Shown: positions 1 through 64,000, numbered from the stretch's first letter. The stretch is DNA of 64,000 nt from Candidatus Poribacteria bacterium (GCA_965215015.1 OZ244042.1:1120001-1184000), one strand, 5' to 3'. The notes: generated by a model from the sequence alone, not told the origin. A program made the numbers and translations.

Positions 1-829
1 TACCTTAGAGCATCTACGTACCTCAGATCTAAATATACGCCCTTATGTTCAAATCAACCTCCCCGAACCTGTTGACATACGGCGAATTGTCATGTACACA
101 ATTGATTCCGAACAGTACCCCGCCGCAAAGTACGGTCTCAAAGACTATCGGATTGAATATTGGCATGGAACAGGCTGGGGATTGATTCCAACAGGCGATA
201 CGAAAGACAGACAGTACACGGCGAGGGATAACACTAAAGGGAAACGAGCGCACAGCATTCGCGGCAAGCTATTTTCCCGACAGATTCGTCTCGTGCCTGT
301 GTCAACAAATGATACCGAGCGGATTTATCAGTATATGTCGCGGGAAAAACCTGTTTATGAGGTCAAAGGGCTTGCGCGAGTCATGGAATTAGAGGTGTGG
401 GGATATCCAATAACAACAGGTCAGACAGTACAAAAGTTGGCTCAAACGTTCGCACCACAGGCAAAAATGCAACCGAGCGACAAAGAGTTAATAAAGGCAG
501 TGCTAGAGAAATATGAAGAGGGATACGACACCGCCAATATCGAGAAAGTCATGTCTTGCTTCTCAGTAAATTACAATTCCAATGGACGGACGTATAATGA
601 TATCCAAGCCAGAGCTGCTGAATTCTTTGAAATACATCATCAAATCAACATGACGCTATCAGGAATCAACATTCACCGGAACGTTATTGATGATACCGTT
701 GTCGTCGCTGGAATCTACACGCTCCAGTATACACCGAAAGACAACGAAAAAGCCAAACAGACTTCTGGGCCCCTGTCGTTGGTCCTAGTAGATACGGACG
801 GTGTGTGGAAAATCATTCGCGCTAATTAA
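1..829 (+). CDS. 5'-truncated protein: discoidin/F5-8 type C-like domain followed by NTF2/SnoaL-like domain
   Basis: The frame of ORF 92..829 is open back to the window edge (TLEHLRTSDLNIRPYVQINLPEPVDIRRIVMY). 'VQINL..P..IRRIV' and 'ARVMELEVWG' resemble discoidin domains. The C-terminal 'IKAVLEKYEEGY..NIEKVMSCFS...DGVWKIIR' is NTF2-like. Confidence 0.6.
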   Translation, partial: TLEHLRTSDLNIRPYVQINLPEPVDIRRIVMYTIDSEQYPAAKYGLKDYRIEYWHGTGWGLIPTGDTKDRQYTARDNTKGKRAHSIRGKLFSRQIRLVPVSTNDTERIYQYMSREKPVYEVKGLARVMELEVWGYPITTGQTVQKLAQTFAPQAKMQPSDKELIKAVLEKYEEGYDTANIEKVMSCFSVNYNSNGRTYNDIQARAAEFFEIHHQINMTLSGINIHRNVIDDTVVVAGIYTLQYTPKDNEKAKQTSGPLSLVLVDTDGVWKIIRAN

Positions 830-858
830 GCCAATGCGGAAACTTTTCCAATTTGTTT

Positions 859-1067
859 AGAACTTACGCAGTTGAACCCTCGAAACCTTGTAGTTCAGCG
901 ATTTATCGGGGGGCGACAGTTCATCCCAAAGTAGTAGGCACGACCCGCCATGCCATCATTGGGACAACGGTTATACCATACAGAGTATACCTACTACTAG
1001 GGGCGATTTATGGCCTATCGGGACGCAGGTTAAATGGCGTTACGACAAACTTAAGGGCGTAACTCCT
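859..1067. repeat. MITE/REP-like intergenic element with imperfect terminal inverted repeats
   Basis: Left end AGAACTTACGCA, right end GGCGTAACTCCT, with internal GTAGTAGGCACG...CCTACTAC REP-like pair. Shares ACTTACGCAGTTGAA with 3883..3967. Confidence 0.5.
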
Positions 1068-1071
1068 ATTG

Positions 1072-2328
1072 TTATTGATCGAAGCTTTCATCTTCCCGGT
1101 AGGGCGCAAGTACCTCATCGATCGACAGGGCGTTGGGAAACCAAGCGACAACTTTGCACAACACTTCGTCAAGCAAGGCATCAGGGCAGGAAGCCCCCGC
1201 TGTCAGAACAATATCAACAGGTTTGCCATTAGGGGGGGGCATCGGCAGCCAATCGGTCGTTTCGCACACAGCTTTTGCGTGAATGTCCCAGTGACGGATG
1301 AACTGAGGCGATTCAATCTCCCCAGCGTCACGAACAAAATAGGTCGACATTTTGCCCTCACACAACTCGACAAGGTGATTGGTGTTGGAAGAATTATATC
1401 CACCTACCACCACGGCTAAGTCGCCGCAGTCTTCAATGAGGGCAAGCGTCGCGTCCTGATTCTCTTTGGTGGCGTAGCAGAGCGTGTCCTTCGTATCCGC
1501 AAAGTGTTCGTTAATACATTCCTCGCCGTATCGCTCTACCATCGCCTGCCGAAGCAGATCGGCAATCGCCTGTGTCTCGGTTGCCAGCATCGTGGTTTGG
1601 TTGACAACACCGATACGCTTCAGGTCGCGATCTGGCTCAAAGCCGGGGGAATAGCTATTCGCAAAATACTTAAAGAAAAACTCTCGGTCAGCCTCGCCGC
1701 GTATTACCCTAGCAAGTTGCTTCACTTCAGCCAGATTCAGCACAACCACCACCGGTGCTCCCGATTTTGCATGAGAGAATGTTGCTCGCGTTTCCTCGTG
1801 ATATCGCTTGCCGTGTACAACGATTGTATAGTTTTGCCTACCAATTTCCGCACTTTTCTTCCACACTTTTTCTACAAAAGGGCAGGTCGTGTTGTAAGTG
1901 TAGGGATTAATGCCCCGCGCATTCAGCTTAGATTGTATCTCCAGTGTCGTTCCAAAGGCGGGCACAATAACTACATCGGCAGGTGTCAATTCAGCGAAGG
2001 GAATCACTTGCTTCCCGGACGTTTCGCATAGGAATCGCACCCCCCGCTTGCGAAGGTCTGCGTTGACGTACGGATTGTGAATCATCTCAGACAGTAGAAA
2101 GATTCGCTTATCCGGATTCTCCTCCAGGGTCCGGTAGGCAATTTCAATTGCGTTCTCAACCCCGTAGCAAAATCCAAAGTGGCGTGCAATCTTGAAACGC
2201 ACCGGACCAAAGTCCAAAACAGAAGGGGTGAGATCGCGTTTCCGGGGGTCTGCCCCCCGGCGGGCTTGCTTCACGACAGAGATGATAGGGCTGCGGTAGA
2301 ATAGCGGGACGTTAAATTCTTTTGGCAT
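1072..2328 (-). CDS. ispH: 4-hydroxy-3-methylbut-2-enyl diphosphate reductase
   Basis: GFCYGVENA, IHNP, TTCPFV, NQTT, DTLCYAT, GGYNSSNT and TAGASCP motifs (three Fe-S cysteines). Confidence 0.95.
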   Translation of the reverse strand: MPKEFNVPLFYRSPIISVVKQARRGADPRKRDLTPSVLDFGPVRFKIARHFGFCYGVENAIEIAYRTLEENPDKRIFLLSEMIHNPYVNADLRKRGVRFLCETSGKQVIPFAELTPADVVIVPAFGTTLEIQSKLNARGINPYTYNTTCPFVEKVWKKSAEIGRQNYTIVVHGKRYHEETRATFSHAKSGAPVVVVLNLAEVKQLARVIRGEADREFFFKYFANSYSPGFEPDRDLKRIGVVNQTTMLATETQAIADLLRQAMVERYGEECINEHFADTKDTLCYATKENQDATLALIEDCGDLAVVVGGYNSSNTNHLVELCEGKMSTYFVRDAGEIESPQFIRHWDIHAKAVCETTDWLPMPPPNGKPVDIVLTAGASCPDALLDEVLCKVVAWFPNALSIDEVLAPYREDESFDQ

Positions 2329-2413
2329 TTCTCACCGTTTCTGCGATCGGTCAATTGGGTCAAGGTTTCTGTATTTGGTTGGACCTTGGAAAACTCAGGA
2401 GGGAAAGGAGGTT

Positions 2414-2681
2414 TTATTGGCTCAGTAGATTTGAGCGATGATAATCTTTCACCTTAAAGCGTGGGTTGACTTCGACTGCGTTTTCAAATTCTACAATGGC
2501 TTTGTCGAGTTCACCTTGCTCCAGGTAGGAAGCCCCAAGATTCTTATATCTTTCTGCAGAGTCCAGGCTTGAGGGCAACCGCTTTTTTACCCTTCTCTAC
2601 CTGATCGCTACCCATCTGAAGACTACAGGCAGACAGAAAACAGCAGATCCCAATGAAGAAAGCGGTAAACAAGGTTTTCAT
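2414..2681 (-). pseudogene. Frameshifted TPR-repeat lipoprotein
   Basis: RBS (GGGAGG) and ATG at 2681 give MKTLFTAFFIGICCFLSAC (lipobox)...KAVALKP. After one extra base near 2563 the frame reads DSAERYKNLGASYLEQGELDKAIVEFENAVEVNPRF (TPR consensus), with stop at 2414. Confidence 0.7.
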
Positions 2682-2696
2682 CTTGCCGCCTCCCTT

Positions 2697-3704
2697 TCAT
2701 TCACTAAAGACCTTCGTAATCTCGTCCGTCTCAAAAATAGGGAGTGGATAACGTTGGCTATCCACCTCAATCCAGCGACCGCTCTCCGGCGGTAGCAGCT
2801 GACCGATAATTTTACAGGGAATATTGCGTTCCGTAATCGCCGCCATCATTTCGCTGCTCTTTGTGGGATCCGCTGCAATCAGCAACGCACCTGAGGAGAT
2901 AACTCCTAACGGATTCAGATCCAATTCACCACAAAGTTGCTCTGTCTCATCTGATATGAGCAGCGTCTCCTGCCAGACGACCACCCCCAAATTTGCAGCA
3001 TGTGCAAGCTCGTGGATGGCTGTTGCGACGCCACCTTCCGTCGGATCGTGCATCGCATGGACACCACCCGTCCCAACAGCAATCTGTGCCTCTTCCAGCA
3101 CTGAAATTCCCGGTGAGATCAAATACTGCTTTGCTCTGCTAAGAAAAGTAGGGGAAAATTTCTCCAGCAGATCGGATTCACGCTCACGGACAATGATTGA
3201 AGTAGCTTCAATGCCAAGCCCTTTCGTCAAGATCAAATCATCCCCCGCTTGTGCACCCGCCGAAATAATTAGTTTATCCTTGTCGACTTCCCCAAGCATC
3301 TGCCCGATAACAATCGGTCGATCTAAACCGTAAGTAATCTCGGTGTGCCCACCGCACAGCGTAATGCCAAAATGCTCACATGCAGCATTGATCTGTTCCA
3401 TAATCCGGCGCACCAACGCTTCAGTCGTCCGGTTCTCCGGTAGAAGAATCGTCGTCAACAGCCATTTTGGAACTGCCCCCATCGTTGCAATATCATTACT
3501 ATTGACGCAGATGAGATACCAGCCAATCTCATCGGTTGCGAAGGTAATCGGATCCGTTTTAGCAACCAGATACGATCCACCGAAGTCTATCACAGCAGCA
3601 TCCTCTCCAATCTTCGGTCCAACAATAACACGGGCATCCCGATGGGGTTGAGGCAAAAGCTGCTGTAACAGATCGATCTTGAGCTTTCCGAGGGGCAGCA
3701 CCAT
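2697..3704 (-). CDS. AIR synthase-related (HypE/PurM-like) family protein
   Basis: GEDAAV, KTDPITF, NDIATMGA, GGHTE and MHDPTEGG motifs. Confidence 0.85.
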   Translation of the reverse strand: MVLPLGKLKIDLLQQLLPQPHRDARVIVGPKIGEDAAVIDFGGSYLVAKTDPITFATDEIGWYLICVNSNDIATMGAVPKWLLTTILLPENRTTEALVRRIMEQINAACEHFGITLCGGHTEITYGLDRPIVIGQMLGEVDKDKLIISAGAQAGDDLILTKGLGIEATSIIVRERESDLLEKFSPTFLSRAKQYLISPGISVLEEAQIAVGTGGVHAMHDPTEGGVATAIHELAHAANLGVVVWQETLLISDETEQLCGELDLNPLGVISSGALLIAADPTKSSEMMAAITERNIPCKIIGQLLPPESGRWIEVDSQRYPLPIFETDEITKVFSE

Positions 3705-3718
3705 TGACGTGAGTCCTG

Positions 3719-3853
3719 TTAAGCGGTGAGGACCTTCCGCCCCCTCGCACGACGTTGAGAGAGAATCTTTCGGCCATCCCGCGTAGACATCCGTTTACGA
3801 AAACCAAACTTGTTTTTTCGTTTGCGACGGTGAGGTTGATATGTACGCTTCAT
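3719..3853 (-). CDS. rpmH: 50S ribosomal protein L34 (absent from ORF track)
   Basis: Manual translation [44 protein letters not shown]; divergent from dnaA as is typical. Confidence 0.97.
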
Positions 3854-3882
3854 CAGCACCTACTCCTAATCTAATCTTAAAT

Positions 3883-3967
3883 AGTACTTACGCAGTTGAA
3901 TGCTCAAAACCCTAAGGAGCCCGTAAGGAACACCGATCGGTGCTCCTTACTGAAGTGCGTAACTTCT
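3883..3967. repeat. Short MITE/REP-like element
   Basis: Ends AGTACTTACGCA / TGCGTAACTTCT enclose the hairpin GTAAGGAACACCGATCGGTGCTCCTTAC (3923..3950). Confidence 0.55.
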
Positions 3968-4181
3968 ACTTAAAATTTCAAATAATCAACTCAAAGCTAA
4001 GGAATGATAGTCTATACGATTAGGATTTGTCAAGCTTTTTCCCACCAATCAATCCTGATTTTCGACTTGATTCATGCTACGTTTCATGATATACTAATGC
4101 ACATCTTACTTAGGGTTAAAAACTAAACCTAACACACGCTAGATAACGGATCTTTCTTAGGTGAGAAGTTTATGGATGATT

Positions 4182-4212
4182 TGTGGATAACCTGTGGATA
4201 ACTTGTGGATCG
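4182..4212. promoter_or_regulatory. DnaA-box cluster upstream of dnaA
   Basis: TGTGGATAA at 4182 and 4193 and variant TGTGGATCG at 4204, at 11-bp phasing. Confidence 0.85.
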
Positions 4213-4308
4213 TTCAATCTCGCCCGACTTTTGCTACGACCTTCTCTTTCCCTTTTACACCCTGAAGAATTGAAAAATAAACCGTGAAAAAATTGGAGCA
4301 TTTTCTAA

Positions 4309-4337
4309 TTGCTTGAATCTGGTTCTTTGGTTATAAT
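4309..4337 (+). promoter_or_regulatory. Putative sigma70 promoter of dnaA
   Basis: TTGCTT-17 bp-TATAAT. A second candidate, TTGATT-17-TATACT, lies at 4067..4095. Confidence 0.55.
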
Positions 4338-4451
4338 ATATTTGCAGCAACCTATTTTCGCTCTTAGTGCGGTATCAATTTCACAGTGATAACCATTCGT
4401 GTCGTTTAGGCTTTCATCTGTTTAAGGAACCCTCCACCCATAGGAACTATT

Positions 4452-5804
4452 ATGATGCGGTATACCCCAGATCAAATCTGGTTGAAAATTCTGTCTGAAT
4501 TGGGCGATACCATTCGTGAAGATGTCTACCTACGCCAAGCCAAACCAATGGCTCTCACAGAAGGTGAACTGACGATTTCAGTGCCAAGTGTATATACACA
4601 GGACCAAATTGCAAGCCGTTTTCTGTCTGACATCAATAGTCTCTTAGAGCAACAGATTGGTGCAAGCTGTCGGCTCAAAATCATTGCTGCACAGTCAGGC
4701 GGAAAAAGGCCCGCCGAGTCGTTGGCCCCGTCTCCCTCCCCTGACGCGACTGATGCGACACCTGCCTCTGAAGCCAGTCTGAATCCCGAACATACTTTCA
4801 ATCGGTTTGTTGTTGGAACAGGTAATCGTTTGAGTCATGCCGCTTCACTTGCTGTGTCAGAAAACCCCGGGAAGATTTATAATCCGCTTTTCATCTACGG
4901 TGGCGTCGGCTTGGGTAAGACTCACCTGCTGCATGCAATCGGAAATCGTGTCCAAGAGATTCATTCCGAGCAGAAAGTCCTCTATATCTCCTCTGAGACC
5001 TTTATGAATGAATACATTGATTCTATCATCACTCGCACAACCGCCTTCGATTTCCGAAGTAAATATCGAACTGTCGATGTGCTCCTTATCGACGACATCC
5101 AGTTCTTACAACGTAAGGAAGGGACTCAGGAAGAATTTTTCCATACTTTTAATGAACTACACCAAAATTCAAATCATATTGTGATGACAAGCGATCGCCC
5201 ACCCAAAAACCTTGAAACTGTCGAAGAACGCTTGCGATCCCGCTTTGAGTGGGGAATGGTTGCTGACATCAGTCCGCCACAATTTGAAACACGGATTGCT
5301 ATCCTTCGCCAGAAATGCGAAGACCAAAATTTGGAAAACGTCCCTGACTCTGTTTTAAGCTATATCGCCGAGGTGATTCACACAAACATTCGGGACTTAG
5401 AAGGCTCGCTCATTCGTGTTGCCGCAGAAGCGAGCCTGTTCAATGAGGAGTTGACTGTTGATTTTGCCCGTAATGTGTTGGACAACGTTACACCACCACC
5501 CGTCCGAATTCCCTATCAAGCCATTACAGCAGAAGATATTCAAAAAGCTGTAGCAAGCTATTTTCGCATCAAAATCGGCGACCTCAAATCCTCTACACGC
5601 ACAAAAGCGGTCGTTGTCCCCAGACAAATTGCTATGTATCTTTGCCGCCAACTCACCAACCTTTCCCTGACGGAAATTGCGGATGCTTTCGGTAGACAAG
5701 ATCACACGACCGTTTTACACGCTAACAATCGAGTCGAAGAAAGCATCCGAACAGATTCAGAACTTTACCAAACAGTTAATTTTTTGATGGAAGATATTAA
5801 ATAA
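4452..5804 (+). CDS. dnaA: Chromosomal replication initiator DnaA
   Basis: YNPLFIYGGVGLGKTHL Walker A, LLIDDIQF, RLRSRFEWG, domain IV RQIAMYL...DHTTVLH. Confidence 0.99.
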   Translation: MMRYTPDQIWLKILSELGDTIREDVYLRQAKPMALTEGELTISVPSVYTQDQIASRFLSDINSLLEQQIGASCRLKIIAAQSGGKRPAESLAPSPSPDATDATPASEASLNPEHTFNRFVVGTGNRLSHAASLAVSENPGKIYNPLFIYGGVGLGKTHLLHAIGNRVQEIHSEQKVLYISSETFMNEYIDSIITRTTAFDFRSKYRTVDVLLIDDIQFLQRKEGTQEEFFHTFNELHQNSNHIVMTSDRPPKNLETVEERLRSRFEWGMVADISPPQFETRIAILRQKCEDQNLENVPDSVLSYIAEVIHTNIRDLEGSLIRVAAEASLFNEELTVDFARNVLDNVTPPPVRIPYQAITAEDIQKAVASYFRIKIGDLKSSTRTKAVVVPRQIAMYLCRQLTNLSLTEIADAFGRQDHTTVLHANNRVEESIRTDSELYQTVNFLMEDIK

Positions 5805-5830
5805 TGGAAACATATTTTGCAAATCGTAAA

Positions 5831-6045
5831 TGTGGATAACCTGTGGATAACCCTGTGGATAACTTGTGGATTGTTTGTGGAAGGATGTGGATAAATATAG
5901 CCCTGTGGATAACTTGTGGATAACTTCAAAAGTTATCCACAAGTTATCCACAGGCTTCCAGTCAGTCGTGGTGTGGGTTTAAGGGACTTATCCACATATC
6001 CACAGGCCCTACTACTACTACTACTTATATATTAATTAATAAGAT
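5831..6045. other. oriC (dnaA-dnaN intergenic) with DnaA boxes, DnaA-trios and AT-rich unwinding region
   Basis: Perfect TGTGGATAA at 5831, 5842, 5854, 5886, 5904, 5915 and TTATCCACA at 5933, 5944, 5988. A near-perfect box ends at 6004, followed by GGCC, (CTA)5 at 6009..6023 and TTATATATTAATTAATAA. Confidence 0.95.
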
Positions 6046-6135
6046 AAAGAGTAGAAAAGAGTATGTAACCGTTATTTGTCTAAAGAGTACTTATGAAGAT
6101 TTAACTTTAAAACATAATTTTTTAGGAGAGAGATA

Positions 6136-7239
6136 ATGCAGTTGATATTCATAAAAGAAGATCTGTTTAGGTGTATTCAAATATTACAGGGAGTTGCCGC
6201 AGGTAGGAATACACTCCCAATATTATCGAATGTCCTAATTCGTGCAGTAGACGGGCAAATCCAAATTGCAGCAACCGATCTTGAAGTTAGCATTCAAATC
6301 GCTGCTCCCGGTACTATCATTGATGAAGGTGCCATTACGGTATCAGCAAGGAAACTTTCTGAAATTGTACGTGAACTACCAGACCAAGAAATCAGACTTT
6401 CAACAACGGCAAACGATCGAATCGAAATTGCCTGTGGGGAAGGGATGTATAAAATTATTGGGCTACCCGATGATGAGTTTCCAGAACTTCCCTCGATTAC
6501 CGGAGATTTCTTTACGATTGATGGTGAAACGCTCTGTTCTATGGTTAATAAAACAGAGTTTTCTGCTTCGACAGAGGAAACACGATACTTCTTAAATGGA
6601 CTGTATTTTGATCTGACACCTGAAATCACTCAAATCGTTGCTACCGATGGGCGGCGCCTTGCCATTGCCTCCAGTGATACGCTGACGCCCCCTCCCCAAG
6701 AACCAATGGGCGTTATCGTTCCACTCAAGGCGGTCCGGGAGATTACCAAAACCTTTGCAGAATCACCGGAGGTCAAGGTCTCTTTGATAGAAAACCAGAT
6801 TATTTTCGCCGATGATGACGCTACCTTAACCTCTCGATTGGTAGAAGGGGAATATCCCAAGTACCAACAGATTATCCCCAGCGATAACGAAATTCACCTG
6901 ACACTTAGTGTTGAAAAAACGCTAGGCGGGTTGAGACGAGTAGCACTGTTATCTAACCCCAAAACCTACTCGATTCGTTTAGATATTCAAGAGGGCAAAG
7001 CGAGGATTTCTGCCAAGACTCCCGAGCTAGGAGAGGCATATGAGACGGTAGATGTCAAAAGCGGCGACGGGGAGATTCAAATCGCATTCGATGCACGTTT
7101 CCTCATAGAAGCCGTGGGACATATTCAAACCGAAGATTTCAGTTTGGAACTCAAGGACTCCCTCAGTGCCGCGGTCTTAAAGCCTGTTGGTGAGGATGGG
7201 CATCTCTGTTTAATCATGCCGATGCGCCTAGAATCGTAA
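6136..7239 (+). CDS. dnaN: DNA polymerase III beta sliding clamp
   Basis: LPILSNVL, ATDLEV, RYFLNG, ATDGRRL, C-terminal LIMPMR; position after dnaA. Confidence 0.98.
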   Translation: MQLIFIKEDLFRCIQILQGVAAGRNTLPILSNVLIRAVDGQIQIAATDLEVSIQIAAPGTIIDEGAITVSARKLSEIVRELPDQEIRLSTTANDRIEIACGEGMYKIIGLPDDEFPELPSITGDFFTIDGETLCSMVNKTEFSASTEETRYFLNGLYFDLTPEITQIVATDGRRLAIASSDTLTPPPQEPMGVIVPLKAVREITKTFAESPEVKVSLIENQIIFADDDATLTSRLVEGEYPKYQQIIPSDNEIHLTLSVEKTLGGLRRVALLSNPKTYSIRLDIQEGKARISAKTPELGEAYETVDVKSGDGEIQIAFDARFLIEAVGHIQTEDFSLELKDSLSAAVLKPVGEDGHLCLIMPMRLES

Positions 7240-7592
7240 GTAGCTGAATTTAGGTGAAGGTGCCTGGGTCAATCTAGGGATTTGGTTTCCAAGCCCGAGG
7301 GGTTGGGAGCCCCGCCCCCTACGCATGGAGAGGCGTTGAGAAGTATACGCATCAAAACCTATTTATGACCACCCCTCAGGTAGGTTATTCCTACGATGTT
7401 ATTTCTAAGGAGGGGAGTTAGCAATTTTCGGGGTGCTATGGGCTGCCCAAATTGTTAGATAATACATCACAGAGCTCCCACGCTTTAGCGTAGAAGCGGT
7501 ATCACTCCGGCTTATGGATCTCATCGAAAACAATCTATAAAAGAGATGCTGCCGAATAGGTCTCCCGTCCACTCTAAAAATGCCTCACAACA

Positions 7593-8768
7593 ATGCGACT
7601 AAACCAACTTGTGTTGCGTAATTTCCGTAGCTATGCTGATTGTGAAATCAATTTCACCGATCGGGTGAACCTTATTGTTGGGGAAAATGCACAGGGGAAA
7701 ACGACGCTGTTAGAAGCAATCTATTTCCTCAGCACAGCGAAATCACACCGAACCTATCCTGATGATGAATTGATACGGCATAACGAAGACTGGTTTTACC
7801 TCAAAGGGAAGATTGTCGCTACAGATGGTTCGCATACGAAGCCAGAGCCCCACAATTTACAACCATTAAATTTGATGACGGTTGAAGTCTCAAACGAGTT
7901 GAACGGAAAGAAGCGTTTAAAGTCGAATGGGGTGCTTCAGAGAAAACTCTCTCAGTGGATTGGCCAATTCAACGTGGTTTTCTTCTCCCCTGAATCACTC
8001 ACTTTAGTCAAAGGCTCACCCGCAGATCGGCGGCGCTTTGTTGATATTTTGATTTCCCAGATCCATTCGGCTTACTTGAATGCTCTCCAAAATTACCAAT
8101 TTGCGCTCAAGCAGCGCAACGAGTTGTTGAAACAGATTCGGGCGAAACGGGCTAGCCCCGAATTCCTCGACCCATGGGATGATATACTCATTACCGAAGG
8201 GGTCTCTATTATCCAAACACGCGTGAGAATTTTTGCACAATTCAAGGCTTATATTCAAGCCAAGCACGCCGAATTGACAGGGAATCGTGAAACACTCAAA
8301 GTGAAATACCAACCTTCTCCTAAAAAAATTGAGAATCTCACGGAACAGGAAGCAGCAGAGCTATTTCGCCGCGGGCTACAATCCGATCGATCTTACGACA
8401 TCCTGCGTGGAATAACTTCATTAGGTCCACACCGGGACGATTTCAAATTGATATTGGAAACCCAGACCGACGGGAAGATGTATCTTCAGGAAGCGAAGGC
8501 TTTTGGATCTCAGGGACAACAACGAACCATCGCTTTAGCCCTTAAACTTGGGGAATTGGAATTAATACATGAAACCACAGGTAAAATTCCAATCGTTCTA
8601 CTAGATGACGTTTTCTCAGAACTGGATGAAGAACGCTCATCGTTCTTATTTGAGTTGTTAGGACGATTGAATGCACAAATATTTATCACTTCGACACGAC
8701 AAGAGACATGGGTGCCAGATCTAGGCGATTGTCGTGTGCTTACGGTGCATAATGGACAAGTCAACTGA
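7593..8768 (+). CDS. recF: DNA replication/repair protein RecF
   Basis: NFRSY, GENAQGKTTLLEA, GPHRDD, SQGQQRT, LLDDVFSELD. Confidence 0.97.
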   Translation: MRLNQLVLRNFRSYADCEINFTDRVNLIVGENAQGKTTLLEAIYFLSTAKSHRTYPDDELIRHNEDWFYLKGKIVATDGSHTKPEPHNLQPLNLMTVEVSNELNGKKRLKSNGVLQRKLSQWIGQFNVVFFSPESLTLVKGSPADRRRFVDILISQIHSAYLNALQNYQFALKQRNELLKQIRAKRASPEFLDPWDDILITEGVSIIQTRVRIFAQFKAYIQAKHAELTGNRETLKVKYQPSPKKIENLTEQEAAELFRRGLQSDRSYDILRGITSLGPHRDDFKLILETQTDGKMYLQEAKAFGSQGQQRTIALALKLGELELIHETTGKIPIVLLDDVFSELDEERSSFLFELLGRLNAQIFITSTRQETWVPDLGDCRVLTVHNGQVN

Positions 8769-9252
8769 GAAAACTGAACGGATCGATCTGCTCCTTGACG
8801 GGCTGATTCGTGATTTCGGATTAGATCACAAGGTTCTTGAAACGAAAGTCTTTGCCGCTTGGAAAGGAGCAGTTGGGGTGCTGATTGCCCGTAACACCCA
8901 ACCAATTTCACTAATTAATGGGAAATTAACCGTTTATGCCGCTGCCCATGTCTGGGTCAACGAACTTCAGATGTTAAGGGGGCAAGTGATTCCCAAAATC
9001 AATAAAGCTGTCAGTTGCCCCGCTGTGAAAACATTGGAATTTTCCGTTAAGCCGATTCATTCGTCAACATCTCCAAAAATTCAACGTTTTCAACAGCAGA
9101 AACGTCTAAAACTAGAAAATGTTGAGTTAGATTCAGAGACATTAGAACGTATTAACCAGGCCATTGCATCGGTTGAAGATCCAGATCTGAAAGTGCGCTT
9201 AAAGCAGCTTTTTATTAAACAGAGCCAACGCGCCTTAATTGATAAAAAATAA
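8752..9252 (+). CDS. dciA: DUF721/DciA family replicative helicase loader
   Basis: 'W..AVG..IA.NTQP....NG.L.V......W..EL' pattern and recF-DUF721-gyrB synteny; likely start is the ATG at 8752. Confidence 0.75.
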   Translation: MDKSTEKTERIDLLLDGLIRDFGLDHKVLETKVFAAWKGAVGVLIARNTQPISLINGKLTVYAAAHVWVNELQMLRGQVIPKINKAVSCPAVKTLEFSVKPIHSSTSPKIQRFQQQKRLKLENVELDSETLERINQAIASVEDPDLKVRLKQLFIKQSQRALIDKK

Positions 9253-9488
9253 TAGAATTGGTTCATATAAAAAGAAGGTGCAAAGCATCCGCGAGTTAAC
9301 GCGAATCTACGAAAATAAAAAAGAAAGACTAAAGACGGGCAATCACAAGAGTTATCCCTACAACCCGCCCAAAACCCGAAATGTTCGGGCAGAGAGACCG
9401 CGCCCCCGATAAATCGGACTGCAAGTACCTACGATTGCTGTTGCACAATTTCTTTACATAAGCGATAGAATTTTGACGAAAGGAGTAG

Positions 9489-11948
<2,460 letters not shown>

Positions 11949-11949
11949 G

Positions 11950-12441
11950 ATGTCAATTGAGGTCGTGAACTGGCGTGACGATGGGGTGCGAATCGTCCGC
12001 AGCAATCAGCTAGATATGAATACCCCGCAGACCCCCGGCATGACCCGTGCTGCTGCTATCAATCATGCGACCGCCGGTGCTAACAAACTCTGGGCTGGCA
12101 CGGTGAATATCCAACCCAACGCCAAAACTGGCGCACACCATCATGGAGCATTAGAGAGCATTATCTATGTCGTGAATGGACGCGCCCGTATGCGGTGGGG
12201 CGAGCAGCTTGAATTTGTCGCAGAGGCGGGACCAGGCGATTTTATCTATGTGCCCCCTTTTGTGCCGCACCAAGAAATCAACGCGGGCACAAACGAACCT
12301 CTTCTCTGTGTCTTAGTGCGGAGCGATCAAGAGCCGATTGTCATCAGCTTGGATATTGAACCAGTAGAGCCACCAGAGGAAGTCTATTGGGTTGACCCGA
12401 TCCACCCTGAACCAAAGGGAATAGAAAAAGGGAATAAGTAG
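11950..12441 (+). CDS. RmlC-like cupin domain protein
   Basis: TGAHHHGALESIIYV and GPGDFIYVPPFVPHQEIN cupin motifs; ATG 1 bp after the gyrB stop. Confidence 0.85.
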   Translation: MSIEVVNWRDDGVRIVRSNQLDMNTPQTPGMTRAAAINHATAGANKLWAGTVNIQPNAKTGAHHHGALESIIYVVNGRARMRWGEQLEFVAEAGPGDFIYVPPFVPHQEINAGTNEPLLCVLVRSDQEPIVISLDIEPVEPPEEVYWVDPIHPEPKGIEKGNK

Positions 12442-12503
12442 TTACTGGTTTTTAATAAAATGCTTGGACGGAATGGGGGTAAGACGCAAAGAAAAGAAAA
12501 CGA
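12433..12503 (+). repeat. About 70-bp dispersed repeat, copy 1 (copy 2 at 22272..22341)
   Basis: AATAAGTAGTT.CT..TTTTAATAAAA.GCTTGGACG.AA.GGGG.TAAG.CGCAAA..AAAGAAAACGA at both loci. Confidence 0.7.
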
Positions 12504-12875
12504 CAGAAACCGTGAATCCATGATGCGGTAAGTATTCCCTCTGGAGGTCAACGGAATCGGGACTCCCCCCGCTTGTGGTGGGACCGAGGGGGAGTAAGGG
12601 GGTGTGTCTTTGCGTTAAATTCAGAGAAAAGCCCCTATCTATTCATTGTGTAAAAAAATGATCAAGGTAAAAATCCCTAGAGAAACGTGGCACAAAATGT
12701 AGAAGTCGTTCGATATTCAATGTGTGTCATCGCCCGATTCGGGCAAGGCCGCCGTGGCCAATTGTGTAAGGGCGAGATCTCCTCGCCCAACGGGTAGGGG
12801 TTGTTAAGGGGTACACACATTATTCAGAGCACTCCTCATATACTAAACAGACCATACTAAGGAGTAAAGCATAAC

Positions 12876-15350
12876 GTGCTAATACGAAACGATGAAAATT
12901 CAAATATTGTCACGCGATATATTGAGGATGAGTTAAAAGAATCCTACCTTACCTACGCGATGAGCGTCAACACCAATCGGGCGATTCCAGACCTAAGAGA
13001 TGGATTGAAGCCCAGTACACGACGCATCCTCTATGCGATGGGAGAGATGAACCTCACCGCAGGACGTTCCTATGACAAGTGTGCGGCTGTCGTCGGTGAA
13101 GTCATGAAAAACTTCCATCCACACGGCGATGGTCCAATCTACGATACGCTGGTCGGGTTGGTTCAAGATTTCGCCATGCGCTACCCTTTGGTTGATGGAC
13201 AGGGAAATTTTGGATCGATCGATGATGACCCACCGGGGGCGATGCGCTACACAGAATGCCGTTTGATGCGGATGGCGGATGAGATGTTAGCGGACATCCA
13301 CAAAAATACCGTTGATTTCCAGCCAAATTACAAAGAATCCATGACCGAACCGACCGTGTTACCGGCACGACTACCAAACTTGCTAGTCAACGGGACTACC
13401 GGTATTGGGGTTGGATACTTGACACGAATTCCGCCGCACAACCTAGGAGAGATCGTTGATGGATTAATCCTTTTGCTGGAGAATCCGGGGGCAACGCTTG
13501 AGGACCTCAGGGAACATATCCCCGGCCCTGACTTCCCGACAGCAGGCGAGATTGTTGGACGCCCTGGTATTCGTGAGATATACGCCACAGGCAGAGGTTC
13601 AATCACCGTTCGAGGAAAAGCTGTTATTGAGCGCGCGACGGGGGGCAAAGAGCGCATCCTCATCACAGAGATTCCATACCAAGTTAAGAAAAATCAGTTA
13701 CTTCAGAAGATGTACAATCTGGTCGTCAATAAGACAATAACGGGAATCAGCGATATCCGCGATGAATCTGACCAAAACATACGGATTCTCATTGAACTCA
13801 AGCGAGGCGAAATTGCACAAGTAATTTTGAATCAGATATACAAGCATACGCAGATGCAAACCAACTACAGTGCCATTATGCTATGTCTCGTTGATGGGTT
13901 GCCCAAAGTCCTATCGCTGACAGAAATCATGCAGCACTACCTTGAACATCGTCGAGAGGTCATTCGGCGGCGGACTCAATACGATCTCGATCTTTGTGAG
14001 CGACGAGCGCATATTCTCGAAGGGTATCGCATCGCCTTAAACAACATTGAAGATGTGATCGACATCGTTCAAACCGCGGAATCTCCGGAAGATGCCCGAA
14101 ACCTGTTAATAGAGAATTATGACCTTTCCGAAATGCAGGCGAGTGAAATCTTAACCATGACGCTACGCCAATTAACCGGGTTGGAACGACAGAAAATTAA
14201 CAATGAATATACCAACCTCCTTGAACAGATTGAAGAGTTACGGGCGATTCTCGATAGTGAAAACCTCATTACAAACATTGTTAAAGAGGAATTATTAGAA
14301 CTAAAAACCAAATACGCCGACGAGCGGCGAACCCAGATAGTTGATGCAGCGGCTGAGTTTGAGATTGAAGACCTAATCGCTGATGAAGAGATGGTCGTCG
14401 CTATTTCCCACGAAGGATACATCAAGCGGGTGCCAATCACCACCTATCGGCGTCAACATCGAGGGGGGATTGGTGTGATCGGGATGCAAAACAAGGAAGG
14501 AGATTATCCCGAACATGTCTTTGTCGCATCAGCCCATCAATATATCCTTTTCTTTACTGATCGGGGCAAGTGCTATTGGCTGAAAGTCTTCGAGATTCCA
14601 GAGCGGGGTCGTACCTCAGCAGGGCAAGCAATCGTCAATCTCCTGCGGTTAGAAAGCGACGAGAAGGTTACAGCATTTGTACCGGTGCGCGAGTTTGATG
14701 AAGAACGGTTTGTTTTTATGGCAACAGAGAGGGGCATTGTCAAGAAATGCAGCCTCGAAGTCTTTAGCAGACCAAATTCTGCCGGCATTATTGCAATCAA
14801 TCTCGACGAAGGAGACAAACTCATTGGGGCGCAATTGACTGAAGGCGATCACAATATTCTCTTGGTCACACGATCTGGGGGATCTATCCGTTTCAATGAA
14901 TCAGAAGTTCGGAAACTGGGGCGGGTAGCAATGGGTGTTCGTGGAATCCGTTTGGAGAAGGACGATTTTGTTGTCGGTATGGTCGCTGCGGTTGATGAGA
15001 GGGAGACCGTGTTAATCGTGACGGAAAACGGCTATGGCAAACGTACCCTATTGGCAAATTATCGTTTGCAAGGACGCGCCGGAAAAGGTGTGATTGCGAT
15101 TAAAACAAGCACTCGCAATGGGCCCGTTGTTGCTATGAAAATGGTGTCAGACGCTGACGAACTGATTATTGTGAATTCAAACGGCATGGTGACACGCATG
15201 GCAGTCAACGATATCCGCACGATCGGGAGAAACACCCAAGGGGTGCGTTTAATGTCCTTACGTAAGGAGGAGATTGTTGTTGATGTTGGAAAAATCTCCC
15301 AAAACGGCGAGACTCAAGATGGGGACGAGCCCGAAATTGATAAAAGTTGA
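12876..15350 (+). CDS. gyrA: DNA gyrase subunit A
   Basis: RDGLKP, HPHGD, AMRYTE (catalytic Tyr), GyrA-box QHRGGIG, beta-pinwheel repeats. Confidence 0.98.
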   Translation: MLIRNDENSNIVTRYIEDELKESYLTYAMSVNTNRAIPDLRDGLKPSTRRILYAMGEMNLTAGRSYDKCAAVVGEVMKNFHPHGDGPIYDTLVGLVQDFAMRYPLVDGQGNFGSIDDDPPGAMRYTECRLMRMADEMLADIHKNTVDFQPNYKESMTEPTVLPARLPNLLVNGTTGIGVGYLTRIPPHNLGEIVDGLILLLENPGATLEDLREHIPGPDFPTAGEIVGRPGIREIYATGRGSITVRGKAVIERATGGKERILITEIPYQVKKNQLLQKMYNLVVNKTITGISDIRDESDQNIRILIELKRGEIAQVILNQIYKHTQMQTNYSAIMLCLVDGLPKVLSLTEIMQHYLEHRREVIRRRTQYDLDLCERRAHILEGYRIALNNIEDVIDIVQTAESPEDARNLLIENYDLSEMQASEILTMTLRQLTGLERQKINNEYTNLLEQIEELRAILDSENLITNIVKEELLELKTKYADERRTQIVDAAAEFEIEDLIADEEMVVAISHEGYIKRVPITTYRRQHRGGIGVIGMQNKEGDYPEHVFVASAHQYILFFTDRGKCYWLKVFEIPERGRTSAGQAIVNLLRLESDEKVTAFVPVREFDEERFVFMATERGIVKKCSLEVFSRPNSAGIIAINLDEGDKLIGAQLTEGDHNILLVTRSGGSIRFNESEVRKLGRVAMGVRGIRLEKDDFVVGMVAAVDERETVLIVTENGYGKRTLLANYRLQGRAGKGVIAIKTSTRNGPVVAMKMVSDADELIIVNSNGMVTRMAVNDIRTIGRNTQGVRLMSLRKEEIVVDVGKISQNGETQDGDEPEIDKS

Positions 15351-15380
15351 CAAGTCACCTACAGAAAGGTCCTACTCTCT

Positions 15381-16820
15381 ATGATACGTTTATCAGTGAT
15401 ATTGCTTGCTATTCTGATAATGATGAATCTAAGTTCACGATTAAACCCTTCTGACGCGGCTGCAGCGGAATCAAGGCTAGATAACGTTCAGGTCGTTGAT
15501 AGCTCGTTACATCCCGAATATGAGCGTGCAAAGCGGGTCTATACTCACTTAATTTCCGCTACCTATCTGCGGGTAACAGCTAAATTGTTTCCTGCAAAAG
15601 AAAGGTATCGACAGATTCTACGTAAGCATGAAAACTCAGCTTTTGTCCATACCCAGCTGGCGAGCCTTAGCATGGAGATGTACGACCTCCCAACCGCAGA
15701 GCGCAGCTGTCGCAGAGCCATTGAAATTGACCCGGAAAAGCCAATGCCTTATTACCTATTAGGGCAGATTATGATTTGGCGATACGGAGGGGCAAAGAAC
15801 AAAGATAAATGGGGCGATATTATCGCGACCTTCCAAAAAGTTGTCGAACTGGATCCCAACCATTACGGATTTGAAAGAAATGGACGTCCTTTCAGCGCGT
15901 ACTACTACCTTGGAGAAATTTCAGAACAGATGGGTCACTACCAATCTGCTGCCAATGCCTTCAAAGAGCTGATTCGTATCATGCCCTATCAGCCGACATT
16001 TTACTTGCGGTTGGGCAGCCTCTATAATCAGTTGGACAATAAACAGGAAGCAATTACGACTTACGAGCGTGCAATCAAAATCAATCGCAACCTATGGCGA
16101 GCGCATGACGCACTGTGGAAATTGGGTGTTGAACAGCATTATCGGTTTTATGAAGAAAATCGACTGGAAGCTGCGGCAGAAAACCTCCGCAAGGCAATTT
16201 ATTCTTATTCTGAACTGCGACGACTTGCCCCAGCCGCTAATCACAAACACGACAATAATTTACTGACACATTTTCATGCACGTCTTGGGAGCCTTTACGT
16301 CGCCTTGGAACGGGAAAATGAGGCAATTGAAATTTTAGAAAAATCTTTAGAAACAGTGCCCGATAACCCTGATGCAAACTATTGGCTTGGAATTGCTCAC
16401 CAAGAGATTGGAAATTTTGAACAAGCGGAACATTATCTCAGAAGAACGATTGCACTCTCACCCGAACGTGAAGAGGCTTATAATGCGCTTGGCTATTTCT
16501 TTGCTGAACATGAAACAAACTTGGACGAAGCGGTAAAGCTAATCCAGAAAGCCCTGAAAAAATCGCCAGCAAATGGTGCTTATTTGGATAGCTTGGGATG
16601 GGCGTATTTCAAGCAGGGCAAGCTGAATGACGCATTGAAACAACTTGAAAAAGCGGTTCTCTATATGCCGAATAACGTAGAAGTCCAAGACCATCTTGGA
16701 GAGGTCTACTTAAAAAAAGGACGCAAGAAAGAAGCGGTTGCAGCGTGGCAAAAGGCGATTCAACTATCACCGGGTAATACCGCGATTCTGGAGAAATTGA
16801 AAAAATATGGACAAGAATGA
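15381..16820 (+). CDS. Secreted tetratricopeptide-repeat protein
   Basis: Signal peptide and multiple TPRs ending AYNALGY...AYLDSLGWAYFKQG...DHLGEVY. Confidence 0.85.
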   Translation: MIRLSVILLAILIMMNLSSRLNPSDAAAAESRLDNVQVVDSSLHPEYERAKRVYTHLISATYLRVTAKLFPAKERYRQILRKHENSAFVHTQLASLSMEMYDLPTAERSCRRAIEIDPEKPMPYYLLGQIMIWRYGGAKNKDKWGDIIATFQKVVELDPNHYGFERNGRPFSAYYYLGEISEQMGHYQSAANAFKELIRIMPYQPTFYLRLGSLYNQLDNKQEAITTYERAIKINRNLWRAHDALWKLGVEQHYRFYEENRLEAAAENLRKAIYSYSELRRLAPAANHKHDNNLLTHFHARLGSLYVALERENEAIEILEKSLETVPDNPDANYWLGIAHQEIGNFEQAEHYLRRTIALSPEREEAYNALGYFFAEHETNLDEAVKLIQKALKKSPANGAYLDSLGWAYFKQGKLNDALKQLEKAVLYMPNNVEVQDHLGEVYLKKGRKKEAVAAWQKAIQLSPGNTAILEKLKKYGQE

Positions 16821-16846
16821 ACCCCGAAAAATAAGGAAATGGAGAC

Positions 16847-18634
16847 ATGAGAAGATGGAAAGATGGCACGTTCATGAGTTCATTAGTTCATGAGTTCATT
16901 CAGGGTGTGTGGAATGGACAACCTGTTTCACGTTTTACGTTTCAAGTTTCACACATTACGTTTTACCTTCTGCTGGGAGTGTCAACCGCTCATGGTTGGA
17001 TCGATGGCACTCCCTATTTTTATGAACACTTCGGTCCTGTCCTCCAAGATACTTCTGAAGTCCCTGCTGCGCCTGCCCAACCCAACGCACCTCAACTAGT
17101 TATTGGAGAACGCAAGGATTTCTTATCGGTCAATTTCAACACCCATGAACAATATATCGTTCGATCCACATTGCGAGCGATTGGGGAATTCTGTTACATC
17201 TTCGTTGAGGATTCACAGTGGCTACGGACGGTGAATCAAGAGACGGTCAACTCGGTACGCCGTGCATTTGATGACACGACACCGGCTGACTCGAAGTGTG
17301 GAATCTATGAAGTGGAAACAGAGCTTTTTGGGATGCCTCCCGATATTGATGGAGATAAGCGAATCTATCTATTGCTATTGGACATTCGGGATAAGGGTAC
17401 AAGAGGCAGTGGTTTCATTGCAGGGTTTTTCAGTCCGGTGAATCAGCAACGTGGTGTTCTGAGACATCCGGAGATAGGTACTCTGGTCCGTAGTAATGAG
17501 CTCGATATGCTCTATCTTGATACCCAGCCGCAAGATGCGGGAAGCCAGGAGGCGCACGGGGTGCTCGCCCACGAATTTCAACATCTCATCCATTGGCGGC
17601 ATGATACAGATGAAGCGATCTGGGTCAATGAAGGCTGTGCCGAGTATGCGACGTTCATCTGTGGATACCAATTAAGAAACCACCTCTCATCGTTTCAACG
17701 GAATCCGAATATCTCGCTAGTTAATTGGCCCCAAGGAACACACAGCCAACTTGGTCACTATGGTGCAGTGTATTTATGGATGCTTTATCTTCACGAACAC
17801 TATGGTGGCTCACAAACAATCGCCACAATCGTCAAAGATCGAACAAACGGAATCGCCGGCATCAACAGTGCCTTGCGCTCCCGCGGTATCGAGAAAACCT
17901 TCTCCACTATTTATGCTGATTGGAAGGTTGCGAACTATCTGGATGATAACGAATTTGACAATGGCCAGTACGGCTACCAGAATGAACAAGTAAATCTTCG
18001 GACTCGCCGTGAGCATCATTCATACCCTGTATCCGTTGACAACAACTTACTTGCTAGCTACGCAACGGACTATATCCCCTTCTACTCCGATACCAAAAAT
18101 GGCAATCTCAGTCTCACCTTTCAGGGTGATAATCGTCAACCTTATGATGTCAAAGCAATTGAGTTCCGAGGCGGGCAGCCGACAGTGGTCCACGATATGT
18201 CGCTGACTGACATGGGGACAGGGAGTTTGATTATCCAAAATTTTGGACTGAGTGCCGAGAAAGTCACTCTCATCCCAAGTGTGCAACCCGAACGCGAGTT
18301 ACCAGAGCGCAGCGCATCATTTTACACTTATAGCGCACAGCAGATTGTTGAAAAGGTAGAATTTAACGCAATAGTTTTGCCCAATCCCGTCCATCCAAGA
18401 TATTGGGACCTCATCGCTGTCCCAAGCCATCCGATTAGCGCAATTCCGCCACAGATTTCGGTGGTGCAAGGGGCAAAATCCATTATATCAGCAACCCCAA
18501 TGAAAGCGATGCAGGATGGTGCCATTTATACATATTCGCTTTATCTTGCCCCGGGGGTCATCCCTGAAAGCGTCCGATGGGAGATTTCTTTCCTAGGGGA
18601 ACCGGTTGGCTCCGGTGAACTGGAAAAGAAATAA
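16847..18634 (+). CDS. Secreted zinc metallopeptidase (M30/M6-like)
   Basis: DIDGDKRIYLL, AGFF, LAHEFQHLIH...WVNEG.AE zincin motif; start uncertain. Confidence 0.7.
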   Translation: MRRWKDGTFMSSLVHEFIQGVWNGQPVSRFTFQVSHITFYLLLGVSTAHGWIDGTPYFYEHFGPVLQDTSEVPAAPAQPNAPQLVIGERKDFLSVNFNTHEQYIVRSTLRAIGEFCYIFVEDSQWLRTVNQETVNSVRRAFDDTTPADSKCGIYEVETELFGMPPDIDGDKRIYLLLLDIRDKGTRGSGFIAGFFSPVNQQRGVLRHPEIGTLVRSNELDMLYLDTQPQDAGSQEAHGVLAHEFQHLIHWRHDTDEAIWVNEGCAEYATFICGYQLRNHLSSFQRNPNISLVNWPQGTHSQLGHYGAVYLWMLYLHEHYGGSQTIATIVKDRTNGIAGINSALRSRGIEKTFSTIYADWKVANYLDDNEFDNGQYGYQNEQVNLRTRREHHSYPVSVDNNLLASYATDYIPFYSDTKNGNLSLTFQGDNRQPYDVKAIEFRGGQPTVVHDMSLTDMGTGSLIIQNFGLSAEKVTLIPSVQPERELPERSASFYTYSAQQIVEKVEFNAIVLPNPVHPRYWDLIAVPSHPISAIPPQISVVQGAKSIISATPMKAMQDGAIYTYSLYLAPGVIPESVRWEISFLGEPVGSGELEKK

Positions 18635-18654
18635 ATTCATTGTGAGGGGGCGAA

Positions 18655-18896
18655 GTTGAAGACTTAAAAATCAAGAACATGGTGCAGGACCATCACCTCG
18701 CCAAGAGCATATCTAATGCTGCATAAGGAACTTTCGGTTAATTCTTCAGAGCAAAGCTGCAAACGCTGGCTTGGTGTTGACGAAAGTTGACTCTGAAGAG
18801 TCCTGGCTCAATTCGCCAGAAACTATAGCGCGACGGTATTGGTATTTAGACAGAAGCGCGAAACCAAGTAAGACCCGTTCAGGGCCGGGTAACTGA
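18655..18896 (+). mobile_element. tnpB: IS200/IS605 relic: tnpB RuvC-II fragment joined to a shortened right end
   Basis: Translation VEDLKIKNMVQDHHLAKSISNAA*GTF / LILQSKAANAGLVLTKVD with a stop and frameshift, followed by the 80-bp repeat 18800..18879 and TTCAGGGCCGGGTAACTGA. Confidence 0.75.
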
Positions 18897-18965
18897 TGGC
18901 TGATGAAGCCCATAATGTTTTATCATTAATTTTACGCATCACGTTTTAGTTTTAAGGAGGTCAAT

Positions 18966-19934
18966 ATGGCAACACCAACTTTTTACGCGGGAACGGTGGG
19001 TCAAAGCGTATGGCGCAGCAATGATGGTGGTGATTCATGGGCTCGGGCAAGTACCGGAATGTTCCCGGAAGCCGATATTCGTGCTATCGCTGCAAATCCG
19101 AACGATTCGTCAATCCTCTTTGCAGGAACAGAAGCCGGCATTTACCGTACACAAAACGGTGGGGATTATTGGGAACAAATCAACTCCCCCATGGATAATC
19201 TGCAAATCTGGGCGATTGCTGTCAATCCCAACAACCCCGATACCCTCTACGCAGGCACCTGTCCGTCTGCCCTTTTCAAATCGACGGATGGTGGAGAGAC
19301 ATGGAAACAGCTTAATGTTGAGCTCGCTGAAGAGTGTGAGGGCGTACCAATCATACCACGCGTAACATCAATCTCAATCGATCCGGAAGACAATCAGACC
19401 ATCTATGCGGGGATTGAGATCGACGGGCTACGCCTCTCCACTGATGGTGGTGAAACATGGGTAGACCGAAGTAACGGGCTAAGCAGCCTCGACATTCATG
19501 GATTGACTGTGGTCCCCGGCGATCCCAAGGCACTCGTTGCAGCGACAAATAACGATGTGTGTATCACAACAGACATGAGTGAGTGGATGCCGCTCAGTGT
19601 CGGTGATGGCTTCCCCTGGCCCTACTGCCGGGCAGCAATGTATGTTCCTATGAATGGTACAGGTCGTGTCTATATTGGAGCAGGAAATGGTCCCCCCGGA
19701 GACGAAGGCGGACTGTTCTACACCGATAACCTCGGTAAATCGTGGGAACGCGCAGATCTTGGACTGACCGCTAACAGCACAATCTGGTGTTTGGCCCAGC
19801 AGCCGGCGGTCCCCGGTTGGCTATTCGCCTGCAGCGTCAACGGGCAGCTGTTCCGCAGCACCGATGAGGGCACATCGTGGTCCAAACTTGCTCATGAGTT
19901 TGGCGAAGTCCGGGCGCTAGCAATTGTGCCATGA
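18966..19934 (+). CDS. BNR/Asp-box repeat beta-propeller protein
   Basis: Repeated S.DGG..W Asp-boxes (SNDGGDSW, STDGGETW twice, STDEGTSW); AAGGAGG RBS. Confidence 0.8.
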   Translation: MATPTFYAGTVGQSVWRSNDGGDSWARASTGMFPEADIRAIAANPNDSSILFAGTEAGIYRTQNGGDYWEQINSPMDNLQIWAIAVNPNNPDTLYAGTCPSALFKSTDGGETWKQLNVELAEECEGVPIIPRVTSISIDPEDNQTIYAGIEIDGLRLSTDGGETWVDRSNGLSSLDIHGLTVVPGDPKALVAATNNDVCITTDMSEWMPLSVGDGFPWPYCRAAMYVPMNGTGRVYIGAGNGPPGDEGGLFYTDNLGKSWERADLGLTANSTIWCLAQQPAVPGWLFACSVNGQLFRSTDEGTSWSKLAHEFGEVRALAIVP

Positions 19935-19964
19935 AAGGATAGCGTCCTGTTAAGTCTACAAAGT

Positions 19965-19992
19965 GTAGGGAACAACCATCGTTGTTCCCTAC
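19965..19992. repeat. GTAG-type REP-like palindrome
   Basis: GTAGGGAACAAC-CATC-GTTGTTCCCTAC, a perfect 12-bp stem related to 3923..3950. Confidence 0.7.
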
Positions 19993-20076
19993 TGAAATAT
20001 TGCAGAACCGGTGCCTCAGGATTGACTGTAATTGCCCGATTTATCGGGCGTACTACGTAAATCCTACTAATTTCAT

Positions 20077-20105
20077 TTGATATTTGAAAGCAGATTTGGT
20101 ATACT
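20077..20105 (+). promoter_or_regulatory. Putative sigma70 promoter of ftsH
   Basis: TTGATA-17 bp-TATACT with TGn extended -10. Confidence 0.55.
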
Positions 20106-20247
20106 TCAGGTATACTTCAACTGCCCGGAGTGATAGAGTGACTATTGGTGGAATCCAGATGGATAATCTTTTAGCTGTCGAGAAACGTTCACTCACTCAA
20201 GTATCAATTCGGAATCTTTTGTAGACATAGAAGAGAGGTTAAGTGCT

Positions 20248-22173
20248 GTGAATAAGAGTGCGAAAAGTATTATAGTATGGTTGTTTCTGGCGTCATTCGT
20301 TGCTTATGTCATGTACCACTTTTTAAGTTCAGGTAAGGGAAGGGTTCATCAACTGGCGGCATCAGAATTTTATGCATATCTGCGACAAGACAATAGCAAA
20401 GACCTGTTTGAAGGAAAAATCGAGATCGGTAAAGAATGGATTAAAGGAAAATTCAGAGACCCACAACCCATTTTAGATGAGATGGACAGAGGACAGCCAA
20501 CAACATTTCAAGAATTTCGGACAAGCCGTGATATCTACTCTGAATATCCACTTCAAGAAAAACTAATTGAGCATCAAATTCCATTTGATAATGAACGCTC
20601 ATCCGCAGTACCCCAATGGTTGGTGATCTTCGGCACAACGGTCTTGCCAATTCTGCTCTTCCTCGGGCTCATGATCTTTATTTCAAGGCAGATGCAAGGC
20701 ACAGGTAATCGGGCGTTATCATTTGGAAAAAGCCGTGCTCGACTCCACTCGGAAAGTGAATCGAAAATCACCTTTGAAAATGTCGCTGGTTGTGACGAGG
20801 CGAAGGAAGGATTGGAAGAGGTCATCCAGTTTCTAAAAGATCCGAAAAAATTTCAGCGACTCGGTGGACGGATTCCAAAAGGGGTGCTGCTAATGGGACC
20901 GCCGGGAACCGGAAAAACCTTACTGGCGCGTGCTGTTGCCGGGGAAGCAAATGTCCCATTTTACAGTATCAGCGGATCTGATTTTGTGGAAATGTTTGTC
21001 GGTGTTGGGGCTTCACGAGTCCGTGATCTATTTGAGACAGGAAAGAAGAATGCGCCGTGTATCATCTTTATTGACGAACTTGATGCGGTTGGACGACATC
21101 GTGGCGCGGGCATCGGTGGTGGGCATGATGAACGTGAACAGACCTTGAACCAACTTCTTGTCGAAATGGATGGGTTTGATACTTCTGAGGGCGTTATTCT
21201 CATCGCTGCAACCAACCGCCCTGATGTGTTGGACCCTGCACTCCTCCGTCCAGGGCGCTTCGATCGCCAAATTGTCGTTGACCTCCCTGATGTCAAAGGG
21301 CGCGAAGATATTTTCAAAGTCCATACGACAAACATTGAAACGGCCCCAGATGTAGACCTAGAGATTCTGGCAAAAGCGACACCCTACTTTTCGGGTGCAG
21401 ACATCGAAAATATGGTAAATGAAGCCGCCTTGCTTGCAGCCAAAGAGGACAAAGATTCGGTTGAAATGATTTTCTTCGATGAAGCGAAGGACCGGGTCCT
21501 GATGGGACCTGAACGCCGGAGCCTCATTATCAGTGACGACGATAGACGCGTCACCGCCTATCACGAGGCGGGACATGCCCTGTTACGACATGTTATCCCT
21601 GAAAATGACCCCAATTATAAAGCCACCATTATTCCCCGTGGCCGATCGCTTGGGGTGTCAGTAGCCCTTCCCATCCAAGAACGTCGGAATTTCAACAAAA
21701 AATATCTCCTCGGAAGTATTACCACCGCGCTCGGCGGTCGTGTCGCTGAAGAACTTATCTTTGGTGAGCTAACCACTGGCGCGCAAAATGATTTTGAGCA
21801 GGCAACCGATATAGCGCGTAAGATGGTTACACAATGGGGTATGAGTGATCTTGGACCGCTCTCCTTTGGTCGGCGTGAAGAGCAGGTCTTTTTAGGCAAA
21901 GAGATTGCACATCACCAAGATTATAGCGACAAGACAGCGATTGAAATTGATGAGGCTGTCCATGGCATTGTTATGGAGTGCTACAATAGAGCGAGGCACC
22001 TCATTGAAACGAATCTTGATGGGCTGAAAAAGCTGGCTGATGAGTTGCTAGAGCGCGAAACGATCATTACGGAAGATATTGAAGCGATACTTGGCCCCCG
22101 TCCCCCAATTTCTCCGATTTCATCAAATCTTTGCAGTGGAGCCCCCGTAAATACCATGCGTGTTGCGCTATAG
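20248..22173 (+). CDS. ftsH: ATP-dependent zinc metalloprotease FtsH
   Basis: Two TM helices, [27 protein letters not shown]. Confidence 0.98.
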
Positions 22174-22271
22174 TCCTGGCTCAATCAGCCTGGCATGTTG
22201 CACAACAGTATCAGGTATCTGCGGAGAGGAAACCGGGTCTCCTTTCTTTGTGGTAATATAAATAAAAAGAA

Positions 22272-22341
22272 AATAAGTAGTTGCTCGCTTTTAATAAAAC
22301 GCTTGGACGCAACGGGGCTAAGGCGCAAAAAAAGAAAACGA
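22272..22341 (+). repeat. About 70-bp dispersed repeat, copy 2
   Basis: Aligns with 12433..12503. Confidence 0.7.
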
Positions 22342-22610
22342 GAAATCAACAGAACCGGCTTCCCGTTTTCCCTTTCGTCAGGGAAGGGGGTTCGTTTCTT
22401 CATTATTGGGACTTGCGCTCTTAGAGGGTGATACCGTTTTGCACTACAATTACGGCATACGGAGTATGCTTACTACTGTTACATACGGTGTTTGGCTACT
22501 ACCTTATTGCAGGATTGGGGTTGAAGTGGTGTGTAAGCCCTATATGGTATAAGTCGATTGGTTTTCGTGGGAGATATCACGCCCCCAAATACCCCCCAGG
22601 GCCCCTACCC

Positions 22611-22739
22611 GTCCTGGTTCAATTCACCAGAAACTATAGCGCGACGGTATTGGTATTTGGACAGAAGCGCGAAACCAAGTAAGACCCGTTGGACGGCCGC
22701 TTCAAACAAGCACCGCCTCTTCAGGGTGGAGTAACTGAC
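22611..22739 (+). mobile_element. Isolated IS605-type right end / putative reRNA (omegaRNA) scaffold
   Basis: 22611..22690 matches 18800..18879 at 77 of 80 positions and ends CAAGCACCGCCTCTTCAGGGTGGAGTAACTGAC, typical of tnpB-element right-end hairpins. Confidence 0.65.
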
Positions 22740-22740
22740 G

Positions 22741-23574
22741 ATGGACTGTCGAGGAAGGTCACTTACCTTCGGGAAACGCACACGAATCATGGGTATCCTG
22801 AACATCACCCCGGACTCCTTCTCTGACGGTGGTCGTTATCTTGATGTTAATCGTGCGATTGGCTGTGCCCACCAGATGGTCGAGGATGGAGCAGACATTA
22901 TTGACATCGGAGGTGAATCTTCCCGCCCGGGAGCCTTGCCGGTCACCACAGACGAAGAATTAGCCCGTGTGCTGCCGGTGATTGAAGCCCTTACAAACGA
23001 GACAGCCACCCTTATCTCGATTGACACCTATAAACCTGCTGTCGCACGGAATGCACTTCAGGCGGGGGCGCATATTGTCAACGATATTACGGCGTTAGGT
23101 GACACGGAGATGGCGAGTGTTGTTGCGGAGATGGACGCCGGCCTTATACTCATGCATATGAAAGGTGTTCCCCGCACAATGCAACGCTCGCCTGTTTATC
23201 AAGATCTCATCCCTGAAGTTCTGACTTTTCTTCGACAACGGGTTGACAAAGCACAAGCAGAGGGAACTTGCCCCGACCGAATTATGATTGACCCCGGTAT
23301 CGGATTTGGTAAAACCGGCGAGCATAATCTGGAGATTTTACGGTGTCTTGATGCGTTTCGGAGCCTAGGTAAACCCCTCCTCATTGGTACTTCCAGAAAA
23401 GCGTTCATTGGAAAAATTCTCAATCTGCCCAATCCGGCCGATCGCTTGGAAGGCACTGCTGCGACAGTCGCATGGGCGATCGCTCACGGTGCAGATGTCG
23501 TTCGTGTCCACGATGTAAAGGCAATGTGTCAGGTTGCCCAAATGACAGATGCAATTTGTCGTGGCACAGATTAA
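22741..23574 (+). CDS. folP: Dihydropteroate synthase
   Basis: MGILNITPDSFSDGG, IDIGGESSRPG, DPGIGFGK, SRKAFIG, VRVHDV. Confidence 0.97.
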   Translation: MDCRGRSLTFGKRTRIMGILNITPDSFSDGGRYLDVNRAIGCAHQMVEDGADIIDIGGESSRPGALPVTTDEELARVLPVIEALTNETATLISIDTYKPAVARNALQAGAHIVNDITALGDTEMASVVAEMDAGLILMHMKGVPRTMQRSPVYQDLIPEVLTFLRQRVDKAQAEGTCPDRIMIDPGIGFGKTGEHNLEILRCLDAFRSLGKPLLIGTSRKAFIGKILNLPNPADRLEGTAATVAWAIAHGADVVRVHDVKAMCQVAQMTDAICRGTD

Positions 23575-23684
23575 AATCCCTCCTGAAAAACTGAAGATTC
23601 AATCGTCTATACACAACGAATCAAAAGCACAACATACGAAAATTCATTATAGACATTAGCGTTGACATTGTTTAAGCCAGCAGG

Positions 23685-24896
23685 TTGGGAGTCTGTGCGT
23701 GCGAATACCTTCCTCGTGGGCACCTGCAAACACCTATAAATATGAATAAGCTCCGATTGTATTATTTACATCTCACGTTTTACGCAATACGCAACTTCGC
23801 AGCTCCGGTCATCACACTGTTACTTCTTCTGAGTGGAGGAAATCTCGCATCAGCCCAAGTCATCAACGAAGATTTTCGCGCGTCAGCAGACGCATTCCTC
23901 AGGAGGCTCTCGTCAGCAGAACATCTCAGGATGGAGCGGAGCTTTGTCAATTCAATTTCAGGGATAAATGCTCTCAACAGCAATCCTGCCGGACTCAGCT
24001 TTATTGATACCAGCCGTTTTACCACGCACGTTTCACGATTTCCGCGTACTGTCGCCATCATTGCAAAGCTGAACGATATTGAACGATATGAAGACCACAG
24101 TCAGTACGCACTTCGCGCATCAGGCATCGAATTTATAAACTATAGTAAACCGTTGGGGAAGACAGGAGGCTTTGGGTTCGATTTCGCAGTGGGACACGAG
24201 GGACGATTTAGCCGCGTCAACCATCTTGGAAAAGCGACGAACAGTTTCCCTGAAACCGACTTCGTCATTGGATTGGGTTATGCGGTGAAGCTGTTTCGAG
24301 GATTCGCATTCGGTGCCGATGCTAGGTGGCTGCGATCTAAAGTGCAGGATGCTGAAGGCGGACGACATATTGGACACGGTTACGTCTATAATTTGGGACT
24401 GATTCAGCAATTGGGCAAATATCTCCGCATCGGTGGCGTGATTAGGAACTTGAGCAACGGATTGTCATTCACGCATAACTCTATTCCCGATCGCATCCAC
24501 CGAAACGTTCTTTTGGGTGGAGGATACCAACTCTATCATAAAGATGTATCTATTCAAATCGGTCTCGATCTGAACCCACCCTTTGAAAATGGCGTCCGAG
24601 CAAACCTTGGCGGAGCTGTCTGGTATCGTGGCTTCATCGGTGGGAAAATAGGGTATCTGCGTCATACCGAAAAACGGTTCGGTTCAATCCTCAACCTCGA
24701 AACAGAGCAAATTGAGTTTGAGGATAGACTCTGGAAAACTGAAGGACTGACACTGGGGCTTGGTTTACAGGTTCGTGGGATTTATATAAACGCAGCCTAT
24801 ACGCCGCAGATGCACCCGACAGAAAATGACGGAGAGCAGATTCGCATTGAAACCGGTAAATCCGTATACGCATTTTCAATCGAGCAGCGTTTCTGA
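23685..24896 (+). CDS. PorV/FadL-like outer-membrane beta-barrel protein (likely start 23742)
   Basis: NPAGL motif, amphipathic beta strands, terminal Phe, signal-peptide-like N-terminus. Confidence 0.6.
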   Translation: MGVCACEYLPRGHLQTPINMNKLRLYYLHLTFYAIRNFAAPVITLLLLLSGGNLASAQVINEDFRASADAFLRRLSSAEHLRMERSFVNSISGINALNSNPAGLSFIDTSRFTTHVSRFPRTVAIIAKLNDIERYEDHSQYALRASGIEFINYSKPLGKTGGFGFDFAVGHEGRFSRVNHLGKATNSFPETDFVIGLGYAVKLFRGFAFGADARWLRSKVQDAEGGRHIGHGYVYNLGLIQQLGKYLRIGGVIRNLSNGLSFTHNSIPDRIHRNVLLGGGYQLYHKDVSIQIGLDLNPPFENGVRANLGGAVWYRGFIGGKIGYLRHTEKRFGSILNLETEQIEFEDRLWKTEGLTLGLGLQVRGIYINAAYTPQMHPTENDGEQIRIETGKSVYAFSIEQRF

Positions 24897-24911
24897 GAGA
24901 AAGCAAGGAAA

Positions 24912-25152
24912 ATAGAGATTGCACATTCGGTCAATGGTATACCAATTCGTCTGACTGACGCAAGCTAGCAACACATTGTGAGTAATAGACCTTACATACA
25001 ATCCTTATGATGAAGAGGTTGAGGTACTCTATCTTCATTTTAAGAGGCTGCCTGCTTTCAACCATAGTGAAATGCGCGAGGATGGCATCATCTTGGCTGA
25101 CAACGATGACCGTCTGAGCGGGGTAACAATTCTGAATGCATCTAAATGGTGA
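24912..25152 (+). pseudogene. Decayed two-gene toxin-antitoxin-like module (partner N-terminus + DUF2283 C-terminus)
   Basis: After AAGGA: (ATA)EIAHSVNGIPIRLTDAS*QHIVSNRPY. A second frame reads YDEEVEVLYLHF...HSEMREDGIIL...LSGVTILNASKW*, matching the DUF2283 pattern YD.E.D.LY..F...GI.IL.AS. Confidence 0.6.
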
Positions 25153-25243
25153 CAAGTGAGAAATGCGACAGCACCAAAATGGTATTAGCCTGCACAAACC
25201 GCGGATTCTCTATCCTACTCACGCTTCACGTTTTAGGTCCACT

Positions 25244-25858
25244 ATGTCAGATCAATACAAAACCATCGTTGGGGTGGCAGAATCAAAGTTAGTGGTCAAA
25301 AAATCGCGCTTCTTTGGGCTTGCGACCTCCGTTGATACGATACAAGGCTCAAAAAGGTTCTTAGTGCTTGTCCAAGAAAAGTATCCCACCGCCTCACACT
25401 ACTGCTACGCATATAGTATCGGATGGGGGCATGAAAAACGCGAATATGCCACGGATGCCGGCGAGCCGAGAAATTCCGCAGGGCCCCCAATTTTAGCAGC
25501 TGTGACAACCTCTCAACTCTCCAATGCTATCTGTGTTGTTGTCCGTTATTATGGCGGCATCAATCTTGGCATCGGTGGACTCATTCGAGCGTACGGTCAA
25601 TGTGCGAGGGAATGTTTAATCGGCGCAAAAATTGAAACTCAGATTTTTTACAAAACACTACAGGTGCAGATACCTTATGAACAGATTGGTTCGGTCCTCA
25701 AACTGTGCAACAGATTGAGAGGAAGGGTGATAAATGTCGAATATGATCAACATGCAACTGCACATCTGCAAATTCGTCAACGGGAAGTTGAAAACTTTCA
25801 CGAAAATCTGCGAGGAATCAACTCCGATATTGACGTAATTGATCTTGCGACTGTATAA
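25244..25858 (+). CDS. yigZ: IMPACT/YigZ family protein
   Basis: KKSRF, ASHYCYAY, DAGEP..SAG, VVVRYYGGINLGIGGLIRAY; likely start is the ATG at 25244. Confidence 0.9.
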   Translation: MSDQYKTIVGVAESKLVVKKSRFFGLATSVDTIQGSKRFLVLVQEKYPTASHYCYAYSIGWGHEKREYATDAGEPRNSAGPPILAAVTTSQLSNAICVVVRYYGGINLGIGGLIRAYGQCARECLIGAKIETQIFYKTLQVQIPYEQIGSVLKLCNRLRGRVINVEYDQHATAHLQIRQREVENFHENLRGINSDIDVIDLATV

Positions 25859-25914
25859 TCTATCAGTTGAAAATCTTGAGTGTGTAGACATTAAGCAATA
25901 CGGGGGGAATAATC

Positions 25915-26349
25915 TTGAGCGAGGGTAAAAAATTCACAACTACACATGAATGGATTGAGGTTGGCGAAAGCGACGGGGTCGTTGGGATCACCGAACGCAT
26001 CCAACTAGAATATGGTGATATCGTCTTTGTTGAGCTGCCTACAGTTGGCGACGAATATGAGCAAGATGAGCCACTCGGTAGGGTAGAAGTGACTGATGGT
26101 AACACGTTTCCTGTCCATGCACCAGCGACCGGAGAGATTAAAGAAATCAACACCACACTCGAGGAAGATCCGGAGCTGATCAATCACTCTCCTGAAGGGG
26201 ATGGCTGGATTTGTCGGATAAGCATCGAGAGTCCTAGAGAGCTCGACATATTGATGGGTGCCGATGCTTACAATGACTATGAGGAAGAAGAACTCGACGA
26301 TGAATACATGGATGAGGAAGATTTTTACGATGAAGATGAGGCTTATTGA
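25915..26349 (+). CDS. Glycine-cleavage H-protein-like protein lacking the lipoyl lysine, with acidic tail
   Basis: HEWI, VGIT, GDIVFVELP and PELIN.SP..GW are present, but the ESVK motif is replaced by EVTDG. Confidence 0.8.
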   Translation: MSEGKKFTTTHEWIEVGESDGVVGITERIQLEYGDIVFVELPTVGDEYEQDEPLGRVEVTDGNTFPVHAPATGEIKEINTTLEEDPELINHSPEGDGWICRISIESPRELDILMGADAYNDYEEEELDDEYMDEEDFYDEDEAY

Positions 26350-26461
26350 CTGCGTTCAGCAAAGTGCACGGGAGCCGGAGGAAAAATTTGCAAGAATCTT
26401 CTACTATACTCCTCGCCCTGAATAGAATCTCCATCCTTCTCCTGCAATACAGAGGATCTCT

Positions 26462-28207
26462 ATGTCATTAGTCAGATTAGACCAAGTCACAAAATCGTAT
26501 GACCCTTACCTCATTCTGGACGAGGCCTCTTTGTCAATTGAGCATGGTGATCGGATTGGACTCATTGGGAAGAATGGGACCGGTAAAACGACGCTGGTTG
26601 AAATTATTGCCGGCATAATCGAGGATTTCAAAGGGGATATAGGGTATGCGAAGCACCTGCAAATCGGGTATCTCAGCCAAGAGCCTGATTTGGAAGCTGA
26701 TTGCTCACTCCGGCAGGAAATGCTCAAAGTCTTTCGGGTACGGCGGGACTTGGAAGATGAGATGCTTCTGCTCAGCGAAGAGATGGCAGAAGATCCCGAC
26801 CTGCTCAACAAATATGCACAGCTGCAAGAGCAGCACGAACGCATGGGCGGTTACGACTACGAATATCAAACAAATCGGACGCTAGGCGGATTAGGATTTC
26901 ACGACAGCGATTTTAATTTGAAAGTTGGTGTGTTGAGCGGTGGCCAGAAAAGTCGTGCCGCGCTCGCCAAACTGCTACTCGAAGATCCAGATCTGTTATT
27001 GCTTGACGAACCTACCAATCATCTGGATATCAAAGCGATTGAGTGGTTAGAAAACTTCCTGAATACCGAATATCAAGGGGCGGTCATCCTCGTTTCCCAT
27101 GACCGCTACTTTTTGGATCGGATTGCCCGCAAAATTGTCGAATTACGAAACCATAAGCTCAAGGAGTACCCCGGAAACTACACCAAATATCTCGAAATCA
27201 GACAAACTGAAAAAATAGCGCAAGAGCGGGAATATAAAAAGCAGCAACAGTACATCGCTCACGAGGAGGACTTCATCCGTCGCAATATGGCTGGGCAACG
27301 CACGCGAGAGGCGCAAGGGCGGCAGAAGTTGCTCGATCGGCTTGAACGGGTAGAAAAACCAGAGACCTATGAGAAAACAATCAAACTCCGCTTCACGCCG
27401 GATGTACGGGGCGGAAACGACATTTTGCAATGTCGGAACTTGGGGAAGCAATACGGCGATAAACAAATCTTTGAAGACGTGAATCTGGAGATCTACCGTC
27501 AAGATGTTGTTGGTATCATTGGTCCCAACGGCGTCGGAAAAACGACTTTGTTCCGAATGATACTGGGAAATGAACTGCCAACTTCGGGGGAGTTGAAGAT
27601 TGGGCACAACCTCCGCTTTGGATATTACGACCAAGAACTTGCAGGCCTCAACCGAGACAACACAATTATTGATGAAATTTGGGCATTGCGCCCCACACAG
27701 AAACAGGGTGAAATTCGCAGTTTTCTCGGACGGTTCCTCTTCTCCGATGATGAGGTGTTCAAATGGATTGACGACCTCAGCGGAGGCGAACAGAGTCGTG
27801 TCATGCTCGCCAAGTTGCTCTTGGAAAACGCGAATGTGCTCCTACTTGATGAACCGACAAACCACCTAGACATACCGTCACGTGAAGTCCTTGAAGAGGC
27901 GTTGGCAGAGTCCCCGGCAACCATCTTTATGATTTCTCATGACCGCTATTTTCTGAACAAACTCGTCAACAAACTGTTGGTCTTTGAGAATGGAACAGCG
28001 AGGTTATTTTTCGGAACTTACGCTGAATATGAAGCTCATGCCCGGGAGCAGAAGCGGGAGGGGATACAAGCGAAGGAGGAGACGGAGAAAGCGAGAAAGG
28101 TAGAGAGACAAGAAAAACAGCAGAGGGAGAGGCTGCGGATCGCTTCAAGTTCAAAGCGATCCAAGAAGAAGCGGCGGGTGAAAGCACAACGCGTGGCTGA
28201 TGTATGA
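26462..28207 (+). CDS. ABC-F family ribosome-associated ATPase
   Basis: Two ABC domains (GKNGTGKTT, LSGGQ, LLDEPTNHLD; GPNGVGKTT, LSGGE) and no TM segments. Confidence 0.92.
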   Translation: MSLVRLDQVTKSYDPYLILDEASLSIEHGDRIGLIGKNGTGKTTLVEIIAGIIEDFKGDIGYAKHLQIGYLSQEPDLEADCSLRQEMLKVFRVRRDLEDEMLLLSEEMAEDPDLLNKYAQLQEQHERMGGYDYEYQTNRTLGGLGFHDSDFNLKVGVLSGGQKSRAALAKLLLEDPDLLLLDEPTNHLDIKAIEWLENFLNTEYQGAVILVSHDRYFLDRIARKIVELRNHKLKEYPGNYTKYLEIRQTEKIAQEREYKKQQQYIAHEEDFIRRNMAGQRTREAQGRQKLLDRLERVEKPETYEKTIKLRFTPDVRGGNDILQCRNLGKQYGDKQIFEDVNLEIYRQDVVGIIGPNGVGKTTLFRMILGNELPTSGELKIGHNLRFGYYDQELAGLNRDNTIIDEIWALRPTQKQGEIRSFLGRFLFSDDEVFKWIDDLSGGEQSRVMLAKLLLENANVLLLDEPTNHLDIPSREVLEEALAESPATIFMISHDRYFLNKLVNKLLVFENGTARLFFGTYAEYEAHAREQKREGIQAKEETEKARKVERQEKQQRERLRIASSSKRSKKKRRVKAQRVADV

Positions 28208-29297
28208 GAAGCATTTGGAAACTATCAACCGCATCAAAAAGGAGACCAGAGCCTTGACACCAGAGTTGTCGGACATAAATCTTCATAATGAAGCCCTCGT
28301 CATCGATTCTCACAACGATACGATTGTCGGCCATATCCGTCGAGGGAATATCAGTATTTCGGATCGGGAGACTCCCGACCGTGTCCAGCATGACGGAACA
28401 ATCGCCTATATGCGCGGTCCCCTCGATTCCGCAGCCAGCCAGATGGATGTCCAGATCAATCTACCGAAGATGCGTCAGGGCGGGGTTGACGCCGCCTTTT
28501 TCGCAATTGATGTAACGCGAGCGTGGAAGAATCATCTTAGCTATGCCCTAGATGCCATCGGCTTTTTTAGGGCGGAAGTTGAGACCCACACCGATGAAAT
28601 CATCATCGCAGAGACAGCGGAAGATGTTCGGAAGGCAAAAGCGGCGGGCAAACTTGCTGCAATTTTGGTTATTGAGAACAGCGACGGTGTGGAGCGAAGC
28701 CTGAATATCCTGAAAAGCCTCCACCACCTGGGCGTCCGATCTATTGGACTGACCCACGACCCAACCTCATGGGCAGCAGCGGGCAACGCTGAAACGGATA
28801 GCGGCGGCGGACTCACCCGATTTGGCGTCCAACTAGTGAAAGAGATGAACCGCCTGGGGATGCTTGTTGATGTCTCCCACATCAGTGAACGGGGCTTTTG
28901 GGACGTGCTGGAAGTTGCTGAACACCCTGTAATCGCTTCCCACAGCAACTGTAAGGTGCTCTGCGGTCATCCGCGCAACCTGACCGACGAACAGATTAAG
29001 CGCATCGCCGAAAACGGCGGCGTTATCGGCGCGACCTTCGTAACATGGTTTATTGACGACGATACCCCTTCGTTTTCCCGTTATCTCGACCATATCGATC
29101 ACATCGTCAATCTGGTCGGAGATAACTACGTTGGCATCGGATCCGACTTCGATGGCGGCGGCGAACAACTCAAGGATGCGACCGAGTTCCCGAAAATTAC
29201 TGAAGGGCTGCTAGAGCGGGGCTATTCGCCGGAAACGATCCGGAAAATCCTTGGGGAGAATCATCTGCGCGTATTTGCCGACGCCTGTCGAGGGTGA
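28200..29297 (+). CDS. Membrane dipeptidase (peptidase M19)
   Basis: IDSHND, LVDVSH, IASHSN, RNLTD, VGIGSDFDG. Confidence 0.92.
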   Translation: MYEKHLETINRIKKETRALTPELSDINLHNEALVIDSHNDTIVGHIRRGNISISDRETPDRVQHDGTIAYMRGPLDSAASQMDVQINLPKMRQGGVDAAFFAIDVTRAWKNHLSYALDAIGFFRAEVETHTDEIIIAETAEDVRKAKAAGKLAAILVIENSDGVERSLNILKSLHHLGVRSIGLTHDPTSWAAAGNAETDSGGGLTRFGVQLVKEMNRLGMLVDVSHISERGFWDVLEVAEHPVIASHSNCKVLCGHPRNLTDEQIKRIAENGGVIGATFVTWFIDDDTPSFSRYLDHIDHIVNLVGDNYVGIGSDFDGGGEQLKDATEFPKITEGLLERGYSPETIRKILGENHLRVFADACRG

Positions 29298-29421
29298 GTG
29301 CCGCGCATTTTCTTCAGAATCAGAACGTGATGCTGAAGATGAATACGATGAGGTTGAAGCCGACCTATATTCTGATGAATCGGAGGACGAGTGATAACAA
29401 TAAATGTCACCGTGCAATTCC

Positions 29422-30189
29422 CTATAACTTCCCACGCAGCACCAAACGATCTGTCATCGCCTCACCCTTACCATTAAGCGTACCGGTCGGCATATAGTGG
29501 ATGACCATCGCCCGACGCCTCCGCTGTGACCGATTTGGGTTGGTCTGATGTAGCATCAGACAGTGATGCACCATCCCGTACCCCGCTTTGAGAGGTACAG
29601 GTGCCCCCCGACCTTCATCCACATTTGCTTGCAGCAACGCGGGAAGTTTCCCTTTTTCTGATACCGCACGGTCGTGATCTGGGGCACTTTCCAAATGGCT
29701 GCCGGGAATAACGTTCATACATCCGTTCTCTGTATCGGCATCATCGAGTGCCATCCAGATACTCACGAGGTTGGACGGTGTACAGTGCCAGTATCCGTTG
29801 TCTTGATGCCACGGCACTTCGCCGCCGTGACGGGCAGGCTTACATAGGGCTTGATCGTGGAACAACTGGATATTAGGACCAATCAAGCTCTCGGCGATGT
29901 CCAACAACGGTTCATGATAGAGCAGCTTGCGGTACACCTCATCGTAACGCCACATTTCCATAATCTGTAGCATCTCCTCCGAACGGTCTGCGGTTTCGTC
30001 CTGCTCTGAGTCACCGACGAGAGCGAGGTTGCGTAGCCCTTCACCGGTTGTGCCACGTTTTTTCGCAAACAACACATCGTAACGTTCGCGCAGCAAATCG
30101 AGGTGATCATCTGCGATGAGGGGGTGTGAAATTTTGAGATACCCTTTCTCTTGAAACTGTTCGACCTGTTGTGCCGTGAGTTTCATCAT
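29422..30189 (-). CDS. Phytanoyl-CoA dioxygenase (PhyH) family protein
   Basis: F.EKGY, WHQD, WMALDD...NGC, H..LMLH...N.S..RR. Confidence 0.92.
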   Translation of the reverse strand: MMKLTAQQVEQFQEKGYLKISHPLIADDHLDLLRERYDVLFAKKRGTTGEGLRNLALVGDSEQDETADRSEEMLQIMEMWRYDEVYRKLLYHEPLLDIAESLIGPNIQLFHDQALCKPARHGGEVPWHQDNGYWHCTPSNLVSIWMALDDADTENGCMNVIPGSHLESAPDHDRAVSEKGKLPALLQANVDEGRGAPVPLKAGYGMVHHCLMLHQTNPNRSQRRRRAMVIHYMPTGTLNGKGEAMTDRLVLRGKL

Positions 30190-30392
30190 GTTCTCCTTTA
30201 ATATTTCAATTTTGCTTTACGCGCACTCGTATTTGATGGTATACTTCGCATACAATAAGCTTTTGATTCCTAACGAGGTTGCTATGAAAACACTAGCCGC
30301 ATGTTATATCTGCTTACCTTGCCGGGTGTGATGCAATTGTTGCTTATGATGGTCATTTTCAAGAAGCGACAGAATAGTCTTCTCCGTGAATC

Positions 30393-31376
30393 TTACAACA
30401 TAACCGGCTCCCTAATCTCCGCTGACCGCTTCACCGCACGACAAATCGCCACCGCTTTCATGCCCGCTTCCCCACTTGCCCGCGGTTCGCTTCCCGTCTG
30501 AACGCACTCGATAAAATGCTCAATCTCTGCACGAAACGAATCAAAATTCGGGTAGTTTTCCTCCTGCAAAGCCTCCGGATCGTTTCGGAAAGCATAACGC
30601 AAAGTCTCCACGCGATCAAACCCGCCTGTCACCTCAGCGACGCCGTTTTCATTGGCGGCGTAGAAATCCTCAAATATAAATCCTCCCATCGAAACCATGC
30701 CTGCGTTGACAACTCCAAGCGCGCCGCTTTTGAAGCGTAGAGTAAACATCGCGCAATCAATCTGCGGCTTCCGGTGCGGCGCAAAGAATGTTCCACCTTC
30801 GGCATAAACCCGCTCAACATCTCCCATCAGAAAGCCCAGAATATCTGCGGCGTGCACGGCGTTTTCGAGAATCGGGCCGCCGCCATCGTCCTCTGCCCAG
30901 AACCAATCTTTGTTTGACATTCCCGGATGTGGATACCGATGGACCATGTACTGAATCGGGCCAAACTCATCTTCCGTTATTTCCTTCAAACGTCGGAGCG
31001 GTGGGACAAACCGTTTCTTATGCCCGATCTGCAAAATAACACCCGTTGATTTGCAGATATCAATCATCTCCTGACAATCCGCAACCGTGCTCGCCATCGG
31101 CTTCTCACACAGTACGTGCAGTCCACGTTCTGCCGCTGCACGGGTTAACGCCAGATGAATCTTCGGCGGTGTACAGATGCTGATTGCTGTCAGAGCCTCC
31201 GTATCCAGCATCTCCTCCGTGGAGGTATAACCCTTGACGCCGTACTGTGACGCGAAATCATCCGCGATTTGCGGGACAATGTCGCAGACGCTGACCAACT
31301 CCGCGTCAGAACTATTAGCCCACCGATCAACATGGGCGCGACCAACGCCCGCTAATCCAATTACTGCAACTTTCAT
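30393..31376 (-). CDS. Gfo/Idh/MocA oxidoreductase
   Basis: KVAVIG..G.G, HVLCEKP, GGGP.LE..VH..D. Confidence 0.92.
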   Translation of the reverse strand: MKVAVIGLAGVGRAHVDRWANSSDAELVSVCDIVPQIADDFASQYGVKGYTSTEEMLDTEALTAISICTPPKIHLALTRAAAERGLHVLCEKPMASTVADCQEMIDICKSTGVILQIGHKKRFVPPLRRLKEITEDEFGPIQYMVHRYPHPGMSNKDWFWAEDDGGGPILENAVHAADILGFLMGDVERVYAEGGTFFAPHRKPQIDCAMFTLRFKSGALGVVNAGMVSMGGFIFEDFYAANENGVAEVTGGFDRVETLRYAFRNDPEALQEENYPNFDSFRAEIEHFIECVQTGSEPRASGEAGMKAVAICRAVKRSAEIREPVML

Positions 31377-31615
31377 GCAATTCTCCTAGTATATTAGACC
31401 GTTTCTGAATAATTTTGTCACATCATCCGGGGGGATTGACGAGGGGGTACAGGAGTTCAGTAGTCTCTGTATGCCCTGTAGTTTAACAGAGGGGATTTGT
31501 AGAGTCAAGGCAAAGGAGGGTGAAATTGAACGATAAAACTTGACAACACATAATGAATCTCATACACTAAAGCCCGGCAGCCATTCTAAGTTGTTCATGG
31601 GAGGAGGCGTCTACA

Positions 31616-31849
31616 TTGATCTGTCCCAAATGCGGCGGTAAGGTACAAACGCTTAAAGACGAATCTGCATTTTGCCTAGATTGCGAATGGGATAATCTAG
31701 AGCAAATCCCCCAATCGGGGCAACGGGTGGATTGCAAGCATCTGTGGGTTTTACAGGTAAACCAAGCCGATGGAACATCGCAGTGGCGGTGTGTACACTG
31801 CTCTGAACGTCGTGATTTTCAAATGGCATTGATGTATCTCAGACCTTAG
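31616..31849 (+). CDS. Small Cys-rich double zinc-ribbon protein
   Basis: CPKC/CLDC and CKH/CVHC; GGAGGAGG RBS before TTG; upstream TTGACA-17-TACACT (31540..31568). Confidence 0.65.
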   Translation: MICPKCGGKVQTLKDESAFCLDCEWDNLEQIPQSGQRVDCKHLWVLQVNQADGTSQWRCVHCSERRDFQMALMYLRP

Positions 31850-31927
31850 CATAGACAAATGAGCAAACAAGTCAATCATCTTACACATTATATCTCACGT
31901 TTCTAAAGAGAATAGGGGGATTATTCT

Positions 31928-32650
31928 ATGGGGTTTTCACTAGCGGATAAGGTTGCCATTGTAGTTGGAAGTAGCAGTGGCATGGGAAGAGCAACTGCTA
32001 CCACTTTTGCTAAAGCAGGGGCAAAGGTGGTTCTAGCTGCACGGAGTGCCGATAAGCTCGCAGCGTTGGCGGAAGAGATTGGCGAGAATGCGATCGCCTG
32101 CCCGACCAATGTTCAAAATGTAACAGCCGTAGATAGGCTCATTGCAACAACGTTAGAACACTTCGGACGAATCGATGTGCTCGTCTACCTCACCGGCACC
32201 AACATTCCCGAACGGAGTCTTGAAGTGTTATCCAATGAAACGTGGGATATGATGATTCAGACGAATCTGACCGGAGCGTTTTACTGCACGAAAGCGGTCC
32301 TACCAACGATGCGCGATCAAAAGGATGGCTTGATTATCTATGTCTCTAGTGGAGCGGTGCAGCGTCCCGATACCTCTGGCGTCTCCTATCAAGCAACCAA
32401 GCACGGGATGGTCGGTCTCGCTCACGGCACGTTCCAAGAAGAAAAAGAAAACGGCATCCGCACCTCAATGCTCTTCCCCGGTTTGACCGATACACCCCTC
32501 GTCCTGCAACGTCCAGTGCCAACCCCACCCGAAGTGATGGCAAAATCCCTACAACCACAGGATGTTGCAGATGCGTGTCTATTGGTTGCTTCACTGCCAG
32601 CGCGGGTTTATGTTCCGGAGTTAATTATGCTGCCTACGGGCTTGGCGTAG
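31928..32650 (+). CDS. Short-chain dehydrogenase/reductase
   Basis: GSSSGMG, RIDVLV, YQATK catalytic motif. Confidence 0.92.
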   Translation: MGFSLADKVAIVVGSSSGMGRATATTFAKAGAKVVLAARSADKLAALAEEIGENAIACPTNVQNVTAVDRLIATTLEHFGRIDVLVYLTGTNIPERSLEVLSNETWDMMIQTNLTGAFYCTKAVLPTMRDQKDGLIIYVSSGAVQRPDTSGVSYQATKHGMVGLAHGTFQEEKENGIRTSMLFPGLTDTPLVLQRPVPTPPEVMAKSLQPQDVADACLLVASLPARVYVPELIMLPTGLA

Positions 32651-32662
32651 TCTGAATCACGA

Positions 32663-34900
32663 TTGGCAATGCTAAAGCGTTTAATCATATACAGGGACTC
32701 TCTGTTTTTCCAACCGCTATCTAATCAAAAACTACAAATGGTTAAGGGACTCATCTCTTTACTTATTCTTTCAATCTTAATTCCAACAAATCTCTTCGCC
32801 GAAGAAGATTTGCTTATCAAGATTTCCGAAAGTTCTAATCGACACCTCCAGTTTCTGCAAGCCCATCATAAGGTCAAGTTACGCTACCGCACACGCGATT
32901 TTGCTATCATTCAGGTCCCGTTGAATTCCGGCTCCATCGGGGCGAGTCAGAATGTGTTGACCGAGCTGCCAGACCCACAAATTTTAGATACAGTTACGCA
33001 CGGTTTTAACTATTATGTTCTTTGGCTCCCCTCAGCGGAAGAGCGAGCGGCAATTGAGGTGTATGGAGAAATTCTACACCAGTTCGGTGGATTTTCCCTG
33101 CTCAAGTTGCACACCAATCTTGAATCTGTCCTGTTAGACCTGCCTATACATCAACGTGCGAAATTGCCCGTCAATATTGTTCTGCCCGAATTCCAGCCGC
33201 CCTCATTCGCACCAAGTATACCGGCCTCGCCACAGCAGCAATCAGTGATTCAAGGTCTGCTCAATCAGGCGGATGGCCTCCGATGGCTTTGGCAGACTAT
33301 TACCCTCGTTGAGAATGAGGACCTCCAGCGGCCGGGGCAGTTTTTCCGAAGCCGGTACGCCCTCCGAGTCCGCGATGCTGTTCAATTTGATGACAATCCG
33401 AAACCCGATCACGCCTGCGATAACTCCGCAGAGTACATCGCCCAACAGTTTCGCAGCTACGGTCTAGAAGTCGAATTTGACCCCTTTGACCACCGGCGTC
33501 GATCCGCACTTGGGGCGTTAATTGGCGAATACGTCATGCGGAATGTGGTCGCCACGCTACCGGGTAAGGGACCCAACAAACATCGAATCTACCTGATGGT
33601 GGGGCATTATGACAGCATCGCTTCCAAGACCCCCGGTTGGGACGGGGGGTGGAGAAGGATGGCAGCCCCGGGGGCTTCCGACAACGCGTCAGGCATCGCC
33701 GAAATGCTGGAGACGGCGCGCATTCTCAGTCAACAAGACTTTGACTTCACCATTCGATTTGTCGCTTTTTCGGGAGAAGAGCTGTTTCTATTCGGAAGCA
33801 AACACTATGCACAGTTGGTTCAGGAGCGCGGAGATGACATCGCCGGCGTCATGAACTTCGATCTCCTAGGACATGACCCGGACGGGAACTTAGATATCCA
33901 TGTGCTTGGCGATGAGCAGTCACAATGGCTCGTCAACGCTTTCGGCACCGCTGCAGAACGATACAAACTGCCAATCGATCTGCGCCTGAAAAACGACCCC
34001 AGTTTTATCTTCAGCGATCATTCCCCATTTTGGGACCTCGGTATCCCAGCGGTGATGGTAGCGGAGGAATCATCCCTCGATATGCCGGACGAATCAACTG
34101 AATATATCCACAGCCAAGAGGATGACCTGACAAAAATCTCGATACCACTGTTGGGGGAATTGGCTATCAAGTTAGCCGTGGCGACCCTCGCCGAACTCGC
34201 TCGCCCCATCGTTGGGCCAGGCGATCCGCTTAATCCTGACCTCTTTTGGGAATCCGAAGGAATCAGCGTTTCCAATCCCTCTCCTACTAAAGGGGATGAA
34301 ATTACAATCACCGCGGATGTGATAAACGCAGGACCCGGCCCCGTTGAAAACATCACAGTGCAGTTTATCGTTGTCAACCCCGACGGAACCGCCGACACCC
34401 TACCCGAACAAAGCGTAGACCTGAGTGTCAATCAACCGAAAACGGTCACCGATCGCTTCACACCAGCCACTTGGGGCATCCTTACCCTCCGTGCCCTAGT
34501 GAACGACGATGCGCGTGTCTTTGAGTCCAATTTCAACAACAATCAGATCGAAACCGAATTGACGGTGGCGAACCCGCGCGTAACAATCGAACATATCATC
34601 GCTTACCCCAATCCGCTCCGTCTCAATCAGCAAGGGGCTACCAAGTTGACGTATGTGCTAAGTCGTGATGCAGAGGTCGTTATCTCCATTTACGACGCCG
34701 TCGGTGAGCAGATCCTTGAAAGTGCATTTCTCGCGGGAGACAACGGCGGGCGATTGGGCGCAAATGACGCCTTTACTTGGGAAGGCAGACGGAACTTTTT
34801 TGATCTTGTCACGCCCGGCGTCTACATCTGCCGAATCACCGCAACCGATGCAGATGGTGAATCACAGACAAAAGGCACAAAAATCGCTGTGATTCGGTAG
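32663..34900 (+). CDS. Secreted M28 metallopeptidase with CARDB and FlgD/T9SS-like C-terminal domain (likely start 32738)
   Basis: GHYDS, GASDNASG, FSGEE, SDHSPF; VFESNFNNN (CARDB); AYPNP...IYD..G...W.GR...GVY. Confidence 0.85.
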   Translation: MAMLKRLIIYRDSLFFQPLSNQKLQMVKGLISLLILSILIPTNLFAEEDLLIKISESSNRHLQFLQAHHKVKLRYRTRDFAIIQVPLNSGSIGASQNVLTELPDPQILDTVTHGFNYYVLWLPSAEERAAIEVYGEILHQFGGFSLLKLHTNLESVLLDLPIHQRAKLPVNIVLPEFQPPSFAPSIPASPQQQSVIQGLLNQADGLRWLWQTITLVENEDLQRPGQFFRSRYALRVRDAVQFDDNPKPDHACDNSAEYIAQQFRSYGLEVEFDPFDHRRRSALGALIGEYVMRNVVATLPGKGPNKHRIYLMVGHYDSIASKTPGWDGGWRRMAAPGASDNASGIAEMLETARILSQQDFDFTIRFVAFSGEELFLFGSKHYAQLVQERGDDIAGVMNFDLLGHDPDGNLDIHVLGDEQSQWLVNAFGTAAERYKLPIDLRLKNDPSFIFSDHSPFWDLGIPAVMVAEESSLDMPDESTEYIHSQEDDLTKISIPLLGELAIKLAVATLAELARPIVGPGDPLNPDLFWESEGISVSNPSPTKGDEITITADVINAGPGPVENITVQFIVVNPDGTADTLPEQSVDLSVNQPKTVTDRFTPATWGILTLRALVNDDARVFESNFNNNQIETELTVANPRVTIEHIIAYPNPLRLNQQGATKLTYVLSRDAEVVISIYDAVGEQILESAFLAGDNGGRLGANDAFTWEGRRNFFDLVTPGVYICRITATDADGESQTKGTKIAVIR

Positions 34901-34928
34901 GTTTCGGTCAAGAGGCAAGGGAGAAAAA

Positions 34929-36068
34929 ATGCACACAACACCCAATCGACAAACCACTCCCAAGCACGTTCTCATCAGCGTTGCCGGACTTTCACCGCAG
35001 GTCATCACGGAAACCCTCTACCACTACTGGTGCCTCGTTTCACCGCCCGTCCCAATCACCGAAGTTTTTGCCTTGACCACATTACGTAGCAAGCAAGCTG
35101 TGGAGGATACACTTCTCGGAGATAACGGGAAGCTTAAAGCCCTTTGCAACGACTACAACCTGCCACCAATCCATCTCGATATAGCGAATGTTCATCTCCT
35201 GAAGGGGGCGCACGGGCAGCCACTAAAAGACATTTCAAGTGTGATCGACAATGAAGCCCTCGCAGACCAGATTTTTAGCTTCGTGCGAAAGTTAGCTACT
35301 TCGACCGATATCTGTCTCCACGCCTCTATCGCAGGGGGGCGCAAAACCATGGGGCTTTATCTCGGCTTGGCGATGCAATTTTACGGCAAACCGGGCGATA
35401 CCCTTTCTCATGTCCTCGTGAATCCTGAACTTGAAAATCAGGAGTTTTTCTATCCACCGCCAAACGGTGCCGAGGTCGTTTTGAGGGATGGACGTACAAT
35501 TCCCGCAAATCAGGTTCGGCTTGAGCTTGCCGAAATCCCACTGCTGCTACTTAGGGAGAAAATCCCTTTTCTCAAGGGACACACTGACGCTAGCTACACG
35601 GAGTTAATCGAAATTGCTCAACGGGAGTATAATGCGTTGCAAGCGATTTTCCCTGTCGTTGTTGATACATGCTCCCGTTGCTTAGAAATTGGAGAGATCA
35701 CCATCAAGCTCACACCCCTTGAACTCGGGCTCTACCTGTTTTTTGCACGGCAGCATCTAGAGCATAAAGGTGAAGGCAGATACTCTATTTCACGTTCTGA
35801 AATCCGGGACGGGGTTCTAACGGACGCGCTTAGGAGTACTATACCTCAAATTCACGTACGAGACCTTCGCCTAGAGGAATTGAAAGGTTGGGACAGCGAT
35901 CCGACTAACCGCTTTTCGCAAACCCGATCCAATATCAATAGAAAAATTAGAGAGGGGTTGGCTAACACTGAGTCTGCTCACTATCAAATTCAATCTTGGG
36001 GTACAGACAATATCTATTACGGGTTGACACTTGCCAAAGACCGCCTCTACCTCCAACAGCACGCATAG
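34929..36068 (+). CDS. CRISPR-associated CARF protein of the NE0113 ('Csm6'/ring-nuclease-annotated) family with C-terminal winged HTH
   Basis: GLSPQVITETL, FALTT, SIAGGRKTM and LSHVLV CARF motifs; C-terminal 'LTP.EL.LY.FF...SQTRSNINRKI...YYGL' is wHTH-like; adjacent to cas10. Confidence 0.85.
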   Translation: MHTTPNRQTTPKHVLISVAGLSPQVITETLYHYWCLVSPPVPITEVFALTTLRSKQAVEDTLLGDNGKLKALCNDYNLPPIHLDIANVHLLKGAHGQPLKDISSVIDNEALADQIFSFVRKLATSTDICLHASIAGGRKTMGLYLGLAMQFYGKPGDTLSHVLVNPELENQEFFYPPPNGAEVVLRDGRTIPANQVRLELAEIPLLLLREKIPFLKGHTDASYTELIEIAQREYNALQAIFPVVVDTCSRCLEIGEITIKLTPLELGLYLFFARQHLEHKGEGRYSISRSEIRDGVLTDALRSTIPQIHVRDLRLEELKGWDSDPTNRFSQTRSNINRKIREGLANTESAHYQIQSWGTDNIYYGLTLAKDRLYLQQHA

Positions 36069-36108
36069 GATACGCGCATGTTAAGGAATCATGCACAACC
36101 CCTAAGAA

Positions 36109-36227
36109 CCCCCCTCGGTCCCCCCGCAAGCAGGGGGAAGAGAACCGTGTGGGTATTCGGGGTTATGGGGGTATCCCAAAGAACTCTACCTCCCAAGCCC
36201 CCCTCGGTCCCCCCGCAGGCGGGGGGA
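36109..36227. repeat. Tandem GC-rich hairpin repeats (CCCCCCTCGGTCCCCCCGCAAGC.GGGGGA)
   Basis: Copies at 36109 and 36198; related copies at 41559 and, inverted, near 12565. Confidence 0.65.
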
Positions 36228-36312
36228 AGAGCGCAAGCGGAGGGGAATGGGTTACCCCTAAAGGATTTTTGATAAAAACTGAGTTGCTACGATAAAAATT
36301 GAATTGTTATCC

Positions 36313-36341
36313 TTGAAAGTGCTCAGAACGAGAGATATACT
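36313..36341 (+). promoter_or_regulatory. Putative promoter of the cas10-csm operon
   Basis: TTGAAA-17 bp-TATACT about 35 bp upstream of the ATG at 36376. Confidence 0.55.
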
Positions 36342-36375
36342 TATGCCAAAATCTCAAATCTCAAGAGGTGACCGT

Positions 36376-38688
36376 ATGCTCCAAGACATTGAACGCTTAC
36401 AGCTTGCCGCCCTGCTCCACGACATCGGGAAATTTCGGCAACGGACGATTGCAACACCTCCCTTTCGCCCTCATGAAAGGCACGGTTGGGAGTTTGTAAC
36501 AGCAGACTTTAGAGGCTTCTTTCACCCATGCGGCGATGATTTGGGCGATGCGATTCTAAACCACCATTCTAGGCAAAAAAAGGAGATTGAAAAACAGGTA
36601 ACCTTGGCAGACCGGCTCTCCGCCAAGGAGCGCGAGACCGAACAGCGCGAGCAGGAGAAACCTTCCGACGCCGCGTTGGTCTCGATTATGTCGCGTTTAC
36701 AAGTCCCTGACACACCGCGACCAACAACGGAATTGCGATATGATCTCAATCCATTAGACATCCGCCGAGAGACTATTTTTCCAACAGAGGAAGGCTCTGT
36801 TGACCCGGGCCGGTACGAGGAGCTCTGGGGAGAGTTCAGTCGAGAGCTGCAGCGATTGGCGGCTGAACGAGGCTATCAGTCTGTGGACTATCAAACGCTT
36901 GTCGCGCTCCTGCACAAATACACCGCCCGTATGCCTTCTGCGCCCCAGTGGGAGAGAGGAACCGAGCAGACTATTCCCGATGTGTCGCTCTACGATCACC
37001 TCCGCACAACGGCGGCAATCGCAGCGTGTGTCCATCGGGAAATTGCCCCCGATGATTTGAATGGCTACCTCAACCGGTTTCCTGAACAACCTTTATGCAC
37101 CTTGCTCAAAGGCGATATTTCAGGGCTCCAGAATTTCCTCTACCGGATTGAGTCGGAAGGCGCATCGCGGGAGTTGCGCGGGCGGTCGTTCTACCTTCAA
37201 CTGTTGACGGAGGCGATTGCACAGTGGATCTTGCGGCGATTTGACCTACCGATAACGAATCTGCTACTTGCAACCGGTGGGCACTTCTACCTGCTTTTGC
37301 CCCATAGAAAGGCTACGGAGGAGATCGACGCGCTCCACTCCGAGATTGCCGAAAAACTGTGGGGGGCACATCGGGAAGAACTTTCGGTTCTTCTGGCGGG
37401 TGTCCCTGTAACAGCGAAAAATTTCGAGAAATTTTCCAGTAAATGGGACTCAGTTTCAGCGGAAGTCAACCGGCGGAAGCAGACGAAGTGGCGGGAGCTA
37501 GCGACGGAGAAGATGTTTGACCTCTTTTTCACACCTCGCAACGAACGGGAAACAGAGGACTACGGATTCCCGGAACTTGGGAGGCAATTACGGGATGTCA
37601 AATATCTTGTCGCCTTTGAGATTCCTGAGCAACCGATTTCCGATAGACCGGATTGGCGTGAAGTCATCAGCAGCTTTGGGTTAGAGATTCACCTCGTCGA
37701 CAAACCGGAAGACAAGCCGCCTCCGCCCCGTGACACAACCTGTGCAACGGTATATCGGCTCGATTCAACCGATTTTCTTTCTGACGAAATTCTCGAAAGC
37801 TTCCGATGGGGAAACCTCCCCGTGAGCTACGATTTCCGCCTCCTGCCGCAGGTCATCCCACGCAGACCGGATAGCGATGCGGTGGCAGACTTCGACCAAC
37901 TCGCCGACGCGTCGGAAGGGACAAAGTGGCTCGGCGTGTTGCGGATGGATGTAGACAATCTCGGGAGGTTGTTCAAGGACGGGCTTGGCGAGAGTGCGAC
38001 AATTTCGCGGATGTCCACGTTGAGCGAATCGGTGCGGCTCTTCTTTGAAGGCTACGTCCCGAAACTCTGCCGCGATTACAACCACCGTCGCACGCCTGAA
38101 ATTTTGGAGTTAATCTACGCAGGCGGCGACGACCTTTTTCTCGTCGGTGGGTGGAGTGCCCTCCCCCAAATCGCACGACAGATTCGGGACGAATTTCGTG
38201 AATTTGTCGGCGGCGGGCATGTCACCCTTTCGGGGGGCATCGCGATCGAGCATAAAAAGTACCCGCTCTACCAATTGGCGAGCGACGCCGGCAACGCGCT
38301 TGATGATAACGCAAAAGAGTTACGGAAAGAGAAGGACGCCCTTAGCTTCCTGCAAAAACCGATGCCTTGGGAAGAGTTCAACCAGGTCGACGAGTGGCAT
38401 AAACGACTGTTTGACGCAGTCAGTAGTGAAAAGCCGTTGCCAAGCGGATTCCTTACACGCTTGAGCGAGATCTACCATCTCTACGAGAGCGACAAAGAGA
38501 GCCACAGCAAATGGGCTTGGCGGCTCATTTATCATCTGAGTCGTGCCAAGCAGATGTACAGAAGTCATACCGACCTGATTGACGACCTGCGTCGAGGGTT
38601 GGTTCGCAATCACAGTGAAGAAGGTGAACTCCTTAAATTTCTCCGCGTCATCGTACGTTGGACAACTTTACAAACAAGGGAGGATTAA
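36376..38688 (+). CDS. cas10: Type III-A Cas10/Csm1
   Basis: HD nuclease motif LLHDIGKF, VSLYDH, LRGRSF, LRMDVDNLG, intact palm YAGGDD; AGAGGTG RBS before the ATG at 36376. Confidence 0.97.
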   Translation: MLQDIERLQLAALLHDIGKFRQRTIATPPFRPHERHGWEFVTADFRGFFHPCGDDLGDAILNHHSRQKKEIEKQVTLADRLSAKERETEQREQEKPSDAALVSIMSRLQVPDTPRPTTELRYDLNPLDIRRETIFPTEEGSVDPGRYEELWGEFSRELQRLAAERGYQSVDYQTLVALLHKYTARMPSAPQWERGTEQTIPDVSLYDHLRTTAAIAACVHREIAPDDLNGYLNRFPEQPLCTLLKGDISGLQNFLYRIESEGASRELRGRSFYLQLLTEAIAQWILRRFDLPITNLLLATGGHFYLLLPHRKATEEIDALHSEIAEKLWGAHREELSVLLAGVPVTAKNFEKFSSKWDSVSAEVNRRKQTKWRELATEKMFDLFFTPRNERETEDYGFPELGRQLRDVKYLVAFEIPEQPISDRPDWREVISSFGLEIHLVDKPEDKPPPPRDTTCATVYRLDSTDFLSDEILESFRWGNLPVSYDFRLLPQVIPRRPDSDAVADFDQLADASEGTKWLGVLRMDVDNLGRLFKDGLGESATISRMSTLSESVRLFFEGYVPKLCRDYNHRRTPEILELIYAGGDDLFLVGGWSALPQIARQIRDEFREFVGGGHVTLSGGIAIEHKKYPLYQLASDAGNALDDNAKELRKEKDALSFLQKPMPWEEFNQVDEWHKRLFDAVSSEKPLPSGFLTRLSEIYHLYESDKESHSKWAWRLIYHLSRAKQMYRSHTDLIDDLRRGLVRNHSEEGELLKFLRVIVRWTTLQTRED

Positions 38689-38689
38689 G

Positions 38690-39100
38690 ATGGGACAACA
38701 TCACAGAGGTAATCGCAATTCTCAACAGGGGCGCAATAGCGGTTCTACGAGAGACAAACTGGATGCCAGAGTTATCACTGAAGGTGGTGAAATTTTGGTA
38801 AAAGAGGCAGAGCAGCGTGGGCGGCAACTCGCGAAGGGGTTGACAACATCTCAGATTCGCAATATCTACAGTGCGGTCAAGAAGATGCAGATGAAGGGCG
38901 AACTTGACACACACAAGCTCTTGATGCTCAAGCCGAAGCTCGCATACGCCGCAAAGCGACACGGCGGAGGTGTCAATACGCTGAAGGATGTTCTGACACA
39001 GGCAATTGATCTTGTGGGAAGCGATTCAAAGAAATTCAATCGGTTTGTCGATTTCTTTGAGGCAATTTTAGCGTATCACAAATTCCACGGTGGAAATTAA
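38690..39100 (+). CDS. csm2: Type III-A small subunit Csm2
   Basis: LTTSQIRNIY, LKPKLAYAA.R, FFEAILAYHK; GGAGG RBS. Confidence 0.95.
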   Translation: MGQHHRGNRNSQQGRNSGSTRDKLDARVITEGGEILVKEAEQRGRQLAKGLTTSQIRNIYSAVKKMQMKGELDTHKLLMLKPKLAYAAKRHGGGVNTLKDVLTQAIDLVGSDSKKFNRFVDFFEAILAYHKFHGGN

Positions 39101-39111
39101 GGAGGAGCGAA

Positions 39112-39942
39112 ATGGCAAGCATTCAACTACAAGGGAAGATCTTTATCACAGGTGAAATTGAAGCGACGACAGGACTACACATCGGTGGAAGCGCGGGTGA
39201 GTTGGACATCGGCGGTGTGGATAACCCCGTCATCCGAAACCCGCTCACGCGTGAGCCGTACATCCCCGGTTCATCGCTGCGCGGCAAGATGCGATCTCTG
39301 CTTGACCGGCACCTCGACCGACCCCTGAATAAACCTATCCGTCGGGGTCGCCCACAGGTTCGCGTCCACGAGTGCAATAGGTTGGCTGACTACAAGGACT
39401 GTTCGGTTTGTCAAGTATTCGGTATCGCTCCAAACCGCGACATGGACGACACGATGCCCACGCGTCTGATTGTCCGCGACGCGCTTCTGACCCCTGAAGC
39501 GAGGGAGCGTTTTGACCAAATTGACACCGATATGCCGTATACAGAGGTCAAAACCGAGGTTGCAATTGACCGCATCACTTCGGCGGCAACGCCACGCCAG
39601 AGCGAACGTGTGCCCGCAGAGGCAACCTTCGGTCCGATGGAGATGATCTATAGTCTCTACACTCTCGACACCGATTCCAAGGGAGGCGTTGACCGTGAAA
39701 TCGCACTTTTTGACGCGGTGTTGATGGGCATGGAACTGCTCGAAGATGATTATCTCGGTGGCTCCGGGTCACGCGGCTCAGGGAAAATTGCCTTCCGTGA
39801 TTTGGAGATGACCTTCAAATCCCGAAAGCATTACGAAGCCCCCCAGTCGGCCCCTGTTACCACCCTTGCCGACGGGGATGGTGTTGCGGCATTGCGGAAG
39901 GCGAATTACCGTAGCCAGATTTTAAGCGCAATCCAGGCGTAG
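39112..39942 (+). CDS. csm3: Type III-A Csm3 (Cas7)
   Basis: TGLHIG, IGGVDNPVIR (catalytic Asp), PYIPGSSLRGKMR, YLGGSGSRGSG. Confidence 0.96.
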   Translation: MASIQLQGKIFITGEIEATTGLHIGGSAGELDIGGVDNPVIRNPLTREPYIPGSSLRGKMRSLLDRHLDRPLNKPIRRGRPQVRVHECNRLADYKDCSVCQVFGIAPNRDMDDTMPTRLIVRDALLTPEARERFDQIDTDMPYTEVKTEVAIDRITSAATPRQSERVPAEATFGPMEMIYSLYTLDTDSKGGVDREIALFDAVLMGMELLEDDYLGGSGSRGSGKIAFRDLEMTFKSRKHYEAPQSAPVTTLADGDGVAALRKANYRSQILSAIQA

Positions 39943-39952
39943 GGAGGGGATC

Positions 39953-40933
39953 ATGTTAAAACATGTCACCTACCATCTTAACTTTCGCTCGTCCCTCCAT
40001 CTCGGTCGGCGCGGGGTTGGGTTGGAGGAAACCAAGATCTCAATCCCAGCGGACACCCTCTTTTCAGCAATCTGTCAGACGTGGCGGACCTTTTACGGGG
40101 AGGAATGTCTCACCGAATTTTTGGCTCAGTACAAAACGGGTGAACCGTTTCTGTTGACCTCTGCCTTTCCCTTTGCGGGCGATATCAGATTCTTCCCCAA
40201 GCCGCTAATCGATCTCAAGGTTCATGCGGACGATAATCGCAAAAAACTCAAGAAGGTTCGCTACCTCTCCGAGAGACGTTTTCGTCAAATTGTCAACGAT
40301 GATTCGATTGCGTTTGAATCCAATGACTTCATCAACGACGGACAACTCTGGATTCACGACGATGAACGGGCACAATTTCAAGATAATCCCATCGTTTGGA
40401 AACCTGATAAGAGGCCTCGTGTAACCGTTGACCGTCAATCGTCCGCATCGGAAATTTGGTACTTAGGAAATGTTAAGTTTAGCGAAGGATGTGGGTTGTG
40501 GTTCGATGCGAAATTTGAGGCAGAGGAGACCCAAACGCGAATCGAAACAATCCTCCGTGTACTCGGTGATACGGGCATCGGTGGTGAGCGGAGTGCAGGA
40601 TACGGTATCTTTGACCTCCATAGTAAACCAGCCGAGATTGAATCAGACCGAGAGATGGATCGGTTTGTTACACTCTCACCGGTCTGCCCCCGAGATGCCA
40701 ATGAGTTGAACCGACTCATCCAAGGCGATGTCGGTTATATGTTGGAGGAGCGCTCCGGTTGGATCGGTTCTGCTGAGGGGAGCCACCTACGTCGTCAACA
40801 GGTCTGGATGTTTGCGGAAGGCTCCGTATTGAGTGGGAATGGTAGGCGAGTAGGTCGTCTGGTGGACCTGAAACCCGATCCGTGTCCCCATCCGGTCTGG
40901 CGATACGCCTACGCATGGCCCCTAAAGATTTGA
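39953..40933 (+). CDS. csm4: Type III-A Csm4 (Cas5)
   Basis: LHLG, ADTLFSA, LTSAFP, LGDTGIGGERSAGYG, MFAEGSV, HPVWRY. Confidence 0.95.
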   Translation: MLKHVTYHLNFRSSLHLGRRGVGLEETKISIPADTLFSAICQTWRTFYGEECLTEFLAQYKTGEPFLLTSAFPFAGDIRFFPKPLIDLKVHADDNRKKLKKVRYLSERRFRQIVNDDSIAFESNDFINDGQLWIHDDERAQFQDNPIVWKPDKRPRVTVDRQSSASEIWYLGNVKFSEGCGLWFDAKFEAEETQTRIETILRVLGDTGIGGERSAGYGIFDLHSKPAEIESDREMDRFVTLSPVCPRDANELNRLIQGDVGYMLEERSGWIGSAEGSHLRRQQVWMFAEGSVLSGNGRRVGRLVDLKPDPCPHPVWRYAYAWPLKI

Positions 40934-40980
40934 CGTACTTCCACCCCTAAAGGATTTTTGATAAATGCGGGAGGCTCATA

Positions 40981-41453
40981 AAGTCGTAGGCACGATTCGC
41001 GTGCCGTAAACCCCACAACGTTATGGCATATGGCTTGACTAAGACGCAACTGCCATTAAATTCCCAACCCCGTCGGCGGGTGCTGCATCTGCGATTCAGA
41101 TAATTATTATGAACACGCCTCATGTATGTAGTAGGGTGATTAATCACCTGTTGTGACGCGCAATGAATTGCGCTACTACAAACTGAAAAAAGTGGTAAGC
41201 ACGATTCGCGTGCCGCAAACCCCACAACGTTATGGCATATGGCTTGACTAAGACGCAACTGCTATTCAACTCCCAACTCTGTCGGCGGATGGTGGATCTA
41301 CGATTCAGATAATTTTATGAACACGCCTCATGTATGTAGTAGGGTGATTAATCACCCGTTGTGACGCGCAATGAACGCGCTACTACAAACTGAAAAAAGT
41401 GGTAAGCACGATCTGCGTGCCGCAAACCCCACAACGTTATGGCATATGGCTTG
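40981..41453. repeat. About 208-bp tandem repeat (2.3 copies) built from REP-like hairpins (BIME-like)
   Basis: GCACGAT..GCGTGCCG.AAACCCCACAACGTTATGGCATATGGCTTG recurs at 40990, 41199 and 41406. Confidence 0.9.
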
Positions 41454-41831
41454 GCTTCATCAGGTTAAACAGTCCCTAATCCAATGATGCAACGGAAACC
41501 TCCGCTCCATTGTTCAAGCTCGTGACCTTCTCGGTTCTCCCTGCAGCGGGGAGAAGAACCCCCCTGTTTCCCCCCGCAAGCGGGGGGACATAGGAGGCAA
41601 AATCTGTGAAATCGAAACTGAAAACGGCGCGGAGGAGCGCAAGTGGGGGACCTCCGTAATCTTAGCGAACCGGTTCTATTTTGTGGAGCTTTGATGGATG
41701 TTTTGCTACTCTTTGCGTATGTCTATAGAATCGCGAGGCCTCTGATGCCTATGCTCCGGAGGAGCACAATGTGTAGGATGCATCAGTTCAATCAACCAAT
41801 GAACTAATGAACCAATACAATCGGGGAAAAT

Positions 41832-42980
41832 ATGAAATACCAACTAAAAACCATCACACCGGTCCACATCGGTACGGGCGAAACATTGAGCCAAATTGAC
41901 AGCTTCTACAACAACGGACGGTGGCATCGAGTTGACATCGATGCGGTCCTGGCGGCTGTCCCTGAATCCGAGCTAAATAGCCTCACCATTGCGATGGGAC
42001 AACCCAATTTTCAATGGGGTAGATATCTTCCAACGAATCAGCCATCAGCGTCTTACACCCTCCCGTGCCCCGAAGATCCTCGGGCAACTGAAAGCCGCGA
42101 AGCAATTAAGGATGTCTTTGGTCGCCCGATGATTCCCGGCAGCAGCATCAAAGGTGCGATCCGCACCGCGCTCCTGTGGAAGTTCATCGATGATAACAAT
42201 TCAGAAGCCCAAGAAGCTTTTAAGTATTCAGTCAACTATTTGAAAGAACAGCTACGACGAAAGCCGAATCGCAATTGGGTAGGACAGTCGATTGAAGAGC
42301 GTGTGCTTGGAAAAGATCCGAACCACGACCTGATGCGAGTCGTGCAGGTCAGCGACACCGCGCCGATTCCGATCGAAGCCCTAGAAATGGGCGTATCGTG
42401 GACTGTCACACTCAATCAAGATGGCGAACTTATCCAGAAACGGGAGGGCAATCGTGAGTACAAGATCTTTGTCGAGCAAATTCGAGCCAATCAGATGTTC
42501 GACTTCTCAATCAAGATTGACAAATCCCTCTTCCGTCCGCGTGAAAAACATGAACTCGGCTTCAGTGCACAGCAGGAGAAGGTAATCTGCGAGGAACTCG
42601 CCGATGCGTGCAACTATGTGGCGAAAGACCTCGCCAATGAAGAAGCGGAATTTTACGATTACTACAAGTTGCCTGAGCTTGCCAATTTCTATGAATCCCT
42701 CTCGAACCAAATCACAAATCTGCCGGACGGTGCATTTGTCCTGCCGATCGGTTGGGGAACAGGGTATCGCGCCAAAACAGTCACCGAACTATTGACCGGA
42801 GACAATAATGACGAAGGCGATAATGATTTGATGATGAAGTTGCGGCGGCACTATCGTCTGGGCAAAAGCCGCTCGGGGCAAGATTACTACGATGATGAGT
42901 TTCCGAAGACCCGGCGGGTGGTGTATGATCGGCAGAGACCGAAATCCCCACTCGGCTGGGTACAAATCACACCAGCCTAA
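41832..42980 (+). CDS. csm5: Type III-A Csm5
   Basis: TPVHIGTG, IPGSSIKGAIRTA, QVSDT, IGWGTG, PKTRR, PLGWV. Confidence 0.95.
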   Translation: MKYQLKTITPVHIGTGETLSQIDSFYNNGRWHRVDIDAVLAAVPESELNSLTIAMGQPNFQWGRYLPTNQPSASYTLPCPEDPRATESREAIKDVFGRPMIPGSSIKGAIRTALLWKFIDDNNSEAQEAFKYSVNYLKEQLRRKPNRNWVGQSIEERVLGKDPNHDLMRVVQVSDTAPIPIEALEMGVSWTVTLNQDGELIQKREGNREYKIFVEQIRANQMFDFSIKIDKSLFRPREKHELGFSAQQEKVICEELADACNYVAKDLANEEAEFYDYYKLPELANFYESLSNQITNLPDGAFVLPIGWGTGYRAKTVTELLTGDNNDEGDNDLMMKLRRHYRLGKSRSGQDYYDDEFPKTRRVVYDRQRPKSPLGWVQITPA

Positions 42981-43181
42981 AAGGTTGAGACTCATGTTAG
43001 GAAATCGTGGGACAGAAGCCGATTTAGTTCACTAGTTCAGTAATGAACCCACCTGTGTTTTGCACTTTCTTTTTACATGAACCAAGGTTGATTAATTAGG
43101 TTCGTAGTAGCGCAATTCATTGCGCGTTCGTGTAAATCGTACCTCCCGAAAAGTCAATTTTCATTACATAGAGATAAACCT

Positions 43182-43943
43182 ATGCGAATCAAAATTACGT
43201 GCGACATCGGCGAAGGTATCCACCTGCCGATCAACTACAACTACTTTCTCACGGGCGTTATCTATCAATTTCTTAGAGAATCTGACCCTGAATACGGACA
43301 TTTCCTCCACCAAGAGGGCTATAAAGTTGAGAAGCGGCGTTTCAAACTGTTTACCTTCTCTCAACTGATGGCAAAACCGCGGGAGATTCGCGGCGACCAG
43401 ATCCACTTCCGTTCACCACTGACATGGTACATCTCCTCATCTCAGCAACCGTTTTTGGAAAACTTCGCCGCCGCGCTGATGGAGACGGGAATCCTACGGA
43501 TTGGAGGGCACAAGCTTCGGGTGCGGGATGTGGAGGTGTTGCGTCAACCCCGTTTTGGACCGCAGATGACCTTTCGGTGCCTCTCACCGATTACGATGTC
43601 TACTGTGCGCGAGCGGTACAGTACACCTTACTACTGTCTCCCCGGTGATCCTCAGTTCTCCGAGTTAGTTCGACAGAACCTGATTCGGAAGTACGAAGCG
43701 GTATACCAACAGCCGCCGCAAGAGAAATCGTTTGCGATGACCTTCGATCAGGCGTACATCGACAAACAGGAGGGACGTGTAACACGCTTAGTTGATTTCA
43801 AAGGGACCAAAATTCGCGGTGTTGTCGCTCCATTTCACGTCATCGGTACACCGGAGTTAATCCGCGTCGGCTATGAATGCGGCTTCGGGGATAAAAATAG
43901 CATAGGATTTGGGATGGTAGAGGTTGCAAGAAAGAATATATGA
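43182..43943 (+). CDS. cas6: CRISPR endoribonuclease Cas6
   Basis: LPINY, FKLFTFS, LSPI, G-rich loop GFGDKNSIGFG. Confidence 0.97.
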   Translation: MRIKITCDIGEGIHLPINYNYFLTGVIYQFLRESDPEYGHFLHQEGYKVEKRRFKLFTFSQLMAKPREIRGDQIHFRSPLTWYISSSQQPFLENFAAALMETGILRIGGHKLRVRDVEVLRQPRFGPQMTFRCLSPITMSTVRERYSTPYYCLPGDPQFSELVRQNLIRKYEAVYQQPPQEKSFAMTFDQAYIDKQEGRVTRLVDFKGTKIRGVVAPFHVIGTPELIRVGYECGFGDKNSIGFGMVEVARKNI

Positions 43944-43951
43944 AAACTATG

Positions 43952-43980
43952 TTGACTTAACACTTGTGGGGTGATATAAT
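43952..43980 (+). promoter_or_regulatory. Near-consensus internal promoter for the type I-B module
   Basis: TTGACT-17 bp-TATAAT with TGn extension, then AGGAGG RBS of cas8. Confidence 0.7.
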
Positions 43981-44012
43981 TCTGGATCAGTTTTCGCGGA
44001 AGGAGGAGGGAG

Positions 44013-45383
44013 ATGGTAATTTATGAAAAACTGATGGGCAATCCGTTTGTTGATGCAGGTGTGAGTGCGATCTGTGGGTGGCTGGGGCCAGGTACTCAGC
44101 CAGAGGAGATTACAACCGAAGATTTGCAAATAATGATAAATCAGTGGGCGCCGATTTATTGTACATCTGCGTGGAGTAAGAATCTCTATTCAATTTTTCC
44201 AAACAGTCCTGTGACCTATGCTGCACGTGAAAATAGGGATACCGTCGCGAAACTTGTATCTAAATGGTCGGACTGGCGTGAGAGAATCACGCCAATGAGT
44301 CAAGCGGGTGATTGCCTTGGCTGTGGACGTCGAGTGACAATGGAGAAATTACTTACAAAAACTGATGTACCCTTAACGGGTTCGGGCAGCCTGCGGAATT
44401 TCTTTCCGTTATTCAGCGATGGGCAAGGGTATTGTGCCGCTTGTGCCCTGGCGATTCAGTTTATCCCGCTTTCCTTGGTTTCCAGTGGCGGTAAATTCCT
44501 CATGTTGCACTCAAACGCTTGGCGGGTTCAAAGGAAGTGGACACAGATTTGTGTCTCCGATATCCAAAGCCGTTCCGCGCGGAATGAAGTCACTGGCTGT
44601 TTTAATCCGGGATACATTAACCCGCGTAATGGTCTATTCTACATGACGAGCCAGCTGATTGACTATGAGGAACGTCGCACAACCGAAGATATCACGATGC
44701 AAATCTTCTATTTCTCCAACTACAATCAAGGCCCAGAACTCGAAATCTTCCACCTGCCTGCACCGGTATTCCGTTTCCTACGCTACGCTTCTCAAGACCA
44801 ATTTCGGAGGGCATGGCAACGGATTGTCCGAAGTGGGTATCAGCGAGTCAAATGGGACGAAATTGAATCGGAAGATGATTACAAAAACTATTCCAATCGT
44901 GTCTACGAATTTCTGTTGCAAGGTCGATCCATCCTCCAATTTTTCATCAATAGACCCGCTCGGAAAACGCGTAGTAATTGGGTATTGCTTTACCTTTACC
45001 TAAAGGAGGTTAGGAATATGAAGGAATCGAGGCTTGACGCCATAAAACAGGTTGGCGACTTTATCGCCGAAAGCATTCGTAAATCTGAACGTGACCGACG
45101 GCTCCGACAACTTGAGGCCGCCGGAAGCTATAGCGAATGCCGAAACATTTTACGTTTTGTAATCCGAGACCGGATTCAACAAGGTGAAGAAGCACCGCTT
45201 TTTTCGCTAGATGATTACGTTACATGTCTATTTCCAGCATCACCGGATCAGACAACATTTTGGCGGGAAACCCGGGACCTACTCGTTTTTCGGATTTATG
45301 AAACTCTTCACGATTGGTTAGTTACAAGCGGTTTTGTTGATGATGCAGACGACGAAATCGATCAACTGACTGATCAACCATAG
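44013..45383 (+). CDS. cas8b1: Type I-B large subunit Cas8 (Cst1, CXXC-CXXC family)
   Basis: GNPFVDAG, FPNS, CLGC...PLTGS...NFF...CAAC. Confidence 0.88.
   Translation: MVIYEKLMGNPFVDAGVSAICGWLGPGTQPEEITTEDLQIMINQWAPIYCTSAWSKNLYSIFPNSPVTYAARENRDTVAKLVSKWSDWRERITPMSQAGDCLGCGRRVTMEKLLTKTDVPLTGSGSLRNFFPLFSDGQGYCAACALAIQFIPLSLVSSGGKFLMLHSNAWRVQRKWTQICVSDIQSRSARNEVTGCFNPGYINPRNGLFYMTSQLIDYEERRTTEDITMQIFYFSNYNQGPELEIFHLPAPVFRFLRYASQDQFRRAWQRIVRSGYQRVKWDEIESEDDYKNYSNRVYEFLLQGRSILQFFINRPARKTRSNWVLLYLYLKEVRNMKESRLDAIKQVGDFIAESIRKSERDRRLRQLEAAGSYSECRNILRFVIRDRIQQGEEAPLFSLDDYVTCLFPASPDQTTFWRETRDLLVFRIYETLHDWLVTSGFVDDADDEIDQLTDQP
45018..45383 (+). CDS. cas11: Internally translated small subunit Cas11 (121 aa) within cas8
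   Basis: AAAGGAGGT (45002..45010) 7 nt before an in-frame ATG at 45018 (MKESRLDAIKQ...); helical C-terminal domain. Confidence 0.75.
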   Translation: MKESRLDAIKQVGDFIAESIRKSERDRRLRQLEAAGSYSECRNILRFVIRDRIQQGEEAPLFSLDDYVTCLFPASPDQTTFWRETRDLLVFRIYETLHDWLVTSGFVDDADDEIDQLTDQP

Positions 45384-45396
45384 GGGAAATTTAATC

Positions 45397-46386
45397 ATGT
45401 CGAAACATGTTATAGGTTTGGTATTGATTGATGCACCGCACTCTGCACTCAATAATGCGGGGACTGAAGCATCGCAAGCAACAGAGAACATCGTCGTCGT
45501 TAAAACACTACGCAAAGGAAATCAGCCGTATCCGTATGTTTCAGGGCAAGCGTGGCGGAATTGGTGGCGAACGACGTTAGGTGAAGAGTCTAATTGGGAG
45601 CTTTCGCCAATCGAACGTGAGAAAAAAATTGCTTTCACCGCTGCTGATCCGGTCGTCTACGATGACGATGACGTTTTTGGCTACATGCGGGCAGTAAAGA
45701 AAGAAACGTTGACTCGACTCTCACCGTTGAAAACTTCACCGCTGATTTCGATTGAGCCGCAACGCCCCACGGACGACTTTGGTGTGATGGCACGACACGA
45801 AGGTGATCCAGTCCCCTACGAGCATCAGTTTTACTCATGCACCCTTAAGGGCATCTTTTCCCTCGACCTTGATGCTGTCGGTGCTTTCTGGAACGTCAAT
45901 AAAACCGGATACAAAAACATCACCGATACGCACATCCCAACCATTCAACTGGCTGGCGGAGAACAGGCAAACGAAAAATCGCCATGGGTCTTACCACCGG
46001 ACATCCGTCTGCGGCGTTGCCGCCAAACGCTTGAGGCACTCCCAATTCTCAGTGGTGGTGCGAAGTTGACCTCTCACTTGACTGACGTAACACCGAAGTT
46101 GATTATTCTATCTGTGCTCAACGGTGGCAATCATCCCTTCATGAACGTGATGGTTGAGCGAGACGGGCGAGGTGAATTGAGTATTGCGGCGCTGCGACAG
46201 GTTATTTTCGATTATGGGAGTCGTTTCCTTGATTCAATTTATATCGGTCGCCGTGAAGGGTTTATGGATGAATTAGACGAATCCTTGCGCCAATTGGCAG
46301 CAGACGGGTCGGTCATATACGATTCGCCCAACCAGGTCGTCGCCCAATTAGCGGGTGAACTCTCAAAACATTTCGGAGGAGAGTGA
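45397..46386 (+). CDS. cas7: Type I-B Cas7 (Cst2/DevR family)
   Basis: SALNN, YVSGQA.R...R, DDDVFGYM, R.SP, PYEHQF. Confidence 0.93.
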   Translation: MSKHVIGLVLIDAPHSALNNAGTEASQATENIVVVKTLRKGNQPYPYVSGQAWRNWWRTTLGEESNWELSPIEREKKIAFTAADPVVYDDDDVFGYMRAVKKETLTRLSPLKTSPLISIEPQRPTDDFGVMARHEGDPVPYEHQFYSCTLKGIFSLDLDAVGAFWNVNKTGYKNITDTHIPTIQLAGGEQANEKSPWVLPPDIRLRRCRQTLEALPILSGGAKLTSHLTDVTPKLIILSVLNGGNHPFMNVMVERDGRGELSIAALRQVIFDYGSRFLDSIYIGRREGFMDELDESLRQLAADGSVIYDSPNQVVAQLAGELSKHFGGE

Positions 46387-47018
46387 TGAAAGTTCTTCGT
46401 GTTCACATCAACGGTTGGGTGGCGTCGTTTCGGAACCCGTTATTCATCAGTGGATTCCAACCCACCCTTGCTGTGCCCCCGCTTTCAACCCTCTACGGCT
46501 TACTATCGGCTGCGCGAGGCGATTGGATAACACCTAACGATGCGGCGATTGGATTTATCTTCCAAAGCCAAGGTAAAGCCGTAGACTTGGAAACAGTGTA
46601 CGAGTTCGATCGGACACGGTTCCGAGCGAAACCGAATGTCTGCAAACGCGAATTCCTCGTTTCACCTGAGCTTTATCTCTACACGCCTGCGCTGTGGTTG
46701 AGACCCCATATCGAATCGCCTCATTATCCACTACTGTTGGGGCGTTCGACGGAATTAGCAACGGTTGTGTCAACCGCAGAGATTGAGTTGGAGGAGGTAT
46801 CCGAAACCATTTATCGCAATACACTCCTCCCATTTCCGAATGAGCGGATTTACGGGCAGATACAGGCGTTGCCAACCCATTTCACACCGGATCGCCCCCG
46901 CCGTCCGCAAGGCATCCGGCCGTTTTACATGCTAACGGAGCAAATTCCATATAGCGGTCCAGCGTTACAAGATACGGAGATGGGTTGGGGTGTGTATCTG
47001 CACGGAAATTCGAGATAA
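46383..47018 (+). CDS. cas5: Type I-B Cas5
   Basis: ASFRNP...QPT..VPPLSTLYGLLSAA, REFL, YPLLLGRS. Confidence 0.93.
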   Translation: MMKVLRVHINGWVASFRNPLFISGFQPTLAVPPLSTLYGLLSAARGDWITPNDAAIGFIFQSQGKAVDLETVYEFDRTRFRAKPNVCKREFLVSPELYLYTPALWLRPHIESPHYPLLLGRSTELATVVSTAEIELEEVSETIYRNTLLPFPNERIYGQIQALPTHFTPDRPRRPQGIRPFYMLTEQIPYSGPALQDTEMGWGVYLHGNSR

Positions 47019-47021
47019 ATT

Positions 47022-49259
47022 ATGACAGAACTACTTGCCAAAAGGGATCCCCCCGAGACACTGGCCGAACATACCGAAAACTGTCTTGCTGTCTATTTCA
47101 GTATGCAAAAAACTATGCCGTTTCTCGCGGAGATTTCTGGTGAACCGGATTTCTTTGACCATCTTTTCTACACGGTTGCTCTTCACGATTTCGGCAAGGC
47201 GGCAACCGGATTTCAGGCACAACTCCGATCGGCTGCCGAACGGTGGGGCTACCGTCACGAAATTTTATCAGCGGGATTTGTGGGTGGGCTAGATCTACCA
47301 CCCCACATCAAACAAGCTATCGGCTTGGCGATTCTAACCCATCACAAAGATATTCAGACACTGAGGGACCAATATCCTTGCTTTCCACCACAACAGCCGG
47401 GCTATGAAACATGGAAAGCGCGGAGAGCAGAATTAGTACCGAATTGGGATGCCTTGATGCGGATTCAAGAACAGGTTAGTCATTGGTATCCGAGCGAGGA
47501 TTGCCGTTTTGCCCCTCTACTTTCGCTGGATGGATTCATTAACGGAGATCAGGATTTTCTTGTGCCGTATCTTAACGATTTTGAGGATTGTGAATTGACG
47601 GTGTTGCATGGTCGTTACGGTATGTTGTTGCGCGGCTGTATGATTGCCTGCGACCATCTCGCATCGGCGGGAAAAATCAAGATTTACCGCGCTCTTGATG
47701 ATTTGGGGGGACATCTTCGCAACCAAATTGAGAAAAGAGGACGGGTGTTTCGAGGCTGGGATGAGTTTCAAGAGGCCTCCGCGAAAACGTCTGGACATCT
47801 AATGCTCTCTGCACCAACAGGTTCTGGGAAGACGGAAGCGGCTATACTCTGGTCAGATGCAAATGAGAGTGAATCCCTTGGACGGCGCGTGTTTTATGTT
47901 TTGCCTTACACCGCTAGCGTCAACGCGATGTACGACCGCCTGCTTAATATCGTCTCTGAAGACCGCATTGGGGTGTTGCACGGGAAAGCGAGTTATTTCC
48001 TCTATCAATCAATGGTAGATAAAGAATACACGCCTGACGAAGCGAAAAAAGCGGTTGCAAGAGCCCGGAAAAGCCAAAATCTGACGCGGAAAATTTATAG
48101 ACCCTACAAAATACTAACACCGTTTCAACTGCTCAAAGCCTTTTTCGGTATACGCGGTTTTGAGATGCAATTCGCAGAAATGGCGGGTGGCTTGTTCATC
48201 TTTGACGAAATCCACGCCTATGACCCGCATACAACCGCGCTAATCTTGATAATGGTTGAGAGACTCCGTCGAGATTACGGCTCGCAATTCTGCATTATGA
48301 CTGCGACGATGCCGAGATTCCTCAAAGAGATGTTTGTAAGTGCTATTGGCGAAATTGCTGAGGTTGAGATGTCTTCTGAGAAACGAGATCAATTCACTCG
48401 CCACCGCGTCAACCTGTTTGATGGCGGAATTCTTGATACAATTCCTGATATTGTCAAACGATTGGAAACCGGTCAACGAATATTGGTCGTCTGTAACACG
48501 ATTGGGCAGGCACAGACGGTTTTTGAGCAGTTATGCCCAAGTGCTACCAATCCGCAACTAGTCCATAGTCGTTTTATCCTCCGAGATCGAGAGCGAATCG
48601 AAAAAGAGTTGAAGGAGACTGACTTGCTTGTTGGAACACAAGCTGTCGAAGTTTCACTCGACATTGACTTTGATGTGTTATTTTCTGAACCTGCACCCAT
48701 TGATGCACTGATACAGCGATTCGGACGGGTAAACCGTACACGAAAGAAAGGTATCTGTGATGTATGTATCTGCCGCGAAGGGGGAGAAAACGACAAATAC
48801 GTCTATTCTACCGAGCGGGTGAACCGGACGCTTGATGCCTTTGCTGCCGTTGATATCTTGTACGAATCAAAGATTCAGCATCTCATTGATACAGTTTACG
48901 GCGACAGCTACGATACAAAGGAACAAGAGGTATTCGATAATGCCACAGCAATCTTCAGTCAATATTCACGAAATATCGTACCGTTCATCGAAGATGCCTC
49001 AAGACGCGAGGAGTTTACCGAACCCTTCAAGAGTGTTGAAGTTGTACCTTCGGATTATGAGGACGAATTTCTGGGACATATCAGGGCAAAGGAGTTTTAC
49101 GAGGCAATGGCTTACGTCACCTCAATTTCTGAGCAGCAATTCGCACGACTCTACAAGGAAGGGCAATTATACAAGCAGGAGGGACAGTGGTTCGTGCGGG
49201 TTGGCTACGATTCTGAACGTGGATTGGCACTCGATGAGTTAGCGGGGAATGTGTTGTGA
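47022..49259 (+). CDS. cas3: Cas3 HD nuclease-helicase
   Basis: TLAEH, LHDFGK, APTGSGKT, DEIH, MTAT, QRFGRVNR. Confidence 0.97.
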   Translation: MTELLAKRDPPETLAEHTENCLAVYFSMQKTMPFLAEISGEPDFFDHLFYTVALHDFGKAATGFQAQLRSAAERWGYRHEILSAGFVGGLDLPPHIKQAIGLAILTHHKDIQTLRDQYPCFPPQQPGYETWKARRAELVPNWDALMRIQEQVSHWYPSEDCRFAPLLSLDGFINGDQDFLVPYLNDFEDCELTVLHGRYGMLLRGCMIACDHLASAGKIKIYRALDDLGGHLRNQIEKRGRVFRGWDEFQEASAKTSGHLMLSAPTGSGKTEAAILWSDANESESLGRRVFYVLPYTASVNAMYDRLLNIVSEDRIGVLHGKASYFLYQSMVDKEYTPDEAKKAVARARKSQNLTRKIYRPYKILTPFQLLKAFFGIRGFEMQFAEMAGGLFIFDEIHAYDPHTTALILIMVERLRRDYGSQFCIMTATMPRFLKEMFVSAIGEIAEVEMSSEKRDQFTRHRVNLFDGGILDTIPDIVKRLETGQRILVVCNTIGQAQTVFEQLCPSATNPQLVHSRFILRDRERIEKELKETDLLVGTQAVEVSLDIDFDVLFSEPAPIDALIQRFGRVNRTRKKGICDVCICREGGENDKYVYSTERVNRTLDAFAAVDILYESKIQHLIDTVYGDSYDTKEQEVFDNATAIFSQYSRNIVPFIEDASRREEFTEPFKSVEVVPSDYEDEFLGHIRAKEFYEAMAYVTSISEQQFARLYKEGQLYKQEGQWFVRVGYDSERGLALDELAGNVL

Positions 49260-49340
49260 TTAGACGTGAGACCTCTCTAATCAAGCTACCATAAAATAAA
49301 TATAATACATTCAAGGCCAGCTGAGCGAAAGGACGTATTT

Positions 49341-49856
49341 ATGCAAACTGAAGATCTTACTACAATCCGTGTTACTGGCACAATGATCAACTACCTCTAC
49401 GTCTGCCCCCGAGAGCTCTGGTTCTTTCAGAACCATATTGAAATGGAACACACCTCGGACCTCGTTTCTATGGGTAAACTCCTACACGAGGAGAGCTACG
49501 GGCGTGAAAAGCGGAAGGAACGCTCGATCGATGATCTCATCCGCATCGACTTTGTTGACAAAGACGGCATCCTCCACGATATCAAGTCGGGGCCAGCGAT
49601 GGAGAAGGCGCACGAAATGCAAATTCTCTACTATCTCTATCTACTCAAACAGAAGGGGGTATCCAACCGCAAAGGCGTTATCAACTACCCGCGCCAACGA
49701 CGAACCGTTGAGGTCGAATTGACCCCAGAGAAAGAGTATGAAGTCGAGGAAGCAATCCAAGAGGTCAAAAAAATTTCCAACCTGCCAACGCCTCCGGATG
49801 TGGCATTTATGAAAATCTGTAAGTCGTGTAGCTACATGGAATTATGTTGGAGTTAA
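49341..49856 (+). CDS. cas4: Cas4
   Basis: YVCPRELW, G.LLHE, IDF...DIK, Q...Y, C..CSY.ELC. Confidence 0.96.
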   Translation: MQTEDLTTIRVTGTMINYLYVCPRELWFFQNHIEMEHTSDLVSMGKLLHEESYGREKRKERSIDDLIRIDFVDKDGILHDIKSGPAMEKAHEMQILYYLYLLKQKGVSNRKGVINYPRQRRTVEVELTPEKEYEVEEAIQEVKKISNLPTPPDVAFMKICKSCSYMELCWS

Positions 49857-49995
49857 TACGATACTTAGTTCGTAGTAGCGCAATTCATTGCGCGTGGGGG
49901 TTCTTGACGGTACCGCCCTCCCTTAAGAGGCGCAATGAACGCGCGCCTACAAAGTGGATAACCTCAATAAAAACAAATAAAGAAGGAAAACAACC

Positions 49996-50991
49996 ATGTC
50001 TCGTAACTACTACATCAGCCAGTCCGGTAGATTGCGCCGAAAGGATAACACCATCTATCTTGAAAAAGAGGACGGTTCGCGTGTACCGATTCCGATCGAG
50101 GATGTGGACGCATTCTATCTCTATGGTGAACTGGACCTGAACACGCGGCTCCTCAACTTCATGGCACAGAAACAGGTGCCCATTCATGTCTTCAACTACT
50201 ACGGCTACTATTCCGGCACCTACTATCCGCGAGAATACCTAAACTCTGGGTTCCTGACCGTCAAGCAGGTGCAGCACTATGAACGAAAGTCGAAACGGCT
50301 GCCGATTGCCCGCGAATTTGTTTCGGCGGCGGTGGCGAATATCCTGCGAAACCTGCGTTACCGGGCGAATCGGGACAGCGATTGCTCCGAGCAACTTAGC
50401 ATCATTGAGGCGATAGAGATTGAGATTCCACACGCGCAGCGCGTCGACGAACTGATGGGGTATGAGGGAAATGTCCGCGAGACCTACTATCGTGCCTTTA
50501 ACGCCATCATCAACCTGCAAACCCCGTTTGAGAAACGCGTCCGCCAACCACCCGATAATCCCATCAACGCCGCGATTTCGTTTGGAAATTCGCTGATGTA
50601 TACCGCCTGTTTGACCGAAATCTATCGAACCCAACTGAATCCGACAATCAGCTTCCTCCATCAGCCGGGAGAACGTCGATTCTCTCTGAGCCTCGATCTA
50701 GCAGAAATCTTCAAACCAATCATCGTTGATCGAGTGCTTTTCCGGTTGTTCAATCGAGGTCAACTCAAAGAGGCGAAGCACTTTGAAACCGAGATGGAGG
50801 GCTGCTATCTGAACGAAAATGGGAGACGACTGTTTCTCCAAGCCTTCGATGAGCAGCTCAAGCAGACAATTGACCATCGAAAACTGAGGCGAAAAGTGTC
50901 TTACCAACGCCTGATCCGCCTTGAATGCTACAAATTGATTAAGCATCTGACAGATATGGAAACCTATCAGGCATTTCGGGCCTGGTGGTAA
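49996..50991 (+). CDS. cas1: Type I-B Cas1
   Basis: G.LRRKDNT, FNYYGYYSG, LMGYEG, RQPPDNPINA, LDLAEIFKP; no RT fusion. Confidence 0.97.
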   Translation: MSRNYYISQSGRLRRKDNTIYLEKEDGSRVPIPIEDVDAFYLYGELDLNTRLLNFMAQKQVPIHVFNYYGYYSGTYYPREYLNSGFLTVKQVQHYERKSKRLPIAREFVSAAVANILRNLRYRANRDSDCSEQLSIIEAIEIEIPHAQRVDELMGYEGNVRETYYRAFNAIINLQTPFEKRVRQPPDNPINAAISFGNSLMYTACLTEIYRTQLNPTISFLHQPGERRFSLSLDLAEIFKPIIVDRVLFRLFNRGQLKEAKHFETEMEGCYLNENGRRLFLQAFDEQLKQTIDHRKLRRKVSYQRLIRLECYKLIKHLTDMETYQAFRAWW

Positions 50992-51141
50992 AATATAGGA
51001 AAGCTGTAATCCTTTCGTAGGGGCACGGTTCCCCCACCCATTGGCCACGGTAATGAAACCGTAAGTTGGGCTTACTAGCTCGACCCGAAATCCGTGTCTC
51101 CCCGCCCGTTAGATGTGGTGGTAAAACAGGAGGAAATTATA

Positions 51142-51405
51142 ATGTATGTCATTATTGTTTACGACATCGACGTGAAACGGGTTGCGAAAGTCTGCAAATA
51201 CCTACGTCAACATCTCAATTGGGTACAAAATTCCGTCTTTGAAGGCGAATTGACAAAGGCTCAACTCGCGCGAGTGAAATCAGGGCTTTTGACTATCATT
51301 GACGAAAGTGAAGATTCCGTGCTCATGTACCAGATGCGCCATGAGAAATGGATGGACAAACAGGTCATGGGCATCGAAAAAAATCCGGTGACAAACCTCT
51401 TATGA
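51142..51405 (+). CDS. cas2: Cas2
   Basis: MYVIIVYDI, WVQNSVFEG, EDSV; CAGGAGG RBS. Confidence 0.97.
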   Translation: MYVIIVYDIDVKRVAKVCKYLRQHLNWVQNSVFEGELTKAQLARVKSGLLTIIDESEDSVLMYQMRHEKWMDKQVMGIEKNPVTNLL

Positions 51406-51657
51406 CAAGACACGACAAGGGGTTAAAGCGTTTTCACGTGATTGGTAAGTCGTCAACCTCAATTTCTGAAGCAATTTTTTAATTCATAAGACAAGCTTTT
51501 TGTCCATATTATCTCAATTTGAAACGTAACCACGCGATGTCGTCAACCTTCCATTAATTTTGCACAACCGGAGGTTGACGACTTTTGAAGGTAGGCGCAG
51601 TTTTCTCCTTGCAGAAATGGCGTAGGTTTTGTATAATATTTCTGTTGGTTTTTCGGG
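51406..51657 (+). promoter_or_regulatory. CRISPR leader with promoter
   Basis: GTCGTCAACCT twice (about 51449 and 51538) and inverted AGGTTGACGAC (about 51572); TTGCAG-17-TATAAT at 51609..51637. Confidence 0.8.
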
Positions 51658-54600
51658 CTTTTAATCGAACCAGTGTGGAATTGAAACATACTATGCTCGT
51701 CTACCTCGCCGAGGTAAGTCTCTCCTTTTAATCGAACCAGTGTGGAATTGAAACGCGCGTTTGGCAAGCAGATCGTCCATCGTTTCAATCTTTTAATCGA
51801 ACCAGTGTGGAATTGAAACGTTGGCAGGACGTTGAGTTTAACCACTTCACCTGCCGCTTTTAATCGAACCAGTGTGGAATTGAAACGAAGGAAGTTGCGA
51901 AGGAGGTGCAAGCATGATTGGCACTTTTAATCGAACCAGTGTGGAATTGAAACATAGTAAACATGCCAAGACGCCTTATAGACGCCTTTACTTTTAATCG
52001 AACCAGTGTGGAATTGAAACTCGCGACGGTCGTGATTCACCGACAGGGGCAACCCTTCTTTTAATCGAACCAGTGTGGAATTGAAACTTACGTCACCGGC
52101 TTGGCTTGGCTCCTGTTCTAAGCCTTTTAATCGAACCAGTGTGGAATTGAAACGTCCCCTCGCCGACGGTATAATCTTGACCGGGCCAGCTTTTAATCGA
52201 ACCAGTGTGGAATTGAAACATCTGAAAGCTATAGCTAAGCGGCTTGCTCAAGTTCGGCTTTTAATCGAACCAGTGTGGAATTGAAACACGGAAAAGGGTC
52301 GGTTCTCAGAAGCGTTTGCATATTCTTTTAATCGAACCAGTGTGGAATTGAAACTGGATTCAAAAACGACTAACGGACTCGAAATCTCAACTTTTAATCG
52401 AACCAGTGTGGAATTGAAACAAAACTAGAACTTCTTTTAAGCCTGCCTTAACCTTGCTTTTAATCGAACCAGTGTGGAATTGAAACATATCCAAGCCGTC
52501 AAGCTCCGCCAACGCCTGGGCACTTTTAATCGAACCAGTGTGGAATTGAAACCGCCGAACCGATTGGAGGAAGGGCAGGGGGGTCAACCTTTTAATCGAA
52601 CCAGTGTGGAATTGAAACAAGTTTAAAAGGGAGATTTACAATGCCTGTGCAAACCACTTTTAATCGAACCAGTGTGGAATTGAAACTCTTTCGGTTGACT
52701 CAACCGAAAATCATCAGTGCGAGCTTTTAATCGAACCAGTGTGGAATTGAAACAGATACCGTCGAACGAATCATGAAACGCCTCCTCACTCTTTTAATCG
52801 AACCAGTGTGGAATTGAAACCGCCTTCAAATGTCCAGTCTTGAACTACCCAGTCCTCCTTTTAATCGAACCAGTGTGGAATTGAAACATGCAACAGGGGT
52901 ATCGGGTGTATCTGGGGATGGCGCCTTTTAATCGAACCAGTGTGGAATTGAAACAAGCCGGTCATATCTTCATAAATCCGCATCGCGAGGCCTTTTAATC
53001 GAACCAGTGTGGAATTGAAACTTCCACCACGCGGCTGTATACGTAGTGCCGATCACCCTTTTAATCGAACCAGTGTGGAATTGAAACGCATTCGTCGAAT
53101 TGCAGATCAGTTGTCTTGAAGTAACTTTTAATCGAACCAGTGTGGAATTGAAACATCGCTGTATCATCAAAACTGCCCGCCGCATCCCCGCTTTTAATCG
53201 AACCAGTGTGGAATTGAAACATTTTCGCGATACGTCTCTTCCATCATACCGCGTCGCTTTTAATCGAACCAGTGTGGAATTGAAACAGGATCAGATACGC
53301 AGAATACGCACTCTGCGCCGCCTTTTAATCGAACCAGTGTGGAATTGAAACGTCCCCTTATGGACCCCGGAGTTAACGGTTGGGCCACTTTTAATCGAAC
53401 CAGTGTGGAATTGAAACGTGAGGTTCATCTCAGAGATGGTACGAATGTGTCCGACTTTTAATCGAACCAGTGTGGAATTGAAACCCATATTAAGGCCATG
53501 ATGCCTAGAATAGGAAGACACTTTTAATCGAACCAGTGTGGAATTGAAACGATTGCGACGCAAGAGATTGCAGCGGACACGCAGCCCTTTTAATCGAACC
53601 AGTGTGGAATTGAAACTTGCCCTCGCCGACGGTATAATCTTGACCGGGCCAGCTTTTAATCGAACCAGTGTGGAATTGAAACTTACCCGCCGTGCTTCCA
53701 ATTTCTTTTTCCAAGACACACTTTTAATCGAACCAGTGTGGAATTGAAACCTGTCCCCGACTTTTTGGCGATGAACTCGTTGCCCACTTTTAATCGAACC
53801 AGTGTGGAATTGAAACATGCAATCCAAAACCGCATCCTGAGGCCGCTTGTCGTCTTTTAATCGAACCAGTGTGGAATTGAAACACCCGCTACTCAAAAAC
53901 AATCGGGGCAGATCGATGACTTTTAATCGAACCAGTGTGGAATTGAAACACTGGAAATAGTTGTTGTTCGGATCGAGACTGGCCTTTTAATCGAACCAGT
54001 GTGGAATTGAAACTTAGGACTGGGTGTTGTCCCAGTCTTCTTGTTCCCTGCTCATTACGAAGCACTGGGCTTCGTAAAGGTCAACTTTTAATCGAACCAG
54101 TGTGGAATTGAAACTATGTTTGGCGGCTTCAAGCTTGCGGTCTTTTTCCTTCTTTTAATCGAACCAGTGTGGAATTGAAACTAAATCCGCATCGCGAGGC
54201 GTAACGGCACGCCGAGCGCTTTTAATCGAACCAGTGTGGAATTGAAACAAGATCGACTTTGACTCTACATCTTTGGTGTTTTCACTTTTAATCGAACCAG
54301 TGTGGAATTGAAACGTTCGCCTCGACTTCGGATTTGAGAGACTGAATCTCCTTTTAATCGAACCAGTGTGGAATTGAAACACAAACCCCCATGGGAACAA
54401 ATCCTGCGTTTCCATTCTTTTAATCGAACCAGTGTGGAATTGAAACGTTTTCTCCAGTACGCAGGGCTCGAAGAGTTCATGCGCCTTTTAATCGAACCAG
54501 TGTGGAATTGAAACAACTCATAACGGCTTAAAAAATCAGCTAACACCTCTCTTTTAATCGAACCAGTGTGGAATTGAAACTGGTCTTTTTTTGCCGCTTC

Positions 54601-57600
54601 CAGTTCGTTCTCAGCTTTTAATCGAACCAGTGTGGAATTGAAACCTGTCCGCTATCTTGAGCTTTCCAGCGCCGGCACCTTCTTTTAATCGAACCAGTGT
54701 GGAATTGAAACAAACCCTTCTCAAACGTGCGGAATATCGGATTCGCGCTTTTAATCGAACCAGTGTGGAATTGAAACACAGGTAGCCTGCCATGTCCGCG
54801 AGACGAAGTTTGGGCTTTTAATCGAACCAGTGTGGAATTGAAACAAATACTCGAACTCACAGGCGCTTACAGGAGAATTGCTTTTAATCGAACCAGTGTG
54901 GAATTGAAACTGCTCCTCACCCGAAAATGTCGTAATCGGGATGAACCTTTTAATCGAACCAGTGTGGAATTGAAACGGACTCAGCGGCGCCCACGTGCCG
55001 TTGCCCTGCGACTCACTTTTAATCGAACCAGTGTGGAATTGAAACTCATTCCCCGTCATTCGTACTTCCCACGGGGTTTCCTTTTAATCGAACCAGTGTG
55101 GAATTGAAACCGACGTAAATACGTATACTCTTGCCAATCCCAACCGCTTTTAATCGAACCAGTGTGGAATTGAAACAAGAGAAAGGATACCTATCACAAA
55201 CACCGAAAGCGCACTTTTAATCGAACCAGTGTGGAATTGAAACTGCGTCGCAATTCTCCTGTAAGCGCCTGTGAGTTCGCTTTTAATCGAACCAGTGTGG
55301 AATTGAAACTAGTCACTATGGTGTCCATAGTGATAGTGAGATAGCCTTTTAATCGAACCAGTGTGGAATTGAAACCACCCTTCGTGCATGATACTCACTT
55401 CTATGTTAATCACTTTTAATCGAACCAGTGTGGAATTGAAACCTTTACAGGTTAAAGACCTATTGAATGTTATCCATACTTTTAATCGAACCAGTGTGGA
55501 ATTGAAACCGAGCTGAATAAGCTAGGGATAAAGGAAAGCCTAGCCTTTTAATCGAACCAGTGTGGAATTGAAACAGACCAAAAGCACGATTTGCCAAGGT
55601 GTATAGTTTTTCTTTTAATCGAACCAGTGTGGAATTGAAACGCGAGTCTAGGAAAAAGAACTAGGGTTTTCAGCGATTCTTTTAATCGAACCAGTGTGGA
55701 ATTGAAACATCGCAGCGGGCCTTTTCAAACTGGACAGGATTACGCTTTTAATCGAACCAGTGTGGAATTGAAACACGAACGCAGATTTGACGGATGCCCA
55801 TATAGGCGGGCTTTTAATCGAACCAGTGTGGAATTGAAACATGCTAACAACATTGCTTTACACGCTAGAACGAGTGACTTTTAATCGAACCAGTGTGGAA
55901 TTGAAACTCCAGAGTCATGATTGGCGCTAAAACGTCTTTAAGACTTTTAATCGAACCAGTGTGGAATTGAAACATGGCCATGCGGGTTTGAAGCCGATCA
56001 CGCCAAAAAACTTTTAATCGAACCAGTGTGGAATTGAAACATAGGCATGCGGGTTTGAAGCCGATCACGCCAAAAACTTTTAATCGAACCAGTGTGGAAT
56101 TGAAACTTTCCCAGCTGCTTATACTGGCATTATACCTAACTTGCTTTTAATCGAACCAGTGTGGAATTGAAACGTGTCAGTCTTTGACGCTTCCGCTGGA
56201 TCGCCGTCGCTTTTAATCGAACCAGTGTGGAATTGAAACCGATGAGATTCGACTCCTTGCAGAGGAGTCCGTCGAACTTTTAATCGAACCAGTGTGGAAT
56301 TGAAACCTGTAAATGCGCCTGAGCTCAGACGCTATTGAGGTGCCTTTTAATCGAACCAGTGTGGAATTGAAACTGTTCTTGTGGATATACGCTTGAACGT
56401 AAAGCAATCCTTTTAATCGAACCAGTGTGGAATTGAAACAAACTCTTCCATGCTAAGGTTGCTTATGGTATCCGACTTTTAATCGAACCAGTGTGGAATT
56501 GAAACACAAAGGCAACCCTTTTTTGTAGCCATCCCGCATCTGACTTTTAATCGAACCAGTGTGGAATTGAAACTGACGCCATCTTCGAAGCGAGGCAAGA
56601 CTTCTGGCGTCTTTTAATCGAACCAGTGTGGAATTGAAACTAGGCAATCGGTAAACACGCAGTTCATTACTAACAACTTTTAATCGAACCAGTGTGGAAT
56701 TGAAACCTCTCACGCGTGCATGCGTAATAGCGTCATGCTTGCGCTTTTAATCGAACCAGTGTGGAATTGAAACGAATGAGAACGCGGGCAAAGGGCTGTT
56801 TGTGAAAACCTTTTAATCGAACCAGTGTGGAATTGAAACTCATAACGCAGCTGCAGCGTCGCACCGATCTTGGTAGCTTTTAATCGAACCAGTGTGGAAT
56901 TGAAACATAATCTTGCCATCGTCATCCGTCTCCTCGGCGATCCTTTTAATCGAACCAGTGTGGAATTGAAACTATGATAGAACACCATAACCGCGTGTTC
57001 AAACTTTGGCTTTTAATCGAACCAGTGTGGAATTGAAACCCGTTTTGATGGATGACGCCATCTTCAAACTCAATCTGCTTTTAATCGAACCAGTGTGGAA
57101 TTGAAACAAGTCACAACCTTCCGACCATGACGTTAGGCTTTTACTTTTAATCGAACCAGTGTGGAATTGAAACGTTAGCACGGGCAATCGTCGAGTTGTT
57201 AGAAAAGCTCTTTTAATCGAACCAGTGTGGAATTGAAACTTCCGTCAGACGTTGACCAAAGCGTTTGCCTCCATACTTTTAATCGAACCAGTGTGGAATT
57301 GAAACTCGGTCTTAAAATACAACTCAATACGCATTCTCTTACTTTTAATCGAACCAGTGTGGAATTGAAACCGGGTTTGAGTACAGCGGTGGGGTCGTAT
57401 GGTATGACTTTTAATCGAACCAGTGTGGAATTGAAACTCGTGATTCATAATCGGTTCTAAAACGTCTTTCAAAACTTTTAATCGAACCAGTGTGGAATTG
57501 AAACAGCGGCTCCGCTTCTTTGATCACGACAATCATCGTACTTTTAATCGAACCAGTGTGGAATTGAAACAACGGGTCTGCGTTGAGATTCAGTTTCGCG

Positions 57601-60600
57601 GTGGGGCTTTTAATCGAACCAGTGTGGAATTGAAACGTCTGTTCTGTCTGCGGCAATGACTGGCGCGACTACCTTTTAATCGAACCAGTGTGGAATTGAA
57701 ACGTGAGCTTGGCGTGGTGGGTTTTGACCCAAGGGTCGGACTTTTAATCGAACCAGTGTGGAATTGAAACTTATCTTCACTGTTGATGACCGTGATTTCG
57801 ACTTCATCTTTTAATCGAACCAGTGTGGAATTGAAACTTCCACCACGCGGCTGTATACGTAGTGCCGATCACCGCTTTTAATCGAACCAGTGTGGAATTG
57901 AAACTGGTTTCAACGACGCCCTCTCCCCCGGTGGGTATGCGCTTTTAATCGAACCAGTGTGGAATTGAAACTGGTTCTTACTTGTGTGCAGAATCTCTAC
58001 TAACATCTTTTAATCGAACCAGTGTGGAATTGAAACACTTCCGGGTTTCGTGCGTGTCCCACTGGTCGAATCCCTTTTAATCGAACCAGTGTGGAATTGA
58101 AACACCTTTGCGGCTTTCGCGAGCTCGTCGTGCAACCCTTCTTTTAATCGAACCAGTGTGGAATTGAAACACTAATGCCATCGTAATCTCCTCAGTTAAG
58201 TTGTTGCTTTTAATCGAACCAGTGTGGAATTGAAACTTGGTGCTACTGGTCTGGAACGAAAGTGTAAGCTTGCTTTTAATCGAACCAGTGTGGAATTGAA
58301 ACTTTTCAATCTCCTTTGTTGCGGTTGGTAGCTCTGCATCTTTTAATCGAACCAGTGTGGAATTGAAACCGACTAATGCCGCGCCGGCTGGCTTCTGCCT
58401 TGAGTATGCTTTTAATCGAACCAGTGTGGAATTGAAACATCTCATTACAATCTCCATGTTTACGAAAAATATAGCTTTTAATCGAACCAGTGTGGAATTG
58501 AAACCTGCATGCATACGCACGCATGACGCTAGGGCTCCTGCTTTTAATCGAACCAGTGTGGAATTGAAACGTGTTGGCACGCCCGGTAGTCGCGCCAGTC
58601 GTTGCCCTTTTAATCGAACCAGTGTGGAATTGAAACATTGATAAACTGCATATTCAAAAATCTCCTTTGATTGCTTTTAATCGAACCAGTGTGGAATTGA
58701 AACCGGTGTATGTCCCCGGCTGCCACTCAGGGACCCTTGCCTTTTAATCGAACCAGTGTGGAATTGAAACTACTCACTGCTGATTTTCGACCGACGGGGT
58801 TTCTTGCTTTTAATCGAACCAGTGTGGAATTGAAACCTTTGTTTCTGTCGTGTGCAGAATCTCTACCAACATCTTTTAATCGAACCAGTGTGGAATTGAA
58901 ACACTGCCGTGAGATACCTTGAGATCAGGCAAGTCCTTCTTTTAATCGAACCAGTGTGGAATTGAAACTGTTCCCCGTTGTTTTGCAACGCGTCCAGTTC
59001 ACTGCTTTTAATCGAACCAGTGTGGAATTGAAACTGGCCACTCGGTTCTAAGACGAGGTTGTTAGCCTCGCTTTTAATCGAACCAGTGTGGAATTGAAAC
59101 CTGAAACTGGGGTATTCACCGGCCGTGTAACCACCGACTTTTAATCGAACCAGTGTGGAATTGAAACTCGTGCAACCCTTTGATCTCCGCTTGCTTCTGC
59201 TGGCTTTTAATCGAACCAGTGTGGAATTGAAACGCGGGATGCAGCTGGTCAGCATCTTCTTTGTAGTTCTCTTTTAATCGAACCAGTGTGGAATTGAAAC
59301 TCAGCTTGACACAAGACCGATGCAACACGCATCGTACTTTTAATCGAACCAGTGTGGAATTGAAACAAATCTCCTTTTAGTTAAAACCTAAATTATTGAA
59401 CCCTTTTAATCGAACCAGTGTGGAATTGAAACGAGTCTGCCTTGTCGCTCTTGTTCGTGCTGTATGTACTTTTAATCGAACCAGTGTGGAATTGAAACAG
59501 AGCCCAGAGACATGGTCTTGTTATTTTTCGGATACTTTTAATCGAACCAGTGTGGAATTGAAACATCGGCTTGATCTCCCAACACGTCTTCAAAGCCGTC
59601 CTTTTAATCGAACCAGTGTGGAATTGAAACTTGCACCGTCGCAGTCATCGTACTCTTAACCATGTCTCTTTTAATCGAACCAGTGTGGAATTGAAACCGT
59701 TGTTAATCGCTAATAACGACTGCACCAGGGGTTGCTTTTAATCGAACCAGTGTGGAATTGAAACGCATAGACAAGTTAGAACATGTATCTGACATCATAT
59801 CTTTTAATCGAACCAGTGTGGAATTGAAACAAACGCACATGCGTCGTAATAGCGTCTATAATCGGTCTTTTAATCGAACCAGTGTGGAATTGAAACGAGT
59901 TTGCCCCTGTCGTCCCACGCGTACTGTTGGAGCTTTTAATCGAACCAGTGTGGAATTGAAACACGTTTGACCAATCCCCAGCCCGTCGCGACGGTCGTGC
60001 TTTTAATCGAACCAGTGTGGAATTGAAACTATGTTTGGCGGCTTCAAGCTTGCGGTCTTTCTCCTCTTTTAATCGAACCAGTGTGGAATTGAAACTCGCT
60101 CGAGTATGCAGAAACCGAAACATTTTTAACACTTTTAATCGAACCAGTGTGGAATTGAAACTGGTTCATTCATAACGGTTTCTTCGATTTCTCGCACCTT
60201 TTAATCGAACCAGTGTGGAATTGAAACTCTTTTGGTTCGGGTATGTTACAACCTAAGCAACAGACTTTTAATCGAACCAGTGTGGAATTGAAACAGCACA
60301 GCCTCACTACGTTTTGCCTGACTGATTTGACTTTTAATCGAACCAGTGTGGAATTGAAACATCGCATCAACGCGAAAGAACGGAAACGCGAGGCGGCTTT
60401 TAATCGAACCAGTGTGGAATTGAAACTAGACGCGTCATCGTGATCGCCAATGTCAATACCTGCTTTTAATCGAACCAGTGTGGAATTGAAACAATATCTC
60501 CGCCTCGCGTTTCCGTTCTTTCGCGTTGACTTTTAATCGAACCAGTGTGGAATTGAAACTCTTTCGGTTGACTCAACCGAAAATCATCGGCACGCCTTTT

Positions 60601-63600
60601 AATCGAACCAGTGTGGAATTGAAACAAACCCGCAAGTGGTTAGGATGCTTTACCCGATAAACCTTTTAATCGAACCAGTGTGGAATTGAAACTGATTTAG
60701 GTAAATCCCGGTAACGTGGTGGAAATGGCTTTTAATCGAACCAGTGTGGAATTGAAACGATAAACTCAACGGTCATTTGCTGGTTCTCAACAGTCTTTTA
60801 ATCGAACCAGTGTGGAATTGAAACCAACTTCCTTAAGAAGGGCAAGCACATCTAATCTGCCTTTTAATCGAACCAGTGTGGAATTGAAACGTGTCAGGTA
60901 CTGAAATCCAGATGCCTCTGCGGATGGCTTTTAATCGAACCAGTGTGGAATTGAAACCCGGCCGGCTTGCTTTACCCGATAAAGGTAAAGCCGTCTTTTA
61001 ATCGAACCAGTGTGGAATTGAAACATGTCCAGGACTTCCCAACATTGGTCAACTTCATTCCACTTTTAATCGAACCAGTGTGGAATTGAAACGTATAATG
61101 CCCACCAGAGATCGACAAGGGATGCCGGCTTTTAATCGAACCAGTGTGGAATTGAAACATGAAGTTACTGACGGCGTCTAACACAACCCAGTTACTTTTA
61201 ATCGAACCAGTGTGGAATTGAAACCCGGCCGGCTTGCTTTACCCGATAAAGGTAAAGCCGTCTTTTAATCGAACCAGTGTGGAATTGAAACATTCACTGG
61301 CGTTCATGCTGGTTCTCCTTAAGTTGTGCTTTTAATCGAACCAGTGTGGAATTGAAACATATGAGTCCCAGTTACTTTATACTCACCCATTGCCTTTTAA
61401 TCGAACCAGTGTGGAATTGAAACTTTACCAGCGAGGGTCGATCGCTGATATGCCTAGTACCCTTCTAATCGAACCAGTGTGGAATTGAAACTGGATTCAG
61501 GCGTGTGATTAGACGTCGGCGTGCATCGCTTCTAATCGAACCAGTGTGGAATTGAAACAAGGGATGATCGGGCGTGGCGTCAACACCCGCTTGGCCTTCT
61601 AATCGAACCAGTGTGGAATTGAAACTTAACATCAGGTCAGATAGGTTATTGCCACCACACTCTTCTAATCGAACCAGTGTGGAATTGAAACACAGCCCTG
61701 ATCCATCATTGTTGCCATAATGTCCTCCTTCTAATCGAACCAGTGTGGAATTGAAACACGGACGGAACGCCGCAGCAGTACCCACCTGCCCTACTTCTAA
61801 TCGAACCAGTGTGGAATTGAAACGGAGGCCTGGTTGATGACCTCCCGCACCGTTGACGGCTTCTAATCGAACCAGTGTGGAATTGAAACTAGGGTCCTTC
61901 TGTCCATTTTGCTTTGGCAATATACACTTCTAATCGAACCAGTGTGGAATTGAAACAAGCATAGGATATTCCTATCTTCATTAATTTTTATTACTTCTAA
62001 TCGAACCAGTGTGGAATTGAAACCTGGGATATGCCTCTGCTAAGGTTACTTTTGTTCCTTCTTCTAATCGAACCAGTGTGGAATTGAAACTGGGTTGAAA
62101 TTCTCTGCTACGATGTTGTATATGGTCTTCTAATCGAACCAGTGTGGAATTGAAACCTGTCCCCATCATATACAAGATTGATAAGTATAATCGCTTCTAA
62201 TCGAACCAGTGTGGAATTGAAACGTGGTTAGAATGACCTATTGTGTAAATCATTAGTGCCTCTTCTAATCGAACCAGTGTGGAATTGAAACCCGGGCGTC
62301 CCGATTTCAGATAACACCGGCCGCTCGTACTTCTAATCGAACCAGTGTGGAATTGAAACGCGTTCAAGACGTCCTGAGTCACTTTGAGAATCTTGCTTCT
62401 AATCGAACCAGTGTGGAATTGAAACGTTGAATCAAAACCCGCATTGTGCAACGCGCGGCCGACTTCTAATCGAACCAGTGTGGAATTGAAACACAGGATT
62501 AGGATTGCCCAGTTTAGTACTCTTAACACTTCTAATCGAACCAGTGTGGAATTGAAACCCCTCAAACTTGAGGGTTTCATTTCGGTTGTCGCTCACTTCT
62601 AATCGAACCAGTGTGGAATTGAAACGAGAGTTTCAGTTGAGTGATTCATCTTGATACCTTTCTTCTAATCGAACCAGTGTGGAATTGAAACGAAACTGCG
62701 AAGCCCCTCCGCATATTCCTCATCAGTCTTCTAATCGAACCAGTGTGGAATTGAAACTGATAATTCTCCTTGCCTTAGTAGGCATTGTGTAGGCCTTCTA
62801 ATCGAACCAGTGTGGAATTGAAACTTGAAGTTACGATAAACCCTATAAAGGACCTTCTGACTTCTAATCGAACCAGTGTGGAATTGAAACCCAACCGTGC
62901 CGTCTGCTCCGATGGGGGCGCATGCTTCTAATCGAACCAGTGTGGAATTGAAACACGGTATCAATGAGCGTCGGTTCATGAACCTGACTGCTTCTAATCG
63001 AACCAGTGTGGAATTGAAACATTGGAACATTTTTCTTTTCTAACGTTCTCATTACACCTTCTAATCGAACCAGTGTGGAATTGAAACAGATTTCAAAGTA
63101 GTACCGTACCGACGCTTCGAGACTTCTAATCGAACCAGTGTGGAATTGAAACTGAATTAAGCTATCCTGGCCCTGTGACGGTGCTTTGCTTCTAATCGAA
63201 CCAGTGTGGAATTGAAACGTATCATCTTGGGAAACTAAAAACGGGTGAGTCACAGCTTCTAATCGAACCAGTGTGGAATTGAAACAAGGGGGGGCATTCC
63301 TTATAGTCGGAATCCAATCGACTTCTAATCGAACCAGTGTGGAATTGAAACGGAGCCTAACGACATGGTCTTATTGTTCTTAGGATACTTCTAATCGAAC
63401 CAGTGTGGAATTGAAACGATGAGTAGACTCAACCAAGACCTCAAAGACATAACCCTTCTAATCGAACCAGTGTGGAATTGAAACGAGTCCAACGATCGTG
63501 CTTTCCGTTTCAGTCGAGTCACTTCTAATCGAACCAGTGTGGAATTGAAACTAGCAATAGAGGAAATATAAATCAAGGTCGTAAAGGACTTCTAATCGAA

Positions 63601-64000
63601 CCAGTGTGGAATTGAAACCCGGTAGTGCCCGTGAAAGTAAACTTGAGATTCCCACTTCTAATCGAACCAGTGTGGAATTGAAACAAGACCAAACGACCTT
63701 TTTCGGACAACCCGGCCGTGCTTCTAATCGAACCAGTGTGGAATTGAAACCGGCACCACCAACAGTGATAGGCCACGATCCAACGGCTTCTAATCGAACC
63801 AGTGTGGAATTGAAACTGGTATATTCTGATACAATCCTTTTTCCTACATCTCCTTCTAATCGAACCAGTGTGGAATTGAAACATTGATAAGAAACTGACG
63901 AGCGGAAGGGAAGCCCCCTTCTAATCGAACCAGTGTGGAATTGAAACAGATTGGTGGGGAGCTCATCAAAGTCCATACTTCAACTTCTAATCGAACCAGT
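51658..64000 (+). CRISPR. CRISPR array, 30-bp repeat CTT(T/C)TAATCGAACCAGTGTGGAATTGAAAC, continues beyond the window
   Basis: Hand count of 147 CTTTT-type repeats (51658..61423) then 39 CTTCT-type (61462 to end, last truncated). Spacers are mostly 34-39 nt. The ATTGAAAC 3' end and leader position give + orientation. Confidence 0.99.

What the first reader, a model, noticed from the sequence alone, without database searches (positions are those of the whole stretch)
54845..60529. Mutually complementary spacer pairs that always spare the crRNA 5' end
Seen: 54845..54880 and 55244..55279 are reverse complements over 29 nt (7-nt unpaired 5' ends). 60361..60396 and 60493..60529 pair over 30 nt (6- and 7-nt unpaired 5' ends). 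57637..57672 and 58571..58606 pair over 21 nt with one mismatch. All three overlaps are 3'-to-3', so the array encodes guides able to bind its own transcript. Established: type III complexes target RNA, and in Thermus Cmr the binding seed is 3' while the tag-proximal ~7 nt control Cas10 activation. Inference: in an array shared by I-B and III-A, opposite-strand acquisitions may survive only if this activating region stays unpaired (an autoimmunity filter), and such crRNAs could act as decoys or cut the pre-crRNA. Three pairs is a small sample.
Basis: partly seen in the sequence, partly recalled or inferred. Interest (0 to 1): 0.72.

Follow-up and report, generated by a model that had tools for sequence, protein, structure and literature searches.

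The report
Backwards-inserted CRISPR spacers pairing tail-to-tail
Three pairs of mutually complementary spacers in a very long CRISPR array are real, but each looks like an older normal spacer plus a newer neighbour inserted backwards, so their tail-to-tail pairing follows from how they were acquired and does not by itself show an anti-autoimmunity filter.

Summary
All three pairs sit exactly where stated and overlap 3'-to-3'. Shuffles give no dovetail of 14 nt or more, against 4 observed. The array has 236 repeats and follows one csm6-cas10-csm2-5 / cas6 / I-B cas8b-cas7-cas5-cas3-cas4-cas1-cas2 block.

In 64 related genomes (5,764 spacers), opposite-strand overlaps of 21 nt or more are 9 tail-to-tail, 2 exact flips and 0 head-to-head. 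Chance cross-genome pairs are symmetric, 46 against 50.

The inferred PAM is 5'-YCN (24 of 39 flanks). In tail-to-tail pairs one member, usually the newer, is followed directly by NGR, the PAM complement: 12 of 24 members, against 3 of 29 and 13 of 92 in controls. In this array those members are 60361-60396, 54845-54880 and 57637-57672. The unpaired 7, 7 and 15 nt end at a PAM inside the older spacer.

"Always" fails. The same array has short 5'-to-5' overlaps, and two III-A genomes hold full-length flips. A type III filter still fits the missing long head-to-head class. It could not be tested: genomes without cas10 gave one long pair.

The parts
34929..36068 (+). csm6 (CARF-type ring nuclease family)
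   Evidence: NCBIfam TIGR02584, E 4.6e-54
36304..38688 (+). cas10/csm1. HD motif at residue 39 and GGDD at residue 607 of the ORF as listed; the true start may lie further in.
   Evidence: TIGR02578, E 1.1e-168; motifs found
38579..40933 (+). csm2 (38579-39100), csm3 (39112-39942), csm4 (39953-40933)
   Evidence: TIGR01870, TIGR02582, TIGR01903
41832..42980 (+). csm5
   Evidence: TIGR01899, E 7.4e-42
43182..43943 (+). cas6, the only one in the block
   Evidence: TIGR01877, E 7.2e-44
44013..49259 (+). type I-B effector genes: cas8b1/cst1 (44013-45383), cas7/cst2 (45397-46386), cas5 (46383-47018), cas3 with HD (47022-49259)
   Evidence: TIGR01908, TIGR02585, TIGR01895, TIGR01587 and TIGR01596
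49341..51405 (+). adaptation genes: cas4 (49341-49856), cas1b (49996-50991), cas2 (51094-51405)
   Evidence: TIGR00372, TIGR03641 (E 1.5e-137), TIGR01573
51406..51657 (+). leader (AT-rich, between cas2 and the first repeat)
   Evidence: sequence printed; role inferred from position
51658..64000 (+). CRISPR array, 30-nt repeat CTTTTAATCGAACCAGTGTGGAATTGAAAC. 185 repeats lie in the window; the whole array has 236 repeats and ends at window-equivalent 67329.
54845..54880 (+). spacer 48, the newer member of pair 1. Its 3' flank, read from the partner, is CGA (= NGR, the PAM complement), so it is read as a backwards insertion.
55244..55279 (+). spacer 54, the older member of pair 1, normal orientation. 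Its 5' flank TCT (= YCN) is visible through spacer 29. An internal TCG at its positions 5-7 precedes the overlap.
53551..53586 (+). spacer 29. It overlaps spacer 54 5'-to-5' over 12 nt (1 mismatch), from the same invader segment.
60361..60396 (+). spacer 131, the newer member of pair 2. Its 3' flank is AGA (= NGR), so it is read as a backwards insertion.
60493..60529 (+). spacer 133, the older member of pair 2. An internal TCT at its positions 5-7 precedes the overlap.
57637..57672 (+). spacer 90, the newer member of pair 3. Its 3' flank is CGG (= NGR), so it is read as a backwards insertion.
58571..58606 (+). spacer 104, the older member of pair 3. An internal CCG at its positions 13-15 precedes the overlap.
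56440..56475 (+). spacer 72. It overlaps 5'-to-5' over 16 nt (1 mismatch) with spacer 207, which lies beyond the window at window-equivalent 65407-65442.

Best explanation
Each pair is an older, normally oriented I-B spacer plus a newer spacer inserted backwards ('flipped'). The newer spacer comes from a PAM-flanked protospacer on the same invader strand that starts 7, 7 or 15 nt further downstream and overlaps the older one. The two members were taken up in the same bouts of adaptation to one invader; they lie 6, 2 and 14 spacers apart among 235.

Flipping the downstream member of two overlapping same-strand protospacers gives 3'-to-3' complementarity by geometry alone. The unpaired 5' end of the older spacer is the stretch up to and including the internal PAM (YCN) that licensed the second protospacer. 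The partner's unpaired end has the same length, within a nucleotide, because the spacers are 36 or 37 nt long. The ability of the two crRNAs to pair is therefore a by-product of acquisition.

Shown: the overlaps, their geometry, the closeness in the array, the 5'-YCN motif, and the NGR at the 3' flank of one member.
Inferred: the flipping itself, and uptake during primed or interference-driven adaptation.
Open: why the mirror product (upstream member flipped, which gives 5'-to-5' pairing) is missing at long overlaps in 64 genomes. It may never be made, or it may be purged by self-targeting.
For: - Overlaps and geometry. Above chance.
- PAM: 24 of 39 5' flanks readable from overlapping partners are YCN, against about 11.5% background. 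CCN and TCN are listed I-B PAMs in Vink 2021, Table 1 (PMC8482600, passages seen).
- NGR directly after the 3' end in tail-to-tail pairs of 18 nt or more: 12 of 24 members, or 11 of 22 in the stricter set.
- Controls for NGR: 3 of 29 flanks derived from same-strand pairs (Fisher p = 0.003) and 13 of 92 in chance cross-genome pairs.
- Exactly one member carries NGR in 8 of 12 pairs. Of the 12 NGR-bearing members, 9 are the newer spacer.
- In this array it is the newer member in 3 of 3 pairs. The overlap starts right after a YCN inside the older spacer: TCT 5-7, TCG 5-7, CCG 13-15.
- The normal 5' PAM of spacer 54 (TCT) is seen through spacer 29.
- Tail-to-tail partners lie close in their arrays. 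Distances are 24, 1, 2, 10, 6, 51, 64, 5, 14, 11, 4, 144, 1; combined p = 1e-4 against random placement.
- Flipped spacers are documented: Shmakov 2014 (PMC4027179, passages) and Li 2017 for I-B (PMC5416893, section 15 passages).
- Many same-strand duplicates and overlaps in this array show repeated sampling of the same invader segments.
Against: - No protospacer was found, so the 5' flanks of spacers 131, 48 and 90 are unseen. They could also carry a PAM, which would make them dual-PAM sites rather than flips.
- Flips are rare where they were measured: 30 of 37,957 in Haloarcula hispanica (Li 2017). Here tail-to-tail pairs are nearly as common as PAM-bearing same-strand pairs, so either flipping is frequent in this setting or selection enriches it.
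- Two of 12 tail-to-tail pairs have NGR on both members and 2 on neither.
- The bias towards the newer member is not significant: 9 of 12, p = 0.15; 7 of 8 among pairs with exactly one, p = 0.07.
- Flipping alone predicts equal numbers of tail-to-tail and head-to-head pairs. The 9 to 0 asymmetry at 21 nt or more is not explained by it.
- The I-B sliding model places PAM-bearing protospacers of the priming strand upstream of the priming site, not downstream (Li 2017), so these do not fit it neatly.
Confidence: 0.55

Rival explanations
1. Complementary spacers arise in all geometries. Cells in which a crRNA pairs through its tag-proximal +1..+7 and about 23 nt or more with another spacer's RNA activate Cas10 and Csm6 on their own pre-crRNA and are lost. 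Only tail-to-tail pairs (5' region unpaired), short head-to-head pairs and exact flips remain.
For: - 0 head-to-head against 9 tail-to-tail overlaps of 21 nt or more in 64 genomes (binomial p = 0.004).
- At 12-20 nt, head-to-head pairs do occur: 6 against 11. About 2.8 chance pairs are expected in all.
- Availability of opposite-strand PAMs is flat along spacers, so PAM placement does not explain the deficit.
- 12 PAM-bearing same-strand pairs of 21-30 nt carry the same PAM-plus-seed self-match in array DNA and are tolerated. A DNA-level filter therefore does not explain the gap at 21-28 nt.
- The longest head-to-head overlap (20 nt) lies under the +1..+23/26 requirement. The +1..+7 Cas10-activating region is reported for III-A (Nasef 2022, PMC9704408, section 9). 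The abstract of Steens 2021 was seen in the listing.
- Every observed pair in a III-A+ genome is predicted not to activate. Exact flips place the repeat's 5' CTTTT opposite tag positions -4..-2, like the anti-tag RNA that silences Cas10 (Wang 2018, bioRxiv 10.1101/369744, passages).
Against: - The length dependence is not significant (Fisher p = 0.063).
- Two full-length flips and a 20-nt head-to-head pair exist in III-A+ genomes.
- Genomes with no cas10 hit gave 1 long pair, which is tail-to-tail with free ends 1/1 (G068). There is no contrast to compare.
- YCN sites at positions 3-4 of the older spacer went unused in 5 pairs, but that is not beyond chance (about 0.11, my arithmetic).
- No RNA data are available, and Csm use of this array is inferred from gene order only.
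Confidence: 0.27
2. Ordinary two-strand primed acquisition (the I-B 'sliding' model) without flipping. The older spacer primes uptake. PAM-distal DNA yields protospacers on the target strand, which lie tail-to-tail with the priming protospacer. Head-to-head neighbours are simply not made.
For: - In H. hispanica I-B the vast majority of protospacers upstream of the priming site are on the non-target strand and those downstream on the target strand (Li 2017, PMC5416893, section 15).
- P. furiosus I-B shows a PAM-side non-target peak and a PAM-distal target-strand peak (Garrett 2020, PMC7293040, passages).
- Tail-to-tail partners lie close in their arrays.
- The ranking same-strand > tail-to-tail > head-to-head holds in both length classes: 20/9/0 and 18/11/6.
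Against: - It predicts a random 3' flank for the newer spacer, but NGR is found in 12 of 24 members against about 12-14% in controls.
- Same-strand pairs show no order bias: 10 with the newer member upstream, 10 downstream.
- Real short head-to-head pairs exist, one of them between adjacent spacers (G131 48/49, 14 nt, both with YCN).
Confidence: 0.12
3. Type I-B DNA self-targeting filter. Any arrangement that puts one spacer's PAM, seed and a long match inside another spacer's DNA in the array is cut by Cascade-Cas3 and lost. Flipping the downstream member removes that self-target.
For: - Same-strand pairs offset by 3-7 nt (overlap of 28 nt or more): 0 of 5 have YCN for the downstream member. 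At offsets of 8 or more, 15 of 17 have it.
- Tail-to-tail pairs with free ends of 4-9 nt number 5, while PAM-bearing same-strand and head-to-head pairs with such small offsets number 0.
Against: - PAM plus 19-30 nt self-matches are tolerated in 15 same-strand pairs, so this filter cannot explain the absence of head-to-head overlaps at 21-28 nt.
- The counts are small.
- I-B interference activity in these strains is unknown.
Confidence: 0.2

Closest known systems
Oppositely oriented ('flipped') spacers in type I adaptation (E. coli I-E, Shmakov 2014, PMC4027179; Haloarcula hispanica I-B, Li 2017, PMC5416893)
   Same: A spacer enters the array as the reverse complement of a PAM-flanked protospacer, so the PAM complement lies at its 3' side. 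Complementary spacer pairs have also been noted in natural arrays (Shmakov 2014 discussion).
   Different: The classical case is the same protospacer in both orientations, fully complementary. Here the flipped spacer comes from a neighbouring protospacer offset by 7-15 nt. It pairs with an older spacer of the same array, is usually the newer of the two, and only the tail-to-tail product is seen at long overlap.
Primed adaptation by type I-B, 3'-5' sliding model (Li 2017; Garrett 2020, PMC7293040)
   Same: Several spacers are drawn from one short invader segment and lie close together in the array. As the spacers read in the array, the opposite-strand member lies on the PAM-distal side of the older one.
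   Different: The PAM visible for the newer member is on the older spacer's strand, not on its own. Same-strand pairs show no bias for the newer member to lie upstream.
Type III self/non-self control: crRNA tag against anti-tag, and the Cas10-activating region at +1..+7 (Wang 2018, bioRxiv 10.1101/369744; Nasef 2022, PMC9704408; Steens 2021, PMC8376896)
   Same: The pairing classes that are observed and those that are missing match what these rules would tolerate and forbid.
   Different: Those rules were established for invader or antisense-array transcripts. Their action on sense pre-crRNA that carries complementary spacers is untested.
Arrays shared by co-occurring I-B and III systems (Vink 2021, PMC8482600; P. 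furiosus, Garrett 2020)
   Same: One adaptation module and one repeat type lie next to both a DNA-targeting and an RNA-targeting effector. Vink 2021 counts 71 such I-B/III genomes (passage).
   Different: Nothing differs in architecture. The array is unusually long, with 236 repeats.

Membership tests
Type I-B CRISPR-Cas (Cas8b1/Cst1 branch) | cas8b1, cas7, cas5, cas3 (HD plus helicase), cas4, cas1b and cas2 together | tested here: met
   All match their NCBIfam models above the cut-off.
Type I-B CRISPR-Cas (Cas8b1/Cst1 branch) | A 5' PAM on the protospacer strand | tested here: met
   YCN in 24 of 39 5' flanks read from overlapping spacers. The flanks are indirect, because no invader sequence was found.
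Type I-B CRISPR-Cas (Cas8b1/Cst1 branch) | Cas6 processing that leaves an 8-nt 5' tag | not testable with these tools
   cas6 is present and the repeat ends in ATTGAAAC. No RNA run is listed. That ATTGAAAC is the usual tag is recalled, not tested.
Type III-A (Csm) | cas10/csm1 with HD and GGDD motifs, csm2-5, and an ancillary csm6 | tested here: met
Type III-A (Csm) | Csm loads crRNAs from this array | not testable with these tools
   Inferred only from adjacency and the single cas6. The genome also has two other arrays and a Cmr2 gene elsewhere.
Flipped spacers | PAM complement directly 3' of the spacer | tested here: met
   Spacers 131 (AGA), 48 (CGA) and 90 (CGG). Across the family, 12 of 24 members, against 3 of 29 and 13 of 92 in controls.
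Flipped spacers | No PAM at the spacer's own 5' side | not testable with these tools
   The 5' flanks lie outside both partners, and no protospacer was found.
Flipped spacers | The partner is the same protospacer in the other orientation (classical flip) | tested here: not met
   Offsets are 7, 7 and 15 nt in this array. Classical full-length flips occur in G087 and G102.
Products of primed I-B adaptation | Spacers from one invader segment clustered in the array | tested here: met
   Distances of 2, 6 and 14 here. Family-wide combined p = 1e-4.
Products of primed I-B adaptation | The new spacer carries the PAM on its own strand, as in the sliding model | tested here: inconclusive
   The only PAM visible is on the partner's strand. 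The spacer's own 5' flank is unseen.
   0 head-to-head overlaps of 21 nt or more, against 9 tail-to-tail. But 2 full-length flips and one 20-nt head-to-head pair lie in III-A+ genomes. Length dependence: p = 0.063.
   17 arrays (1,003 spacers) in genomes with no Csm1 or Cmr2 hit gave one long pair: G068, tail-to-tail, free ends 1/1.

The most novel reading that the evidence does not exclude
In arrays shared by I-B and III-A, the spacer content is shaped by type III self-tolerance. Backwards insertions are common next to an existing spacer. Those that would pair crRNA positions +1..+7 plus about 23 nt or more with another spacer's RNA are purged, because Csm would read its own pre-crRNA as a non-self target. 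Tail-to-tail pairs survive because the activating region stays unpaired. Exact flips survive because the repeat's 5' CTTTT imitates an anti-tag.

A mechanistic variant is also open. The flipped, overlapping spacer may be cut from the DNA end that Cas3 leaves at the R-loop of the older spacer. That would yield only the tail-to-tail product.
Probability: 0.27. Interest if true: 0.7.

Novelty: new variant of a known kind. Interest (0 to 1): 0.45.

Why it matters
If the reading holds, complementary spacer pairs in natural arrays record backwards insertions rather than two-strand sampling. The position of an internal PAM then predicts their geometry.

A backwards spacer has no PAM for I-B, but it gives a PAM-independent type III complex a guide against the opposite-sense transcript. 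Shared I-B/III-A arrays could therefore profit from such 'errors'.

Long head-to-head pairs are absent in 64 genomes. This gives a simple, countable signature for testing whether self-targeting, on pre-crRNA by type III or on array DNA by type I, limits what an array may contain. At present it is a lead from 28 pairs, not a demonstrated rule.

Tried and rejected
**Invader search (nothing usable).**
- Spacers against the organism's own genome gave only 17-18-nt hits.
- 7,993 bases of the array against the phage collection gave no match.
- IMG/VR scans with pieces of pairs 2, 1 and 3: only one search hit, at L031 and L032. These match 20 nt with unrelated flanks and were rejected.
- Two metagenome scans: one purine-rich 22-nt chance hit, L095, onto which 0 of 5,764 spacers map with 6 or fewer mismatches.
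- A genome-contig scan found nothing.
- Spacer 54 with up to 3 mismatches in 159 genomes of the order matched only itself.
- The array as a DNA query against the order returned only array-to-array alignments. That was useful solely for locating more arrays.

**RNA.** No RNA holder is listed.

**Ideas rejected.**
- Chance.
- A PAM-position bias along the spacer as the cause of the head-to-head deficit: YCN and NGR frequencies are flat.
- A 'first internal PAM is used' rule: it was the first in only 3 of 12 cases.
- A symmetric dual-PAM capture complex: the PAM-to-PAM spans are 43-55 nt, not the spacer length.
- Complementarity between this array and the genome's two other arrays: only one 13-nt match with 2 mismatches.

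**Rows dropped.**
- 'Spacers' outside 30-45 nt, for example the 71-nt one at 54014-54084 and 14 of 67 in G001.
- Three fetched loci with fewer than 3 repeats (G052, G078, G117).
- Locus L085, a duplicate of 15 G005 spacers.
- Genomes whose cas1 lies at a contig edge, and G094, were not fetched.
- Arrays away from cas1 were added only where one search revealed them.

**Method limits.** Overlap detection needs a shared 9-mer and at most 12% mismatches. Genomes were classed as type III-free from two family searches only. Five genomes with sub-threshold or borderline Cmr2-like hits were set aside as ambiguous.

**Closed or unseen.** Supplementary files were not opened. Li 2017 Table S5 and the Vink 2021 additional files, which give a PAM per repeat cluster, could bear on the PAM and on the flip rate.

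**Novelty searches.** searched the held library and listed no paper describing a tail-to-tail rule for overlapping spacers. That library is partial.

Full report
**What is there.**
The window is G000:C1:1120001-1184000. From 34929 to 51405 one co-oriented block encodes:
- csm6, cas10/csm1, csm2, csm3, csm4 and csm5 (type III-A);
- a single cas6;
- cas8b1, cas7, cas5, cas3, cas4, cas1b and cas2 (type I-B).
Cas10 keeps its HD and GGDD motifs.

A 252-nt leader follows, then an array that starts at 51658. The array has 185 repeats in the window and 236 in all. It ends at genome position 1187329 with a degenerate repeat, a hairpin and a T-run. The repeat is 30 nt and ends in ATTGAAAC. The genome holds two further arrays with other repeats, a second cas1 and a Cmr2 gene elsewhere.

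**The observation.**
All six coordinates are true spacer boundaries. The three overlaps are as described: 29 nt, 30 nt, and 21 nt with 1 mismatch, all 3'-to-3'.

In 30 shuffles of the 234 spacers, dovetails of 14 nt or more never occurred, against 4 observed. Dovetails of 10 nt or more averaged 2.1, against 11 observed.

The fourth long dovetail is 5'-to-5': 56440-56475 with a spacer beyond the window, 16 nt with 1 mismatch. A 12-nt 5'-to-5' overlap joins 53551-53586 to 55244-55279. 'Always' is therefore too strong even in this array.

The array also holds at least a dozen same-strand duplicates and offset overlaps. The same invader segments were sampled repeatedly.

**Widening the sample.**
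- The repeat family occurs in 33 of 61 relatives searched.
- A close Cas1b is found in 67 of 159 genomes of the order.
- I fetched the DNA beside cas1, plus further arrays that one search revealed.
- The arrays were parsed.
- All spacers of 30-45 nt were then compared on both strands. Detection needed a shared 9-mer, a dovetail of 12 nt or more, and at most 12% mismatches.
- The final set is 5,764 spacers from 64 genomes.

Opposite-strand dovetails:

| Comparison | Tail-to-tail | Exact flip | Head-to-head |
|---|---|---|---|
| Within genome, 21 nt or more | 9 | 2 | 0 |
| Within genome, 12-20 nt | 11 | 0 | 6 |
| Cross-genome (16.1 million comparisons) | 46 | 0 | 50 |

- Cross-genome pairs cannot reflect events inside one cell. 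They are symmetric, and in the 4,912-spacer set none exceeded 19 nt. They predict about 2.8 chance pairs among the 470,808 within-genome comparisons.
- Same-strand offset pairs number 20 at 21 nt or more and 18 at 12-20 nt.
- The 9 to 0 split gives a binomial p of 0.004.
- The test of whether the head-to-head share depends on overlap length gives p = 0.063.
- Tail-to-tail partners of 18 nt or more lie close together in their arrays: distances 24, 1, 2, 10, 6, 51, 64, 5, 14, 11, 4, 144, 1; combined p = 1e-4.

**PAM and orientation.**
Where two spacers overlap, one supplies the other's flank.
- 5' flanks are YCN in 24 of 39 cases, against a background of about 11.5%.
- This fits the CCN and TCN motifs listed for I-B by Vink 2021. 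It also confirms the array orientation used here.

The 3' flanks of tail-to-tail members gave the unexpected result.
- NGR, the PAM complement, follows the spacer directly in 12 of 24 members, or 11 of 22 in a stricter set (p = 1e-5).
- The controls are 3 of 29 for flanks read from same-strand pairs and 13 of 92 for chance cross-genome pairs.
- Exactly one member carries NGR in 8 of 12 pairs. 9 of the 12 NGR-bearing members are the newer, leader-proximal spacer.
- In this array it is the newer member in all three pairs: spacers 131, 48 and 90.
- The overlap begins right after a YCN inside the older spacer: TCT at 5-7 of spacer 133, TCG at 5-7 of spacer 54, CCG at 13-15 of spacer 104.
- Spacer 54 shows a normal 5' TCT through its overlap with spacer 29.

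The simplest reading is that the newer spacer is the reverse complement of a PAM-flanked protospacer on the same strand as the older one, 7-15 nt further downstream. That is a backwards insertion, of the kind described by Shmakov 2014 and, for I-B, by Li 2017. Flipping the downstream one of two overlapping same-strand protospacers gives tail-to-tail pairing. The unpaired 5' length is then set by the place of the internal PAM.

**What this leaves open.**
Flipping the upstream protospacer would give head-to-head pairs, and at long overlap these are missing. Three causes were considered.

(a) *Mechanism.* The I-B sliding model puts opposite-strand spacers on the PAM-distal side of the priming site (Li 2017, section 15; Garrett 2020).
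- In its plain form it does not predict the 3' NGR.
- Same-strand pairs show no order bias, 10 against 10.
- Real short head-to-head pairs exist. One joins adjacent spacers and has YCN on both members.

(b) *A type I DNA filter.*
- Same-strand pairs offset by 3-7 nt never show a PAM for the downstream member (0 of 5). Those offset by 8 nt or more do (15 of 17).
- This suggests that a PAM plus about 29 nt or more of self-match in the array is not tolerated.
- Fifteen pairs with a PAM plus 19-30 nt are tolerated, so this cannot clear head-to-head pairs of 21-28 nt.

- Tail-to-tail pairs leave +1..+7 largely unpaired.
- Head-to-head pairs stop at 20 nt, below +1..+23/26 (Nasef 2022, section 9).
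- Exact or near-exact flips place the repeat's 5' CTTTT opposite tag positions -4..-2. This resembles the anti-tag RNA that silences Cas10 (Wang 2018).

Against (c):
- The evidence is thin. About 3 to 9 head-to-head pairs would be expected, and 0 are seen.
- The needed contrast is missing. The 17 arrays from genomes with no Csm1 or Cmr2 hit (1,003 spacers) gave one long pair, G068, tail-to-tail with free ends 1/1.

**Verdict.**
The three pairs are best read as an older spacer plus a newer, backwards-inserted overlapping neighbour. Their geometry and the 7/7/15-nt free ends then follow from acquisition.

The autoimmunity filter is not needed for these pairs. It remains a live explanation, at about one chance in four, for the absence of long head-to-head pairs. 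The survey and the engineered-array test listed under next steps would decide it.

I could not find the invader, so the flipping rests on flanks read from partner spacers. No RNA data were available.

Noticed in passing
window 40980-41453: A 209-bp unit repeated 2.3 times (93% matches) fills most of the 899-bp gap between csm4 and csm5, inside the III-A operon.
   Followed up: no
window 51658-64000 and on to window-equivalent 67329: The repeat variants come in blocks: 147 CTTTT..., then 48 CTTCT... (from 61462), 38 CTTTT..., 2 CTTCT..., 1 CTTTT.... This looks like array recombination or fusion.
   Followed up: partly
window 54014-54084: A 71-nt 'spacer' with two internal hairpins and no recognisable repeat inside. 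It is either a double-length insert or two spacers that lost their repeat.
   Followed up: partly
spacers of 64 related arrays (loci L011-L094) and window 51688 onwards: G is depleted at spacer position 6: 12% against 22.6% overall, in 3,923 unique spacers of 35-38 nt. The last spacer base is A in 37%.
   Followed up: no
tail-to-tail pairs in G000, G059, G064, G082, G087, G131, G135, G146: The spans covered by tail-to-tail pairs cluster at 41-45 and 51-55 nt. None falls at 46-50, whereas same-strand offsets fill the matching 9-14-nt range. The sample is small and the gap was noticed after the fact.
   Followed up: partly
window 60958-60994 = 61225-61261; 53022-53057 and 57838-57874; 54115-54151 and 60030-60065; 55974-56010 and 56041-56076: The same protospacer occurs two or more times in one array, some copies differing by 1-4 bases. 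This indicates repeated uptake from variant invaders.
   Followed up: partly
same-strand pairs in G087, G064, G059, G062, G146: Same-strand spacer pairs offset by only 3-7 nt have no YCN in front of the downstream member (0 of 5), unlike those with larger offsets (15 of 17). Either these are large 'slips', or PAM-bearing versions have been purged.
   Followed up: partly
genome 1347516-1351003 (minus strand) and 3452631-3455195; cas1-like frame 1351657-1352649; Cmr2 5083621-5085054: There are two further CRISPR arrays with 37-nt repeats, one of which also ends in ATTGAAAC. A second cas1 sits in a 555-aa open frame, and a III-B cas10 lies far from any of the three arrays.
   Followed up: no
window 4182-4210 and 5831-5871: Short tandem runs of TGTGGATAACC flank the 450-aa ORF at 4452-5804. 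From memory, TGTGGATAA is the complement of the DnaA-box consensus, so this may be dnaA/oriC. This was not tested.
   Followed up: no
loci L031 2401-2420 and L032 5002-5021: Two unrelated viral contigs share exactly 20 nt with the pair-3 segment and nothing beyond it. This may be a conserved short coding motif.
   Followed up: no
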